A stretch of DNA of 59,355 bases from Candidatus Altiarchaeota archaeon (GTDB lineage Archaea > Altiarchaeota > Altiarchaeia > IMC4 > SCGC-AAA252-I15): positions 1 through 59,355 of the forward strand of contig JBFYKH010000079.1 of assembly GCA_041306075.1 (NCBI GenBank), given 5' to 3'. Made by a program: the position numbers and the translations under genes. The notes beneath the pieces were generated by a model that saw only the letters and a program-made list of their open reading frames with translations, had not been told where the DNA came from and made no database searches. Of the stretch, positions 1 to 59,355 are shown in pieces (within the stretch, counting starts at the first letter, position 1; every line of letters begins with the position of its first letter).

Positions 1-43
1 GGACCGCGTTCGCCTCGAAGACCTTCCCTGACAGGGCAGCCAT
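1..43 (-). CDS. 5' fragment of a CDS running off the window (MAALSGKVFEANAV...)
   Basis: ATG at 43 just downstream of the stop of the 46-756 gene; frame open to window edge; too short to identify. Confidence 0.35.
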   Translation of the reverse strand, partial: MAALSGKVFEANAV

Positions 44-45
44 CC

Positions 46-756
46 TCAAGCCCCCTTGACGGCATCCACGAGGGAGGCCATCCTGTTGACGTAGCCCTGC
101 ATCGCCGTCACCGTCGACTGCATGGAGTCCACCGTGTCCTTCAGGTCGGTGGCCTTCAGGTTTACCAGTGTGGAGTTCGAGCGGACGGTCTTGATGTCGT
201 CCGCCAGCGAATCGACGTCGACGAGGCCGTCCTTCAGCGACGCCATCTCCTCGCCCATGGGCTCGAACGCGGTGTCCAGCTCGATGAGGCTTCCGCGGAT
301 TCTGGTCAGCCTGCTGTTGGCCGTCGTGAGGGCGGTGTTCGTTTCCGTGTACTTGTTCTGCCACTGGAGGCTCTCCTTGGAGTACTTGTCGGCCTGGGCG
401 GCGTACCTGTTACGCTCCGCCCGGGTGGCGTTCAGGTCGTTCGAAAGGTCGTTCGCCTGGTCCTTCAGGTCCGTGTACTGGCCGGATATGAACTGCACCT
501 GCTCCTTCGACACGTTCGTGTCCGTGGTCAGCTCCAGGAGCCTCCGCTCCTTCTCGGATAGCTGCTGCTCCTTCGCGGCAAGCTCCGTCTGCGTCCTGTT
601 CATGCCAGCGGACACGTTCTCCAGCCTCGCGAGGGCGTCGTCGTACTGTTTTTTCATGTTGTCGTAGGCTGAGTAGTTGACTAAGACTAGAGCTATCATG
701 GCGACGATGACCATCAGGAGGAGGCCGAGTAGGCCGAAGTTCACGTTGTGCTTCAT
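46..756 (-). CDS. Membrane-anchored long coiled-coil protein
   Basis: N-terminal hydrophobic helix (FGLLGLLLMVIVAMIALVLV) followed by ~200 aa of heptad-like polar/aliphatic sequence; several N-x-S/T sequons. Confidence 0.7.
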   Translation of the reverse strand: MKHNVNFGLLGLLLMVIVAMIALVLVNYSAYDNMKKQYDDALARLENVSAGMNRTQTELAAKEQQLSEKERRLLELTTDTNVSKEQVQFISGQYTDLKDQANDLSNDLNATRAERNRYAAQADKYSKESLQWQNKYTETNTALTTANSRLTRIRGSLIELDTAFEPMGEEMASLKDGLVDVDSLADDIKTVRSNSTLVNLKATDLKDTVDSMQSTVTAMQGYVNRMASLVDAVKGA

Positions 757-878
757 GGGAGTATCCGGGAATACGCCATATATTATAGGTTTGCGGGTTT
801 ATATGGGCTTCTCCCTGTGCGAGGATAATTTAAATTAACAGAAGGTTTATGTGTATTACTTTCCGAGCGTGCCATAAA

Positions 879-1049
879 ATGAAGGTGAATCGGGGCATAT
901 GCCTGTACTGCGGCGGATGCGTCGGCATATGCCCGGCCAACGCCCTCGAACTCAAGGAGACCGTCCTGGCTGTCGACGAGGCCAAATGCACCAGATGCGG
1001 CCTCTGCGTCAAATTCTGCCCCGTCGGGGCCATACGGGGGGATGATTGA
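879..1049 (+). CDS. 2x[4Fe-4S] ferredoxin
   Basis: CLYCGGCVGICP and CTRCGLCVKFCP motifs; start moved to ATG 879; overlaps GGR start. Confidence 0.92.
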   Translation: MKVNRGICLYCGGCVGICPANALELKETVLAVDEAKCTRCGLCVKFCPVGAIRGDD

Positions 1050-2254
1050 TGAGGGAGCTCAGGTTCGATGCCGTTGTCGTCGGCGCCGGCCCCGCAGGCA
1101 GCGTGGCCGCATGGGAGCTCGCGAAGAGGGGCGTCAAGGTCCTCGTCCTGGAGAAGAGGCAGGAGATAGGCGCCCCGAAACGCTGCGCGGAAGGCTTGAA
1201 CGCCATAGGGCTCGCCCAGATAGGCCTTAAGCCTGACAGGAGATGGGTCGCGCAGGAGGTCTCCGGGTGCGTGCTGTACGCGCCAAGCGGAAAGAAGCTC
1301 GTCATAGGGCAGGAGCTCGGCATGAAGGGGTACATACTCGAGCGCAAGGTGTTCGAGAAGTGCCTGGCAGCCGAGGCCATAAAGGCGGGGGCGAAGTACC
1401 TCGTGAAGACGACGGTGACCGCCGTCACCAAGGACGGGTTGGGGGCCGTCACGGGCGTTAAGGCGGACTCGATGGGCGAGGAGCTGACAGTCGAGGCGAA
1501 ACTGGTCATCGCCGCCGACGGCGTCGACTCCATGACCGCGAAGAGGGCCGGCATCGACACCGTCAACAGGCTCGGCGACTACCACAGCGGATTCCAGTAC
1601 GAGATGGCGGGCGTGAAGGCGGACGAGACGAAGCTCCACCTATTCTTCGGGAGGAAGGTGGCGCCGAAAGGCTACGCCTGGATTTTCCCGAAGGGCAACA
1701 CGATGGCGAACGTCGGCATCGGCATACTCGCCCAGGAGAGCGCGGAAGGCTCGAGGGCGAAGGATCTCCTGGACCGGTTCATCGCGGGCAACCCTGAGTT
1801 CTTCTCTGGGGCGAGCCCGATAGAGGCCAACGGCGGAGGAATACCGGTGAGCATCGCCTCCAAGTCCTTCGTCGCCGACGGCATAATGGTGGTCGGCGAC
1901 GCAGCCCAGCAGGTGAACCCGATACACGGCGGCGGCATATCGCTCGCCATGGGCGCGGCGAAGCTGGCGGCCTCCGTGGCCGCGGACGCGCTGGCCGCGG
2001 GCGACGCCTCGGCCGAAAGGCTGAGGGAGTACGAGACCCGCTGGCACGAGGGCGACGGGAGCAGGATGAGGAGGCTCTTCAAGCTCAGGTCTTTCGTCGA
2101 GAAGCTGGACGACGGGGAGCTTGAGAAGCTCGCGGGTATATTGGACGGAGAGGGCATACTGGAGCTCATGAGCAGCACCAACATGGGGCTTCTGAAGGCG
2201 CTGGCGAGGAAGGCGCCGACGCTCCTGCCTTTGGCGAAGAAGTTCCTCGAGTGA
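1046..2254 (+). CDS. Digeranylgeranylglycerophospholipid reductase (GGR family)
   Basis: GAGPAGS FAD motif, RCAEG, PKGYAWIFPKG, VGDAA..VNP.HGGGI motifs. Confidence 0.92.
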   Translation: MMRELRFDAVVVGAGPAGSVAAWELAKRGVKVLVLEKRQEIGAPKRCAEGLNAIGLAQIGLKPDRRWVAQEVSGCVLYAPSGKKLVIGQELGMKGYILERKVFEKCLAAEAIKAGAKYLVKTTVTAVTKDGLGAVTGVKADSMGEELTVEAKLVIAADGVDSMTAKRAGIDTVNRLGDYHSGFQYEMAGVKADETKLHLFFGRKVAPKGYAWIFPKGNTMANVGIGILAQESAEGSRAKDLLDRFIAGNPEFFSGASPIEANGGGIPVSIASKSFVADGIMVVGDAAQQVNPIHGGGISLAMGAAKLAASVAADALAAGDASAERLREYETRWHEGDGSRMRRLFKLRSFVEKLDDGELEKLAGILDGEGILELMSSTNMGLLKALARKAPTLLPLAKKFLE

Positions 2255-2305
2255 CGATTTCGGATTTAAACCACGGTTCAATGTGGTTAAAGCAACGGTG
2301 AAAGA

Positions 2306-2617
2306 GTGATAATCGTAAGGGGCGCATACGCGATACTTTACCTCCTGAACCTAGCCTGGAACATGCTGAAATCCGCCTGGGACACCGGCCTCCTGGCTCT
2401 CAAGGGCGGAATCGACCCGCAGGTGATGGAGGTCAAGACCGTGCTGAAGAAGCCGCTCTCCCAGGCCATACTCGCGAACTCCATAACGCTCACGCCGGGG
2501 ACCGTGACGATAGACGTCGACAGCGGACGGCAGGTCCTGACCGTCGCCGCGCTCACCCCGAGGGGCAGGGACGACGTCATACCGTTCGAGAAATACATCA
2601 GAGGCATGACAGAATGA
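2306..2617 (+). CDS. ehbA: Energy-converting hydrogenase B subunit A (MnhE-like)
   Basis: LANSITLTPGTVTID motif; first gene of an overlapping antiporter/hydrogenase operon. Confidence 0.8.
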   Translation: MIIVRGAYAILYLLNLAWNMLKSAWDTGLLALKGGIDPQVMEVKTVLKKPLSQAILANSITLTPGTVTIDVDSGRQVLTVAALTPRGRDDVIPFEKYIRGMTE

Positions 2618-2868
2618 TGTCCGCCGACCTCCTCCTCATCGCGCTCGCGGCGGGCGTGGCGACGGGCTCCGTGCTCGTCGCCAGGGGCGGGCGGGAGAAC
2701 TCGCTGATAGGCCTGAACGTGGCGAGCGTATGCGTCGTCACAGCGCTCGTCGTCCTGGACAAGTACGCGGGGATAGCCTTCAGCCGCGACATAGGGTTCT
2801 ACCTCGTTCTCCCCGGCGCGTTCGGCGTCATCGTCTTCTGCATGCTCATGAAGGGGGTGCCTGACTGA
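2614..2868 (+). CDS. ehbB: Ehb membrane subunit B (MnhF-like)
   Basis: Small 3-TM protein; ATGA overlap with previous gene; operon position. Confidence 0.7.
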   Translation: MMSADLLLIALAAGVATGSVLVARGGRENSLIGLNVASVCVVTALVVLDKYAGIAFSRDIGFYLVLPGAFGVIVFCMLMKGVPD

Positions 2869-3131
2869 TGGACTACGCGGACGCCGCCAACGTCGCGGCC
2901 TCGATGGCGATACTCGCCGGATGCCTGGGGCTCCTCAGGTTCGGGGAGAGAAAGAACATCGTGTACGCGAGGCTCCACCTGGCTGGCATCGTCGACGTCG
3001 CCTGCATATTCCTCACCATAATCCTCGGTTACCCGCTCATCGGCCTCACGTACCTCATGCTCACGCCGCTCGCCGCGCACGCGGTCGCGAACGCCCACCA
3101 CAAGGCGTCAGGGGGGGGTGCGGGGCCGTGA
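2868..3131 (+). CDS. ehbC: Ehb membrane subunit C (MnhG-like)
   Basis: YARLH.AG..D and P..AHAVANA motifs of MnhG. Confidence 0.78.
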   Translation: MDYADAANVAASMAILAGCLGLLRFGERKNIVYARLHLAGIVDVACIFLTIILGYPLIGLTYLMLTPLAAHAVANAHHKASGGGAGP

Positions 3132-3364
3132 TAGAGTACGTGCTCATGCTCTCTGCGGTCCTGGTGGCCGCGGCGTCGCTGTACCCGAAGGACCTGATGA
3201 AGGCGGTCATAATCTGCACGGGCATAGAGGGCCTCGCGCTCGCCGCCTTATACCAGGAGCTACTCGCCTCCGACGCCGCCCTGACGCAGGCGGTCGTCGC
3301 CGCCACCGTCCTGCCCGGCATATTCGCCATAGCGGTCTACAAGACGGGGAGGTGGGAGGAGTGA
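3128..3364 (+). CDS. ehbD: Ehb membrane subunit D (DUF4040-like)
   Basis: GTG start overlapping previous stop; A.DAALTQAVV motif (APDVAxTQA family). Confidence 0.75.
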   Translation: MIEYVLMLSAVLVAAASLYPKDLMKAVIICTGIEGLALAALYQELLASDAALTQAVVAATVLPGIFAIAVYKTGRWEE

Positions 3365-3720
3365 TGCAGACGGCATCCTTCCTGACCGCGGGGGCGCTAT
3401 TCCTCGTCGGCCTCTACGCGGTCTCGTTCAAGGACAACCTCATAAAGAAGGTGATGGGGCTGACGTTCATAGGCGACGCCGTGAACCTGTTCCTCATCGC
3501 CATGGACTACAGGGTCGGAGGGATAGTCCCGATAATGCTCCCCGGGATGGAGCCGCACGAGTTCGCGGCGAAGGCCGCGTACCCGCTCACCATCGCTCTC
3601 GTCCTCACCAACATCGTCATAGCGGTGGCGACGATATCCCTGATACTCGGGCTCGCCATCAGGATACACGGGAGCAAGGGCACCCTGAGCTCAAGGAGGA
3701 TATGGAAGAATGAACAGTGA
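3364..3720 (+). CDS. ehbE: Ehb membrane subunit E (MnhC/NuoK-like)
   Basis: NLIKKVMGL...VNLFLI...ALVLTNIVI motif; start reset to ATG 3364. Confidence 0.8.
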   Translation: MQTASFLTAGALFLVGLYAVSFKDNLIKKVMGLTFIGDAVNLFLIAMDYRVGGIVPIMLPGMEPHEFAAKAAYPLTIALVLTNIVIAVATISLILGLAIRIHGSKGTLSSRRIWKNEQ

Positions 3721-5167
3721 CTACATACCCTTCATGGTGGTCCTCCCGATGGCGGCTGCCGTCCTCTTGAACCTGCTCCACGGCCGCAGGGCGGCCTTGG
3801 CCGTCGCGGTCGCCGGCCTCGGGTTCGCGTTCATACTCCTGCCGTTCCTTGTCGCGTACGGCACCCACTACTTCGGCGGCTGGACGAGGGACGGTGCCAC
3901 GGGCCTCGCGGTCGGGATAATATACATGTTCGGGTCCTACCAGCGGCTCCTCATCGTGTTCCTCGCCCTCGTCGCGTACTTCGCGGCCATCGCCCACCTG
4001 AACTTCGAGGGCAGGATATCGGGTGTCTACCTGGGCTTCCTCATGCTCGGCCTCGGGACCTGCACGGCCGTGCTCCTCACCGACGACCTCTTCAACCTCT
4101 ACGTCTTCCTTGAGATAACGCTCATATCTCAGACCGCCCTCGTCGTGTCCACCGGGACCGAGAGGGCGTGGAAGGCGGCGGTCAAGTACCTCATCATCGC
4201 AAACGTCGCAGGCAACTGCCTCCTTTTGGGAATCGCCCTCCTCCTGTCGCTCGTCGGCAGCCTGAACATCGCGGACATGCAGTCGTACGTCGTCGCCAAC
4301 GGGGCGCCCCTCCTCAAGAGCCCCGTCTTCCTCCTAGCCTGCGCGCTCATAACCATCGCCTGGAGCTACGCGTCCGGCCTCTTCCCGTTCCACAACATCA
4401 AGGCGGAGATGTACTCGCAGGCGAGGCCGCACGCGGCGGGCCTCATGCAGGCGCAGACTAAGTTCATGCTCGTCGCGGTCGGCCTTGTGATTCTCAGGCT
4501 CTTCGGCGGAGTCCCCCACCTGAGGGAGCTGGTCCTGTACGTGGCGATGGGGGCGATGGTGTTCGGCGTCATCATGGCCCTGAGGCAGGACAACTACCAG
4601 CACATGCTCGGATACCATGCGATAAGCCAGGCCGGCTACGTGGCCGCCGGCCTCAGCATCGGCACGCCAGCGGCCGTCGCGGCCGGGATATTCCACGCCC
4701 TCAACAACGCCCTGTACAAGACGGCGCTCTTCATAGGCAGCGAGTGCGTGCAGCGGCGCGGGAAGACCGGGGAGTTCAGGCTCCTCGGGGGGCTGATGCC
4801 GGTAATGCCCGTTATCGCCATCCTCATCCTCGTAGCGAAGCTCGCCATATCCGGGGTCCCCCCGTTCAACGGCTTCCAGAGCAAGCTCATGCTCATGGTC
4901 TCGGCGTTCGACGCCGGGCTCCCTGAGGTCACGGTGATAATGCTCCTCGTGAGCGTGCTCACCTTCATCTCCATGATGAAGGCGTACCACATGGTCTTCT
5001 TAAGGCCCCCCGAGACGCCCGTGGAGCCGGGCGAGGAGGCGCCGAACTCCTACACCATAACGCTCATCGTGCTCGTCGGCCTGTGCGTCCTCCTCGGATT
5101 CTATCCAGAGGTCGCGCTCGGCTACATACAGGAGGTCGCGTGGAGGACCGGCCTGGGGTGGAATTGA
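3710..5167 (+). CDS. ehbF: Ehb ion-translocating subunit F (MnhD/NuoN-like)
   Basis: DLFNLYVFLE, AISQAGY, FHALNNALYKTALF, SGVPPFNGFQSK motifs; ~14 TM. Confidence 0.88.
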   Translation: MNSDYIPFMVVLPMAAAVLLNLLHGRRAALAVAVAGLGFAFILLPFLVAYGTHYFGGWTRDGATGLAVGIIYMFGSYQRLLIVFLALVAYFAAIAHLNFEGRISGVYLGFLMLGLGTCTAVLLTDDLFNLYVFLEITLISQTALVVSTGTERAWKAAVKYLIIANVAGNCLLLGIALLLSLVGSLNIADMQSYVVANGAPLLKSPVFLLACALITIAWSYASGLFPFHNIKAEMYSQARPHAAGLMQAQTKFMLVAVGLVILRLFGGVPHLRELVLYVAMGAMVFGVIMALRQDNYQHMLGYHAISQAGYVAAGLSIGTPAAVAAGIFHALNNALYKTALFIGSECVQRRGKTGEFRLLGGLMPVMPVIAILILVAKLAISGVPPFNGFQSKLMLMVSAFDAGLPEVTVIMLLVSVLTFISMMKAYHMVFLRPPETPVEPGEEAPNSYTITLIVLVGLCVLLGFYPEVALGYIQEVAWRTGLGWN

Positions 5168-5169
5168 CG

Positions 5170-5478
5170 ATGTACGAGAAGCTTGTCGACTCCGTGAAGG
5201 GGAGGGAGCGCGCGGACGGCGTGCACGCCGCATCCTGGGTGGCGATAGAGTTCCAGGCCGCGGCAGCGTTGCTCCTCGCCGTCTTCCTCGCTGCTAGGCT
5301 CGTGTCAATATACCTGGCTCCGGTAGCCCTTGCCATTGCGGTCGCGGCGCTCAGGGGCAGGCAGCTTACCGGCGCCGTCCTGAGGGAGAACGACGACAGC
5401 CTTGACACGCTCCTCTACTGGTTCGTCATGTTCTTCGCCTTCGTCACAGCCGCCATGGGGGTGCAGGCATGGATATGA
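5170..5478 (+). CDS. ehbG: Ehb membrane subunit G
   Basis: Small hydrophobic protein in the expected operon slot; ATG 5170. Confidence 0.6.
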   Translation: MYEKLVDSVKGRERADGVHAASWVAIEFQAAAALLLAVFLAARLVSIYLAPVALAIAVAALRGRQLTGAVLRENDDSLDTLLYWFVMFFAFVTAAMGVQAWI

Positions 5479-6200
5479 GGAGGAAGACGGCGCTCGCCGC
5501 ATTCGCCGTAGCGGCCGCCGGAATCTTCGCCGCGCTCGCCTCCGTGAGCGTGTACCCGGGAGTCAACGACTACTACAACGGCAACGGATACAGGATAGCG
5601 CCCAACATGGTCACGCTCATAGTCTTCGACTACAGGGGCTACGACACCCTCGGCGAATGCGTCATACTCGTCGCAGGCGTCCTCGCGCTCTCCGCCCTCT
5701 TCGGGCGCGGCCTCCTCACAGGCGACGTCCACGACACCGAGGAGCCGGCCCCTGAGGGAACGCTCATCCTGAGGATGTTCGCGCCCCCCATCATGGCATT
5801 GACCGCGGCCCTCGGAGTCTACGTCGCCCTCGGCGGCCACATAACCCCGGGGGGCGGATTCCAGGGCGGCTCCATAGTAGGCGCCGGAGTCCTCCTGAGC
5901 CTGGTCGTCCTCGGCGCCAGGTCCGTGAAGGTGAGCCACGCGAGCCTCGTGAAGCTGGAGGCGGCGGGCCTAATGGCGTACATAGGCTTGGGCCTAGCCG
6001 GCCTCGTCTTCTCTGGTTACTTCCTCTACAACGTCGGCTCCAACGTCCAGGGAGTGGTCCCCGCCGCCGTCGCCTCCATGTTCGCGTACCCGGACGGCCT
6101 CAACGCCGGGATAATCCCGTACCTGAACGTCTCGGTGCTCATCAAGGTGTCCGCAGGCCTCACCACGGCCATGCTGGTGCTCCTGGGGGCGAAGAGATGA
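5469..6200 (+). CDS. Ehb membrane subunit, MbhE-like plus MnhB-like halves in one ORF (EhbH/EhbI)
   Basis: N-half NMVTLIVFDYRGYDTLGE; C-half HITPGGGFQGG. Confidence 0.8.
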   Translation: MDMRRKTALAAFAVAAAGIFAALASVSVYPGVNDYYNGNGYRIAPNMVTLIVFDYRGYDTLGECVILVAGVLALSALFGRGLLTGDVHDTEEPAPEGTLILRMFAPPIMALTAALGVYVALGGHITPGGGFQGGSIVGAGVLLSLVVLGARSVKVSHASLVKLEAAGLMAYIGLGLAGLVFSGYFLYNVGSNVQGVVPAAVASMFAYPDGLNAGIIPYLNVSVLIKVSAGLTTAMLVLLGAKR

Positions 6201-6406
6201 ACCCGGTGATACTGCTCGTCGCCTTCGGCCTCGGCGCCCTCTACGGCAGGATGATTGGGATGCCGAGCCTCCCGTCCACGATAGTCGCCGGAGCCGCCAT
6301 CGCCGTTTTACTCGGCAACTACCCGTACTACAGCCTCCCGTTCGTTTCGGTCACTTATGCGGCCGCCCTCGCGGGGGCCCTGACTTTCGGAGGCAGGATG
6401 CAATGA
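6197..6406 (+). CDS. Small Ehb membrane subunit (EhbJ-like)
   Basis: 69 aa hydrophobic, LGNYPYY motif, overlapping neighbours. Confidence 0.55.
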   Translation: MNPVILLVAFGLGALYGRMIGMPSLPSTIVAGAAIAVLLGNYPYYSLPFVSVTYAAALAGALTFGGRMQ

Positions 6407-6840
6407 AAGCCCTAGCGCAGTGCCTGAAGCACATACTATACGGGGCCGGGAACGTCACGAGGATACTCTTCGGCGAAGGCAGGCTGACGGACAGGGCAGT
6501 CAAGGAGAGGCTGATGGACGGCACTTACGAGTACCCGGACACCATAGACGTCGACCTATGCCTGGGCTGCGGCGTCTGCGCGAGGATATGCCCCATGAAG
6601 TGCATAACCATGAAGCCGCTCCCCGAGAGGGTGAGGCTCAGGGAAGGCCAGTACAAGGACAAGTACCCGGAAATCAACCACGGCCAGTGCATGTTCTGCT
6701 TCCAGTGCCACGACAACTGCCCGACGCTGGTCGCATACGGCAGGCAGGCGGCGATACACCCGAGGGGGAACAGGAGGAGCGGCATCAAGGCCGAGGACCT
6801 GTTCAGGCAGGCGAAGACGGGAGGTGCGGGCGGTGCTTAG
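6403..6840 (+). CDS. ehbL: Ehb 2x[4Fe-4S] subunit L (NuoI-like)
   Basis: CLGCGVCARICP and CMFCFQCHDNCP. Confidence 0.82.
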   Translation: MKALAQCLKHILYGAGNVTRILFGEGRLTDRAVKERLMDGTYEYPDTIDVDLCLGCGVCARICPMKCITMKPLPERVRLREGQYKDKYPEINHGQCMFCFQCHDNCPTLVAYGRQAAIHPRGNRRSGIKAEDLFRQAKTGGAGGA

Positions 6841-7285
6841 GAAGGCTGCGAGGAAAAGGTCGGTGCACGTAATGATGGTCTACACCGGGGGCTGCAACGG
6901 CTGCGAGATAGAGATAGCCAACGCCCTATTCTCCCCGTACTATGACCTCGAGCAGTACAACGTGATGATGACGTTCAACCCGAGGGAGGCGGACATACTC
7001 CTCGTCAGCGGCCCGATAACGAAGAGGAACGAGCCGCAGCTGAGGGGGATATACGCGAAGATGCCGCACCCGAAGGCGGTCGTCGCCGTCGGCGCCTGCT
7101 CGATAGTCGGCGGAGTCTACATCAACGTCTTTGGGGAGCTCGGCCCAAGCGACCAGATAAGGGGGCCGCTCGGGAACATACTCGAGGTGGACGCGGCGGC
7201 GAGGGGCTGCGCGCCCACGCCGGAGGAGGTCATAAGGGCGGTGCTGTCGGTGATACCGAAGGTTGTGGAGGGAGACGATGGCTAG
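6833..7285 (+). CDS. ehbM: Ehb [NiFe]-hydrogenase small subunit
   Basis: GGCNGCEIE, VAVGAC, GCAPTPE motifs; GTG 6833 follows GGAGGT SD. Confidence 0.88.
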   Translation: MLRKAARKRSVHVMMVYTGGCNGCEIEIANALFSPYYDLEQYNVMMTFNPREADILLVSGPITKRNEPQLRGIYAKMPHPKAVVAVGACSIVGGVYINVFGELGPSDQIRGPLGNILEVDAAARGCAPTPEEVIRAVLSVIPKVVEGDDG

Positions 7286-8429
7286 CGGCAAGCTCACTGA
7301 AGTCGACGTGGGGACGGTCCACCCGGTCCTCATAGAGCCATTCAGAATCAGGTTCTGGGTGGAGGACGAGACCGTCAGGGACTGCGAGATAACGTACAAC
7401 GCCGCCCACAGGGGCATAGAGCGGCTCCTCGAGGGCATCGCCATAAAGAAGGCGCACATGATAGTGGAGAAGGTCTGCGGCCTCTGCAGCCACTACCACC
7501 TCTGGAACAGCATCAGGGTCACTGAGAAGGCGATGGACCTGGAGGTCCCGGAGAGGGCGCAGTACGTGAGGGTCCTCATCGCCGAGCTTGAGCGCATCCA
7601 CAGCCACCTCTTCTTCATCGCCCACGGCTGCGAGACCATAGGGCAGGAGACGTACACGTACCGGGCCTTCGCGCTCAGGGAGCCGGTGATGAGGATGCTC
7701 TACGAGCTCACCGGCAACAGGGTCCACTACGCGGTCCCCGTGCTCGGGGGGGTGAGGCCGAGGGCGGACCCGACGAAGGAGACCATGGACAGGATTAATC
7801 CGATGCTGAACACGCTCGAGCGCGACCTCAAGGGCTTCGTGGAGCGGGTGACGACGGACCCGCTCGTGATGAGCAGGCTCGAAGGCACGGGCATACTGGA
7901 CAGGGGGGTCGCGGAGGAGCTGCACGCCGTCGGGCCGACCGCGAGGGGCTCGGGCATCAACAACGACGTCCGCGAGCAGATGCACGAGTACGAGGACTTC
8001 AACTACAAGACCATAGTCCTGTCGGGCTGCGACAACAAGGACAGGATACTCGTCCGCGGCCTCGAGCTCTTCGAGAGCATGAACATAATACGGCAGGCGC
8101 TCGACGAGATGCCGGCTGGCCCCGCCTACTTCACCCCGAAGATGAAGCTGGACACAGAGTTCGCGACCACCTACATCGAGGCGCCGAGGGGTGAACTCTT
8201 CCACAGCCTGAGGGTGGACGCGCAGGGGAAGGCCCGCAACTACAGGATTAGGACTCCGACGCCGCCTAATCTCGCCTGCATGGAGAAGGCCGCGGTCGGA
8301 GACCAGCTGACCGACGCGATGCTCACCATAATCAGCTGCGACCCCTGCCTTTCATGCTCAAGCCGCGCCACCGTCGTGGAGGACGGCAGGGAGAGGCTCG
8401 TCGAATTCAAGGAGGTCGGGAAATGCTGA
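7278..8429 (+). CDS. ehbN: Ehb [NiFe]-hydrogenase large subunit (group 4)
   Basis: L1 EKVCGLCSHYH and L2 DPCLSCSSR Ni-binding motifs; EAPRGE; RIRTPT. Confidence 0.9.
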   Translation: MASGKLTEVDVGTVHPVLIEPFRIRFWVEDETVRDCEITYNAAHRGIERLLEGIAIKKAHMIVEKVCGLCSHYHLWNSIRVTEKAMDLEVPERAQYVRVLIAELERIHSHLFFIAHGCETIGQETYTYRAFALREPVMRMLYELTGNRVHYAVPVLGGVRPRADPTKETMDRINPMLNTLERDLKGFVERVTTDPLVMSRLEGTGILDRGVAEELHAVGPTARGSGINNDVREQMHEYEDFNYKTIVLSGCDNKDRILVRGLELFESMNIIRQALDEMPAGPAYFTPKMKLDTEFATTYIEAPRGELFHSLRVDAQGKARNYRIRTPTPPNLACMEKAAVGDQLTDAMLTIISCDPCLSCSSRATVVEDGRERLVEFKEVGKC

Positions 8430-9391
8430 CCGAGGCCGCCGTCGCGCTCTCCATAGCAGCCGCCGCCTCCGCCTTAATCCTCGGTTTGGAGCGTAAAATC
8501 CAGGCGCGCATCCAGCGGAGGCGCGGGCCGTCGCTCCTCATGCCCGGCGTCTGGACGATACTGAAGAGCGCCTACAAGCGGCCGCTGAGGCCGGACTCGC
8601 CGAGCCCCGGGCTCTACGGGATGTTCCTCCTCGCAGGGATATTTTCGCTCGCCGCCATCCTCGTCGTCACCCTGCCGGGGTGGCACGGGATCCTCGGCTT
8701 CGCCTCCCTACTCGGCCTCGCTGGGCTCCTGAAGGTCGAGGAGGCCACCTACCTGTTCATGGGCTCCTTCAGCCGCAGCATAATGAGCACCGGCATGCCG
8801 TTCCCGGACACAATAAGGGGTTCCGAGGAGGCCGGCATCAGGAGCTACTTCGAGGACGTCGCCGCCGTCCGCGCCCTCAAGATGATAACCTTCGGCTCCT
8901 TCCCGTTCTACATCGCCCTCACGATACCGTTCATGAAGGCGGGGAGCATGGAGGTGGGCTCCGTCCTATCGACGCATCCGCCGGCACTGGCCGCCGTCTC
9001 CGGCATGATAGGAGCGGCAGTCTACTTCCTCGGCTACAACATGCTCGCCAACAACCGCCCCTTCGACATAGTGAAGCCGAAGGTCGACATCATGGAGGGG
9101 CCGCTGATGGAGTACATCGCCGGCTGGAGGGCGCTCGCCCACGCGATGAGGGGCCTTTCCCTGTTTGTCCTGTCCAGCGTCTTCGTGACCCTCTACCTCG
9201 CCGTGCCCTTCGACGTCGCGAAGCCGGGGACGGCCGCGCTCCACCTCGCGCTCGCCGTCGCGATGCCCGCCTTCGCCGCGGTCCTGAAGGCTTACAGCCC
9301 GGTGCTCACGTTCAAGCAGATATATCCTGTGTCGCATGCGCTGACCGTGCTCGGGACGGTGGCGGTCGCGCTCGCGTACCTGGGGGTGTAA
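8423..9391 (+). CDS. ehbO: Ehb membrane subunit O (NuoH-like)
   Basis: GLERKIQARIQRRRGP; RPFD; EGPLMEY motifs. Confidence 0.86.
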   Translation: MLTEAAVALSIAAAASALILGLERKIQARIQRRRGPSLLMPGVWTILKSAYKRPLRPDSPSPGLYGMFLLAGIFSLAAILVVTLPGWHGILGFASLLGLAGLLKVEEATYLFMGSFSRSIMSTGMPFPDTIRGSEEAGIRSYFEDVAAVRALKMITFGSFPFYIALTIPFMKAGSMEVGSVLSTHPPALAAVSGMIGAAVYFLGYNMLANNRPFDIVKPKVDIMEGPLMEYIAGWRALAHAMRGLSLFVLSSVFVTLYLAVPFDVAKPGTAALHLALAVAMPAFAAVLKAYSPVLTFKQIYPVSHALTVLGTVAVALAYLGV

Positions 9392-9395
9392 GGAC

Positions 9396-9674
9396 ATGCC
9401 GAAGATAACAGTGGAGAGCGGGATGGTTTTGAACCTAGGGGGGTTCATCGTAGAGAGGAAGGCGAAGCTGCCGTGCGTCGACGTGGTCCTCGGCAACCCG
9501 CTCAGGCAGGACGTGAAGGTCAGGGCCCCGATATACAGCCAGGGGATGCTGGACGACATGGCGGCCCAGGGTCTGATAATCGAATACATAAACGAGGGGG
9601 ATACCCTCAAGGACAAGCTAGACAGTGTGAGAAGGAGGGTCGAGGACGCCCTGGGCAAGCCCCCGGCCCCGTGA
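9396..9674 (+). CDS. ehbP: Ehb subunit P
   Basis: NLGGFIVE...GNP...KV.APIY pattern recalled for EhbP; last gene of operon. Confidence 0.7.
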   Translation: MPKITVESGMVLNLGGFIVERKAKLPCVDVVLGNPLRQDVKVRAPIYSQGMLDDMAAQGLIIEYINEGDTLKDKLDSVRRRVEDALGKPPAP

Positions 9675-9710
9675 CCCCGCGCTAATATACCCAACGGCTA
9701 ATCCTTTAAC

Positions 9711-10130
9711 ATGCTAGTGCGCGACGCGATGTCTCCGAGGCTCATCACACTGTCCTCGGCCCAGACGGTGTACGAGGCCGTAGGCCTCATGGTCGCCAAC
9801 AACATAAGCGGCCTGGCCGCCATAGACAACGGCATCGCAGCGGGCATCATCACGCTCAAGGACGTTGTCCGCCGGGGCGTCGCGAAGGACAGGGACCTCA
9901 GGAGGACGCCCGTGTCCGAGCTCATGACCCGCCCGGTCATAACAATAAACGACAAGGCCCCCATCGAGAAGGCCGCGGACGCGATGAAGGACAGGAAAAT
10001 CAAGCGGCTCGTCGTCGTGGACGACGGGTACAAGGTCGTCGGGATAATAACCGCCATGGACATAGTCTCCGCGGTGCCGAAGCTCGTGAACGTGATGTTC
10101 AACACCTGGAACAAGCCCGACTGGAAATGA
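9711..10130 (+). CDS. CBS-domain pair protein
   Basis: Two CBS repeats (GIITLKDV; RLVVVD...VGIITAMDI). Confidence 0.88.
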   Translation: MLVRDAMSPRLITLSSAQTVYEAVGLMVANNISGLAAIDNGIAAGIITLKDVVRRGVAKDRDLRRTPVSELMTRPVITINDKAPIEKAADAMKDRKIKRLVVVDDGYKVVGIITAMDIVSAVPKLVNVMFNTWNKPDWK

Positions 10131-10178
10131 CTAGCACCCCCGGGAGACTTATGAACGCATCAGCTTGCAGACGATGAC

Positions 10179-10823
10179 ATGAAGCCCCACATAGGCACCG
10201 ACGAGTCCGGGAAAGGCGACTACTTCGGCCCGCTGGTGGTCGCGGCCGCGCACGTGGACGACGCCCTGGAGGCTCATCTCAGGGCCCTCGGGGTGAGGGA
10301 CTGCAAGAGGCTCAGCGACGGCAGGGTCATTGAGCTCGCCAAGGGAATCAGGGAGTCGTGCAAGTGGCAGGTGGTGAGGATAAACCCCGAAAAGTACAAT
10401 GCGCTCCACGCGAAGTTCGGGAACCTGAACGAGCTCCTCGCCTGGGCCCATGCGAGGGCGATAGAGAACCTCCTTGCGAAGGTGGACTGCGACCTCGTCA
10501 TATCCGACCAGTTCGGCGACGAGGCCTACCTCAGGAAGCGGCTGATGAAGAAGGGCGCCAGGGTGGAGCTCGTCCAGATGCCGAGGGCGGAGTCCGACAT
10601 GGCGGTCGCCGCGGCGTCGGTGCTTGCAAGAGCGGAGTTCCTCGCTAGCCTCGACTGGATGACGAAGGCCTGGGGCCTCCCGTTCCCGAAGGGGGCGTCG
10701 AACGTCGAGCACCAGGGGCGGATGTTCGTCGCCGCATACGGGTTCGAGAGGCTCGGCGAGGTGGCGAAGGTCCACTTCAAGACGACGGAGAAGCTGAGGC
10801 TCGGGCCCGACAAAGCCGAGTAG
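10179..10823 (+). CDS. rnhC: Ribonuclease HIII-type catalytic domain
   Basis: IGTDESGKGDYFGPLVVA, NLNELLAWAHARAIENL, DQF, AVAAASVLARAEF, VAKVHFKTT. Confidence 0.8.
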   Translation: MKPHIGTDESGKGDYFGPLVVAAAHVDDALEAHLRALGVRDCKRLSDGRVIELAKGIRESCKWQVVRINPEKYNALHAKFGNLNELLAWAHARAIENLLAKVDCDLVISDQFGDEAYLRKRLMKKGARVELVQMPRAESDMAVAAASVLARAEFLASLDWMTKAWGLPFPKGASNVEHQGRMFVAAYGFERLGEVAKVHFKTTEKLRLGPDKAE

Positions 10824-10852
10824 CTTATAATAAACGGTTCGGTATATTGTGG

Positions 10853-12109
10853 GTGGTCGAGCTTAAGCCGTTCAGGAAGCTCCGTTACAAACTGGCGAGG
10901 ATAGAGGACATAAGCCGCGTCGTCACCCTCCCCTACGACGTCATCACCCCCGAGAAGCAGGACGAATACTACAGGCTCTCCCCCTACAACCTCGTGAGGC
11001 TCATACTCGCCAGGGACGAGCCAGGTGACGGCGAAGACGGGAAATACGAGAGGGTGAGGAGGCAACTGGACTCCTGGATGCGGGACGGCATACTCGTCGA
11101 AGACGAGTTGGAGGCGCTCTACATCTATGAGGAGGACTACCCGTTCGAGGGCAGAAGGCACAGGAGGGCGGGGATAGTCGGCCTCGTGAAGCTGGAGCCG
11201 TTCGAGAAGGGCGTCATACTGCCGCACGAGAACGTCCTGGAGAAGCCCCTCAAGGACAGGTTCAAGCTCCTGAAGGCCACGCGCACGCACCTGGAGATGA
11301 TAATCGGCCTCTTCCCGGACAGGGGAGGGACCGCCGCCTCGGTGATGGGCAGGTACATGAAGGGGAAGCCGCAGCTCGACTTCGTCCACGGAGACGACAT
11401 ACGCCACAGGGTCTGGAAGATAACAGACAGGGGCGACATCGAGGCCCTGGGGGGCAACCTGAAGGGCAACAACGTCATAATAGCCGACGGCCACCACAGG
11501 TACACGACCGCACTCAGGCACATGCAGGAGACGAAGAAGCCGGGCGACGGATACATAATGATGCTGCTCTGGCCGATGGACGACGACCTGAGGGTGCTGC
11601 CGACGCACCGCGTCCTCAGGAACATACCGGACAAGGGAGATATGGCTGCGAGGCTCGGCGGCGCCTTCGACGTGAAGGGGGTCAAGGGCGGCCTGGACGA
11701 GCTCCTCGGAGCGCTCGCCAAGTCCGTAAAAGGCTCCTTCGGCATGTACGACGGGCAATACCGCCTCCTCGTACTCAAAGACAGGAAGCTCCTGGACGAG
11801 GTGAGGGACGCAGGCAAGACCGACGCATGGAACAGCCTCGACGTCAACATCCTCCAGAACCTCCTCATCACCCGCGTCCTCGGGGTCGACTACAGGGCGG
11901 CCGCCGACAACGGCGACCTGGCCTTCGTAAAGGATGCGTTGAAGGCCGTGAAGAAGGTCTACACCGGCGAATACGAGGCCGCCTTCTTCCTGAAGCCGAC
12001 GACTATAGAGGAGATACACGCCACCGCGAAGGCGGGGGAGAGGATGCCGCAGAAGTCCACCTACTTCTACCCGAAGCCGCTGTCCGGGGTACTGATGTGC
12101 AGGCTATAA
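10853..12109 (+). CDS. DUF1015 family protein
   Basis: PYDVI, ILPHE, IIADGHHRYTTA, LPTHR, MPQKSTYFYPKPLSG. Confidence 0.9.
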   Translation: MVELKPFRKLRYKLARIEDISRVVTLPYDVITPEKQDEYYRLSPYNLVRLILARDEPGDGEDGKYERVRRQLDSWMRDGILVEDELEALYIYEEDYPFEGRRHRRAGIVGLVKLEPFEKGVILPHENVLEKPLKDRFKLLKATRTHLEMIIGLFPDRGGTAASVMGRYMKGKPQLDFVHGDDIRHRVWKITDRGDIEALGGNLKGNNVIIADGHHRYTTALRHMQETKKPGDGYIMMLLWPMDDDLRVLPTHRVLRNIPDKGDMAARLGGAFDVKGVKGGLDELLGALAKSVKGSFGMYDGQYRLLVLKDRKLLDEVRDAGKTDAWNSLDVNILQNLLITRVLGVDYRAAADNGDLAFVKDALKAVKKVYTGEYEAAFFLKPTTIEEIHATAKAGERMPQKSTYFYPKPLSGVLMCRL

Positions 12110-12132
12110 ATACGAGGGCGTAAGTTACTACC

Positions 12133-13056
12133 ATGGGCGCCCAGGAATCCGGCAGGAACGTCACCGTCGCTGACATTATGACGAGGGACGTGGCCGTCGT
12201 CGCCCCGGACGCCACCGTAAGCCGGGTCACCGAGGTGATGACGTCCAAGAACATAGGGTGCGTGGTCGTCGTCGACGGCGACTCCGTCCTGGGCATAGTC
12301 ACCGAGAGGGACCTCATAAGGCGGGTGCTCGAGGGCGGCAGGGACGCGGCCAAGACGAAGGCCGCCGACGTAATGACGTCCCCGCCCGTCACCATAGAGG
12401 CCGGAACGTCCGTCTACTACGCGAACGACCTGATGGCGAGGAAGGGCTTCAGGAGGCTCCCCATAGTCGAATCCGGCAGGCTCGTGGGCATCATCACGCA
12501 GACCGACCTGGCCCGAGCCATGTCCGCGGCCATGATAGACCTCGTCCCGCGGACCGAGACGAACCTTTCAAGCGCGCCGGAGAGGCTCATCGTGGAGGCT
12601 TCGAAGAGCTACCTGGTGGAGGAGAAGAAGGCCAGCAGGAGCTTCAGCATATTCATCGACTCGGTCAAGCACGGGAGGATGGGAATGTGCATATGCAGGG
12701 AGAACCCGAAGGCCATAAGGCAGCTGTGGGGCCTTGAGACCACGCCGCTCATCTGGGTCACGGACGTGAAGACGGACGAGCCCTCCGTCGACCCGGGCGA
12801 CCTCACCGCGATATCCAACCTGGTGGGCGAGTTCGTGAAGAAGGCCAAGCCGGGAATCGTGTTCATCGAGGCGTTCACGTACATCGTGAGCCGGAACGAC
12901 TACGACAGGGTCCTGAGGATGGTGCAGCACATCAGGGACATAGTGTCGGAGAGCGAGTCGAGCCTTATCCTGCACGTCGACCCCATAGTCCTGTCCGAGA
13001 GGGAGCTTGAGCTTCTCGCCCACGAGACCGACGAGATACTGTTCGGCGGCGGCTGA
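12133..13056 (+). CDS. CBS pair fused to DUF835 (inactive KaiC-like ATPase) domain
   Basis: N-terminal CBS pair; C-terminal CICRENP...IWVT...VDP.DL..I...F...GIVFIEAFTYIVSRN pattern. Confidence 0.8.
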   Translation: MGAQESGRNVTVADIMTRDVAVVAPDATVSRVTEVMTSKNIGCVVVVDGDSVLGIVTERDLIRRVLEGGRDAAKTKAADVMTSPPVTIEAGTSVYYANDLMARKGFRRLPIVESGRLVGIITQTDLARAMSAAMIDLVPRTETNLSSAPERLIVEASKSYLVEEKKASRSFSIFIDSVKHGRMGMCICRENPKAIRQLWGLETTPLIWVTDVKTDEPSVDPGDLTAISNLVGEFVKKAKPGIVFIEAFTYIVSRNDYDRVLRMVQHIRDIVSESESSLILHVDPIVLSERELELLAHETDEILFGGG

Positions 13057-13060
13057 ACCC

Positions 13061-14359
13061 TCATGCCTGAGGCTCGCCGAAGCCGAGGCTCTGACCGACT
13101 ATCCTCTTTATCTCCGCATGGCCTGCGCCTAGGCGGATGAGCGTCGTCGAACCCCGTATCCCGGAGCCGGAAAGGGACAGGGCCGCGAGGCCGAGTATCT
13201 CGAGCTCCTTCAGGTACTCCCCGAACCAGCGCATGGTCCTCGGGGCCCGGCTGAAATGCTTGCAAATCCGCTCGTAGTTCTCGTAGACCTCACCCGAGAA
13301 CAGGACGTCGGACGGCGAGTCCGCGAGCCGCTTGTACTGGCCGCCCCTGCCCATGAGCTCGGCTATGGAGTACAGGACTATCTGCAGGTGCTCGGGGAGG
13401 GTCGTTATCAGCTCGTGGAGTATGTCCTCCTCCACCCGCGACTTCGCGTCCAGGACGTCCTCCCGCTTCACCCTCTTTCGCTTGTGGCCCTGCGCTATCT
13501 CCCCGGCCTTCTGCAGGAGCCTGAGGCCGTAGCGGGCGTCGCCGTTCGTCTGGGCCGCGAGCGCCGCTATGAGCGCGACGTTGGACTCCGAGACCCCGCC
13601 CTTCCTGAACCCGGCCTTCACCCGGTTGGCGAGTATCGTCTTCAGCTGCTGGGCGTTGTACGGCTTGAACACCACCTCCTCCTCGCAGAGGGCGCTCTTG
13701 GTCCTCGGGTCCAGGTTGTTCTTGAACGAGTAGCTGTTGGAGATGCCGATGACGGAAACGCTGCCGCGCCGCGCCTGCCCCTCGAGGGAGACCTCCCGTA
13801 GCTCGTCGTTGACGCGGGTGAACGCGTACAGGAGCTCGTCGACCTCCCGGATCATGTCCACCTCGTCGAGGACCACCACCAGGTGGATGGCGTTCGCCTC
13901 CACGACGGCCTTCAGGCGGCTGTACAGCTCCGTGGGCGAGCGGCCGTTGAGGTTGCCGCTCCGGACTCCGTCGAGCGGCCTTGCCGCGAGCTTCGGGTCC
14001 TTGAGGGCGTCGTCCTCGAGTATCTTCACATAGACCTGGTATTTGCTGTTGTAGCCGAGCCTGCAGTTCATGTACGAGACCAGGACCCGCGCCTTCGCCC
14101 CCTTGTCCTCTTCGGACATGTAGATCTCGAGCTCCCGGGTTATGTTCTTGACCACGCTCGTCTTGCCCGTGCCGGTCTTCCCGTAGACGAAGACGTTGTT
14201 GGACTTGACGCCCTTCAGAAGCGAGGACAGCACGGATGTTATCTGCGTTATCTCGGCCTTCCTGTACGGCAGCTCCTTGGGGACGTAGTGCGGGGAGAGG
14301 ACGGAAAGGTCCCTGAATATCCCGTCCCCCCGGTCCGCCTCGAACATCCTCCCCGACAT
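13061..14359 (-). CDS. cdc6: Cdc6/Orc1 replication initiator (paralog 1)
   Basis: LSPHYVPKELPYR, Walker A GKTGTGKT, Walker B LDEVD, GDARYGL, C-terminal winged helix. Confidence 0.92.
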   Translation of the reverse strand: MSGRMFEADRGDGIFRDLSVLSPHYVPKELPYRKAEITQITSVLSSLLKGVKSNNVFVYGKTGTGKTSVVKNITRELEIYMSEEDKGAKARVLVSYMNCRLGYNSKYQVYVKILEDDALKDPKLAARPLDGVRSGNLNGRSPTELYSRLKAVVEANAIHLVVVLDEVDMIREVDELLYAFTRVNDELREVSLEGQARRGSVSVIGISNSYSFKNNLDPRTKSALCEEEVVFKPYNAQQLKTILANRVKAGFRKGGVSESNVALIAALAAQTNGDARYGLRLLQKAGEIAQGHKRKRVKREDVLDAKSRVEEDILHELITTLPEHLQIVLYSIAELMGRGGQYKRLADSPSDVLFSGEVYENYERICKHFSRAPRTMRWFGEYLKELEILGLAALSLSGSGIRGSTTLIRLGAGHAEIKRIVGQSLGFGEPQA

Positions 14360-14509
14360 CGTGGGCCATAATAGGGAAAGGGGATATAAATCGGGCCCTT
14401 AGGGCGCCTTTGGCATGAACTGGGTTTATTAATGGGAGCAGACTAACAATATAACGCTATCACATGTGCGGTAGCATCATTGCGTAATCGCTTAGTGAGG
14501 TGTGAGATA

Positions 14510-14890
14510 ATGGTGTTTAAGAAGTTTTTAGGCGGCGGGGGAGGCGGTGGTGATGCTCCGAGAAAGGATGAGATAGACATAGAGGACTACCTGAACGACC
14601 TGAGCGTCAGGGACGGGAAGATTATCGAGAGCGAGGACGTCACCTACGTGAAGCCGCTTGACCTCGACAACGACGGCAAGGGCGTCGGCAACGTCCTGGC
14701 CGAGCTTGAGAAGACCAACATCGTCGTCCTCAGCATAAAGAACCTCCACTCGAACAAGACGCTCCTGAAGAGCATAGTCAAGGACCTCAGGGACGCCTGC
14801 GTGGAGATGGACGGCGACATCGGCCGCATCTCCGACGACAAGCTCCTCATAGTCCCCCAGGGGATGAGGATAGTCGGAAAAGGCGGATAA
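14510..14890 (+). CDS. sepF: Cell division protein SepF (archaeal type)
   Basis: NIVVLSI...VKDLR...MDGDIGRISDDKLLIVP pattern; SD GAGGTG before ATG 14510. Confidence 0.82.
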   Translation: MVFKKFLGGGGGGGDAPRKDEIDIEDYLNDLSVRDGKIIESEDVTYVKPLDLDNDGKGVGNVLAELEKTNIVVLSIKNLHSNKTLLKSIVKDLRDACVEMDGDIGRISDDKLLIVPQGMRIVGKGG

Positions 14891-14902
14891 TTCTTCTTTA
14901 AT

Positions 14903-14923
14903 GGCCGGGAGGAAAACCCGGCC
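14903..14923. terminator. 7-bp GC hairpin after sepF
   Basis: GGCCGGG-aggaaaa-CCCGGCC 12 nt after the sepF stop, preceded by TTCTTCTTT. Confidence 0.45.
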
Positions 14924-15088
14924 GACCATGTATTTAAGTCTTGATTGTCATCGGTCCATTGTCTAATCCTGTGGGAAAGCGACAAACAGGTATAGAGGGT
15001 CGCATAATTGTGCAGACCGTTTCCTCCGGCTTGCCGTCCCAAGACCGAAGACTGATGACGGCAGACAGTCCTCAGATCCAACTTACAG

Positions 15089-15793
15089 TTATCCGAACAC
15101 GGACTCGTTGGGGAAGACGATTATTCCCTTGTCCGTCACCTTCATCGGCCGTATGTGCTTGTCGAAGCTGGAGCCGCGCATCTTCTGTATGCTCACGGCG
15201 CTTATCTTCTCGCCGTCGCTCTCTATCATGTGTATCTTCACGACGCCGCTCGTGAGGAACTCCTCCATCACGGTGTCCGGGCCCTCAAGCTCGCTCGTCA
15301 GGAGGGTCGTGCACCCCGTGCCCTCCAGGAAGTTCACGAATCCGAGGAGCTCCCGCCGGGCCTCCGTCTTGGAGTCGTACAGCATCTTGATGCTCGTGAG
15401 CGAGTCGATGACTATCCTCTTCGGCTTGTACTGGACGAGGAGGTTCCGCAGGGTCTCGATGAGGCTCTTCAGGTTGAACTCCGGCTTCGAGATGACGCCC
15501 GTCGTCTTGAGGGCCCAGATGCCTGAAGCCATGTCCTGCATCGTGTCTAGTATCTTTATCCGGTTGATGTCCCATCCGAACGACATCATGTCGTCCTTCA
15601 GCTCCGTCGCCTGCTCCTCAAGGGCCACGTAGAGGCATTTCTCGTTGAGCCTCACGCCCTCCATAAGGAACTGCATGCAGAGTATGGTTTTGCCTGCCCC
15701 CGGCCCGCCGGTGACGAGGTATGTCCGCTCGGATATGAGGCCGCCGTGCAGCATCTCGTCCAGGCCCTCCACGCCGGTGGTTATCTTCTCCAT
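15089..15793 (-). CDS. KaiC-like/RAD55 family ATPase (single domain)
   Basis: TGVEGLDEMLHGG, GGPGAGKT, RIVIDSL, IQKMRGS. Confidence 0.9.
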   Translation of the reverse strand: MEKITTGVEGLDEMLHGGLISERTYLVTGGPGAGKTILCMQFLMEGVRLNEKCLYVALEEQATELKDDMMSFGWDINRIKILDTMQDMASGIWALKTTGVISKPEFNLKSLIETLRNLLVQYKPKRIVIDSLTSIKMLYDSKTEARRELLGFVNFLEGTGCTTLLTSELEGPDTVMEEFLTSGVVKIHMIESDGEKISAVSIQKMRGSSFDKHIRPMKVTDKGIIVFPNESVFG

Positions 15794-15832
15794 GTTTAGA
15801 GATTCGCCGACGGCGTATATATAGTCGCGCCG

Positions 15833-16756
15833 TCAGGCGCGGTCCGCCGGCGGTTTCCCGGCGAGGTCGTATATGCCGAGGAAGCCGCAGTTGAGGCTTT
15901 CCGCATCCAGCACCGAGTCCGGGAGGCCGCATATCAGGTGAGCGCCCGAGCGGATGTGGAAGCCGACGCCCCAGTCGGGTGCGACGCCGTTGATTACCCG
16001 CCGCAGGTGGGTGTTCAGGGTCTCCGTCGACACCGCCTTATGCTCCCTGAACTCCCGGGCCGCGTCCTCGTCCCTCCCGAGCCCCGGCGTCCGCCCGTAG
16101 AAGAAGACGTAGTTCGTCCTCAGCGGGCCGCGGTACTCCTCTAGCACGCCTGTGAGGAGCTTCTGAGACAGGCCGGCGCCCCTTATGCGCTCGTCGACGA
16201 GGGCCAGCATCAGGAATCCGCTCCCGGAGCCGGTTGGTATTACGCCTTCCCGGAGCGACTCTATCTGCCCGAAGGGGATGAACTTGTAGGGGGAGTGGGG
16301 GGACGTGACCGCTCTAGTCAGCTCGTCCATGCCAGCCTTCTCTTTGGCGTCCAGGAGGGCCTTGAACCATTTGTCCGGGTAGGCGAGCGTCCGCTTCGAG
16401 GAGTTGACGCCGACCACGCTCCCGGAGCGTATCGGTTCCCCGCCGCCGAGGCTCAGGTCGCCGCCCGCGTACCTGAGGTTCGCGAATACCATCGGCCCGG
16501 CAAGCATGTTGTCGAACACGGCCTTGGACATCGCCTCCTGGAACCGGGTTTCATGGACTTGTGGGTGCCGCCGGTACCTGAAGAGGACCCAGTCGCGTAT
16601 CTTTTCGTCAAGGCCGGTCATGCCTGGCCTGATGGCCTCGACCACCGATTCGGAGGCGATTTTGCGGGCTAACGCCTTGCCCGCATCCCCCAAGCCCTTG
16701 GGCTCAGGCGCCTGCGGGGACTCGCCAGGCGGCTGCCCCCGGATGACTCGTGCCAT
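15833..16756 (-). CDS. Divergent GNAT-fold protein
   Basis: VDERIRGAGLSQKLL (acetyl-CoA motif A-like), YGRTPG, and GFH..SGA...LPD..D.ES..G..IY resembling YkwB-type GNATs. Confidence 0.5.
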   Translation of the reverse strand: MARVIRGQPPGESPQAPEPKGLGDAGKALARKIASESVVEAIRPGMTGLDEKIRDWVLFRYRRHPQVHETRFQEAMSKAVFDNMLAGPMVFANLRYAGGDLSLGGGEPIRSGSVVGVNSSKRTLAYPDKWFKALLDAKEKAGMDELTRAVTSPHSPYKFIPFGQIESLREGVIPTGSGSGFLMLALVDERIRGAGLSQKLLTGVLEEYRGPLRTNYVFFYGRTPGLGRDEDAAREFREHKAVSTETLNTHLRRVINGVAPDWGVGFHIRSGAHLICGLPDSVLDAESLNCGFLGIYDLAGKPPADRA

Positions 16757-16785
16757 GGTAGATATTGCGCATCATGCGGTAATTA

Positions 16786-16836
16786 TATCGATAAGGAAAA
16801 TAGTTGAACTCTCAAAAAGGGTTTTCCTTATCGATA
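16786..16836. repeat. Perfect 15-bp inverted repeat, 21-bp spacer
   Basis: TATCGATAAGGAAAA (16786-16800) / TTTTCCTTATCGATA (16822-16836). Confidence 0.95.
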
Positions 16837-16856
16837 CCAGCAAATCAGGGCCATAA

Positions 16857-16882
16857 TGAAGTTTGGCAAAAGCCAAACTTCA
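16857..16882. terminator. Perfect 11-bp hairpin downstream of thpR
   Basis: TGAAGTTTGGC-aaaa-GCCAAACTTCA; adjacent A6 run reads as U6 on the minus strand. Confidence 0.6.
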
Positions 16883-16902
16883 AAAAATTACCTGAGTTGC
16901 TA

Positions 16903-17457
16903 TTAGGCCGGCCGCAGGGGGTAGGACGCCAGCGGCGAGTACTTCGGGCCGTCCGGGGAAAGCCTGCTTTCCAGGAGCGCGAACTCCGCCGCATCGTATG
17001 AGCCGTACACAGTCTGCCGCGACTCCACGATGGCCCGGCAGAGCGCCCGGGAATTGATGCCGCCTTTGGCCCGGGCCAGCGTGATGTGCGGATGGAACCG
17101 TCTCTCAGGCGGGTGGCCGAGAGGCTTCAAGGCAGTGTCGACCAGGGCCGAGAGTTCCGCCGCCTCCCTGGCGCCTGCGCCCACGCCCGCCCATATCACA
17201 TTCGGCCTGGATGAGTCCGGGAACGCTCCGAGTCCGCGGACCTCCATCCTGAAGGGCGGCCGCCTCACGCTCGAGAGCGCCGTCTTCAGCCCCGCGACCG
17301 CGGCTTCATCCTGTTCGCCGAGGAATTTCAATGTCAGGTGCATGCCGCCCTCCTCCACCGTCTTGACCTCTCCCATGGCCCGGACCAGAGCCTGGACTCC
17401 GGCCAAGTTGGCCGCCACCTCCCGGGGGCATGCCACCGCGACGAAACAGCGCACCAT
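16903..17457 (-). CDS. thpR: RNA 2',3'-cyclic phosphodiesterase (2'-5' RNA ligase family)
   Basis: Two HxT motifs (HLTLKFLG, PHITLAR); ESRL..DGP.Y. Confidence 0.92.
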   Translation of the reverse strand: MVRCFVAVACPREVAANLAGVQALVRAMGEVKTVEEGGMHLTLKFLGEQDEAAVAGLKTALSSVRRPPFRMEVRGLGAFPDSSRPNVIWAGVGAGAREAAELSALVDTALKPLGHPPERRFHPHITLARAKGGINSRALCRAIVESRQTVYGSYDAAEFALLESRLSPDGPKYSPLASYPLRPA

Positions 17458-17494
17458 ACCGTATTTTTTTAACGCCGCCGAGTATTAATCTACG

Positions 17495-17836
17495 ATGATG
17501 CCGGGCGGAATGAATCCCAGGAACATGAAGAAGATAATGAAGAGGATGGGCATAAAGTCCGACGAGATCGCGGCGGAGCAGGTGATCATCAGGTGCGTGG
17601 ACCGCGAAATCGTGATAGACGAGCCCTCGGTCGTGAAGACGACCGTGCAGGGCCAGGAGATGTTCCAGATACAGGGGAGGGTGAGGGAGAGCGAGTCCGA
17701 GGCCTCCCTCGACATAAGCCAGGAGGACGTGGAGCTTGTGATGGCGCAGGCCAACGTCGGCGAGGAGAAGGCGATAAAGGCCCTGGAGAAGTCGAAGGGG
17801 GACATAGCGGAGGCCATACTCGAGCTGAAATCCTGA
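17495..17836 (+). CDS. nac: Nascent polypeptide-associated complex protein
   Basis: MNPRNMKKIMKRMGI N-terminus; C-terminal UBA-like GDIAEAILEL. Confidence 0.93.
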   Translation: MMPGGMNPRNMKKIMKRMGIKSDEIAAEQVIIRCVDREIVIDEPSVVKTTVQGQEMFQIQGRVRESESEASLDISQEDVELVMAQANVGEEKAIKALEKSKGDIAEAILELKS

Positions 17837-17837
17837 C

Positions 17838-18293
17838 ATGGACGCCGAGGAAGCCTTCGGAAAAATCCTGAACGGCGTCGCCGTCGTCACGGCCGGCGCC
17901 AAGGGGAGGCGGAACGGGATGACGGCGGCATGGTTCACGAGGGTTTCGCACAAGCCGCCGCTCGTCATGGCGGCCGTCGGCAAATCCAGGTTCACGCACG
18001 GGCTCATAGAGGATGCCGGCTGTTTCTGCCTGAACGTCCTTGCCGAGGACCAGCTGGAGCTGGCTAAGAGGTTCGGCTACGGAAGCGGCAGGAAGGCCGA
18101 CAAGCTCGCAGGCCTGCCAGTCTCCAAGGCAGAAACGGGCTCGCCGGTGCTTGAAGGCGTAGCCGCGTACATGGACTGCAGGCTCGCCGGAATGTTCCCG
18201 GCCGGGGACCACACCCTGTTCGTCGGTGAGGTCGTGGCTTCAGGCTCGTCCGGCAGGAGGCCGCTTCCGTGCAGGGCCGAAGACTACAGGTGA
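17838..18293 (+). CDS. Flavin reductase-like protein
   Basis: NGMTAAW, SHKPPLV, GSPVL, GDHTLFVGEV. Confidence 0.9.
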   Translation: MDAEEAFGKILNGVAVVTAGAKGRRNGMTAAWFTRVSHKPPLVMAAVGKSRFTHGLIEDAGCFCLNVLAEDQLELAKRFGYGSGRKADKLAGLPVSKAETGSPVLEGVAAYMDCRLAGMFPAGDHTLFVGEVVASGSSGRRPLPCRAEDYR

Positions 18294-18898
18294 CTGAGCG
18301 CCGCCTCGACGAGGCGGCCGAAATATTCACGCCCCTTCTTCGGCGTCGCGGCCGTGGGGTCGCCGAGGACGCCGGATACGCTGTACTCGCGGGTGTCCTT
18401 CCACCCCCATTTGCCAGGCCACCTGAACTCGTGCTTCCTGATTTCACCTGTCTTCACGAGCTCCGGACGGAGGTGCATCATCAGGCTTGTCTCCACCTCG
18501 CCCGCGTGGTCGTAAGGCTTCAGGAGGGCCGTCAGGTTGACGGTCTTTCCGCCGATGCCCGCGAGCGCCTTGACGTTGCCGCCGTGCCCGTTGACTACTA
18601 TGACTTCCCGGAACCCGTGGCTTCTGAGCGACGCCGCAGCCTCGGATACCGCGCGCCGGAACGTCTCTTCGGTCAGCGTTATGGTGCCCGGGAACCCCAT
18701 GTGCTCCGGCGAGACGCCGACCGGGAACGTCGGCCCTACGGCGGCGCCCGTCTTCTCGGCCAGCTTCCACGCCACCGCCTCCGCTATTATCGTGTCCGTG
18801 GACAGGGGCAGGTGGGGGCCGTGCTGCTCGAAGCTGCCTGCGACGATGATGGCCGCCGTATCCTTGGGCTTTGCTGAAACCGACTCTGAAAGCCTCAT
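18284..18898 (-). CDS. Creatininase family hydrolase (possibly ArfB-type deformylase)
   Basis: GSFEQHGPHLPL.TD, NGHGGN, DHAGEVETS. Confidence 0.88.
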   Translation of the reverse strand: MRLSESVSAKPKDTAAIIVAGSFEQHGPHLPLSTDTIIAEAVAWKLAEKTGAAVGPTFPVGVSPEHMGFPGTITLTEETFRRAVSEAAASLRSHGFREVIVVNGHGGNVKALAGIGGKTVNLTALLKPYDHAGEVETSLMMHLRPELVKTGEIRKHEFRWPGKWGWKDTREYSVSGVLGDPTAATPKKGREYFGRLVEAALSHL

Positions 18899-18957
18899 AC
18901 AGGAGTAATTTGCGGCGGGAGTATTAAAGCCGGAGTAGTGGCGCCCCGGACACCCTG

Positions 18958-20013
18958 TTACGGGTAGCTGAGCCGCTCCCAGACCTTGTCGTCCGACAGC
19001 CTCCCGGCGACGTCGACGTCATAGTACGCCTCGATGGGCTCGAGCATCTTCGGGTCGGCGGCCCAGACCGCCCTCAAGGCATCGCGGACCGCAGCGACAG
19101 CCGGCCTAGTCATCCTCCCGAGAGGCCTCTTGCAGGGTCCGGTCATCATCCCGAGGCCGAGCATCATCGTCTTCACGGGAACCGGGTTCGGGAACTTGTA
19201 GGCAACCTTCGCGGACTTGCCGCCAGGCAGGCGCACGTCCTCGACCGCGGACACGCCGACGCACCTGTAGAGGGGCATTAGAGCGGAGTCTATCCTCCTT
19301 GCCTCCTCGAGCCTGCCATCAAGCGTCATCCTCGCGCAACGCTCTATGGGCCCGGGCGTTATGTTGCTTATCACCGACACGACGCCGGACGCGGCTATCT
19401 GGGTGTCGGTCATCATCGCGAGCGTGTTCGGGTCGTCGCCGCTCAGGATGTTGAAGTCGCCGTCGACGAGGCCCCTTATCCTCCTCATCCTGTCGAAGTC
19501 GCCGGACGCCTCCTTCACGGCCACGAGGTTCGGGTGCTCGCTCCTGAGTATCGCCATGTCCTCCGGGGACAGGACGGTGACGGAGCGCCCCGGTATGGAG
19601 TAGGTTATGAAGTCCGTCTGTGGGAACTCGGAGAGCACCACCGAATAGTACTCGTGCCTGAGCTCGAGCGACGACGGCTTGTTGTAGTAGCAGTCGACGA
19701 GGAGGCATGCGCCGACGCCGGCCTCCACCGCCCTCTTCGTCTCGTAGAAGGCCTCGTCCGTGCTGTTTGAGCCTGTGCCCGCGAGCACCTGGCAGCGGCC
19801 CCTCGAGTAGTGGACCGAGTTCTCGATAATCTTCGAGTGCTCCCTGTGGGTCACCGTCGCCGACTCGCCGGTCGAGCCCATCGGCACAATCCCGGTTATG
19901 CCCTCCTCTACCTGGAACCCGACGTTCCGCTCAAGCTGCGCCCAGTTGACGGTGTAGTCGTAGTCGAACGGCGTGACGAGCGCGGTCCAGGCCCCGGAGT
20001 ACTTGCGGTTCAT
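18958..20013 (-). CDS. dapA: 4-hydroxy-tetrahydrodipicolinate synthase
   Basis: TALVTPF, GSTGES, GTGSNST, YYNKP, Schiff-base KEASG, LSGDD, NPVPVK. Confidence 0.9.
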   Translation of the reverse strand: MNRKYSGAWTALVTPFDYDYTVNWAQLERNVGFQVEEGITGIVPMGSTGESATVTHREHSKIIENSVHYSRGRCQVLAGTGSNSTDEAFYETKRAVEAGVGACLLVDCYYNKPSSLELRHEYYSVVLSEFPQTDFITYSIPGRSVTVLSPEDMAILRSEHPNLVAVKEASGDFDRMRRIRGLVDGDFNILSGDDPNTLAMMTDTQIAASGVVSVISNITPGPIERCARMTLDGRLEEARRIDSALMPLYRCVGVSAVEDVRLPGGKSAKVAYKFPNPVPVKTMMLGLGMMTGPCKRPLGRMTRPAVAAVRDALRAVWAADPKMLEPIEAYYDVDVAGRLSDDKVWERLSYP

Positions 20014-20082
20014 GCTAAAACACCAGCCACGGAGTATTTTATTGAAGTATGCATTAAAATAGTAAGCCTCGGAGGCGCCTTT

Positions 20083-21852
20083 ATGTGCGGGATAGCGGGT
20101 TACGTGGGCGGCAGGAACGCGCCGGTGGTCTTGTTCGACATGCTCAGGTGCCTTGAGTACAGGGGCTACGATTCAGCCGGCATCGCCTACATGGAGGGCG
20201 GGAGGATACGTATTCCGAAGGACAAGGGCAGGGTCGACGAGGTCCGGGCGAAACTGAAGCCAGAGGCCCTGAAAAGCAACATAGGCTTCGGCCACACCCG
20301 GTGGGCGACCCACGGGGCCCCCACCCAGCTTAACGCGCACCCGCACGCGGACTGCACCGGAGACTTCGCGGTGGCGCACAACGGCATCATCGAGAACCAC
20401 GCGGAACTGAGGGGGGAGCTTGAGGGGAGGGGGCACGAGTTCAAGAGCGAGACCGACACCGAGGTTATAGCCCACCTCCTGGAGGACTACTATGACGGCG
20501 ACCTCCTGGACGCGTTCGCGAGGGTCCTCGACAGGCTGAGGGGCAGCTACGCCCTGACCGTGATGTCCACGCACGAACCGGACAGGATACTCGTCGCGAG
20601 AAACGAGAGCCCGCTCATCGTAGGCCTCGGCAAGGGCGAGAACTACGTCGCATCCGACGCCCCGGCCTTCATAGCCCACACCAGGGAGGCGGTCATACTC
20701 GGCGACATGGAGTACGGCCTCGTCACGCGCGAGCGGGCCGAGTTCTACAGCCTCAAGTCCAGGGCGAAGATAAAGAAGAGGCCGGAGACGATAACATGGG
20801 ACGTGAAGGAGGCCGAGCGCGCCGGATACCACCATTTCATGCTCAAGGAAATCCATGAGGAGCCCCAGGCCGCGGCGAACGCGGTCAGGGACATGGAAGG
20901 CATAAGGAGGGTGGCGGGGAGGCTCGCCTCCTGCAGGAGGCTGTATTTCGTAGCCTGCGGCACCGCCTACAACGCCGGACTCTACGCCAAATACGCGGCG
21001 GAGGCCTTCGGCATCCAGGCCGAGGCGTCCATAGCCTCGGAGTTCAGGTACTCAACAGTCGAATCGGTCGGCGACGACTCTGGAGTCGTCGTGGTATCGC
21101 AGTCAGGGGAGACCGCGGACACCATCGCGGCCGCCAAGGAGGCGGGAAGACGGGGCGCTTACGTGGCCGCCGTCGTCAACGTGGTGGGCTCAAGCCTCGC
21201 AAGGTGCGCGGACGACGCCGTGTTCACCGGCTCCGGGCCGGAGATAGCGGTCGCGTCGACGAAGGCGTACATAGGCCAGCTCGCCTGCCTGGCGGCAGTC
21301 GTCCTGGAGCTCGCGAAGGCGACGATGAAGGCCGACGGGAAAACGTATGACGCCCACGCCGCCGAGCTCAGGAGCCTGAAGCCGAAGATTGAGGAGGCCC
21401 TCAAGGGGGCCCACTTGAGGGAGCGCGCCGAGGAGGAGGCGAACACGCACACCTTCTTCTTCGTGGGCCGCAGGGAGAATTATCCGACCGCGCTCGAGGG
21501 GGCGCTGAAGCTGAAGGAGATAACGTACGTGCACGCGGAAGGCTACGCCGCGGGGGAGCTGAAGCACGGCCCCCTCGCAGTCATGGGCAGGGACGTCACT
21601 GTGATAGCGGTGGTCCCGGACGGGCCCCTCCGGGCGAAGGTCGAGAGCAACATCGCCGAGATCAGGGCGCGGGGGGCGAAGGTCATAACCGTCGGCTCGG
21701 ACGGGGACTTCCGGGCCCCGAAGACGCTGCCCGCGTACGCGCCGATACTCAACGCGGCCCCCCTCCACCTCTTCGCATACTACATAAGCGTCCTCAAAGG
21801 CCTCGACCCGGACAAGCCGAGAAACCTCGCGAAGAGCGTCACGGTGGAGTGA
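20083..21852 (+). CDS. glmS: Glutamine-fructose-6-phosphate transaminase (isomerizing)
   Basis: MCGIAG start, YRGYDSAG, HTRWATHG, SQSGETADT, ELKHGP, C-terminal PRNLAKSVTVE. Confidence 0.97.
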   Translation: MCGIAGYVGGRNAPVVLFDMLRCLEYRGYDSAGIAYMEGGRIRIPKDKGRVDEVRAKLKPEALKSNIGFGHTRWATHGAPTQLNAHPHADCTGDFAVAHNGIIENHAELRGELEGRGHEFKSETDTEVIAHLLEDYYDGDLLDAFARVLDRLRGSYALTVMSTHEPDRILVARNESPLIVGLGKGENYVASDAPAFIAHTREAVILGDMEYGLVTRERAEFYSLKSRAKIKKRPETITWDVKEAERAGYHHFMLKEIHEEPQAAANAVRDMEGIRRVAGRLASCRRLYFVACGTAYNAGLYAKYAAEAFGIQAEASIASEFRYSTVESVGDDSGVVVVSQSGETADTIAAAKEAGRRGAYVAAVVNVVGSSLARCADDAVFTGSGPEIAVASTKAYIGQLACLAAVVLELAKATMKADGKTYDAHAAELRSLKPKIEEALKGAHLRERAEEEANTHTFFFVGRRENYPTALEGALKLKEITYVHAEGYAAGELKHGPLAVMGRDVTVIAVVPDGPLRAKVESNIAEIRARGAKVITVGSDGDFRAPKTLPAYAPILNAAPLHLFAYYISVLKGLDPDKPRNLAKSVTVE

Positions 21853-21920
21853 CTTCGCGAGGGTCCGAAGGAGCCGTGGCGACTGAGGCAGACTTGGCCA
21901 AGAGCGTCACTGTAGAATAG
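21823..21920 (+). repeat. Imperfect direct repeat of the glmS 3' end
   Basis: 21823-21852 (NLAKSVTVE*) vs 21891-21920 (DLAKSVTVE*); 21/30 nt identical. Confidence 0.9.
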
Positions 21921-21925
21921 GCGTC

Positions 21926-22564
21926 TCAGAGCCTCATAGTCTTCAGCTTCCCCCTGAGCTCGCGCAGCCTATCCCCGCGGATGACTGGCCCGTGGCCTGG
22001 GATTATCTCGTCCGCCGCGGCGAATATCTTCTTCATGGAGTCCAGGTATTCGCGGGGCAGGGGGTACTTCTTCGGCACCTCCCCGCCGTCTATCACGCTC
22101 TCCCTGACCGCGTCCCCGGCTATGACCACCAGCCCGCCATCAGTCTTGACCGCCACTGCTATGTGCTTTTCCATGTGTCCGGGCGTGTCCATGAACGAGA
22201 CCCCCGCGATGCCCGGGTCCGTCACGCCCGGGAACATCTCGACCCTGTTGCCGTCCTCGACATGCCAAACGGACGTGGGAGTGTAGATGACGGCCTTCGC
22301 GAAGAGGTAGTTGTTGTATATGTGGTCGAGGTGCATGTGGGTGTTCACCACCGTGTCGATGCCAGCGGGCTTCAGGCCGCGCTTCCCGAGCTCGGCCACG
22401 ACGACGTCGGCGTACCCCATGGCCCCCGGGTCGACGATGACGTTCCGGCCAGGCGCCCGCAGGAGGACGACTGCGCTGCAGCAGGCATTCGACACCTTGA
22501 GGCCGCCGTCCATGACGTCCACCCTAGTGCCCTCCCTGAGCACGTCCACCGCCGGGGCTTTCAC
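21926..22564 (-). CDS. MBL-fold metallo-hydrolase
   Basis: VDPG, THMHLDH, TPGH, AGDA, PGHG. Confidence 0.9.
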   Translation of the reverse strand: MKAPAVDVLREGTRVDVMDGGLKVSNACCSAVVLLRAPGRNVIVDPGAMGYADVVVAELGKRGLKPAGIDTVVNTHMHLDHIYNNYLFAKAVIYTPTSVWHVEDGNRVEMFPGVTDPGIAGVSFMDTPGHMEKHIAVAVKTDGGLVVIAGDAVRESVIDGGEVPKKYPLPREYLDSMKKIFAAADEIIPGHGPVIRGDRLRELRGKLKTMRL

Positions 22565-23316
22565 CCCAGGCCCCCCGCCGAAATGCTCAGCGTCATCCCG
22601 TCCACGGCCGCGGTCGTCCTCACGCCGGTCGCAGCCTGTATCCGCCCGGCCTCTCTCGCCGGGTCCTCGGCTAGCATCCTGACGCCGAAGTGTGTGAGCA
22701 CCAGATGGCCGGGCCGCGCCTCCGATGCTATCCGCTGCGCATCGTCTATGTTGAGGTGGGTGTCCGACGCCCGCCGCTTCGGGAATATGGTGTTGAGTAT
22801 GAGCATCCGGCTGCCCGCGTACTGCGCGACGACGTCCGGCGCGTACGCCGTGTCCCCCGAGTAAGTGACCCTCCCCTCCGGGGCCTCGAAGCGGAACCCG
22901 AGGCCCCCAGCATGGTTGTGCGTCGACAGGACGTCCACCCTGAGGCCGCGGACGGTGAAAGACGAGCCGCCGGCCGGGACCAGCGTCTCCACCGCCGAAC
23001 GGTGGTATTCCGAGATGTAGGGGACCACATCCTCCTGGAGGACGAGGAGGCCCTGCCTCCGGTTGAGGCCGTGAGTCATCGCCTCCACCATCACCTCCAC
23101 GTCGTTGTAGTGGTCGAGGTGCCTGTGGCTTGATATGACGCAGTCGAGCGTGCCCGGGTCGAGCCCGGCGTCAAGCGCCCTCACCAGTGCCCCGGGGCCG
23201 GGGTCGACGATGAGCCTGGCGCCCCCGAGCTGAAGCCAGATGCCGCCGGTATGCCGCCTCTGGGTGAGGAAGACGAATCTGCCGCCGCCGGTGCCGAGGA
23301 ACGTGACCTTGCCCAT
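22561..23316 (-). CDS. MBL-fold metallo-hydrolase (RNase Z-like)
   Basis: FLGTGGG, DPGPGAL, SHRHLDH, YSGDT, LTHFG. Confidence 0.9.
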   Translation of the reverse strand: MGKVTFLGTGGGRFVFLTQRRHTGGIWLQLGGARLIVDPGPGALVRALDAGLDPGTLDCVISSHRHLDHYNDVEVMVEAMTHGLNRRQGLLVLQEDVVPYISEYHRSAVETLVPAGGSSFTVRGLRVDVLSTHNHAGGLGFRFEAPEGRVTYSGDTAYAPDVVAQYAGSRMLILNTIFPKRRASDTHLNIDDAQRIASEARPGHLVLTHFGVRMLAEDPAREAGRIQAATGVRTTAAVDGMTLSISAGGLG

Positions 23317-23353
23317 GCAATGTATTTAAGCCGGACGGGTTTAAGTTTATCGG

Positions 23354-24031
23354 ATGAGGGCGGTCTGCGTCGGAGACATACACGGCGACCTCGACGCAGT
23401 CCGCAGGCTCCGAAACCGCATATCCGCCGCCGACTTCGACTACGTGTTCCTCCTCGGAGACTACAGCAGGGGCTACAGGGACCCGGACGAGAACCAGCGC
23501 GACATAAACGCCATACTGGAGGCGTTCAACGGGTTCAGGGTCTGGGCGCTGCCGGGAAACTGCGACCAGACGATGTCGGTCAGGACGCTAGAGGAGCGCG
23601 GAGTCTGCCTCCACAACAGGGCCCTGAGGCTCCCCGAGGCGACTGTAATAGGCCTCGGAGGCTCCAACGTCACCCCCTTCGGCACCCCATTCGAGCAGGA
23701 CGAGGTTCATCTCTCAGGGGCGCTAGAGGACCTGAACGCCGCCGTAGAGAAGCATTCGAGGGTCGTGCTCCTCACCCACGTGCCACCGAAGGACACCCGC
23801 TGCGACGCCATAGCCGGCGGCCACCACGTAGGCTCCACGGCAGTCAGACGGTACATAGAGGCGTGGAAGCCGGAATTGGCCTTATGCGCGCACGTACACG
23901 AGGCCGGCGGGGAGGAGGACATGATAGGCCATACGAGGATTGTCAACCTGGGGAGGCTATCCGACTGCCATGCCTGGGAGCTCACGGCGGCGGAACATAT
24001 AGGCGTCAAGCCGTACGATGAGCCCAAATAA
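23354..24031 (+). CDS. Calcineurin-like metallophosphoesterase
   Basis: GDIHG, LGD, PGNCD, THVPP, CAHVHE. Confidence 0.9.
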   Translation: MRAVCVGDIHGDLDAVRRLRNRISAADFDYVFLLGDYSRGYRDPDENQRDINAILEAFNGFRVWALPGNCDQTMSVRTLEERGVCLHNRALRLPEATVIGLGGSNVTPFGTPFEQDEVHLSGALEDLNAAVEKHSRVVLLTHVPPKDTRCDAIAGGHHVGSTAVRRYIEAWKPELALCAHVHEAGGEEDMIGHTRIVNLGRLSDCHAWELTAAEHIGVKPYDEPK

Positions 24032-24065
24032 GGGATTTATAATTGATGATTTCCATTTGTAAGCC

Positions 24066-25205
24066 ATGAACAAGAAGCTGTTCACAGCATTAGTAATAGC
24101 CATATATCTCCTGGCCGACTGCGTGGCGGCGAAGAGGATACTCTTCTACGAGGTCGGCGTAGGCACCTACACGCAAAGCAAAGAATATTCCAAGTTCGCC
24201 GCGGAGCTGAGGAAGCGGGGCTACGAGGTCGCATCGATAGAGAAGGGCGAGCTGACCAAGGAGAAGCTCGAGAACTACGACATACTGGTGATGCAGGACC
24301 TCAACAAGCAGCTGACGACGGGCGAGATTTCTGCGATAATATGGTTCGTCCTCCAGAAGGGCCGGGGCCTGTTCATCAACGGGGGAGGCGCCGGGAAGGC
24401 CAACCAGCTGACGATACCCTTCGGAGTCACGGTCGACGGTGGCACGCTCATAGACCAGACGGACGCCATACCCGCCCTCAAGGACAGGTCCAGTTTCACG
24501 GTCGGCAGGTTCATCGAGAATCCGATGACCAACAGCATGATACAGGGCGTCAGCAAGGTCGGATTCTACAAGGATTCCGGGCTCATACTCTCGGGGTCCA
24601 GCAAGTGCATCATGACCGGCAACTCCGACACTTACTCCGACACAGGCTCCTTCGCGGCCGGCAGCCAGCCGTGCCTGGCGGCGGCCGCCATATTCGGCGG
24701 AGGCCTCGTATTCACGCAGAGCGACGCGGACATGCTGGCGAACAAGTACCTGGAGGACTACAACAACAAGAACTTCGGCATGAACATAGTAGACTGGCTG
24801 AGCATATCCACGGAGAACGTGAGCCAGGAGAACAGCACCCAGGAGCTCATGATACAGATAAAGGAGATGCGGCTGGAGAACTCCAGGATGAAGGTGCAGA
24901 TAAAGCAGCTCACCGACGAGAAGACGGAGCTCGGGAAGCGCTACAACGACGCGTCCGCGCAGCTGTCGGAGGCGCAGCAGAAGCTGCAGGACGCCGAGGG
25001 CGAGATGATAGGGCCGTTCAGCAGGAACAACTGGGCGATAATAATACTCGGCGTGTTCATACTGCTCGGCGCCGTCGTCTACTCGAGGAAGAAGGGCACC
25101 GAGGTGAAGATAAAGGACGAGGACATACTCAACGAGCTGGGATACGAGCTTGACGGGGCCACAGGAGGGCCCGCCTCAGGAGCCCCCCAGGAGAAGAAGG
25201 GCTGA
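24066..25205 (+). CDS. Secreted DUF4350/GldG-like domain + coiled coil + C-terminal TM
   Basis: Signal peptide; LENYDILV, NQLTIPFGV, N..FGMNIVDWLS; coiled coil; WAIIILGVFILLGAVVYSRKK anchor. Confidence 0.65.
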   Translation: MNKKLFTALVIAIYLLADCVAAKRILFYEVGVGTYTQSKEYSKFAAELRKRGYEVASIEKGELTKEKLENYDILVMQDLNKQLTTGEISAIIWFVLQKGRGLFINGGGAGKANQLTIPFGVTVDGGTLIDQTDAIPALKDRSSFTVGRFIENPMTNSMIQGVSKVGFYKDSGLILSGSSKCIMTGNSDTYSDTGSFAAGSQPCLAAAAIFGGGLVFTQSDADMLANKYLEDYNNKNFGMNIVDWLSISTENVSQENSTQELMIQIKEMRLENSRMKVQIKQLTDEKTELGKRYNDASAQLSEAQQKLQDAEGEMIGPFSRNNWAIIILGVFILLGAVVYSRKKGTEVKIKDEDILNELGYELDGATGGPASGAPQEKKG

Positions 25206-25209
25206 GCAG

Positions 25210-25542
25210 TCAACCCATCCTAATCGTAGTCTCCCGCTTAGTCGAGGAGATTTTCGTGAGGAGCGCCTTGAACGTCTGGTCGTTTAGCTCCTTGAGCCGC
25301 CCCGCCTGATAGAGCTGTATCAGCATTATCTCGACCTGCCTTGCGAAGTCCGGCCTCGCGAGCCTGATGTTCGCCAGGCGCTCCCGGGCCTCGGGAGTCA
25401 TTATCTGCCGCATGATGAGCTTTATCTGCTCATCTGCCTGCTGGGCTTGGAGCTGCTCCTGCAGGGCGTCCCGGCGGGACTGGCCCTGCATCATCTGAAG
25501 CTCCCTTAGCCTGCGCTGGCGAATCTCGTCCAATTCAGACAT
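25210..25542 (-). CDS. PDCD5-like DNA-binding protein
   Basis: ELDEIRQRRL.EL; MTPEARERLANIRLARP; TTIR. Confidence 0.92.
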   Translation of the reverse strand: MSELDEIRQRRLRELQMMQGQSRRDALQEQLQAQQADEQIKLIMRQIMTPEARERLANIRLARPDFARQVEIMLIQLYQAGRLKELNDQTFKALLTKISSTKRETTIRMG

Positions 25543-25552
25543 TTTAGGTGGC

Positions 25553-25972
25553 TTACTCCTTCCGGGTTATCTTCGAGGAGAGCTTGTCCAGGTAAGACCT
25601 GCCCTTCGGGGTCACGGTCCTGCCGCTCTTGCCGGATGCCGTGAGCCCTGCGGCGTCAAGCTCCTTCATGAGGGTCCTTATGACCTTCCCCGAGCCGCGC
25701 CTGAACTTCTCCGGCTTGTGGCCGCGGTTCTTCCTGCCGCCGTAGACCGTCCTCAGCCTCTGCACGCCGACCGGCCCCTCCAGGTATATCTTCCTCAGGA
25801 GCGATGCGGCGCGGACCCACCACCAGTTCTCGTCCTGCGGCTTCCTCTCCTTGCTGACGCCGGTCTTCACGTACTGGGCCCAAGCGGGCATCTCCAGCTT
25901 GACGTTGTCCTTGAGGTCCTGCGCAGTCTCCGATATCAGCCTGTCCGATGGTGCGTCGTATACCGTTGCCAT
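25553..25972 (-). CDS. rps19e: 30S ribosomal protein S19e
   Basis: WAQYVKTGVSKERKP, WWWVRAASLLRKIY, YGGRKNRG. Confidence 0.96.
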   Translation of the reverse strand: MATVYDAPSDRLISETAQDLKDNVKLEMPAWAQYVKTGVSKERKPQDENWWWVRAASLLRKIYLEGPVGVQRLRTVYGGRKNRGHKPEKFRRGSGKVIRTLMKELDAAGLTASGKSGRTVTPKGRSYLDKLSSKITRKE

Positions 25973-25978
25973 TTTGTA

Positions 25979-26416
25979 TTATTCTTCGTATTTAACCAGC
26001 TCCTCCTTCGTGAAGAAGAGCGGAATCTCGCGTTCTGCCGACTCCTTGCTGTCCGACGAGTGTATTATGTTCTGGTCTATCCTCAGGCCGAAGTCGCCGC
26101 GTATGGTGCCCATGTCCGCCTTCGCGGGGTCTGTCTCGCCTATTATCTTCCTCGCGAGGGCGATGGCGCTCGACTGGTCCAGGACGTCCGTGTCCAACAC
26201 CACCAGGACCGACGGGTTGGTGGTCATCGCATGCACCAGGGGCTCGTAGAACGGCTTACCCTTGTGCTGGACGTAGAGGTCCTCCGCCATCTTGCGGCTC
26301 ATCCTCGATATCTTTAGGCCGGCGAGTCGTATCCCGTGCTTTTCGAAGCGCGTGATTATCTCGCCGACCAGGCCTCTTAGGACCGCGTCCGGCCTGATGA
26401 TGATTATCGTCTTCAT
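25979..26416 (-). CDS. ndk: Nucleoside diphosphate kinase
   Basis: RPDAV.RGLVGEII.RFE, GTIRGDFG, NIIHSSDS. Confidence 0.93.
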   Translation of the reverse strand: MKTIIIIRPDAVLRGLVGEIITRFEKHGIRLAGLKISRMSRKMAEDLYVQHKGKPFYEPLVHAMTTNPSVLVVLDTDVLDQSSAIALARKIIGETDPAKADMGTIRGDFGLRIDQNIIHSSDSKESAEREIPLFFTKEELVKYEE

Positions 26417-26745
26417 TTACCTGCCTTTTTCTTGGGCTTGGTTTCCTCCTTCCTGGCCTTCTTGGCCGTTTTCGCCGGCTTATCGGCCGTTGCAGGCTTG
26501 TCTGCCTTCGGCTTCTCGGCCATAGCGGCCTTGGGGGCCTCGGTCTTCTGCCCCGCGGTCTTCATCCGCGCCTCCTTGTCGTCGAAGTACGACTTCGTCC
26601 AGCGCGTGGCCCTCGGCGTCCTGCCGAGCTTCACGAGGTTCTTGTAGCATTTGCTGGAGCAGAAGTGGAGGGCCTTGCCCTTGCTGGTGACGAATATGTA
26701 CTCCGTGCCCCTCGGTATCCCGTATCCGCAGAAGTTGCAGTCCAT
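26413..26745 (-). CDS. rpl24e: 50S ribosomal protein L24e (with Lys/Ala-rich tail)
   Basis: CNFCG..I..GT, FCSSKC, PR.TRWT. Confidence 0.93.
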   Translation of the reverse strand: MDCNFCGYGIPRGTEYIFVTSKGKALHFCSSKCYKNLVKLGRTPRATRWTKSYFDDKEARMKTAGQKTEAPKAAMAEKPKADKPATADKPAKTAKKARKEETKPKKKAGK

Positions 26746-26747
26746 TT

Positions 26748-26939
26748 TCAGGTGAGCGGCTTAGCCTCCCTCTCCGTCTCCATCAGGTCGATTATGTCGC
26801 CTTCCCTGACAGGCGTCCTCACGTTCCGGCGTATTATGCGGCCTTTGCTCTCGCCGTCCTGCACCTTGCACATGACCTGCATGACCTCGCCGTAGATGCC
26901 GGTCCGTCCTATGACCTTAACTACCTCGGCTGCGACCAT
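26748..26939 (-). CDS. rps28e: 30S ribosomal protein S28e
   Basis: AEV..VIGRTG.YGEV.QV, RNV..PVREGDI, ETEREA. Confidence 0.95.
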   Translation of the reverse strand: MVAAEVVKVIGRTGIYGEVMQVMCKVQDGESKGRIIRRNVRTPVREGDIIDLMETEREAKPLT

Positions 26940-26940
26940 T

Positions 26941-27300
26941 TTACTTCCTGAGCTCCCTTACCTTCTCCGCAACGTCGGCGACATCGTCCTTCGCCTTGCC
27001 TTCGTCCAGTATGCATCCGGCGGCGGTCGGGACGTGTATGCCTATGGCGGAGCCTATCTCGGCCTTCGGCGCGTACAGGTACGGTATCTTCTTCTCCTCG
27101 CAGAGCATCGGCAGGTGCATGACTATCTCCGGCGGCTCGACGTCGCTGCCGATTATCACCAGCTTCGCGTTGCCGCGCTCGACTGCCTTGGTGACTTCGT
27201 TCGTGCCCTTCCTTATCTTTCCGCTGTCCCTTGCCTTCTCCAATGCCCCGAGGGCCTTCTCCTGAAGCTCCTTCGGCACCTCAAACTTCACGTAACCCAT
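26941..27300 (-). CDS. rpl7ae: 50S ribosomal protein L7Ae
   Basis: [37 protein letters not shown]. Confidence 0.96.
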
Positions 27301-27436
27301 CTTACTTCACCTCATATCATCGGCTCACAAGCTAAGAAACCCCTCGCGGACGATTGTCCGCCGCAGCCCGACGAGTCGGGCCGCGTACCGGGGAATAAGC
27401 CTAAGTGTCTAATGATAGGTACTACCCATATATAAA
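27301..27436 (-). promoter_or_regulatory. TATA box and structured ~100-nt 5' leader of rpl7ae operon
   Basis: TTTATATAT (minus, 27428-27436); hairpins at 27346-27361 and 27366-27381; GAGGTGA SD. Confidence 0.55.
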
Positions 27437-27526
27437 GCCTGCTGGCACGGGATTCGCCGACGCCTCCGGACAGGTTAGGCCGCGCGGAGGTTTATAACCG
27501 GGTTCCGACTACTATAGTTGGACGCC

Positions 27527-28249
27527 ATGGACTACAGGAGCTTCGAGGACGGGGCCGACAGGGGATTCTTCTGGTTCCTGGCGAAGGAACGCCTCATCGG
27601 CGCCCTATTCAAGAAGGCTCTGCCGCACCCTACGGCGGACTCGAGGGTGCTGGACGTGGGCGCCGGCATGGGCGAGGACGTGCCTGCCATATCCGCGGCC
27701 GGCCGGGTATACGCCATCGACGTCAGCCAGAACGCCCTTGACGCGATACCGGACGGCCTGGTTGCCGAGAAAAAGCTCTGCGACGCCGGCCGGATAGGAT
27801 ACCCGGACGGCTTCTTCGACACTGCCGTGGCCTTCGACGTACTGGAGCACATAGAGGACGACGTCGCGGCAATAGGGGAGATAAGGCGGGTGCTGAAGCC
27901 CGGGGGCCACTTCGTCTTCACAGTCCCGGCCTTCGACTTCATCTTCAGCGCCCACGACAAGGCGCTGCACCACCACAGGAGGTACGGGATGGGGGGGCTG
28001 TCAGGGAAGCTGGACGGCTTCAGGAGGATTGAATCCGGGTACTGGATGTGCCTGCTCTTCGTCCCAGTGGCGATGATGAGGCTCCTGAAGAGCGGTGAGA
28101 AGACGCCCCGCTCGGAGGGGATGCCGCTGCCGAAGTGGGCGAACGCGCTCCTTTACAGGATTGCGTCGGCCGAGACCCGGCTGATTGCCGGGGGCGTGAG
28201 GCTGCCGATAGGCCTGACGATATACGGGATTTACCGGAAGAATGCCTGA
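27527..28249 (+). CDS. Class I SAM-dependent methyltransferase
   Basis: VLDVGAGMG, FDVLEHIEDD, LKPGG, VPAF...S.HD...HH.RRY. Confidence 0.9.
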   Translation: MDYRSFEDGADRGFFWFLAKERLIGALFKKALPHPTADSRVLDVGAGMGEDVPAISAAGRVYAIDVSQNALDAIPDGLVAEKKLCDAGRIGYPDGFFDTAVAFDVLEHIEDDVAAIGEIRRVLKPGGHFVFTVPAFDFIFSAHDKALHHHRRYGMGGLSGKLDGFRRIESGYWMCLLFVPVAMMRLLKSGEKTPRSEGMPLPKWANALLYRIASAETRLIAGGVRLPIGLTIYGIYRKNA

Positions 28250-28300
28250 GGACGCCCGCACCGGCGGGCGTTTTTAACCGCCGAGAGGAAAGTGTTTACC

Positions 28301-29218
28301 ATGCCCCGCATACCCATCGTGGCATTGGGCACGGTAGCCCTGGACACCATCCAGACGCCGTTCAGGAGGGTGGAGAACGTGTTCGGCGGCAGCGGCACGT
28401 ACTTCGGGATCGCAGCAGGCTTTTTCTCAAGATGCGGCCTCGTGAGCGTCGTCGGCGGGGACTTCCCGAAGGAGAACCTGAAGTTCCTCGCCCACCGCGG
28501 CATAGACCTCTCGGGCGTCGAGGTGGCGGACGGCAGGACGTTCCACTGGGAGGGCTCTTACGAGCACGACATGAACGCGGCGACCACGCTCAGGACGGAC
28601 CTGAACGTCCTCGCGTCGTTCAGGCCTAGGATACCGAAGGAATACAGGCACTGCGACTTCCTGTTCCTGGCGAACATCGACCCCACGATACAGCTTGAGG
28701 TCCTCGAGGAGGTGAAGCCGAAACACAGCCTCTGCGACACCATGAACTACTGGATTTCCTCCAAGCGGGAGGAGCTCACCAGGGTCTTCGAGTCTGTGGA
28801 CGGGATAGTCGTGAACGAATGCGAGGCGAGGCAGTACTCGGGGACCCCGAACCTCATCAAGGCGGGGAGGATGCTCGCGGGGATAGGGGGCGGCAAAGTC
28901 ATAATAAAGAAGGGCGAGCACGGCTCCCTGTTCTTCTCGGGCGACGAGTTCTTCGCGGCCCCGGGATATCCGGTGGCGGACGTGGCGGACCCGACTGGCG
29001 CAGGAGACAGCTTCGCCGGCGGGACAATCGGCCACCTCGCGAAACACGGGGTGTTCGACGACGAGCACGTCAAGAAGAGCATGGCAATCGGCGCTGTCGT
29101 GGCAAGCTACGTCGTCGAGGGATTCAGCATAGACGGCATAAAGGACAGGGTGCTGGAGGACATACAGAGGCGCTACGACGGCTACAGGAGGATGGTCGCC
29201 TTCGACCACGTCATCTGA
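28301..29218 (+). CDS. PfkB family carbohydrate/nucleoside kinase
   Basis: GGSGTY, IIKKGEHG, DPTGAGDSFAGG. Confidence 0.92.
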   Translation: MPRIPIVALGTVALDTIQTPFRRVENVFGGSGTYFGIAAGFFSRCGLVSVVGGDFPKENLKFLAHRGIDLSGVEVADGRTFHWEGSYEHDMNAATTLRTDLNVLASFRPRIPKEYRHCDFLFLANIDPTIQLEVLEEVKPKHSLCDTMNYWISSKREELTRVFESVDGIVVNECEARQYSGTPNLIKAGRMLAGIGGGKVIIKKGEHGSLFFSGDEFFAAPGYPVADVADPTGAGDSFAGGTIGHLAKHGVFDDEHVKKSMAIGAVVASYVVEGFSIDGIKDRVLEDIQRRYDGYRRMVAFDHVI

Positions 29219-30655
29219 TTACTTGTGCCCAAAGCAGAATACGAGCTTCCCGCCTTCCTTGGAGTCGAGCCTGCAGAACCCGTACCGTTCGAACTGTATT
29301 ATCGCCCCGACCTGGAGGCCCGCCGCCTGCGGCTCGCAGTAGCCCCGGTCCACGGAGCCGTCGGGCTTCAGGACCTCGCACGCGACATAGTCCTGGAGGC
29401 ACTGTATCTTCCTCGCCTTCTTGTGCTCCCCCCGGCAGTGGGAGGCCGTAACCCGCCCGTCCCCGACGGACTTCACCTCTATGCAGGCCAATCCCATCAG
29501 CTTGACGACCTCACCCGCCGACAGGGTCGAATCCGCCCGGCAGATGTACAGGGGGGCGCCTTCCCGGATGCTCTGCTCCCTCACGCCCCGCCCCTTGTGG
29601 GTAGGGTGCAGCGGCATCCGGACGGTCTTGCCGGGCATGTCTTCCACGGTGAGCGCGACCGGGTCCGGTATGAAGAAGTACCTGTCCGTCTTCTCGTCCA
29701 AGAGGCTCCTGTTGAGCGCATACAGGGTGTCCATGCTGACGCCGGCCGCGCTGTCCGAGAGGCCGAGGGAGAGCATGAACTGCCGTACCGCCTCGGGCTG
29801 TATCCCCCGGCGCCTCAGGCCACGGAGAGTCGGGAGGCGGTGGTCGTCCCAGCCCCGGAAGAGCCCGGAAGCTATGTCCGCCGCCATCTTGCTGGTCGAG
29901 AACTTCCCGGTCTCGTCGAGCTGTATCCTCCCCCACAGTATGACTTCCGGGTAATTCCAGCCGAGGTAGTCGTAGACGTACTTCTGCTTTAGGCCTGAGT
30001 CCATGAGGTCTATCCCCCGTATGATGTGGGTGACGCCGCGGACGTGGTCCTCTATCGCGCTCTCGAAGTCGAGCATCGGCCAGACCCTGTATTTGCGGCC
30101 GACTAGGGGGTGCTCGTCCTCGATTATCCTGAACGCCACCCAGTCCCTGAGGGCCGGGTCAGGGTGCTTTATGTCGGTCTTAATCCTCAATGCCGCCTCG
30201 CCCTCCTTGTAGTCCTTGAACATGGCGTTCCAGCGGCGCATGTGCTCCTCTGGGGCGAGCTCCCGGCACGGGCAGGCTATCATCTGGTCCTTCTTCGTCT
30301 TGAACGCCTCCCGCTCGCACGTGCAGACGTAGGCGTGGCCGTCCCCTATGAGCCGGACCGCATACTGGTAGTAGGCGTCTATGTTCAGGGAGGCTGTGAC
30401 CACCTCGTCGGGGACGCAGCCGAGCCACTGGCAGTCGTCCTGAATCCACTGGTAGGCCTCCTTCACCGGCTTCTTCGTCCGGGGGTCGGTGTCGTCGAAC
30501 CGGAGTATGAACCGGCCCGAGTACTTCGTCGCGAGGTAGTGGTTCGTAACCACGCCCCGGGCGTGCCCGATGGTCAGCGTCCCGTTCGGGTTCGGCGCGA
30601 ACCTCAGGACCGCCCCCTTCGGGTCCCCGGGCAGACGCATCGTATCCTCGGCCAT
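29219..30655 (-). CDS. gltX: Glutamyl-tRNA synthetase (archaeal type, short N-terminus)
   Basis: RFAPNPNG.L.IGH, LRFDDTDP, WP.LDF, THIIRG, QFER.GFCRLD. Confidence 0.93.
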   Translation of the reverse strand: MAEDTMRLPGDPKGAVLRFAPNPNGTLTIGHARGVVTNHYLATKYSGRFILRFDDTDPRTKKPVKEAYQWIQDDCQWLGCVPDEVVTASLNIDAYYQYAVRLIGDGHAYVCTCEREAFKTKKDQMIACPCRELAPEEHMRRWNAMFKDYKEGEAALRIKTDIKHPDPALRDWVAFRIIEDEHPLVGRKYRVWPMLDFESAIEDHVRGVTHIIRGIDLMDSGLKQKYVYDYLGWNYPEVILWGRIQLDETGKFSTSKMAADIASGLFRGWDDHRLPTLRGLRRRGIQPEAVRQFMLSLGLSDSAAGVSMDTLYALNRSLLDEKTDRYFFIPDPVALTVEDMPGKTVRMPLHPTHKGRGVREQSIREGAPLYICRADSTLSAGEVVKLMGLACIEVKSVGDGRVTASHCRGEHKKARKIQCLQDYVACEVLKPDGSVDRGYCEPQAAGLQVGAIIQFERYGFCRLDSKEGGKLVFCFGHK

Positions 30656-30656
30656 G

Positions 30657-30995
30657 TTACATCAGCTTAAGCCCCCCGGTTATACGGTCGAGTTCAGACT
30701 CCTCAGCTGGCCCGAGGCCGACGCACGTCTTCGTGCCGGGTTCCAGCTGCGTGTGGCCCGCGTCCTCTATGAGGACAGCGGCTATCCCCGCCCGCTTTCC
30801 TTCGCTAAAGACAGACATCATCTCCGCCTCGTCCCTGACCTTCACCACCGTCTTCTTCTGGCCGGCGGCAATCCAGTCGGCGCGATACCTGCTCTTGTCC
30901 GCGGCCGAGAGCGCGGCGTGCGCCACCTGCGCCGCCAGCTTCCCCTTCCCCATCTTGAGGTCGCACCGGACCGCTATAACCTGCTTCAAGGCCAT
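30657..30995 (-). CDS. pth2: Peptidyl-tRNA hydrolase Pth2
   Basis: MGKGKLAAQVAHA, GQKKTVVKV, IEDAGHTQ..PGT.TC.GLGP. Confidence 0.95.
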   Translation of the reverse strand: MALKQVIAVRCDLKMGKGKLAAQVAHAALSAADKSRYRADWIAAGQKKTVVKVRDEAEMMSVFSEGKRAGIAAVLIEDAGHTQLEPGTKTCVGLGPAEESELDRITGGLKLM

Positions 30996-31036
30996 CCAAG
31001 CTATAAATAGGGGCCCGCAATATTAATAGGATTCGG

Positions 31037-32059
31037 ATGAAGGAGCTCTGGGTGAAGGCCGACGGGGAGCGGCCGTGGGAGGAGAGGAAGAAGGCTGTGA
31101 CCGCGGCCCTGGAGGCTGGGGCGGACGCAGTCATCGTCAACTCCGGCGAGGAGGGGAAGGCGAGGGGCCTGGGGAGAATCAGGATTGTGTCGTCAGGCGG
31201 GGACGCCGACCTGGTGCTGGAGAAGGACGCGTTCTACAGGGAAATCCGGTCCAAGGCGGACGAGAAGGACATCGCAGCCCTCGGCCTGAAGGCCAAGTAC
31301 GTGGCGGTGAACGCCAGGGACTGGAGGGTCATCCCCCTCGAGAACCTCATTGCAGCGCTCCAGGGGAAGTGCAGGATAATAGTGGAGGTTGCCGACGCAG
31401 AGGAGGCGAAGACCGCCCTGGAGACGCTGGAGGTCGGGGCCGACGGAGTCCTGGTGTCGGATGCGAAGGGGGCTGGGAAGGTGAGGGACGTCGTGGACGC
31501 CATGTCGTCGGAGAGGCTGAAGCTGACGCCGGTGAAGATAAAGTCCCTGAAGCCGGTGGGCATGGGCGACAGGGTCTGCGTGGACACCGCCAGCATGCTC
31601 GCCGTCGGCGAGGGGATGCTCGTCGGCAGCCAGGGCTCCAGCATGTTCCTGGTGCACAGCGAAAGCATAGAGACCGAGTACGTCGCCGCCAGGCCGTTCA
31701 GGGTGAATGCGGGCGCGGTGCACGCGTACATCAGGCTCCCGGGGAACAAGACAAAGTACCTGAGCGAGGTGAAGACGGGCGACGAGGTGCTCGCAGTCGA
31801 CGCGAAGGGGGCTACGAGGAACGTGATAGTCGGCCGCGCCAAGGTGGAGAAGAGGCCGCTCATACTCGTGGAGGCGGAGGCCGGCGGCGCTAAATTGAAG
31901 ACGCTCCTGCAGAACGCGGAGACCATACTGCTCGTGAGCCCTGAGGGGAAGCCGGTCTCCATCGCGAGGCTGAAGGCCGGGGACATGGTGCTCGCCTACA
32001 TCGAGGAGGGAGGCAGACACTTCGGCATGAAAGTCAAGGAGACTATAGCCGAGAAGTAG
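31037..32059 (+). CDS. aroB': 3-dehydroquinate synthase II (archaeal oxidative deaminating type)
   Basis: DWRVIPLENLIA, GDRVCVDT, RPFRVNAGAVHAY, LQNAETI, RHFG. Confidence 0.94.
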   Translation: MKELWVKADGERPWEERKKAVTAALEAGADAVIVNSGEEGKARGLGRIRIVSSGGDADLVLEKDAFYREIRSKADEKDIAALGLKAKYVAVNARDWRVIPLENLIAALQGKCRIIVEVADAEEAKTALETLEVGADGVLVSDAKGAGKVRDVVDAMSSERLKLTPVKIKSLKPVGMGDRVCVDTASMLAVGEGMLVGSQGSSMFLVHSESIETEYVAARPFRVNAGAVHAYIRLPGNKTKYLSEVKTGDEVLAVDAKGATRNVIVGRAKVEKRPLILVEAEAGGAKLKTLLQNAETILLVSPEGKPVSIARLKAGDMVLAYIEEGGRHFGMKVKETIAEK

Positions 32060-32133
32060 CATCGTTTCCGCCAGCGCTTTGCGAGCAAAAGGGCTGCGGG
32101 ATGAAAGTCGAGGAAACCATTGCCGAGAAATAG
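32024..32133 (+). repeat. Imperfect direct repeat of the aroB' 3' end
   Basis: 32024-32059 (GMKVKETIAEK*) vs 32098-32133 (GMKVEETIAEK*); 30/36 nt identical. Confidence 0.92.
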
Positions 32134-32175
32134 GCGGCAGGTCATATTTTAACGCGGCTTTCTCGATGTTAACTG

Positions 32176-34890
32176 ATGCTCAAGCAGGGCTCCAAAAAGG
32201 CCGATGAGGCGGCAGCCGGCGTCGAAGGAACGCTCCCGAAGCCCGCCGAGTTCAACGGCATCATGACCGAGCAGGCGCTCCTGCAGCGGATATTCGGCCA
32301 GAACGTCACCGCCGTGGCCACCGACAGGTTCATCAACAAGTCCCGCGACGCCTACAACCTCCCGTTCCTGGCGAGGGAGGTCACGCAGAACTGGGTCGAC
32401 CACAACCCGAGGCGCGGCACCCTGGACGGCGTCGAGGTGAAGGTGGAGGAGAACGCCGGGGCGGGCATGCACAGGGTGACCATCACGGGCGGATGGGACA
32501 TAACCGACGTGACCGGCCTCACCCACCTGCACTCCGACAAGCCCGGGGAGGGCGAGTCGGCGGGCGGCAACGGCATCGGCCTCAAGCAGGTGGCGATACG
32601 GTATCTGAGGGACTTCGCGGTCACGAGGTTCGACGTGGACGGCAACAGCGACGGCAGGGGCTTCAGGGTGTCTTACCGCCTCGTCAAGGCTTCAGAGGCC
32701 AACCTGGAACTCGGGTCCAGGGGCGTCCCACAGAGGCTCAGGCACGACTGGCTGGTGGCCCAGCTTGCCGACGCCCCCGAGAACGCGGGCGGAAAATGCT
32801 CATACACCATCGAGACAGGGAACGAGGACATCGTGCGGTCCCTCAGGCAGGTGGAGAGGATAGGCGTCTCGGCCCGGAACCCGCTCCTTGCGAACCCGGA
32901 CTTCGATAACGGGAAGGGCTCGCTCAGGTGGCAGACGACGGCGGAGCTAGAGGCCGGGGAGCCGACCGGCCTGTTCATCAACGGCCAGGCGTGGAGCTTC
33001 ATGCAGGACGGGCCCACAATCGAAGGCCACTTCAGGGGCCCGGAGGGCGTCACCGTCAGACTGAACGACCTGAAGCACGACATGAGCATAGACCGGCCGC
33101 CCATAGACAGGTACAGGCTCGAACGGTACGTGGACGGCCTCGTCTCGTCGATGGGCAGGGACGAGCTCGTAGGGCAGCTGAAGAAGTCCGAGCACATATG
33201 GGGGGCCCTGGACGACAGGAGGTACGGCTCCGACAGGCTGGGCTCGTTCGTAGTCATAGAGAAGATGGTGGAGAAGCTCGTCTGGAGGCACAGCTTCAAG
33301 GCCGACGACTTCAACCGCGAATTCCAGGGAAGGACGTACGTGTGCCGCAACGAGGGAGTCTCCGACGAGCAGGTGGCCAGCCTGAGGGCGGATGGTTGCG
33401 TAGTCTGCCCCCCCTACTTCGAGCGCCTCGGGGTCCCGAGGGCGTCTGGCAGGTTCAGCTCCTTCGACGAGGCCGCCATGAAGAAGCCGGAGCTGACAGG
33501 CTACAAACAGAAGGAGCTGGCGCGGGAGTTCGGCTTCGTAGTGGCTGCGGAAGGCCTGGGGGACGCGACAGGGAAGGCCCTCCTGGAGCGGATGATGGAG
33601 GGGCTCGCCGACGCCAAGCCGTCCGTCGAGGAGACTGGCGCCAACAGGTTCAGGGTCAGGTTGAAGGGGAGGATTCCGGAGGATGCGCTGTTCCACCCGC
33701 TCCACAGCCCCAAGACGGGCGAGCAGAAGCGCCTCCATTTCATACGGGGGGTTGTGAAGGCAGGCCTCGAATCAGGGGCTATGAAGAGCGTGTTCACGTC
33801 GACTGGCGAATACGTCACCACGTACGCCACGCAATACGATTCCGTGGCCGGGGAGCACCTGCTCGTGGCGAGGAACGTGAGGAACGAGGACGCCGGCGGC
33901 GCGTTCATCGAGTTCGAGCTTAAGCCTGAGCTCTCGGAGAAGTTTAGGGTCATCGCAGGAGGGGCCAAGAAACCAGCCGAGGCGGAGCGCCAGTCCGGGG
34001 GCGAGCACCAGGGGAGAAGCCGGCGGCTCAGGAGGATGATGGCAGCCGCAGCGGGCGTCGCGCTCACGGCCGCAGTCGGCGCGCTCGTCTTTGTGAAGCC
34101 CGGCGGCCAGGGCAATGGCCTGGCCGATAAGCCTAGGGTGGAGGCTCAAGCAGGAGCGCCGTCCGCGCAAGCCAAGATGGTTGTCGCATCGTCTGCGCAG
34201 GAGTTGGAGGCCGCGGTCAGAATCCTTGAGAATATCATCCCTGCGCGGGCTGCGGACGACAAAGGCCCGGCCGAACAGTACGGCGCCTGGAAGACGGGAG
34301 GGGACTTCTACGGGCAGGCCGCAGGCGGGGCGGAGTACCTTAAGGGCGGGACCTTAAGGGAGCTGATAATGCAGCATAACAGCGCCCGGGTAGAGCCTGC
34401 CGGCGAGGGGGAGGACGGCCTGAATGCGACGCTTCAGGCCTTGGCGAACAGGCTGGCGCCCCCGGAGGACAGGGTGGAAGGCTTCGAGATAGTCCTTAAG
34501 CCTGCGGAGAGGCAGCTTGCGCAGCTCGGCCTCATGAGGAAGTACCTCCACATCGCCACTGGCGCGGCAGTCCCCCATGACTTCTTTATCTTCAGGGGCA
34601 GGGGGGCGAAGGGCGTAAACATAGGCGGCGACAAGGCTATAGGATTCCACGAGGGGATGCTGGACACCCTATTCGAGAGCGCGGTCGGGACCGGGGCGCA
34701 CGAGCTCGCCCACACGCACTCCATGGGCCACGGCAGGGAGTTCATCGCCGCACTGCAGTCGACGATGGGCGAGATAGCCAGGAGGCTCGGCGACATAAAC
34801 GAAAGGTTGGATAGCGGCTCCGGGCTGACCGGAGACGACAGGGCGCTCTTGGACATCAGGGAGGGGTGGGACAGCCTCAGGGCGAAGTGA
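32176..34890 (+). CDS. Orphan multidomain protein: GHKL-like ATPase, central TM, C-terminal HExxH metallopeptidase-like domain
   Basis: REVTQNWVD (N-box-like), GGNGIGLK (G2-like); hydrophobic MMAAAAGVALTAAVGALVFV; AHELAHTHSMGHGREF. Confidence 0.6.
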   Translation: MLKQGSKKADEAAAGVEGTLPKPAEFNGIMTEQALLQRIFGQNVTAVATDRFINKSRDAYNLPFLAREVTQNWVDHNPRRGTLDGVEVKVEENAGAGMHRVTITGGWDITDVTGLTHLHSDKPGEGESAGGNGIGLKQVAIRYLRDFAVTRFDVDGNSDGRGFRVSYRLVKASEANLELGSRGVPQRLRHDWLVAQLADAPENAGGKCSYTIETGNEDIVRSLRQVERIGVSARNPLLANPDFDNGKGSLRWQTTAELEAGEPTGLFINGQAWSFMQDGPTIEGHFRGPEGVTVRLNDLKHDMSIDRPPIDRYRLERYVDGLVSSMGRDELVGQLKKSEHIWGALDDRRYGSDRLGSFVVIEKMVEKLVWRHSFKADDFNREFQGRTYVCRNEGVSDEQVASLRADGCVVCPPYFERLGVPRASGRFSSFDEAAMKKPELTGYKQKELAREFGFVVAAEGLGDATGKALLERMMEGLADAKPSVEETGANRFRVRLKGRIPEDALFHPLHSPKTGEQKRLHFIRGVVKAGLESGAMKSVFTSTGEYVTTYATQYDSVAGEHLLVARNVRNEDAGGAFIEFELKPELSEKFRVIAGGAKKPAEAERQSGGEHQGRSRRLRRMMAAAAGVALTAAVGALVFVKPGGQGNGLADKPRVEAQAGAPSAQAKMVVASSAQELEAAVRILENIIPARAADDKGPAEQYGAWKTGGDFYGQAAGGAEYLKGGTLRELIMQHNSARVEPAGEGEDGLNATLQALANRLAPPEDRVEGFEIVLKPAERQLAQLGLMRKYLHIATGAAVPHDFFIFRGRGAKGVNIGGDKAIGFHEGMLDTLFESAVGTGAHELAHTHSMGHGREFIAALQSTMGEIARRLGDINERLDSGSGLTGDDRALLDIREGWDSLRAK

Positions 34891-34931
34891 GAGCCCCGTC
34901 ATTTTATTACCGATAAGGCGCGTATTTTAAC

Positions 34932-35684
34932 ATGGCACCGCTTGAGAGGCGCCGGGAGTGGCAGGAGGGGCTGCCGGAACCGTTGGTCCCCGTCAGGCTC
35001 ACGCCCGTGCGGGGCGGGACCGTCGGCCTCATGGAGGGGGCTAGGAGGTGGAGGGGTTTCGACTACGACCTCGCCCAGGAGGCCTCGGCGAAGAGTATTT
35101 TTTTCGTTGTCAGGCGGACGCCGCTTCAGATTGCAGTCAACGACGCCTTCCTCGCCGCAGGCTACCGCGGCGAGAAGGTGGCGGAGGACCTCGGGCGCGG
35201 GCGCTTCAAGCTCGAGAGGGAGGGGGTCGCACTCCACCTCGCCGGACGGGAGAGGCTCAGGGCGGTTGACGACGTAGGGTTCATGGAGTCGCTCGGGGAC
35301 TTGATGGGCGGATTCCACACGCTCGCCGTCAGGCACGGCGGCGAAACATACAATGCCGCATCGCACGGGCACCCGCATGAGCGGAACATCGTCGTCTTCG
35401 ACGGCGGGGGGCTCGGGCTCGTGGACATGAAGAACGCCTCCGCGCTCAGCCTGGACTGGAGGGGCCATGAGGACGCGGCCGGCGCCTTCTGGAGGGATTA
35501 CTGGCATCTGTCTAACACCGTCGCCTACGCGGAAGGCTCCTGCGAACGCGCGGACGTCATGTACCGGAGGCTCATCTCCCACTATCCGATGGGCAATAAG
35601 CCGAAGGCCGCCCTCCTTGAGTGGCTCAGGGAGAGGGGCCTCTGGGGGAGGAGGCAGCCGCCGCGTTATGAGGAACACGGCTGA
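34932..35684 (+). CDS. Protein-kinase-like fold protein with non-canonical catalytic loop
   Basis: HGHPHERNI in place of HxDxxxxN, followed by GLVDM (DFG-equivalent). Confidence 0.5.
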   Translation: MAPLERRREWQEGLPEPLVPVRLTPVRGGTVGLMEGARRWRGFDYDLAQEASAKSIFFVVRRTPLQIAVNDAFLAAGYRGEKVAEDLGRGRFKLEREGVALHLAGRERLRAVDDVGFMESLGDLMGGFHTLAVRHGGETYNAASHGHPHERNIVVFDGGGLGLVDMKNASALSLDWRGHEDAAGAFWRDYWHLSNTVAYAEGSCERADVMYRRLISHYPMGNKPKAALLEWLRERGLWGRRQPPRYEEHG

Positions 35685-35737
35685 CCCGTGGTAAGATTTA
35701 TTATTCCGTAAGCCCACTTGTATTACCGGGACACCCT

Positions 35738-36367
35738 ATGATTCTGACTTGGCTCGGGCATGCGTCGTTCAGGCTCGAATGCGGCCAGACAGTTTACTTC
35801 GACCCCTTCAAGGTCGCGGGAGGGAAGGACGCCGACTTGATACTCGTCTCGCACGGCCACTTCGACCACCTGGACCAGGCGTCCATAGACTCCGTGAGCG
35901 GCGGCAACGCGATAATCCTCTGCCCGCGGTCGTGCATCGAGAAGGTCGAGGGGAACGTCAGCGCATTGAACCCCGGGGAGTCGGTTACCGTCGGCGCAGT
36001 CAGGGTCGAGGCGCATCCCGCGTACAACACCGGCAAGGCCAGCCATCTCATAGGCGACGGGGTCGGCTGGGTGGTGGAGGCCGAAGGCAAGCGCGTGTAC
36101 TTCGCAGGCGACACTGACAGGATACCGGAGATGAGGGAGCTCGGACGGGTGGACGTAGCCATCCTGCCGGTGGGGGGGAAGTACACGATGGACTGGTCCG
36201 AGGCCGCGGACGCCGTCTCGGACATTAAACCGGCGGTGGCCGTGCCCATGCACTACGGGTCCGTGGTCGGCACCATAGGCGACGCGGTGAAGTTCAAGAA
36301 GAGGGTCGAGGCCGCGGGGTCGGCAGAGGTCAAACTCATACCCAGGGGCGAGTCTGTAGAGATATGA
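35738..36367 (+). CDS. MBL-fold metal-dependent hydrolase (UPF0173-like)
   Basis: TWLGHASF, SHGHFDH, YFAGDT, LPVGG.YTM, VPMHYG. Confidence 0.92.
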   Translation: MILTWLGHASFRLECGQTVYFDPFKVAGGKDADLILVSHGHFDHLDQASIDSVSGGNAIILCPRSCIEKVEGNVSALNPGESVTVGAVRVEAHPAYNTGKASHLIGDGVGWVVEAEGKRVYFAGDTDRIPEMRELGRVDVAILPVGGKYTMDWSEAADAVSDIKPAVAVPMHYGSVVGTIGDAVKFKKRVEAAGSAEVKLIPRGESVEI

Positions 36368-36370
36368 GGG

Positions 36371-37777
36371 TCAGCCTTTGACGACGCCCATCGGGACGAG
36401 CTTCGCTACGAGCCTTCCGAGGCCGGCGAGCTCGACGCTCCTGACGACTTCGGTCACGTCCTTGTAGGCGTCAGGCTGCTCCTCGGCGAGGACCTCGTAG
36501 CTTGCGGCCCTGATGACCTCCCCCTTGGCCTCAAGCCGCCTCTGGACGTCCTCTCCGCGGACGGACTGCTTCGCCTTGCTCCTGGACTGGATGCGCCCCG
36601 CCCCGTGGCATACGCTGCCGAAGGACTCTCTCATGGCCGCCTCCGTCCCCACGAGCACGTAAGATGCCGTGCCCATGTCGCCTGGGACGAGCACCGGCTG
36701 TCCGACGCCCCTCAACTCAGCCGGCACCTCGCGCCTGCCGGCCGCGAAAGCCCTCGTCGCGCCCTTCCGGTGGACGCATACCTCGGCGCCGCCGTGCTCC
36801 TCGAACTTGGCTATGTTGTGGCAGACGTCGTACACCATGTCGAGGCTCGAGCCCGGGAAGTGCCGCCTGAACGACTCCCTCACCCAGTGGGTGATGAACT
36901 GCCTGTTGGCGAACGCGTAGTTGACGGCGCAGTACATCGCCTTCACGTAGTCGGCGGCCTCCCTGCTCGCGATTGGAGCGCACGCGAGCTCCGGGTCCGG
37001 GAGCTTTATCCCGTACTTCCTCGACGCGCCGAGCATCACCTGTATGTAGTCGTCCGCGACCTGGTAGCCGAGGCCCCGGGAGCCGCAGTGCACCATCACG
37101 GTCACCTGCCCCGGCTCCCTGATGCCGAACGCGGCCGACGCCTCCGGGTCGTATATCTCATCAACCCTCGCCACCTCGAGGAAGTGGTTGCCGGAGCCGA
37201 GCGTCCCGAGCTGTGGCCGCCCCCGCTTCTTCGCCTTGTCGCTTATCGCCGACGGGTCAGCCCCCTTGATGGCGCCGTCCTCCTCGGTCCGGGCTAGGTC
37301 TGCCTCGAGGCCGAACCCCTTCTCCACGGCCCACCGTGCCCCGGAGACGCACACGTCCTCCAGCTCCCTGCCGCCGTACCGGAGCCTGCTTTCCGAGCCG
37401 AGCCCGGAGGGCACCTCCTCGAAGAGCGTGTCCGTTATCGCCCTCAGCTTCGGCCGCACGTCGTCCGCAGTCAGGTTCGAGGCCAGGAGGCGGACGCCGC
37501 AGTTGATGTCGTAGCCGACGCCGCCCGGGCTGATGACGCCTTTCTCCATGTCGAAGGCCGCGACTCCGCCGATGGGGAAGCCGTAGCCGTAGTGGCCGTC
37601 GGGCATCACGAGCGCCGGGGAAAGTATCCCGGGGAGCCTTGCGACGTTGCTTATCTGCCTGAACACCCCCTCCTCGATGGTCGGGTACAGTTTGTCAGAC
37701 GCTATTATCCTCGCCGGCACGTTCATCCCGTCCTCCCTGAACTCCCACACGCCCTCGCGCAACTTGACCGGCTTCAT
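36371..37777 (-). CDS. rtcB: tRNA-splicing/RNA repair ligase RtcB
   Basis: MPDGHYGYGFPIGG, GYDINCG, GSGNHF, HRKGAT, HGAGR, EEQPDAYKD; no intein. Confidence 0.96.
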   Translation of the reverse strand: MKPVKLREGVWEFREDGMNVPARIIASDKLYPTIEEGVFRQISNVARLPGILSPALVMPDGHYGYGFPIGGVAAFDMEKGVISPGGVGYDINCGVRLLASNLTADDVRPKLRAITDTLFEEVPSGLGSESRLRYGGRELEDVCVSGARWAVEKGFGLEADLARTEEDGAIKGADPSAISDKAKKRGRPQLGTLGSGNHFLEVARVDEIYDPEASAAFGIREPGQVTVMVHCGSRGLGYQVADDYIQVMLGASRKYGIKLPDPELACAPIASREAADYVKAMYCAVNYAFANRQFITHWVRESFRRHFPGSSLDMVYDVCHNIAKFEEHGGAEVCVHRKGATRAFAAGRREVPAELRGVGQPVLVPGDMGTASYVLVGTEAAMRESFGSVCHGAGRIQSRSKAKQSVRGEDVQRRLEAKGEVIRAASYEVLAEEQPDAYKDVTEVVRSVELAGLGRLVAKLVPMGVVKG

Positions 37778-37838
37778 GCGCAGGAGATATGGTAGAGCGG
37801 GTATTTAACCGGCCTTAGCAGCCGAGCGGAGGGATGCC

Positions 37839-38408
37839 CTAGGGTGGCAGCTTGCCTGAAAGGCGCTCCAGCTTCGCCTGGCCGGCGCGGTATTTCACCG
37901 ATGATTCGGCCGCCAGCTGGCGGACGTAGCCCTCGTCCGCGATAATCCTCCCCCCTGCCATGACGGGGGCGTCTATCCTCTCCGTGCTGACGACTTCGAC
38001 GAGTATGCGGCCCGCCTTCAGGGACTGTATCCCGGACCTCTTGAACCCCGACTCCCGGGCCCCCTGGAGGAATGCGGACGCCGCCTCGGAGGTCCGGGCC
38101 ATGACGTGGAGTATCGGCGGCTCGTACCTGAACCAGACGTTCCCTTCCGCAGGGCGGAGTGCCTCAAGGACTTCCTCCGCGCCGACGGTCCCGTGCCATT
38201 TCGCGATGAAGCGGTCCTCGCCCTTGCCTCCGAGGTCCTGCATGAGCGCTATGCGGCCGGAGCAGCTGGAGGTCGTGTAGTACTCCGCCTTCGAGTTTAT
38301 TGCATCCAGTAGGGGCTTCAGGTCCACGTCCAGGTCCCCTGCCCGCTCCGCCAATGCGAGGTCGTTGAGGGCCCTCCGCTTCTGTCCGTCGTACGCCTGC
38401 GAACCCAT
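37839..38408 (-). CDS. taw3: tRNA(Phe) wyosine methyltransferase Taw3/Tyw3
   Basis: YYTTSSCSGRI, PPILHV, SGFKRSG. Confidence 0.92.
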   Translation of the reverse strand: MGSQAYDGQKRRALNDLALAERAGDLDVDLKPLLDAINSKAEYYTTSSCSGRIALMQDLGGKGEDRFIAKWHGTVGAEEVLEALRPAEGNVWFRYEPPILHVMARTSEAASAFLQGARESGFKRSGIQSLKAGRILVEVVSTERIDAPVMAGGRIIADEGYVRQLAAESSVKYRAGQAKLERLSGKLPP

Positions 38409-38437
38409 GTTATATTATGCTCCGGCGTATATTTACC

Positions 38438-39307
38438 ATGGCTTCCGGGGAGGCTGAGGGCGGCGGATGGGCCCAGCTAGCGTTGAAGGCCGTCCTAGCG
38501 GCCGCGGCCGTCGTGTTCGTCCTCGCCGTCGTAGTGCCTAAAAATTCGACGGAATACCAGGTCCGCGGGATAAAGGTCGTGTCCGAAATCCCCATCGAAC
38601 GGTTCGAGAGGATGGACTACCTGGCTATGTCCAACGCGACCGCGACGCCCGCGGAGCTCACATGCAAGTTCGAGCTGTCTGCGATATCCCAGCCGGACCC
38701 CAGAGGCTACGTGGTGACGGTCGGCGAAGGGGACACCGGCGTATACCTGAAGGACAAGGGCGCGTCCATCAAAGGCGCCACGGAGGAGGAGCTCCTGAGG
38801 GCATGCCACGTCTTCGCCTGCCTCAGGGACGGCGTGGAATGCCCGGACTTCGACGAGGCCGAAGCGTACATCAACGGCTCCGGGTCGATGAGCCTCATAC
38901 TAGACGAGAGAATCGACGCCGCCGGAGGCCGCGGATACGCCGAGCTGATGGGCGCACTCAGCTTCCTCCAGGGCGTGAGGGCGGACGCCAACAGGGACGG
39001 GACAATCGACCAGCGCGAGATAGACGCCAACGAGTTCTTCATCTACCCCTGGTTCATGGTGAACGGCAGCTGCCAGCAGCAGCCGCTCAACAACCTCATA
39101 CAGAACTGGACGAGGCGCAACATCACGGCCGACTGCGCGAAGATAACGCCGGCGATAATGGTGGTCGCATCCAACACCTCGGCGATAAGGGTCGAAGACG
39201 GCAAGATCGTGGTCGCAGGCAACGGCGACGGCGCGCACACCGGGGCGATAGTGCTAAGGGACATCATAGCGCCGGCGTGGATTAGGCGGCTGTACGGCTT
39301 CAACTGA
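38438..39307 (+). CDS. Membrane-anchored exported protein with DxNxDG loop
   Basis: N-terminal TM; DANRDGTID Ca-binding-like loop; several Cys and sequons. Confidence 0.6.
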   Translation: MASGEAEGGGWAQLALKAVLAAAAVVFVLAVVVPKNSTEYQVRGIKVVSEIPIERFERMDYLAMSNATATPAELTCKFELSAISQPDPRGYVVTVGEGDTGVYLKDKGASIKGATEEELLRACHVFACLRDGVECPDFDEAEAYINGSGSMSLILDERIDAAGGRGYAELMGALSFLQGVRADANRDGTIDQREIDANEFFIYPWFMVNGSCQQQPLNNLIQNWTRRNITADCAKITPAIMVVASNTSAIRVEDGKIVVAGNGDGAHTGAIVLRDIIAPAWIRRLYGFN

Positions 39308-39314
39308 GGGGAGG

Positions 39315-40283
39315 ATGGGAGTCAACCTGAGGGACATAGTCCCGGAAAAGCGGATAGATTTCTCCGACCTGTCAGGGAAGACGCTGGCAGTCGACGCCCT
39401 CAACACAATATACCAGTTCCTGGCCTCCATCAGGCAGCCCGACGGCACGCCGCTCACCGACGCCAAAGGCAACGTCACATCCCACCTCTCCGGCCTCCTC
39501 TACCGGACCACGAACCTCATAAGGCTAGGTATAAGGCCCGTGTACGTGTTCGACGGGAAGCCGCCGGAGCTAAAGTACAGGACCCTGAAGGCGAGGGGGG
39601 AGAGGAAGAGGCATGCCCAGGAGGAATGGGAGCGCGCTAAGGCGGAGGGCAGGCTCGACGACGCCCTAAAGTACGCGAAGAGGACTTCCAGGCTGACGGA
39701 GGACATGCTCGCGGACTCAAGGAGACTCCTCGCACTCATGGGGGTCCCGGTGGTGCAGGCCCCGTCGGAGGGCGAGGCGCAGTGCGCCCGAATAGTATCA
39801 GGCGGCGACGCATGGGCCGTGGCCAGCCAGGACTACGACAGCCTCCTTTTCGGCGCCCCCAGGCTGGTGAGGGGTATGACGCTGAGCGGGAAGTTCGAGC
39901 TCGGCATGATAACCCTAGAGGACACCCTCAGGGAGCTCAACATATCACGGGAGGGGCTGATAGACGCCGCCATACTCGTCGGCACAGACTTCAACGAAGG
40001 CGTCCGCGGCATAGGACCGAAGAAGGCGCTGAAGGCAGTCCTCGCAGGGAAGGCCGCGGAGATACCCGTGGACTTCGACTTCGACGAGGTGAGGCGGGTG
40101 TTCCTCGAACACCCCTACACCGCAGACTACGACGTTGGAGGAGGAGCAGTCGACGCGGACGGCCTCACCGAACTCTTGTGCGCCGGCCACGGATTCAGCC
40201 AGGAGAGGGTCAGGAGGGCCTGCCTGGAGCTTGAGGCAGCGTACAGGTCCGCGAGCCAGAAGACGCTCACCGGCTGGTTCTAG
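39315..40283 (+). CDS. fen: Flap endonuclease 1
   Basis: DALNTIYQFL, VFDGKPP, APSEGEAQ, SQDYDSLLFG, GIGPKKA, PIP box QKTLTGWF. Confidence 0.96.
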   Translation: MGVNLRDIVPEKRIDFSDLSGKTLAVDALNTIYQFLASIRQPDGTPLTDAKGNVTSHLSGLLYRTTNLIRLGIRPVYVFDGKPPELKYRTLKARGERKRHAQEEWERAKAEGRLDDALKYAKRTSRLTEDMLADSRRLLALMGVPVVQAPSEGEAQCARIVSGGDAWAVASQDYDSLLFGAPRLVRGMTLSGKFELGMITLEDTLRELNISREGLIDAAILVGTDFNEGVRGIGPKKALKAVLAGKAAEIPVDFDFDEVRRVFLEHPYTADYDVGGGAVDADGLTELLCAGHGFSQERVRRACLELEAAYRSASQKTLTGWF

Positions 40284-40317
40284 GGTTTTTTAACCATGCA
40301 TCAGATAAGTTAACGAT

Positions 40318-40854
40318 ATGTTCAATCTCAGAGGATACTTCGGAGTCCTCAGCGACGCCCTGAAGAGCGAGAGGCTTGTTGTCCTCGCCCCGATAGTGTT
40401 CGTGAACTTCTTCGGCCTCGGCTACGTGCTCCACGGCGTCGTGTTCGGCTTCAAGGAGCTCGGGTACTCGCAGGTCATAATCTGCGTCACCATGAGCGTG
40501 CTCGTGTTCTTCGGCGAGTTCATATCCCTCCTCATACCCACGAAGGTGCTCGTGGACAGGAATATCGCGCCGCAGCTTCGGGGGGACAGGGAGATAATCA
40601 GGCTGACGTTCGACGAGCAGGAGCGGGAGGTCTTCAGGAGGATGAAGCTTGTCGCAAACAGCCTCACACTCATACTCACCGGCCTCGTGAACTATCTCCT
40701 GATATGCTTCTTCATAGTGCTCTGGCTCATGGGCGGGCAGAAGCCGCTGGACATATACTTCGTCGCGAACAGCCTGATACCGGTCTACATACTGTTCATA
40801 GCACTGAACTTCATAGCGGCCGGATACGACCTCTTGAGGGGCAAGGCGCAGTAG
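40318..40854 (+). CDS. Hypothetical 4-TM membrane protein
   Basis: Four hydrophobic segments; genome-typical codon usage. Confidence 0.6.
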   Translation: MFNLRGYFGVLSDALKSERLVVLAPIVFVNFFGLGYVLHGVVFGFKELGYSQVIICVTMSVLVFFGEFISLLIPTKVLVDRNIAPQLRGDREIIRLTFDEQEREVFRRMKLVANSLTLILTGLVNYLLICFFIVLWLMGGQKPLDIYFVANSLIPVYILFIALNFIAAGYDLLRGKAQ

Positions 40855-40857
40855 GAC

Positions 40858-42138
40858 TTAGGCCTTCTTCTGCCATTTCAGAAGGTGCGTCACCTTCCCG
40901 AGCGAGCCGCCGCCACGTATCTCCGAGCGTATCCTGTTCTCGCGCTCCAGGACATCCTGCGCCCGGTTCGCGACTTCCACCGCCTTCTCCTTCGGCACGA
41001 CGACCACGCCGTCGCCGTCGCACACCACCCAGTCGCCGGGCCTCACAGCGACATCGCCCACCTGTATCGGCACGTTGATTTCGCCGAGGCCCCTCGGCTC
41101 CCCTGCAGCGGGAGTCCTAAGGCGCGAGTACACCGGGAATTTGAGCTTCCGTATCTCGTCGGAGTCGCGGACCGCGCCGTCGACGACGACGGCTGCCAGC
41201 CGCCTCTTCAGCGCGCTCTCGGTCGCGAGCTCACCCCACACGGCAGGGCCGACGCCGCCAGAAGTTATAACCAGCACATCACCGGGTTCGGCGGCGTCTA
41301 TCGCCTCCACCGGCTTAGCCCAGTCGCCGGGAAAAGTCCGGACCGTGACCGCCGGCCCGCACGCCCTGCAGCCCGGCGCTATGGGGGCCAGCCCCGCCAG
41401 GCCGCCGCCCCTGTGCATCGCGTCGGAGACGTTCGCGGCCGACACCCCGGAGAGTACGCCCCTGACGTCGACGCTGCGCTTGTACAGAGTAGACTTGACC
41501 CTCCGCCCGGAGTCCGCCGCCTTACGTATCGCCCCTGCCGCGGCCTTCGCGTCGGCGGCCTTGGTCACCGCCCCGCCGACGATGAGTATCCCGGCGCCCG
41601 CCTTGATGGCATCGACCACCGATTCCGAGTTCAGCCCCCCCGCGGCAGCCACCGGTATGCCGACCGCTCGGGCGACCGCCTCCAACTTCGCGAACGGAGT
41701 CTTCGACTCCATCTGCTCGTCGATGGCGGTGTGGACCGCCACATAGTCGGCGCCCAGCCTTTCCGCGAGCCTGGACCGGCCGACGACATCCTCGACCCCT
41801 ATGAGGTCGACCATTATCTTCGCCCCATAGTTCCTCCCGGCGTCCACGCACTCCCTGATGGTGGCCTCGGACGCAGCCGCGCAGACGTCCACGACGTCCG
41901 CCCCGGCCTTCGCCGCCGCCTCCACCTCCAGGCGGCCGGCGTCCATAATCTTCATGTCGGCGACGATGACCTTCCCGGGGAACCTCCGCTTAAGCTCCCG
42001 GACCGCGTCCAATCCCTCGGCCTTGATGAGCGGCGTCCCGGCCTCAATCCAGTCCACGCTCCCCGAGGCCTCCGAGGCCGCCTTCAACGCCCTGTCCAGG
42101 TCTACGAAATCCAGGGCAAGCTGCACCACAGGCTTCAT
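40858..42138 (-). CDS. hps: 3-hexulose-6-phosphate synthase fused to RraA-like domain
   Basis: QLALD, IEAGTPLIK.EG, ADMKIMDAG, H..ID.Q; C-terminal GDWAKPVEAID, WGELAT, DGAVRD; start reset to ATG 42138. Confidence 0.9.
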   Translation of the reverse strand: MKPVVQLALDFVDLDRALKAASEASGSVDWIEAGTPLIKAEGLDAVRELKRRFPGKVIVADMKIMDAGRLEVEAAAKAGADVVDVCAAASEATIRECVDAGRNYGAKIMVDLIGVEDVVGRSRLAERLGADYVAVHTAIDEQMESKTPFAKLEAVARAVGIPVAAAGGLNSESVVDAIKAGAGILIVGGAVTKAADAKAAAGAIRKAADSGRRVKSTLYKRSVDVRGVLSGVSAANVSDAMHRGGGLAGLAPIAPGCRACGPAVTVRTFPGDWAKPVEAIDAAEPGDVLVITSGGVGPAVWGELATESALKRRLAAVVVDGAVRDSDEIRKLKFPVYSRLRTPAAGEPRGLGEINVPIQVGDVAVRPGDWVVCDGDGVVVVPKEKAVEVANRAQDVLERENRIRSEIRGGGSLGKVTHLLKWQKKA

Positions 42139-42229
42139 GACAGTATATTCTGACGCAAAGACCGCATATAAACGCCCTGCAGAAGGAGCTGCCGGCCATT
42201 GCACATATTTAGGGAAATCCTGCCAGTTC

Positions 42230-43750
42230 ATGTATATGGCACACCGCGGGCCGGTCTTTAAGCCGCCTACCGACAGGGTCACATTGGACCCGGTCTTCCC
42301 CGGCTACCCGAAGCAGCTTGACTTCTCGGTGCTTCCGGACGTGGATGCACAGTGGGCGAAATCCCTCGGCCACAAACAGAGGCTGATGGAACCGTTCACC
42401 CTGCTGCGGGTCTACGGCGGACACTACGGGGAGGGCATAAAGCCCGACGGAAAGAGGATTGCCGGAGGCCTTGAAATCCACCTGAAAGTCCTCAGCGAAC
42501 TCATGGCCGCCGACTACCCGGCCAAGATACACGTCCTCTGCAGGGCGTTGAAGGCCGATGAACAGGAATACCGGGTGAAGAAGGAGGGCTGGCTCGGAGA
42601 GGTCGTCGTCCACCCCGTCTTCGGGTTCGGAGCGAGCCCGAGGAAGGACGCGGCGCTCGCCGGTAGGCTAATCGGCGAACACGACGTCGACCTGGTCCAC
42701 ATGCACAACCCCAGCGGCCAGGCCGGTCTCGCAGTCGCCCTCATGGCCGAGGCCCTGGACACCGGATTGTCGGTCACATACCACAGCGTCAAACGGAACA
42801 TCACGTGGAGCAACAGGGCCGGCAGGTACGCCAAGCGCGCGGCCGAAGTGTTCAGGGAACACTACGAGGCCAAGGGGGCGGCCGGCATCCCCGGTTTCCT
42901 GCTTGAGCTCGCCCAAAAGGGCCTTATGAAGGCGGTGAGGGGAAGGGGGGTCAACCTCAGAACATACGACGCCGCCCTCCGCGGACGCAAGTCCCCCTAC
43001 GCCTCCGCCTCCCTCTGCGCGATATCCGAGGAAGCGGGCGCGGAGTACGCGGGCAGGGACCAGCTGATAGTCGGCAACCCCCTTGACACAGAATTCTTCA
43101 GCCCCGAGAAGGCGGATGCCGGAAGATGCGCCGAAATCGCCGCCGAACACGGCCTAGCCGGGAAGAAGCTGGTGGTATACCACGCGAGAATCGAGCCCGA
43201 CAAAGGCCAGGCGGACCTCGTGGAAGTCGCAAAGCGCCTGCGCACGAGGTTCGGGGACGGCTTCAAGGTGGCGGTGATGGGAACGGTCGGGAACAGAAAA
43301 TACGCGGAGAGCATGTCTAAGAACGCCGAGGAGGCCGGAGTGGGGGACAACATCATAGTCCTTCCCGCCCAGAGCCAGGGAGACATACGCGACTGGCTGC
43401 ACATGGCCGACGCGATGGCATTCCCAACATACTACGAGGCCTTCGGCAGAAGCGGAGCCGAAGCGCTCTGCATGGAGACCCCGGTCGTAGCCTACGACGT
43501 CGGGGGCATACACGCTTACGTCCGGGACGGCAAGACCGGCCGACTAGTCAAAAAAGGCGACACGCTCGCCATGGCAGAGGCCTTGGAGGAAATCCTGAAA
43601 AACGAAGAACTTGCGGCGTCGATGGGCAGACGCGGGCGAAAGCTGATCGAGGAGGACTACTCTGCGTGCAGGGTCTGCGACAACTACATCAGATACGTGT
43701 ACTCGCCCCAGCTTGCGGCAAGAAAGGACAGAGGCAAAAGAAGACGCTGA
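42230..43750 (+). CDS. Glycosyltransferase family 4
   Basis: GGLEIH, ARIEPDKG, FPTYYEAFG...AEAL, PVVAYDVGG; start reset to ATG 42230. Confidence 0.88.
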   Translation: MYMAHRGPVFKPPTDRVTLDPVFPGYPKQLDFSVLPDVDAQWAKSLGHKQRLMEPFTLLRVYGGHYGEGIKPDGKRIAGGLEIHLKVLSELMAADYPAKIHVLCRALKADEQEYRVKKEGWLGEVVVHPVFGFGASPRKDAALAGRLIGEHDVDLVHMHNPSGQAGLAVALMAEALDTGLSVTYHSVKRNITWSNRAGRYAKRAAEVFREHYEAKGAAGIPGFLLELAQKGLMKAVRGRGVNLRTYDAALRGRKSPYASASLCAISEEAGAEYAGRDQLIVGNPLDTEFFSPEKADAGRCAEIAAEHGLAGKKLVVYHARIEPDKGQADLVEVAKRLRTRFGDGFKVAVMGTVGNRKYAESMSKNAEEAGVGDNIIVLPAQSQGDIRDWLHMADAMAFPTYYEAFGRSGAEALCMETPVVAYDVGGIHAYVRDGKTGRLVKKGDTLAMAEALEEILKNEELAASMGRRGRKLIEEDYSACRVCDNYIRYVYSPQLAARKDRGKRRR

Positions 43751-43832
43751 AGGCCTTTTCGCCTGGCAGACACGACCCGTAAGCCAGCGCCCGACGACGA
43801 TATTTATTTGGGTTAAGCCGAAATAGTGAGGG

Positions 43833-44504
43833 ATGGACGTGTGCGTCGTCATCCCCACGAGGAACGAGGAGGCGACGATAGGCCGTGTCATAGACTCCGT
43901 CCGGGGACTGGGTTACCGCGTCGTCGTCGTCGACAGCCTACATTCCCGGGACGGCACCCGTGAAGTAGCGGCCGGCCGGGGCGTGGAGGTCATCGTGGAC
44001 AGCGGCCGCGGCAAGGGCGACGCGCTCCGGGCGGCCATCGAGCGGGTGGACGCCGACATCCTTGTGTTCTTCGACGCCGACGGCTCCCACCTCCCCGGGG
44101 ACATCCCGTCGGTCGTGAAGCCGATACTCGAGGGGGAGGAGGATATGGTGGTGGCCTCGAGGATGCTCGGAGGCAGCCTGGAGTTCGATGGCACGATGAC
44201 GGAGGCGGCAAGGGCAGTCGCGTGTCTTGCGATAACCCTCATCATAAACTACCGTTGGGGCGTGAGGCTGACCGACACCCAGAACGGGTTCAGGGCTTTG
44301 AAGGCAGACGTGGCCAGGAAACTTCGCCTGGAATCAGACAGGTTCGACTTAGAGTCCGAGCTGACCATGAAATGCGTCAAGAGCGGCTATAGGGTGGGGG
44401 AGACCCCGAGCAGGGAGGTGCGGCGGGTAAAGGGGTCTTCGGGCATCAAATTAGCGTCCGAGGGGCCCGTGATTCTATGGAGGGTGCTCAAGAACCTGGT
44501 GTGA
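43833..44504 (+). CDS. Glycosyltransferase family 2 (Dol-P-Man synthase-like)
   Basis: VVIPTRNE, GKGDAL, FDADGSH, ASR, DTQNGFRA. Confidence 0.9.
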   Translation: MDVCVVIPTRNEEATIGRVIDSVRGLGYRVVVVDSLHSRDGTREVAAGRGVEVIVDSGRGKGDALRAAIERVDADILVFFDADGSHLPGDIPSVVKPILEGEEDMVVASRMLGGSLEFDGTMTEAARAVACLAITLIINYRWGVRLTDTQNGFRALKADVARKLRLESDRFDLESELTMKCVKSGYRVGETPSREVRRVKGSSGIKLASEGPVILWRVLKNLV

Positions 44505-44505
44505 C

Positions 44506-45876
44506 ATGAAGGTTCTTTTACTTAACCCACCGGCGCACGGGAGGGGTTACAGCAGGGAGGGGAGGTGCCAGAGCGAGGCTGACGCGTGGCTCACACCGTT
44601 CCCGCCGACGACATTCGCGAGCATAGGCGGCTCCGTGAGGGAACGACACGGGCTTAGGATGCTCGACTGCATCGGCTCGGGAATGACGCTCAAGGAGTGC
44701 CTGCGGGAGGCTGAAGCCTACGGGCCGGAGTACGTCGTAGCAAACACGTCCACGCCGACCATCCGCTCCGACTTGGACGCCCTAAAGGCCGTGAAGGAGG
44801 CCACCGGCGCCAGGACGATAATCTACGGCGAATACGCTACCGTGTTCCACGAGGAGATACTGGGGGGACACCCATGCGTCGACTACGTGGTCCGCTCGGA
44901 GCCCGAAACGCCGGTGATGAGAATCCTCGACGGCGAACCTAGGTCGCAAGGGGTTTCGATGAGGGGGTGGGACGGAGGCCTCTGGAACGAGCCGGACCTG
45001 GACAGGCTCCCGTTCCCCGCGTACGACCTCCTGCCAGAGTACAGGTTCCCGCTGACCGGCGAGCGCTGGATGTTCGTCCGCTCAGGGAGGGGCTGCCCCC
45101 ACCGCTGCATCTACTGCGTTATGCCATACCTCGGTGGGAGGCCCCGCTTCCATTCCGCACAGTACATGGTCGGGCAGCTGAAATGGCTGTCCAGAAGCCT
45201 GGGGATAAGTGTTTGGATGCTCTGGGACGAGCTCGCCACGCTGGACGCACAGAGGATGAGGAGCCTGTGCGACGGCCTGGTCTCGCATGGCCTGAGCCTG
45301 GACTGCAGGTGGTACTGCACGACCCGGGTGGACAGGTTCAACCCTGACCTCGCAGCCAGGATGCACGAGGCCGGCTGCAGGATGGTCTCGTTCGGCATAG
45401 AGTCGGGAAGCCAGGCCGTGCTGGACAAAACCGGGAAGGGCATATCCCTAAGCCAGTCCAAATCCGCTGTCGAGGCTGCGAGGAAGGCGGGATTGAGGAC
45501 TATCGGGCACTTTATAATCGGGCTGCCGGGCGAGACGGAGGAGACCGCCAGGAAGACTGTGGAGTTCGCGAAGACGCTCGGGCTGACCTTCGCGCAGTTC
45601 TACACGGCAACGCCGTTCCCGGCAAGCGAATTCTACGGGATGGCCTTGAGGAACGGATGGTTCAAGGGCGACTGGGACAGTGTGCATCAGGGCGGCGCGG
45701 CCCTTTCCTATCCCGGCTTCCCGGCCGAACGCATCATGCACTGGCGCCGGAGAGCCTACCGCGAGTTCTACCTGCGGCCCCGGCCGCTGATTGAAGCCGC
45801 CGGGATGCTGTCCTGGAGGGGGGCGTTCAGCCTGCCGTTCAACGCCCTGAAGTTCATTGCCTGGGCTAGCAGGTGA
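44506..45876 (+). CDS. B12-binding domain radical SAM protein
   Basis: N-terminal cobalamin-binding-like domain; RGCPHRCIYC; FGIESGSQ; FIIGLPGET. Confidence 0.9.
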   Translation: MKVLLLNPPAHGRGYSREGRCQSEADAWLTPFPPTTFASIGGSVRERHGLRMLDCIGSGMTLKECLREAEAYGPEYVVANTSTPTIRSDLDALKAVKEATGARTIIYGEYATVFHEEILGGHPCVDYVVRSEPETPVMRILDGEPRSQGVSMRGWDGGLWNEPDLDRLPFPAYDLLPEYRFPLTGERWMFVRSGRGCPHRCIYCVMPYLGGRPRFHSAQYMVGQLKWLSRSLGISVWMLWDELATLDAQRMRSLCDGLVSHGLSLDCRWYCTTRVDRFNPDLAARMHEAGCRMVSFGIESGSQAVLDKTGKGISLSQSKSAVEAARKAGLRTIGHFIIGLPGETEETARKTVEFAKTLGLTFAQFYTATPFPASEFYGMALRNGWFKGDWDSVHQGGAALSYPGFPAERIMHWRRRAYREFYLRPRPLIEAAGMLSWRGAFSLPFNALKFIAWASR

Positions 45877-45888
45877 ATTCCCGCATAG

Positions 45889-47532
45889 TCATACGCCCCG
45901 CCGGTAGACCGTCAAGACAGTCTCTTCTCCCGCCGATATGTCGTAGACCTCGGAGTAGCCGTGGATGGCTTCAGGGCCGGACGTGCAGCTGGACAGCAGG
46001 TAATCCGGAGTGATTTTAGGCGGCGCATACGATACGGCCCGTATCCGTTTACCCTCCTGAGGCGGCAGCAACCCCATGTTCTCCCCCAGCAGGTATCCGT
46101 CGCCCGGACAATATGCGGATACTGCCAGGTCTGCACCCGGGTCGCTGCGCAGGATGTAGCCAAGACCCTCATAGTAGAATGCTCCCTGTGGTCCGAGGCC
46201 GAAGCCCCGGACCGGCGTCGCCGAGGGGGTTAGGATGGTGAAGTACAGTTCCTCGTGCGGATGGTTCGCCAGTATGTATCCTGCCACGGACATGAATGTA
46301 AGCAAGACGGCGGCTAGGAGGACAATATTAAGGGCCCTGCCAGCCGCGGGATGACGCAAAGAGCCGAAGAGACGCGTTAGCCCCACTAGGCCGCCGGTTG
46401 ATATCGCTACAAATGCGGGGTATATGAAGAAGTGATGCCTCCAGCCACCCCAAAGCGGCGTTCCAGTAAGGACTACCGCGACTAACGGGAGAATAAGCCA
46501 GATGACGAAGAAGACCTCGTTTCTCCTGTCAGGCCCGAAATACCAAGGCCGTTCCATGACCGATTTCAGGATAAAAGCCAAGCCGGCGAGGAACAGGAGC
46601 GTGTACAGGGGGGGTATGGTAGCCAGCATCCATACCGGAGTGTAGTGCCATGGGACGTCGTTAGGGGCAATGGAGTCTCCGAGATATGTTGTTGATAAAG
46701 GCGTAAAGAGGGGCTTGACAGCGTACGTGAACGAGCCCAGTAAATTCCCCAGGGGGTCATCCCACAAGTAAGGCCATAGTAGGACCGTGAATAAGGCGTA
46801 ACAGGCGGCGAACGCGATAAGAGGGTAAAGTACCTCACGGACGCCTCCCCCCCGGGTCCTCCGTCTGGCGAGCTCGACCGCGGCGAATAGCACGGTCAAA
46901 GCGGGCACGAGGACTCCGAAGTTCCTGACGTCGGTCAAGAGGGCGCATGCGAGACCATGCTGGATTGCATGTGACACCCGGAAGTCATCGAGAAAGCGCA
47001 TCATCGTGTATGCGCTCACTGTGAACAGCGCGAGGCATGAGATGTCGACCGAGTTGTAGAACGAGCCGGCGAAGACCCTGGGGCTCAAGACGAGCATGAG
47101 ACATCCTGAAAGGCCCGCCGCCCACCCGCCGTACTGCCGCCTGCAGAGGAGGTAGAAGGCAACCACCCCGCAGTAAAAGAGGAGGAACGTCAGCACATGG
47201 GATATCCTAGCCAAGCCCCCGTCATCCGCAACACCCAGGACCCGCCCGACCGCCACAGCCAAGACCTCGAAGACCGGGCCGTGAATCCTCGCATGCTCGC
47301 TATCCAGAACCAGCCCGGACAACCTGCCTTCGAAGACGTGTTCGTACGCTGCCCTCCCATATTCGGTGTTTCTCTCCTGGTCCCAATGTGTCCCATATGC
47401 ATCAAGCACCAGGAACCCAGCCAACAGGTAGGCCGCAAACAGTAAGACGACCGAGGATTCGCCGGAAAAAGAGGCTTTGACCCTGTTGACCGACGCCCTT
47501 AAGAGTTGAATCGATTGCATGTTGAAGCGCAT
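45889..47532 (-). CDS. Polytopic GT-C glycosyltransferase (ArnT/PMT-like)
   Basis: ~11 TM; WDQ..., HGPVFE, SPRVF..SFYN..D, PWHY.PVW, RH..FIYP. Confidence 0.7.
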   Translation of the reverse strand: MRFNMQSIQLLRASVNRVKASFSGESSVVLLFAAYLLAGFLVLDAYGTHWDQERNTEYGRAAYEHVFEGRLSGLVLDSEHARIHGPVFEVLAVAVGRVLGVADDGGLARISHVLTFLLFYCGVVAFYLLCRRQYGGWAAGLSGCLMLVLSPRVFAGSFYNSVDISCLALFTVSAYTMMRFLDDFRVSHAIQHGLACALLTDVRNFGVLVPALTVLFAAVELARRRTRGGGVREVLYPLIAFAACYALFTVLLWPYLWDDPLGNLLGSFTYAVKPLFTPLSTTYLGDSIAPNDVPWHYTPVWMLATIPPLYTLLFLAGLAFILKSVMERPWYFGPDRRNEVFFVIWLILPLVAVVLTGTPLWGGWRHHFFIYPAFVAISTGGLVGLTRLFGSLRHPAAGRALNIVLLAAVLLTFMSVAGYILANHPHEELYFTILTPSATPVRGFGLGPQGAFYYEGLGYILRSDPGADLAVSAYCPGDGYLLGENMGLLPPQEGKRIRAVSYAPPKITPDYLLSSCTSGPEAIHGYSEVYDISAGEETVLTVYRRGV

Positions 47533-47549
47533 GCCTTTAACGGCGCAGA

Positions 47550-48197
47550 CTATCTCCTGTGCCGGATCACGTTGTAGTGTAGGACGACGTGGTCCCCGTA
47601 CTGGAGTATCCCCTCAAGCTGCATGTCAATCCGCCGGTCGTATTTGCCCCCGAGGACGTTCGGAGCGCCGTCTCCTACGACCATGGGTGCCACGAGGACG
47701 AACACCTCGTCGACGAGGCCGTGGTCCAGCATCCGCTGGTTGAAGGCGTCGTCCCCCTCAAGGAGTATGTTCCTGAGGCCTGCGCGGTGCAGGTCCCACA
47801 GCATGTCCTCCAGGTTGACCGCATACTCGCCGAGCTCCATGACCACCAGGTCAGGCCGCGCGTCCTGTAGGCGCTGGACCTTGGTCTTGGAAGCCCTCTT
47901 GGATGTCACGAGTATGACCTTCCGGGAGCGGTTCTTGAAGACCGCGGCCGCAGGGGGTGTTGTGCCGTCCTTGTCGGCCACCACTATAGCCGGCTCGGGG
48001 CCGCGGGGGTCCTTTATAGGGAAGTTGATGTCCTCCTGTATTATGCGCTCCGCGCTCGTGAGGACCGCGTCCACCTTCGCCCTGAGCTCCTGTATCCTGT
48101 TCTCCTCCAGGCGGTTGGACAGGAGGCCCGGGTTCTCTGGCATCGTCCTGCCGTCGACGCTCGCCGTGGTCGTCAGTATGACATGAGGTTGCGGCAT
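47550..48197 (-). CDS. RibD C-terminal-like pyrimidine reductase (ArfC-like)
   Basis: SVDGR, LRAKVDAVL, ILLEG, LVDEVFVLVAP.VVG. Confidence 0.8.
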   Translation of the reverse strand: MPQPHVILTTTASVDGRTMPENPGLLSNRLEENRIQELRAKVDAVLTSAERIIQEDINFPIKDPRGPEPAIVVADKDGTTPPAAAVFKNRSRKVILVTSKRASKTKVQRLQDARPDLVVMELGEYAVNLEDMLWDLHRAGLRNILLEGDDAFNQRMLDHGLVDEVFVLVAPMVVGDGAPNVLGGKYDRRIDMQLEGILQYGDHVVLHYNVIRHRR

Positions 48198-48238
48198 GTT
48201 CGCTTACCCTATTGAACGGACGATTAAAAAAGGGTGCC

Positions 48239-48260
48239 GCGGCCCCCAAACGGGGGCCGC
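48239..48260 (-). terminator. Intrinsic-type terminator after DUF4139 gene
   Basis: GCGGCCCCC-4nt-GGGGGCCGC stem followed on the minus strand by CCCTTTTTT. Confidence 0.65.
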
Positions 48261-48275
48261 ATGCGGCCTTGCAGC

Positions 48276-49679
48276 CTAGCACCAGTTGTATCGTATGGTG
48301 TAGGTCAGCTTCGACTCGCCGCCTGCCTTTACGGGCACGTTCCAGCGTATCCGCCTGTTGCTCTCCTTGATGTGCGGGTGGTTCTCGGAGGTTATCGTCC
48401 AGTCCCAGAAGGCGCTCTCTATGACAGTCACCGTCACAGCCTCGCTCTTGTGGTTCCTGAGCGTCGACTCCCAGGTTATCTCGTGCTGGCAGCCGAGGTC
48501 GCGGACGTTCATCTGCTTGCGTTCGCCGACTATGTCGAACGCGTTGCCGACCAGTATCCTGACGGTCTCGTCCTTCGGCGTGTGGTCTATCTGGTCTTCG
48601 CCGAGGAACTGGAGCCTGCCCTCGCTGTCGGCCTTGAACACCCTGACCTTCCCCTTCGGAAGCGGCATCCCGAGGCCGTTGCCCTTGCTGTTGTTGAAGT
48701 TCAATTTAACCTGTATCTTGCCTTTCGCGTCGGAGCCGCCCCAGTACCATGTCCCGTCGTTCTCGAAGACGTACTCCTTCGCCACCTTCGAGCCCTGGCT
48801 GGCGAGCAGGCTCAGCTGCTTCTGCTCGTTGTCCTTCAGCGTCGTCCTCCTCTGGAGGTCGTACATGTGGTATTCGAACAGCGACTCCTCCTGGAACTGC
48901 GACGCCCCAGACTTCGTCTCATATGCCATGTCGTACCTGGCGTACGATGGCTGCGGCGGCCTCACGAGGTTGACGTCGCCCGCGACGAGCTTGAGCGCTG
49001 CGTCCTTGAATGTGGTCCCTGCGTTGTTGTTTACGGTCACCCAGCCGTTCAGGTCCATCGCCTTGTCGTCCTTGTCGGTGACGAGGACGTAGTCGGCAGC
49101 CCAGCTTATGCCGGATGTCATGTATGACAGCTCAGCGGTCTTCTGGCCGGCCCCCTTGTTCGACAGGAGCCATTCGAGCGTGGGCTTCATTATCAGCCCC
49201 TCAGGCAGGGACGGCAGGAGGAGGTCGCTGACCGAGACTATCCTGATGCTCCCGTCGTCGAGCTTGAGTATGAGCTCCCCGCCCTGGCTGGCCAACAGCA
49301 TCCCGGACACCGGCTCCTTCGTGTCCCCCACGACGAGCGAGCCCTGAATCCTCTGGCCCAGGTACTTCTCGAGTATCTTCGCCTTGCTCACGAGGTCGTA
49401 CTCGTAGTTCTGCTCGAGCACGTCGAACGAACCGTCCTTCGAGGACAGCTTCACGCTCGTTGGGTCGATGCGGGAGGCTACGCCCTCGAAGGAGTACCAG
49501 CCCTCGCCGTCCCTGAGGCTCATCTGCCTCGCCTCCTTCACGACCCCGAGGTCGCTGTTGTACACAGTCACTTCCAAACCGCCGTCCCCGGAATACTGTT
49601 CCGGAGCCGGTGCGCTACATCCCGATGTGGCCAGCGCTGCGGTGATGAGCAGCACAAGCAATAGTTTACCGGAGTTCAT
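48276..49679 (-). CDS. DUF4139/DUF4140 domain lipoprotein
   Basis: Lipobox-like LATSGC; VTVYNSDLGVVKE, ISWAADY, LFEYH.Y, GMPLPKGKVRV, IDHTPKDE. Confidence 0.85.
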   Translation of the reverse strand: MNSGKLLLVLLITAALATSGCSAPAPEQYSGDGGLEVTVYNSDLGVVKEARQMSLRDGEGWYSFEGVASRIDPTSVKLSSKDGSFDVLEQNYEYDLVSKAKILEKYLGQRIQGSLVVGDTKEPVSGMLLASQGGELILKLDDGSIRIVSVSDLLLPSLPEGLIMKPTLEWLLSNKGAGQKTAELSYMTSGISWAADYVLVTDKDDKAMDLNGWVTVNNNAGTTFKDAALKLVAGDVNLVRPPQPSYARYDMAYETKSGASQFQEESLFEYHMYDLQRRTTLKDNEQKQLSLLASQGSKVAKEYVFENDGTWYWGGSDAKGKIQVKLNFNNSKGNGLGMPLPKGKVRVFKADSEGRLQFLGEDQIDHTPKDETVRILVGNAFDIVGERKQMNVRDLGCQHEITWESTLRNHKSEAVTVTVIESAFWDWTITSENHPHIKESNRRIRWNVPVKAGGESKLTYTIRYNWC

Positions 49680-49739
49680 GGTATGTTATTCCATGAGGGA
49701 CGTAATAAAAGCTGATGATTTGGTTCGGCTTCGGCCGAA

Positions 49740-50852
49740 TTAGCCGAGCTGCTCCAGGACGTCCGTCTTCGCATGCCTGAGCTTCAGCCGCCTGCTCTGG
49801 CCAGGGCCGGGCAGCGGCTCCGACGCCACGAGGCCGGCGTTCTCCAGTTTCGCGACGATTTGGTTGTACTTTTTCACGCCCGTGCCGGCATACCCCTTCA
49901 GCTTCAGGTAGAGTTCTCCCGAGCGCACCCCGTCTTCCGATGCGATGAGGGACAGGAGCTTCCGCTCGACATCGTCGAGGGATGCTATCGCCTTCCTTAG
50001 CCCCACCTTCCGGGAGTCCCGCTCGTAAGCCTCCGTGACGTGCTCCCGGGTGATGCTGCGCGAGGCGTCCTTCTCAGCGAGGAGGGCGCTGCGCCTTATC
50101 AGGTCTATCCCGACCCTCATGTCGGCGGCCTCCACAGTCTTCTCGACGACATAGTCCAGGAGTTCGTCGGAGAGTACTCCGTCGTACAGGCCGTACCGCA
50201 CCCTGGTCGAAAGTATGTCCCTGGCCTCGGACAGGCTGTATGGCGGAAAGTCGACCTTGACGGGACTGTAGACGCTGGCCGTCTTCGGGTCCAGGTCCAG
50301 TAGGATGTTCTCGTCTATGAGTATCCCGACGACGCCGACCTTGTCGTACCCGTACGTGGTGTGGGCCTTCAGGAGGTCCAGGAGCAGCGAGTCTACTGTG
50401 TTGTTGAGGAACAGCTGGTCTATCTCGTCCAGCGCCACGACGAGGCTTCTGCCCTCCTTCTGGAGCTTCTTGAACACCTTCTCCTTGACTGCGTTCAGCG
50501 GCTTGCCAGTGTCCGGCGGCGAATGGCCTATCACGGCCTCGTGTATCCGCGAGAATATGCTGAAGCGTGTGTTGTAGTCGTCGCAGTTGACGTATACCGC
50601 GGCGAGCTTCCCGGACGTCTTCGCCGCCTCGTTGAATATGTACTTGACTGCCGTCGTCTTCCCGGTGCCCGGGGGCCCGTGGACGAGCGTGTTGACCGGG
50701 TTGACGCCCCTGAGCCCCGGCTTCAGGGACAGTGTTATCTCCCTTATCTGGTCGTCCCTGTGGGCGAAGTCCTCGGGAACGTATGAGGGGGTGAAGACCT
50801 CCTCGTCCCTGAAGAGCGTCTCCTCGGCGAGCAGTATGTCCCTGGGCTTCAT
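49740..50852 (-). CDS. cdc6: Cdc6/Orc1 family protein (paralog 2)
   Basis: VFTPSYVPEDF.HRD.Q, GPPGTGKTT, ALDEID, DMRVGIDL; winged helix. Confidence 0.9.
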   Translation of the reverse strand: MKPRDILLAEETLFRDEEVFTPSYVPEDFAHRDDQIREITLSLKPGLRGVNPVNTLVHGPPGTGKTTAVKYIFNEAAKTSGKLAAVYVNCDDYNTRFSIFSRIHEAVIGHSPPDTGKPLNAVKEKVFKKLQKEGRSLVVALDEIDQLFLNNTVDSLLLDLLKAHTTYGYDKVGVVGILIDENILLDLDPKTASVYSPVKVDFPPYSLSEARDILSTRVRYGLYDGVLSDELLDYVVEKTVEAADMRVGIDLIRRSALLAEKDASRSITREHVTEAYERDSRKVGLRKAIASLDDVERKLLSLIASEDGVRSGELYLKLKGYAGTGVKKYNQIVAKLENAGLVASEPLPGPGQSRRLKLRHAKTDVLEQLG

Positions 50853-50897
50853 CTTCAAGTATATGTCCGCTTAAAGAAATAAGCGGGGTATGGGAGG

Positions 50898-51014
50898 CTA
50901 TATGAGCCTTGGGTTGAAGCCGAGCTGGTAGTAGGCGTATGTCTTGTCCCACTCCAGGTACGCTCTCTGCGCCTTCTCCGTCTTCGACGCCATTTTCATG
51001 GGGGTTGTCTCCAT
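50898..51014 (-). CDS. Small protein (38 aa) not in the ORF track: METTPMKMASKTEKAQRAYLEWDKTYAYYQLGFNPRLI
   Basis: Open frame with GGAGG SD 9 nt before ATG; genome-typical codons; co-oriented directly upstream of cdc6-2. Confidence 0.55.
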   Translation of the reverse strand: METTPMKMASKTEKAQRAYLEWDKTYAYYQLGFNPRLI

Positions 51015-51238
51015 TTTTCTTCGCCTCCTAGTCCCGGACCCTTTCCCGGCCTACCGAAGCCCGGTTTCCCTGGTTTCGGCATACCCCTTTGATCCAAGCG
51101 GATAGTCATTTCAGCCAACCACCCATGCGCTGATAGGAGATTCGTGTTTGGTTTAAAAGTAGATTGGGGTAGAGAGCACGGGAAAAGTATCTGTTCTGAC
51201 GGGGCTTATATACGGCCCAACCCTAATGTAATTCCAGG

Positions 51239-51475
51239 ATGAATATACGACGGATTCTCGCATTATTGGCCGCTACAGCGCTCGCTGACACCGCCTCCGG
51301 ATACATAGACCCAGGCACCGGAGGGATGATAGTCGGGGGGATGGGAGGAGCGATTTACGCACTTTTGGCAGGCGCCTTCGCAGTGGCTGCGGGAGTGGCC
51401 TACAGGTTCTATGGCAGCATAAAGGCAGGAGTTGGGGCTTTATGGTCAAGGTTTTTTGGAAGGCGGCGGCAGTAG
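51239..51475 (+). CDS. Small signal-peptide/TM protein with YIDPG motif
   Basis: Signal peptide ending TASG, then YIDPGTGG, TM helix and basic tail; TATA-like TTATATA ~27 nt upstream. Confidence 0.7.
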   Translation: MNIRRILALLAATALADTASGYIDPGTGGMIVGGMGGAIYALLAGAFAVAAGVAYRFYGSIKAGVGALWSRFFGRRRQ

Positions 51476-52860
51476 CCGCCATATTAACGGCGCTGTTGTT
51501 CCTTGGCTGGCGCCAGGTGTCTTCAGAGGGATGCCCGGACTGCAACGTAATACTAATCTCCGTCGACGCCCTCCGCGCAGACCACCTCGGAGTCTACGGC
51601 TACGGGAGGGGCACGAGCCCGAACATCGACGCTTTCGCCAGGGAGTCGGTGGTGTTCGACAACGCCGTGACCCCGAGGCCGAAGACGAATCCGAGCGTCG
51701 CCTCGATGCTGAGCGGCATCTACCCGTACCGTCACGGCGTCAGGGAACACAGCGTCCCAATAGCGGACAAGACGCCCCTGCTCCAGGAGTGGCTAAGGGA
51801 CGGCGGATGGCACACCGCCGCGTTCGTGAGCAACTGGGTGCTTCAGCCGGGCCTCGGGGGATTCCAGAGAGGCTTCGACGTCTACGACTACGACTTCACG
51901 AGGCAGGAGATGAACAGGAGGGATGTAGGGGAGAGGGACGCGGCCGAGACGAATGATGCAGTGTATAAATGGCTTGACGGCCGCAGCGTGGGGAAATTCT
52001 TCCTGTGGATACACTACATCGACCCCCACGGGCCCTATTACCCCCCAGAAGGCTACCGCGGACTCTACACCCACGCAGAGCCATCGTGGGTCAAAGTCGG
52101 CATGCTGCCGCCGTACCAGATTCTCCCGGATGCACCAAGAAGCGGCGACGCCACCGACGCCGCATACTACATCGACCAGTACGACGGCGAAGTCAGGTAC
52201 GTCGACCACGAGTTCGGCCGGCTGATTGCGAGCCTCCGTGAACGCGGCCTCCTCGAGAAGACGCTCGTCATCCTGACGAGCGACCACGGGGAGGGCCTCG
52301 GCGAACACGCCTACTACTTCGAGCACGGAGGGGAGGTGTACGAGGACAACTCGAAGGTCCCCTTGATAGTCCGCTACCCGGACGGAAGAGTAGCTGGAAC
52401 GCGGGTCCGCGAGCTCGTCTCCCTCATGGACGTCCCCCCGACTGTAACGGCCTATCTCGGTCTCGGCTGGCGGGGGGCCGCCTCGCCCGACGGGAGAGAC
52501 TGGGCGCCCGCGCTGTATGGGGCGGCGGTTCACGACGACGTGTTCATCGAGAGGAAGGAGGGCCCCGTCTTCCAGAGGGCGGCCGTGAGGACTAGGACGA
52601 TGAAATTCCTTGCCAAGGATTTATGTAATCCAGCGGACTCCGAAGGTGGCGCGTGCGAAGGCGCGAGGTACGAGTGCTACGACCTATCCCATGACCCTCT
52701 TGAGCTTGACTCAGAAGGCTGCGGCGCTGAAAAAGAAGCCCTAAGGAAGAGGCTGATGGAGCGCCTGGCCTCCGCGTGGAGGGATGGCTTGACGCTCCCT
52801 GTCGGGACCATGACGGAAAAAGACTCAGGCATACTTAAGTCGCTCGGTTATATGAATTAA
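51442..52860 (+). CDS. Membrane-anchored sulfatase-family protein
   Basis: NVILISVDALRADH, TPNID, KT.PS.ASMLSG, HY.DPH.PY, TSDHGE, VPLI. Confidence 0.88.
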   Translation: MVKVFWKAAAVAAILTALLFLGWRQVSSEGCPDCNVILISVDALRADHLGVYGYGRGTSPNIDAFARESVVFDNAVTPRPKTNPSVASMLSGIYPYRHGVREHSVPIADKTPLLQEWLRDGGWHTAAFVSNWVLQPGLGGFQRGFDVYDYDFTRQEMNRRDVGERDAAETNDAVYKWLDGRSVGKFFLWIHYIDPHGPYYPPEGYRGLYTHAEPSWVKVGMLPPYQILPDAPRSGDATDAAYYIDQYDGEVRYVDHEFGRLIASLRERGLLEKTLVILTSDHGEGLGEHAYYFEHGGEVYEDNSKVPLIVRYPDGRVAGTRVRELVSLMDVPPTVTAYLGLGWRGAASPDGRDWAPALYGAAVHDDVFIERKEGPVFQRAAVRTRTMKFLAKDLCNPADSEGGACEGARYECYDLSHDPLELDSEGCGAEKEALRKRLMERLASAWRDGLTLPVGTMTEKDSGILKSLGYMN

Positions 52861-54777
52861 ATGAAAAACGTTAGTGTGATTGCGGCATTGGCCGCGCTGG
52901 CGGTGGCTGCATTGGCTTACGCGGCGTTATACCACGCAGGAGGAGGCGTTATGCCTGAGGCGAAGTACAGGAAGGTTCTGGTCATCGGGATAGACGGGAT
53001 GGACCCTAAGATTACCGGGAGGCTGATGGCCGAGGGGAGGCTGCCGAACTTCAAGCGCCTCTCCGAGTCAGGCGCCTACATGGCTTTGGACACGAGCACG
53101 CCCCCCCACAGCCCGGTAGCCTGGACTTCCATGGCAACCGGCTCCAACCCGGGCAGGCACAACATATTCGACTTCATCAGGAGGGACGAGAGGACCCGGA
53201 TGCCGGAGCTCTCGCTCGCGAAGACGAAGAGCGGCCTGGCGGGCACGAGCTACGAATCGTACGTGAAGGCGACGCCTTTCTGGAGGAGCGCCTCGGCCGC
53301 AGGCGTGAAGACCACCGTAATCCGCTGGCCGGTCACGTTCCCGCCCGAGGATGTTGAGGGGGACATGCTTTCTGGCCTCGGCGTCCCGGACATCAAAGGC
53401 TTCCTGTCAGGGTACACATACTACACGTCCGACAAGGACGCGAAGTCTGAGAAGTCCTCCAACAGGGTGGTGACACTAGACCTGACCGCAGGCTCGGCGG
53501 CGACCCATGTCTGGGGGCCGAAGACCGTGAAGTCCGGGGAGGTCGCGGACGTAACGGCGCCGATGAGGATAGATGCCGCCCCGGGGAAGGTCAAGCTGAC
53601 CGTCGACGGCCTCGAATACACGGTAGAGGATGGTAGGTGGAGCGGTTGGGTGCGGGCGAAGTTCAAGGTGAGCGCCTTCAAGACAGCCTACGGGACCTTC
53701 AAGGCCTACGTGTCTTCAGCCGAGCCCCTGAGGATGTACGTCACCGCGGTGCAGATCGACCCCGAGAACCCAGTGGTCTCGATTTCGAAGCCTGATGGTT
53801 ATTCCGCACAGCTGGCGCGGGAAATAGGCCTCTACTACACCCTCGGGATGCCTGAGGAGACCGACGGCTACGTGGACGGCAAACTCGACAAAAACGCGTT
53901 CATCGCCCAGATAGTGGACATCGAGGGGGAGCGGGACCGGATGTTCCGGCGGGAGCTTGACCTGTTCCTGGCCAGGGACGCCGGAATCCTCGCGTTCGTG
54001 TACGACTCGAGCGACAGGGTCCAGCACGTGACGTGGAACCAGAGCATGCTCGAAGGCGGGGAGCTAGTGCTGGACGACGCCATAGCCGGATACTATGAGG
54101 GCAAGGACAGGCTCATAGGGGAAGTCCTCCCGAGGCTAGACGATAGGACTCTCCTTCTGGTGGTGTCCGACCACGGCTTCACCTCATATGAGAAGGGCGT
54201 GAGCATGAACCGCTGGCTCGTCGAGAACGGCTATATGGCGCTGACAAGGGAGCCTCCGGAGGGACAGGACGGCGCGCTCTTCGAGTACGTGGACTGGACT
54301 AAGACCAAGGCCTATTCCCTCGGATTCAACAGCGTCTACGTGAACGCCAGGGGGAGGGAGGACGGGGGCATAGTGGAGGACAGGCAGGCGTTCGCCAGGG
54401 AGCTTCAAGGGAGGCTCGAAGCAATGACCGACCCCGCGAACGGCAGGAGGCCGGTCCACAGAGCCTACCTGAGGGAGGATATCTACAGCGGCCCCTACGT
54501 GAAGGACGCCCCCGACATAGTGGTCGGCTACAACCCCGGCTACAGGATGGCCTGGCAGACGGCCATCGGCGGCCTCACCCCGGAAGTCTTCGTGCCGAAC
54601 ACGAAGAAGTGGAGGGGCGACCACCTCGTCGACCCATCGTACGTCCCCGGCGTCCTATTCTCGAACGCGAGGCTCGGCAGCGGCTCCGCCTCGCAGACGG
54701 ACGTGGCCCCGACAATACTGGCGGCGGTAGGGGTCAGGAAGCCCGACGGGATGGACGGGAAAAGCCTGCTCGGCTGA
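52861..54777 (+). CDS. Alkaline phosphatase/nucleotide pyrophosphatase family protein
   Basis: VIGIDGMD, PPHSPVAWTSMATG.NPG.H.IFDF, SDHGF, GDH, DVAPTIL. Confidence 0.88.
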   Translation: MKNVSVIAALAALAVAALAYAALYHAGGGVMPEAKYRKVLVIGIDGMDPKITGRLMAEGRLPNFKRLSESGAYMALDTSTPPHSPVAWTSMATGSNPGRHNIFDFIRRDERTRMPELSLAKTKSGLAGTSYESYVKATPFWRSASAAGVKTTVIRWPVTFPPEDVEGDMLSGLGVPDIKGFLSGYTYYTSDKDAKSEKSSNRVVTLDLTAGSAATHVWGPKTVKSGEVADVTAPMRIDAAPGKVKLTVDGLEYTVEDGRWSGWVRAKFKVSAFKTAYGTFKAYVSSAEPLRMYVTAVQIDPENPVVSISKPDGYSAQLAREIGLYYTLGMPEETDGYVDGKLDKNAFIAQIVDIEGERDRMFRRELDLFLARDAGILAFVYDSSDRVQHVTWNQSMLEGGELVLDDAIAGYYEGKDRLIGEVLPRLDDRTLLLVVSDHGFTSYEKGVSMNRWLVENGYMALTREPPEGQDGALFEYVDWTKTKAYSLGFNSVYVNARGREDGGIVEDRQAFARELQGRLEAMTDPANGRRPVHRAYLREDIYSGPYVKDAPDIVVGYNPGYRMAWQTAIGGLTPEVFVPNTKKWRGDHLVDPSYVPGVLFSNARLGSGSASQTDVAPTILAAVGVRKPDGMDGKSLLG

Positions 54778-54798
54778 ACAGAGCCGACCAACACCTTT

Positions 54799-57700
54799 TT
54801 ATCTCGTGCACGGGCTTTCCTGGACCATGTGGGTGCCGTTCCAGTACATGCAGGCGTCGCAGGCCGAGCCGAAGCACATCACCTTGGTGTCGGGGACGAC
54901 GACGCGGGTCGCATTCACGACCAACGTCGCATTCTGGCCGAAACCGACCTGGAAACTATCGGTTGTCGGATTAACGAAGTCCCTGCCGAATGCGAAGACG
55001 TATTGTGTAGCGTTCGCCGTTGCTGTGCCGGCCTGGATGTTGTATCCTGCCGCCAAACTGTAGTTACCTGTGACATTGACGCGGTAGCCAGCCGCTGTCG
55101 AGCCACGTCCACTGACCATGTTGTTCGAGCCGCCGAGTACGACGGAGTTTTCATTGGTTATGGAGTTGTATGCGCCGCCTATGACGGCGGAGTTCGCCCG
55201 CTCCACTAGGTTGTGTTCACCGCCCAGGATTGCCGCTGATTGTCCGTTCACGGCGTTGTTTGCTCCGCCAAGAACAACCCCAAAGGTATTATCGACAACA
55301 TTCAATCCCATTACATTGCCGCCAAGGCATGCAGACTCTTGGCCGCTGGCTATGCAACTGCCTGCGGCGAATGCCCTGCTATTCGTGGCTTGAGACCCGC
55401 CGATAGCCACTGAGCCGAGCGAGTCATTATATACGAAGTTTTCGCTTGTCATGTATCCGCCGAACACTACGTCCCCCGAGTCTACTATGAGGGCTGAGGG
55501 CGAGCCGTATAGTACCAAGCGCGTGCCCGTGACGGTCAGGTTCCCTGTCACGTTCACATTGCCTTTGTTGATGCTGATGTTGCTTGATATGCTGCCGCTC
55601 TCGTTAACCCAGTAAGGCCTCACTACACTCTCAACAGACGCTATCCTACTCTCCTGGACGCTCGCATTAGTCCACAGGGCTGAGACGTTGCCTTGGAGGG
55701 CGGTGATGTTGACGACGGCCGCCGAAACGTTCCCGCGCAGCCCGGTGACGTTGCTAACGACCTCGCTGACGTTGCCGCGCAACGCTGTCACGTTAACCAC
55801 GGTCGAACTCAAATTACCCCACAACTGAGTTATATTGTTCGCGTTGGCTGGGCCCGCACCCTCCAACGCGATGATGCGAGTGTCCTGGTTCGAAGCGTTA
55901 CTCCACAAACCAGTGACGTTACCCTGCAACGCAGAAACATTCACCACAGCCAAGGAAACGTTATCGCGCAATGCAGTAACATTAGTCACTGCCGAGCTGA
56001 GATTGCCCCACAACTGGGTGATGTTATTCGCGTTCGCCAAGCCGCCCACCAGGTTCAGGCAGTTGCCGGCCCCGTCGCAGACGATGCCGGTCGCGTTAAT
56101 GTCGCCGCCAGCGTATACGTCTTCTGTGACGTTCGCTGTGCCGTTGACGTGCAGCCGCTCTGAGGGCGTGTACGTGTTGATGCCTACGTAACCATCGGCT
56201 GATATCCTCATCCGCTCCGTCCTGTCGTTATAGGTATGTCCGAGGCCGGTGGTCTCGAACTGTATGTTCGTCCCCTGGTGAGTGGAGTTGAAGTCCTCCT
56301 CTGTTTGGAGGGTTATTAGCGCATTACTCATCGCCGAGAACGCAGTGCCATGATAGCCCCGCCCGGCCAACGCCAGGAGGTTCTCCCCCGCCGTCACAGC
56401 GGTCGGAGAGGTTGAAGTGCCCCTGGCCTTCCTGCCGACGATGCCGGACTGGTAGGCTTGGAGCGCCGGACTGTATGTGGTTGAGTATATGAGGCCGTCG
56501 CGGGCGTTAGCCTGCACCTCCAGGAAGCTCGCCGGATTAGACGTCCCCACACCCAGCCGGCCGGTGACTGTCAGGTTCCCGGTGACATTCACGTTCCCGC
56601 TGTCGATGCTGGCGTTGGTCGTTATCCTGCCGCCCTGGTCAAGCCAGAACGGGACATATCCCCCACCCCCGGGCTGGATGCAGTATCCCGTGCCGTCGCA
56701 GACCCGACCGGTGGCGTTCACGTCTCCGATGACCCTTACCAGGTTGTCGGTCACGTTCAACGTCGCGTCTCCGAAGCCGACCTGGAAGCTGTTGGCAGTA
56801 GGATTCGTGAAGTTCCGGCCAAACGCGAAACTGCTTGCTCCAGGGCCGGCTAGGATGTTTAAGCCCGCTGCCATCGCGTAGTTGCTTGTCACATTTGCCA
56901 TGTAGCCGAAGGCCTGGCTGTAGTTGCCGGGGGCCTGGTTATCGTAACCGATTATTACTGATGAGATTCCATCGACGCGGTGGGTATTGATGGTTGAGCC
57001 TAGGCCTGCGCCGAAAGAACCCTTCCCGTAAGCCTGAGTCCATTCACCAAACGCCTGGGAATAGTCCCCATAGGCCTTAGCCCCTTTACCTACAGCTAAT
57101 GACGCCTCGCCGCTGGCATAAGTGAGGTCTATCCCGTTTGCGAGACCTATGGCAGCCGCATAGTTACCGAATGCGACTGCGCCGGAACCGACTGCCAGCG
57201 AGCCGATTCCGCTGCTTCCGGGTGACCCCCATCTTGGGTCGCCGACTGCAAGGGAGTAGTTGCCGGAAGCCTGGCCGCCGCCAAAAGCGACTGCAGCATA
57301 CCCAGACGCCTCGCCGCCACCAAAAGCGAAGGTATTGCCGCCAGTCGCCGAGGAGCCAACCCCAACAATGTTTCCAGCGACTGTCAGGTTCCCTGTGACG
57401 TTCACGTTGCCTTTGTTAATGGAGGCGTTCGAGCTGATGCTGCCGCTCTGGTTTATCCAGTAGGGCCTGTTGGCGGCTTCGAGGCCGATTATCCGGGCGT
57501 CCTGGTTGGATGCGTTCGTCCAGAGGCCGGTGACGTTGCCCTGTAGGGCAGTGATGTTCACAATCGCCGAGGAGACATTGCCACGCAACCCGGTGATGTT
57601 GTTGACAACCTCGCTGACGTTGCCGCGCAACGCCGTCACGTTCACCACGGTCGAACTCACATTACCCCACAACTGGGTGATGTTATTCGCGTTCGCCAAG

Positions 57701-58776
57701 CCGCCCACCAGGTTCAGGCAGTTGCCAGCGCCATCGCAGACGACGCCCGTCGCATTCACGTCTCCGACGACTCGGACTAGGTTGTCGGTCACATTAAGGG
57801 TTATGTCGCCGAAGCCGACGGCGAAACTGTTCGCTGTCGGGTTCGTGAGGTCGCGGCCGAATGCCTGTGAGTTTAGTCCTTGTGCGAGTATGTTGGCACC
57901 TATCGCTATCGAGTAGTTTCCTGTGGCGTTGGCGAGGTATCCCAATGCGACGCTGCTGTAGGCCGTGGAGAATGCCGAGTATCCTATGGCGACCGAGGAT
58001 GTATTGCCGGCGTATGTGCTGATTCCGAGGGCTAGGGCGTAGGGACCTGCCGCCGTACCACCTTGGGCTGCGAGGGACAGCGTTCCTAGGGCGTCTCCGT
58101 TGCCGAGGGCCGTGGCGGCGTATCCGGTGGCGTTGGCGTTGTCGCCGACGCTGAAGCTGGCGTTAGTGTGGTCCCAGACTAGGAGCCTGGTCGTCGGGAG
58201 ATAGCCCATCCCAGTGGATGTGAGGCCGGATACCGCGTAGGAGTTGCCGCTGAGTCTGCAGGTTATAGAGCTCTTCGTCGTAGCCTGAGCGCACTCCTGC
58301 CGGGTGAATGATAGGACGCCAGCGCATCCCTGGTTGACCTGGCCAATGGACGACGCTGTTGGACAGACATAGACTCCCGCACCATCAGTCACTGGCAAGA
58401 GTAGGGTGTGCGTTGCCGAGACATCTATGACCCCCCCGAAGCTGAAGAATATTTGGCTGCCAGTGTAGTTCAATGCCACAGGGGTTAGGTCAGGCGAACC
58501 GGTTATGGTGAACCCGACTAGCCTCGTCGAGCCTGACGCCCCCTTAAAGTAGTATGTTTCAGCCGGGTCCACCGACGCATCGGAGGTGAGTTGGTTGTCG
58601 GAGGAGTCGTATAAGCCTATGCCGTTCGGAAGGGAGGTGAATGTGACGGTTTGCCCTGCTGAGGCGGATACGTTAGGAGACGCTGCCAGGAGGACTAGGG
58701 CCAACGCTATGCTGAGCCGGGCCTGGAGGCCCGGGGACGCCTTACCCGCCGTTTTCCCGACTAACATTTCACGCAT
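54799..58776 (-). CDS. Large secreted trimeric-fibre/adhesin-like protein (YadA-head-like repeats, coiled-coil stalks)
   Basis: Signal peptide; 14-aa AxG repeats (ALALG...SVAIG...SVALG...SIAIG); three heptad stalks; GVGTxxP motifs; internal repeats. Confidence 0.75.
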   Translation of the reverse strand: MREMLVGKTAGKASPGLQARLSIALALVLLAASPNVSASAGQTVTFTSLPNGIGLYDSSDNQLTSDASVDPAETYYFKGASGSTRLVGFTITGSPDLTPVALNYTGSQIFFSFGGVIDVSATHTLLLPVTDGAGVYVCPTASSIGQVNQGCAGVLSFTRQECAQATTKSSITCRLSGNSYAVSGLTSTGMGYLPTTRLLVWDHTNASFSVGDNANATGYAATALGNGDALGTLSLAAQGGTAAGPYALALGISTYAGNTSSVAIGYSAFSTAYSSVALGYLANATGNYSIAIGANILAQGLNSQAFGRDLTNPTANSFAVGFGDITLNVTDNLVRVVGDVNATGVVCDGAGNCLNLVGGLANANNITQLWGNVSSTVVNVTALRGNVSEVVNNITGLRGNVSSAIVNITALQGNVTGLWTNASNQDARIIGLEAANRPYWINQSGSISSNASINKGNVNVTGNLTVAGNIVGVGSSATGGNTFAFGGGEASGYAAVAFGGGQASGNYSLAVGDPRWGSPGSSGIGSLAVGSGAVAFGNYAAAIGLANGIDLTYASGEASLAVGKGAKAYGDYSQAFGEWTQAYGKGSFGAGLGSTINTHRVDGISSVIIGYDNQAPGNYSQAFGYMANVTSNYAMAAGLNILAGPGASSFAFGRNFTNPTANSFQVGFGDATLNVTDNLVRVIGDVNATGRVCDGTGYCIQPGGGGYVPFWLDQGGRITTNASIDSGNVNVTGNLTVTGRLGVGTSNPASFLEVQANARDGLIYSTTYSPALQAYQSGIVGRKARGTSTSPTAVTAGENLLALAGRGYHGTAFSAMSNALITLQTEEDFNSTHQGTNIQFETTGLGHTYNDRTERMRISADGYVGINTYTPSERLHVNGTANVTEDVYAGGDINATGIVCDGAGNCLNLVGGLANANNITQLWGNLSSAVTNVTALRDNVSLAVVNVSALQGNVTGLWSNASNQDTRIIALEGAGPANANNITQLWGNLSSTVVNVTALRGNVSEVVSNVTGLRGNVSAAVVNITALQGNVSALWTNASVQESRIASVESVVRPYWVNESGSISSNISINKGNVNVTGNLTVTGTRLVLYGSPSALIVDSGDVVFGGYMTSENFVYNDSLGSVAIGGSQATNSRAFAAGSCIASGQESACLGGNVMGLNVVDNTFGVVLGGANNAVNGQSAAILGGEHNLVERANSAVIGGAYNSITNENSVVLGGSNNMVSGRGSTAAGYRVNVTGNYSLAAGYNIQAGTATANATQYVFAFGRDFVNPTTDSFQVGFGQNATLVVNATRVVVPDTKVMCFGSACDACMYWNGTHMVQESPCTR
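56006..57726. repeat. 62-bp identical direct repeat within the fibre gene
   Basis: 56006-56067 identical to 57665-57726 (encodes GNCLNLVGGLANANNITQLWG). Confidence 0.9.
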
Positions 58777-59123
58777 CTTATTTTATGCATTGAAGCTTAA
58801 GGCTTGTATCTCGCCACCTCCTGGCCGTTGACGTACATCGACAGCCAGCCGGCCGTCGAGTTGAACATCATGTATGAGTCGCCGGAGGGGCCTTCGAACC
58901 CTACCTTCGAGTCCTGCCGGACTGTTGCGTCTCCGCCTGACACGTCCAAGCGTCCGGTCACGTTCACGTTTCCGCTTCGGATGCTGACGTTGCTTGCGAT
59001 TGCGCTGCCGTCGTCGACCCAGTAGGGTCTGTTGGCGGCTTCGAGGCCGATTATCCTGGCGTCCTGGTTCGATGCGTTAGTCCACAGGCCGGTGACGTTG
59101 TCTTGGAGGGCGGTTATGTTCAC
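57457..59123. repeat. ~105-bp near-identical module shared by the two fibre genes
   Basis: ~57457-57561 vs ~59019-59123, both encoding NITALQxNVTGLWTNASNQDARIIGLEAANRPYW. Confidence 0.85.
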
Positions 59124-59354
59124 AACAGCTGCCGAGACATTACCCTGGAGGGCTGTGATATTCACGACCATCGAGGAGACGTTGCTGCGCAAAGCAGTCA
59201 TATTAATGACCGTCGAGCTCACGTTGCCCCAAAGCTGGGTGATATTATTGCCCGAGGACGGCGAACCATAGACCTCCAGGGAGGTAATGCGCTGGTCGAC
59301 ATTGCTCGCATTAATCCACAAGTTAGTTATGTGCAGCTGCTGATTCGACGCATT
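58797..59354 (-). CDS. 3' part of a second fibre-like paralog (5' end outside window)
   Basis: Frame open to the window edge (NASNQQLHITNLWINAS...); same heptad stalk and YW...GNVNVTG module as 54799-58776. Confidence 0.75.
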   Translation of the reverse strand, partial: NASNQQLHITNLWINASNVDQRITSLEVYGSPSSGNNITQLWGNVSSTVINMTALRSNVSSMVVNITALQGNVSAAVVNITALQDNVTGLWTNASNQDARIIGLEAANRPYWVDDGSAIASNVSIRSGNVNVTGRLDVSGGDATVRQDSKVGFEGPSGDSYMMFNSTAGWLSMYVNGQEVARYKP

Positions 59355-59355
59355 A

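Follow-up and report, generated by a model that had tools for sequence, protein, structure and literature searches.

Modular fibre genes in a variable chromosomal island

The analysed window, an entire contig of 59,355 bases, ends in two adjoining fibre genes on the minus strand. Gene 1 is an ORF encoding 1325 aa (54799..58776, −), and gene 2 (58797..59355, −), upstream of it, is an ORF truncated by the contig end, from which the C-terminal 185 aa can be read. The 20-bp gap between them suggests that the two are co-transcribed. The gene 1 product matches Pfam YadA_head at 37.4 bits (cut-off 25), and its PDB sequence matches are UspA1, EibD, YadA, AtaA, BpaA, gp26 and Bdellovibrio fibres. Its modules run from a signal peptide through an N-terminal domain, head 1, neck, stalk 1, head 2 and a second neck to a MAT-fibre-like domain, neck, stalk 2, hinge, stalk 3, head 3 and a Cys-rich tail. 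The first-pass annotation had not recognised this fibre among described archaeal appendages; its architecture of YadA-like heads, necks and stalks is nevertheless recognisable (Pfam, PDB sequence matches).

The N-terminus (approximately aa 1-40; 58657..58776, −) is predicted to be a Sec-type signal peptide, as had been proposed, with the core LSIALALVLLAA followed by SAS/AGQ; judged by a hydrophobicity scan and by reading of the sequence, this core is the top-scoring hydrophobic 19-residue stretch of the product, and the scan showed no C-terminal transmembrane segment. The N-terminal domain (aa 41-199; 58180..58656, −), of unassigned fold and without a match in the Pfam search, is common to the N-terminus of homologue P0004. 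Head 1 consists of YadA-like repeats (approximately aa 200-315; 57832..58179, −), with the best YadA_head match at aa 271-295 and PDB matches to YadA (1p9h, aa 248-325) and AtaA (3wp8, aa 200-411). Alignment defines neck 1 (aa 316-364; 57685..57831, −), FAVGFGDITLNVTDNLVRVVGDVNATGVVCDGAGNCL, which holds a C-x5-C pair and is nearly invariant in p1, P0002, P0003 and P0004; the Cys pairs of the gene 1 product lie at 347/353, 693/699 and 900/906. Stalk 1 (aa 365-436; 57469..57684, −; translation and gp26 alignment) comprises 9 sequon heptads and the cap NASNQDA RIIGLEA. The aligned post-stalk element PYW...GNVNVTGNLTV (aa 437-470; 57367..57468, −) is kept behind every stalk or neck, and its counterpart after stalk 3 is predicted to form a beta-hairpin.

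Head 2, again of YadA-like repeats (approximately aa 471-661; 56794..57366, −; EibD 2xqh, aa 553-695; BpaA 3s6l, aa 445-629), leads to neck 2 (aa 662-705; 56662..56793, −), which in the alignment runs directly onto a PFW element without a stalk. The MAT-like domain (aa 776-887; 56116..56451, −), similar to the C-terminal part of Bdellovibrio MAT fibres, matches 8ol4 (Bd2439, E = 4e-10) and 8oml/8on4 (Bd1334), all three Bdellovibrio MAT fibre entries (PMC10769870). Stalk 2 (aa 918-971; 55864..56025, −; 7 sequon heptads and cap) and stalk 3 (aa 977-1051; 55624..55848, −; 9 sequon heptads and cap), both delimited by translation and AlphaFold2 helices, flank the hinge GAGPA (aa 972-976; 55849..55863, −), where the AlphaFold2 helix breaks. 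Head 3 carries UspA1-like repeats (approximately aa 1091-1270; 54967..55506, −; UspA1 3pr7, aa 1151-1252, E = 3.7e-8), and the C-terminal tail (aa 1271-1325; 54802..54966, −) has Cys at 1301, 1306, 1309 and 1323. With respect to a beta-barrel anchor, Pfam returned no YadA_anchor match in the gene 1 product. Translation of gene 2 gives, at ~59031-59246 (−), a stalk of 9 sequon heptads and cap and, at 59271-59354 (−), a segment of an earlier one.

An archaeal host had been proposed, and the window indeed encodes Cdc6/Orc1, RtcB, type II DHQ synthase and FEN1; the RtcB has 74-81% identity to Candidatus Altiarchaeota MAGs, and gene order is syntenic with the Altiarchaeota MAG contig JAZDMS010000043.1. 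Judging from this gene content, the host is an Altiarchaeota-related archaeon. The fibre genes occupy a variable fibre island next to cdc6/orc1 (49740..50858, −; Pfam, synteny), a conserved island boundary, and three related contigs have the fibre slot flanked by L10e/EF-1beta/DUF4443 at one end and by cdc6/DUF4139/RibD_C at the other, so that housekeeping genes border it on either side. The sulfatase-family and type I phosphodiesterase-family genes (51442..54777, +; Pfam), both with N-terminal hydrophobic segments, are conserved neighbours of fibre genes, and on the P0003 contig this pair adjoins five probable fibre genes (two with YadA_head and two with stalk-profile matches).

Such a fixed chromosomal slot argues against a viral origin, under which an archaeal virus, integrated or degraded, would have contributed these as tail-fibre or spike genes and the fibre would be no cellular appendage. 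The absence of a viral hallmark gene nearby and PHROG matches that are weak only point the same way. A viral source would fit the likeness of the stalk to a phage needle and of one domain to phage-like MAT fibres; moreover, the family members P0030, P0034 and P0096 come from short contigs that hold many small ORFs, all running in one direction and matching nothing in Pfam, and one such contig has a P-loop NTPase with weak Zot-like similarity. On balance, we regard a viral derivation as improbable.

Heptad periodicity and register of the stalks

Translation of 57508-57684 (−) yields, exactly as quoted earlier, the consecutive heptads NITQLWG, NVSSTVV, NVTALRG, NVSEVVN, NITGLRG, NVSSAIV, NITALQG and NVTGLWT, closed by NAS. 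There are 62 N-x-S/T sequons in the 1325-aa product of the ORF at 54799-58776 (−), with in-phase runs at aa 365-421 (9), 918-960 (7) and 981-1037 (9), and the partial gene 2 product adds a 9-sequon run at aa 37-93 plus a piece of an earlier stalk. This recount agrees with the 34 in-phase sequons in four blocks (9, 7, 9 and 9) given earlier, and the hydrophobic residues keep the same period as claimed, with V/I at heptad position 2 and L/A/V/T at position 5. A chance origin of the periodicity is excluded by shuffles: shuffled gene 1 protein held 23.0 ± 4.2 sequons (maximum 38) versus 62 observed, and in-phase runs reached at most 4 in 5000 shuffles versus 9 observed. When periods 3-15 were scanned, runs longer than 2 were confined to a period of 7, where the run is 9, and to its multiple 14, where it is 5. 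Sequon density was 4.7-7.6 per 100 aa in the fibre proteins as against 0-0.6 in 17 other window proteins. The heptad phase of stalk 2 carries on into stalk 3 through a 7-residue linker and stays unbroken over the hinge, from aa 918 to 1058. The stalk blocks are mutually 74-77% identical, and the heptad periodicity is no recent DNA repeat, since TRF found no 21- or 42-bp array and neighbouring heptads have 40-49% DNA identity.

AlphaFold2 models of low to moderate confidence (mean pLDDT 44 and 65) contain a single continuous helix at aa 363-436, in which 10-residue block means of pLDDT reach up to 80, and helices at aa 907-971 and 977-1051. Of the coiled-coil rod proposed earlier, the alpha-helical nature is supported by these models and the coiled-coil type by alignment with gp26, while homology suggests a trimer, probably a homotrimer. 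The uninterrupted helices in all three blocks weigh against a stalk that is no coiled coil, in which the 14-residue super-repeat NITxLxG NVSxxVV would fold, as the YadA head does, into a beta-roll or beta-helix. YadA-type head repeats are likewise 14 residues long, and Gly recurs every 14 residues beside Asn in the super-repeat. However, no coordinate-reported YadA_head or TAA-head match is confined to a stalk, only that of AtaA (aa 200-411) entering stalk 1; the blocks align with a crystallographically helical part of gp26 that also has Gly at f; and the weak Pfam matches within them are to coiled-coil families only. A beta-roll stalk is hence hardly credible.

HMMER pairs the stalk Asn with gp26 (2poh) residues 104, 111, 118, 125, 132 and 139. 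In the published registers, gp26 133-ISALQAD is abcdefg (PMC4786415) and N63xxQ66D67 is N@a, Q@d and D@e (PMC13580157), N63 lying 70 residues (10 heptads) ahead of I133 in the gp26 sequence; combined with the HMMER pairing, these place all aligned gp26 residues at g. The stalk Asn aligns in register with g, on the flank of the predicted core, with V/I at a and L at d. Position g in trimers is exposed in part only.

Burial of the Asn at d, which the first-pass annotation had itself named as the case against its reading, runs counter to this register and to the hydrophobic moment, which is centred 7-8 degrees off position 2 and 110-111 degrees off Asn. In such an ion-binding core the Asn would coordinate anions and, being buried, could not carry glycans. 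The spacing is suggestive, with Asn each 7 residues and L three positions before it, formally [I/V]xxN, and TAA-type heads are present in the same protein. Hartmann et al. in 2009 reportedly described TAA stalks with long N@d heptad runs, often [I/V]xxNTxx. Published studies show that N@d layers coordinate anions and that ~45% of d positions are polar in TAA stalks. In the archaeal stalks, however, Asn is always followed by V/I and never by T, and S/T stands at +2, not +1; within gp26, I91-T-A-N94-T is a true N@d, whereas N118-V-S and N132-I-S, the motifs with which the stalk aligns, lie at g in the same register. The block cap ASNQD fits x@a, Q@d and D@e of the NxxQD motif, and besides Asn the family admits R, H, Q, D and S at heptad position 1, where a bacterial TAA can have D, residues that a core would not accept. 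We therefore consider buried N@d layers very improbable.

Sequon conservation and possible glycosylation of the stalks

Within the archaeal family, S/T occupies +2 in 121 of 124 N-heptads and in 5 of 35 non-N heptads, and N:D at position 1 is 124:2, whereas heptads of this type in other proteins give 382:419. Paralogous blocks differ at position 1 by 12 synonymous and 0 amino-acid changes, and at position 3 by 18 synonymous and 2 amino-acid changes, both S/T swaps, with both Ser codon families in use; the strongest purifying selection in the heptad falls on N and S/T. Trp stands at −2 in 20.3% of 860 family sequons (9.7-fold enriched) versus 1.2% elsewhere, and within P0003 N and S/T covary, the non-N heptads being mostly without S/T. 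The family is set apart by three traits: near-exclusive Asn, Trp at −2 and purifying selection on N and S/T.

The heptad itself is not confined to archaea. [N/D]-V-[S/T]-x-L-x-G, N-V-T included, occurs in the bacterial TAA P0041, which bears YadA_anchor, and the phage tail protein P0052 has Asn in every heptad of a related motif, N-[VIL]-x-x-L-x-S, whose third position varies; a sequon in each heptad, from which a glycan stripe had been proposed, is neither unique nor by itself a sign of glycosylation. Runs of Asn in every heptad without S/T at +2 are found in P0060 and P0081, and in 801 non-family heptads S/T at +2 follows D in 80% and N in 71%, rates that are probably overestimated because the profile search that collected them leaned to S/T there. 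Since relatives alternate N/D and carry S/T after D as often as after N, periodicity alone is no proof of glycosylation, and N and S/T can each be retained for structural reasons. Sequons are also enriched over expectation in bacterial TAAs (1.65-1.9 times; fibre proteins 2.4-3.0 times), and gp26 bears N-V-S and N-I-S at g-a-b without glycosylation. All this would suit the same coiled coil with an inherited heptad, in which hydrogen bonds or the packing of helices would preserve Asn at g and S/T at b, and few or no stalk sites would be glycosylated. Such a structural by-product fits poorly with the family's N:D ratio where relatives are about equal, with the covariation inside P0003, with the family-specific Trp, with a background S/T rate that is probably too high, and with an archaeal exported protein whose N-x-S/T is an AglB acceptor; we hold it to be a serious alternative, if rather unlikely.

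AglB transfers glycans to N-x-S/T of exported proteins and is broadly conserved among archaea (PMC6098224); the 59-kb window encodes none (no WWDxG motif). Given archaeal export and a near-constant Asn at g followed by S/T, N-glycosylation is the most likely reading, and we lean, if only by a little, towards secreted, probably homotrimeric archaeal surface fibres with gp26/TAA-type stalks, many of whose sequons are likely N-glycosylated after export. Such fibres would combine the modules of bacterial TAAs, phage tail fibres and MAT fibres, namely YadA-like beta-roll heads, Cys-loop necks and coiled-coil stalks. Each stalk would wind as a left-handed coiled coil on the gp26/TAA heptad plan, N(g)-V/I(a)-S/T(b)-x(c)-L(d)-x(e)-G/V(f), with V/I and L as its core and Asn at the core flank beside e' of the neighbouring helix; every block closes with a polar layer, A(a)-Q(d)-D(e), and then RIIxLE. 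Many stalk sites would be modified after export by AglB, for which en bloc transfer is expected. A glycan stripe along the stalks is plausible from the sequence; if glycosylated, the rod would carry up to three glycans per ~1 nm and form a sugar-coated spacer of modular length that keeps the heads off the cell. The length variation behind the earlier suggestion of stalk-length tuning is real (5, 7 or 9 sequons per block, certain necks stalk-free, two alleles 140 aa apart), and functional tuning might be read from it. Both an adhesin or spacer function and the mode of anchoring are what we infer for these fibres.

Comparison with known fibre systems

With TAAs (type Vc; YadA, UspA1, EibD, AtaA, BpaA) the archaeal fibre has in common YadA-like heads above the Pfam cut-off, a repeated head-neck-stalk order and, in P0041, the stalk heptad type. 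It differs from them in its archaeal host, the Asn fixed at g, a different Cys-loop neck motif (CDGAGNC), and a signal peptide and Cys-rich C-terminal tail without a beta-barrel anchor. TAA N@d layers likewise place one Asn in each of many heptads along the stalk of a trimeric fibre, but the archaeal stalk has it at g instead of d, with V/I and not T after Asn, and a central ion site is not expected. In the P22 gp26 needle (2POH, 3C9I, 4LIN), NVSALDG and NISALQA are near-identical to archaeal NVTALRG and NITALQG, with Gly at f, and the archaeal ASNQD cap is similar to a gp26 polar layer formed by Q@d and D@e. However, this likeness is local only (E = 2e-4), gp26 lacks heads, necks and glycosylation, and its Asn is at g in 2 of 11 heptads, as opposed to all in the archaeal stalks. 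The MAT (mosaic adhesive trimer) fibres of Bdellovibrio bacteriovorus and phage tail fibres are likewise chimeric modular trimers with several variable paralogues per locus, whereas the window protein is archaeal and its stalks bear sequons; Pfam found no S74 chaperone domain in it.

Knh and EmaA are TAA-type adhesins with many N-linked sugars, mostly at N-x-S/T and essential for function (32 sites in Knh; PMC4550697). Their HMW1C-type N-glycosyltransferase adds mono- or dihexoses in the cytoplasm at scattered sites, in contrast to the strictly periodic archaeal sites, for which the AglB route is expected. The hami of Candidatus Altiarchaeum hamiconexum, surface filaments of the same phylum, have threefold prickles and hooks and are probably glycosylated (PMC4460559), but their subunit is rich in beta structure and contains the domains S_layer_N, NosD and FKBP_C, none of which Pfam found in the window protein. 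The triple-stranded coiled-coil stalk of the SARS-CoV-2 spike carries large N-glycans at N1158, N1173/4 and N1194 (PMC7302197), so coiled-coil surfaces are able to bear N-glycans; this is an analogy only, since each spike chain has three sites instead of one in every heptad and the sequences are unrelated. The fibre type is already known from bacteria and phages, and what is new is its archaeal, sequon-bearing version.

Sequon periodicity in the fibre genes

The window is an entire contig (59355 bases) and holds one complete fibre gene (54799-58776, minus strand), coding for a 1325-aa protein, p1, and a second fibre gene (58797 to the window end, minus strand), present only in its 3' part because the ORF runs off the contig. 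The stalk peptide quoted in the first-pass annotation, in which each heptad opens with an N-x-S/T sequon, was matched exactly by translation, and the in-phase runs of 9, 7 and 9 sequons that it reported were recovered at p1 aa 365-421, 918-960 and 981-1037, with a further 9 in the partial protein. Altogether, p1 carries 62 sequons (2.7× expectation), whereas shuffled versions carried 23 ± 4 with a maximum of 38, and the longest in-phase run across 5000 shuffles was no more than 4. The sequons of p1 recur with a period of 7 (and hence 14), and no other period is prominent. Sequon density in the fibre proteins is 10-30× that of the other window proteins, and on a contig of 62% G+C their Asn content is 9.6-11.9%, compared with 1.3-4.7% in the other proteins.

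Recent expansion of a DNA repeat was considered as the source of this periodicity. Tandem Repeats Finder (TRF) detected no 21- or 42-bp array in the stalk DNA, the stalk blocks share 74-77% DNA identity with one another, and neighbouring heptads are only 40-49% identical. Between paralogous blocks, heptad position 1 shows 0 amino-acid versus 12 synonymous changes and position 3 shows 2 versus 18, both positions changing less than core position a. On these results recent expansion was rejected, and the periodicity is maintained at the protein level.

Position of the stalk Asn and modules of the fibre

Across 159 heptads from the window proteins and two homologues (P0002 and P0003), position 1 is N in 124 and otherwise R, H, Q, D, S or L; position 2 is I/V/L/A, position 3 is S/T, position 5 is L in 95 and Q in 35, and position 6 is often W. 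The hydrophobic moment is directed at position 2, with positions 5 and 6 adjacent and the Asn 110 degrees off. HMMER aligned the stalk with the coiled coil of the phage P22 tail needle gp26 (RVTTAEG EIASLQT NVSALDG RVTTAEN NISALQA), pairing gp26 99-147 with residues 28-85 of a stalk-only query (p1 aa 365-422) and placing the stalk Asn on gp26 residues 104, 111, 118, 125, 132 and 139; an engineered fibre, 4lin, aligned with p1 aa 933-1085. The structure-based register of gp26 133-ISALQAD is abcdefg (PMC4786415), and N63, Q66 and D67, which precede it by exactly ten heptads in sequence, have been assigned to a, d and e (PMC13580157). All gp26 residues aligned to stalk Asn are therefore at g. The same continuous register contains a true N@d motif (Asn at core position d), I91-T-A-N94-T, and the two types of Asn can thus be told apart within one solved structure.

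Judging from these alignments, we conclude that the heptad probably reads N(g)-V/I(a)-S/T(b)-x(c)-L(d)-x(e)-x(f), with the Asn flanking the core. Burial of the Asn as N@d, which the first-pass annotation had named as fatal to its reading, finds no support in the gp26 register, in the hydrophobic moment or in P0041, a bacterial trimeric autotransporter adhesin (TAA) with a YadA_anchor found by profile search. Here DVTTLQG and NVTTLQG heptads alternate, and a charged residue at position 1 rules out a core location. At the level of sequence, we likewise rejected the anion-ringed N@d motif ([I/V]xxNTxx) as a description of the stalk, in which V/I rather than T follows the Asn, gp26 places the Asn at g and the moment lies 110 degrees away. 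The block cap A-S-N-Q-D fits the Q@d, D@e part of an NxxQD layer. In the coiled-coil frame, the Trp of W-x-N-x-S/T falls at e, beside the Asn at g of the adjacent helix.

Beyond the stalks, p1 is predicted to carry YadA-like head repeats of the left-handed beta-roll type: YadA_head (PF05658) scored 37.4 bits against a curated cut-off of 25, in four stretches, and in a PDB sequence search the heads of UspA1, EibD, YadA, AtaA and BpaA matched three separate regions. The same search matched the stalks to gp26 and aa 776-887 to Bdellovibrio fibre proteins, namely the MAT fibres Bd2439 and Bd1334 (PMC10769870). AlphaFold2 gave the head a pLDDT below 50 in a model of head 1 plus stalk 1. As single chains, aa 363-436 were modelled as one unbroken helix, and aa 907-971 and 977-1051 as helices separated by GAGPA and followed by a beta-hairpin. 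With predicted helices, a heptad pattern and the same heptad in the TAA P0041, p1 has the coiled-coil stalk of TAAs. Pfam returned no match in p1 to YadA_anchor (PF03895) at E up to 1, a domain carried by the bacterial matches P0015 and P0020-22, nor to the intramolecular chaperone Peptidase_S74 (PF13884), present in the distant matches P0006 and P0008-10. The protein ends in a 55-aa tail with four Cys, and its top-scoring hydrophobic stretch is N-terminal and signal-like. Pfam gave nothing usable for the N-terminal and MAT-like domains of p1 or for the C-terminal domains of P0004 and P0031, and PHROGs gave only weak coiled-coil-type matches. The C-termini of three family members, P0030, P0035 and P0039, share W-[LI]-x-F-P (WIRFP, WLFFP and WLTFP), an ending that differs from that of p1 and may be a sorting or anchoring signal.

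Heads and stalks are joined by a neck whose consensus in the module alignment, FAVGFGDITLNVTDNLVxVxGDVNATGxVCDGAGNCL, is nearly invariant. Its motif GDVNATGxVCDGAGNCL, with a C-x5-C pair, occurs three times in p1 (57685-57831, 56662-56793 and 56026-56115, minus strand) and is almost unchanged among homologues that are otherwise 35-70% identical. It has no Pfam model, and to our knowledge it resembles no TAA neck. The neck is followed by PYW...GNVNVTG either directly or with a stalk inserted between the two, and the stalk is therefore an optional cassette. Blocks in the window proteins and P0002 hold 5, 7 or 9 sequons, consistent with a 14-residue super-repeat, NITxLxG NVSxxVV; a stalk is missing altogether after some necks, and P0002 and P0029, members of one 90% cluster (locus L001 10001-15862), differ by 140 aa, or 20 heptads, in extra stalk blocks. 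The stalk-length tuning proposed at first pass thus stands as cassette-wise variation in length, whereas a purpose behind it is only inferred. P0002 and P0029 also bear a further sequon-laden repeat (QPNIDAANITSGTILNARYN...), which the window proteins do not have and which is shared with P0030, P0034 and P0039.

Structural heptad or glycosylation sites

A serious alternative to glycosylation is that the sequons merely reflect an inherited structural heptad, with few or no stalk sites glycosylated. When 1.84 billion representative proteins were searched exhaustively by profile, 223 matched at E ≤ 1e-3, and many of these share the stalk heptad type of p1. Among them, the phage tail protein P0052, encoded beside a tape-measure gene, keeps Asn through 37 heptads in a row while its third position varies, and P0060 and P0081 have 16-20 Asn heptads, none with S/T at +2. 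In 801 heptads from 65 proteins outside the family, position 1 is N in 382 and D in 419, with S/T at +2 in 71% of the N-heptads and 80% of the D-heptads. Both the recurrent Asn and the S/T at b thus belong to a broader class of coiled coils found in bacteria and phages, and one sequon per heptad can arise without glycosylation. We consequently gave less weight to S/T at +2 as a sequon signal, it being as frequent after D as after N in related heptads, and to global sequon enrichment, since bacterial TAAs with beta-barrel anchors reach 1.65-1.9× expectation for N-x-S/T.

Several features particular to the archaeal family run counter to this by-product explanation, in addition to its sequon density and the codon-level constraint between paralogous blocks. 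Asn outnumbers Asp 124:2 at position 1, and S/T stands at +2 in 121 of 124 N-heptads but in 5 of 35 others (Fisher value 7e-24, which is overstated because heptads are not independent). Trp at -2 precedes 20.3% of 860 family sequons, 9.7-fold over background, as against 1.2% in the other matches; W-x-N-x-S/T is the pattern called the enhanced aromatic sequon.

AglB, which is widely conserved, transfers glycans to N-x-S/T of exported archaeal proteins (PMC6098224), and p1 combines such sites with an N-terminal hydrophobic, signal-like segment. The AglB signature WWDxG was absent from all frames of the 59-kb window, and no STT3 Pfam match was found among the window ORFs scanned. Taking the family-specific sequon features and the AglB acceptor rule together, we favour as the more likely reading, and as our working hypothesis, that many stalk sites are N-glycosylated. 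The sequon pattern itself is real; the glycan stripe that the first-pass annotation drew along it is hypothetical. A glycosylation-type gene cluster lies 7-13 kb from the fibre genes (window 41858-47532), with a GT4 glycosyltransferase (41858-43750), a GT2 (43833-44504), a radical SAM protein (44506-45876) and a 547-aa membrane protein with a sub-threshold match to PMT_2, of GT-C fold (45889-47532).

A fuller version, rather improbable, is a glycan-sheathed rod of three helices with an N-glycan on every g Asn, the first sugar packing on an e' Trp/Phe of the neighbouring helix, so that W-x-N-x-S/T would act as an aromatic sequon in trans; with the cassettes, Altiarchaeota, perhaps also their viruses, would then build surface fibres whose length can be adjusted, from a hypervariable island next to cdc6/orc1. 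In that case, the sugar coat would be part of the rod structure. Under the working hypothesis too, a stalk with occupied sites would be a rod coated with N-glycans at strictly regular intervals, about three per nanometre, and would lend itself to studying the action of oligosaccharyltransferases on sites set close together and the stabilisation of coiled coils by glycans.

Fibre island, relatives and known systems

The window encodes Cdc6/Orc1, RtcB, an archaeal-type Glu/Gln-tRNA synthetase, a type II dehydroquinate synthase and FEN1; its RtcB is 74-81% identical to those of Candidatus Altiarchaeota MAGs, with others at ≤59% among the best 80 loci. A family member, P0043, sits on an Altiarchaeota MAG contig (JAZDMS010000043.1) whose gene order, HisG - RNase HII - EF-1beta - L10e - DUF4443 - [fibre] - Cdc6 - DUF4139 - RibD_C ... 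FEN1 ... RtcB, agrees with that of the window. At the same place, the JGI contig of P0003 has five consecutive large genes, two with YadA_head and two matching the stalk profile (P0003 and a 734-aa gene, taken to be P0031), followed by a phosphodiesterase/sulfatase pair of the window type. The slot shared by the three contigs (window 49740-59355, locus L088 1-21749 and the JGI contig) therefore defines a chromosomal, variable fibre island beside cdc6/orc1, and an origin of the window fibre genes in a provirus was judged unlikely given this conserved synteny. Its content ranges from one fibre gene in the MAG, through at least two plus the pair in the window, to five large genes, probably for fibres, alongside the pair in the JGI contig. 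This suggests a hypervariable island of surface-protein genes that may lie close to a replication origin.

The conserved pair beside the fibre genes consists of one gene of the sulfatase family and one of the type I phosphodiesterase family, each with a hydrophobic segment at the N-terminus (window 51442-54777, plus strand). By eye, the sulfatase-family protein reads TNPSVASMLSG in place of the sulfatase motif C-x-P-S-R; it may belong to the alkaline-phosphatase superfamily as a phosphotransferase or hydrolase with a Thr nucleophile and could act on envelope glycans or lipids. Elsewhere in the window, a 904-aa ORF (32176-34890, plus strand) matches no Pfam family above noise, its sole match being a 16-bit fragment of a YgjP-like metallopeptidase close to the C-terminus.

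Family signatures (the LWxNASxQDxRIxxLE cap, the CDGxGxC neck or PNIDxxNITxG modules) were found in about 33 of the 153 representatives checked, nearly all with signal-like N-termini and all with a sequon excess of 1.45-4.2×. Three of these relatives, P0034 (L083 2015-3796), P0030 (L084 3756-6974) and P0096 (L089 1331-3790), combine a signal peptide, sequon-rich stalks and the same cap motif on short contigs with many small co-directional ORFs lacking Pfam or PHROG matches; L089 also holds a 228-aa, weakly Zot-like P-loop NTPase. These contigs may represent viral or plasmid DNA from such archaea, with the same fibre modules on board. Word-indexed searches were uninformative (2 matches for the stalk alignment, 0 for the neck alignment), and the distribution therefore rests on the exhaustive profile search. 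No relative turned up when the neck motifs were scanned across 185,579 species-representative genomes; at these exact patterns, the family is either missing from those genomes or has diverged in them.

Regardless of glycosylation, Altiarchaeota-lineage archaea use the head-neck-stalk set of bacterial adhesins and phage fibres without the anchor, from an island of several genes that varies in content but keeps its place in the chromosome, and with relatives on virus- or plasmid-like contigs, which bears on how uncultivated subsurface archaea attach to surfaces, partners or viruses. The window proteins share YadA-like heads and a coiled-coil stalk with TAAs (type Vc), but are not TAAs because the defining C-terminal YadA-type beta-barrel anchor is missing from p1. 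TAAs are displayed as obligate homotrimers on the Gram-negative outer membrane. The host of p1 is an Altiarchaeota-lineage archaeon; two membranes have been reported for Ca. Altiarchaeum. The P22 needle has a portal-plug domain, a central coiled coil and an inverted coil or knob, of which p1 aligns with the central coiled coil only, and S74-type phage and MAT fibres end in a Peptidase_S74 domain, to which p1 had no Pfam match. The hamus subunit, from the grappling hook of Altiarchaeum, has S_layer_N, NosD and FKBP_C domains and a beta-rich topology (PMC4975002); none of the three had a Pfam match in p1, which was rejected as a hamus subunit on its different domains. N-glycosylated TAAs are known in bacteria (Knh and EmaA; PMC4550697), and viral spikes have glycosylated trimeric coiled coils. 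Our full-text literature search found no description of an archaeal fibre or appendage with a stalk of one sequon per heptad. To that extent, the first-pass view that the fibre is unlike described archaeal appendages holds; its modules, however, are recognisably of TAA, phage and MAT type, and our verdict is that the window proteins probably work like those fibres.
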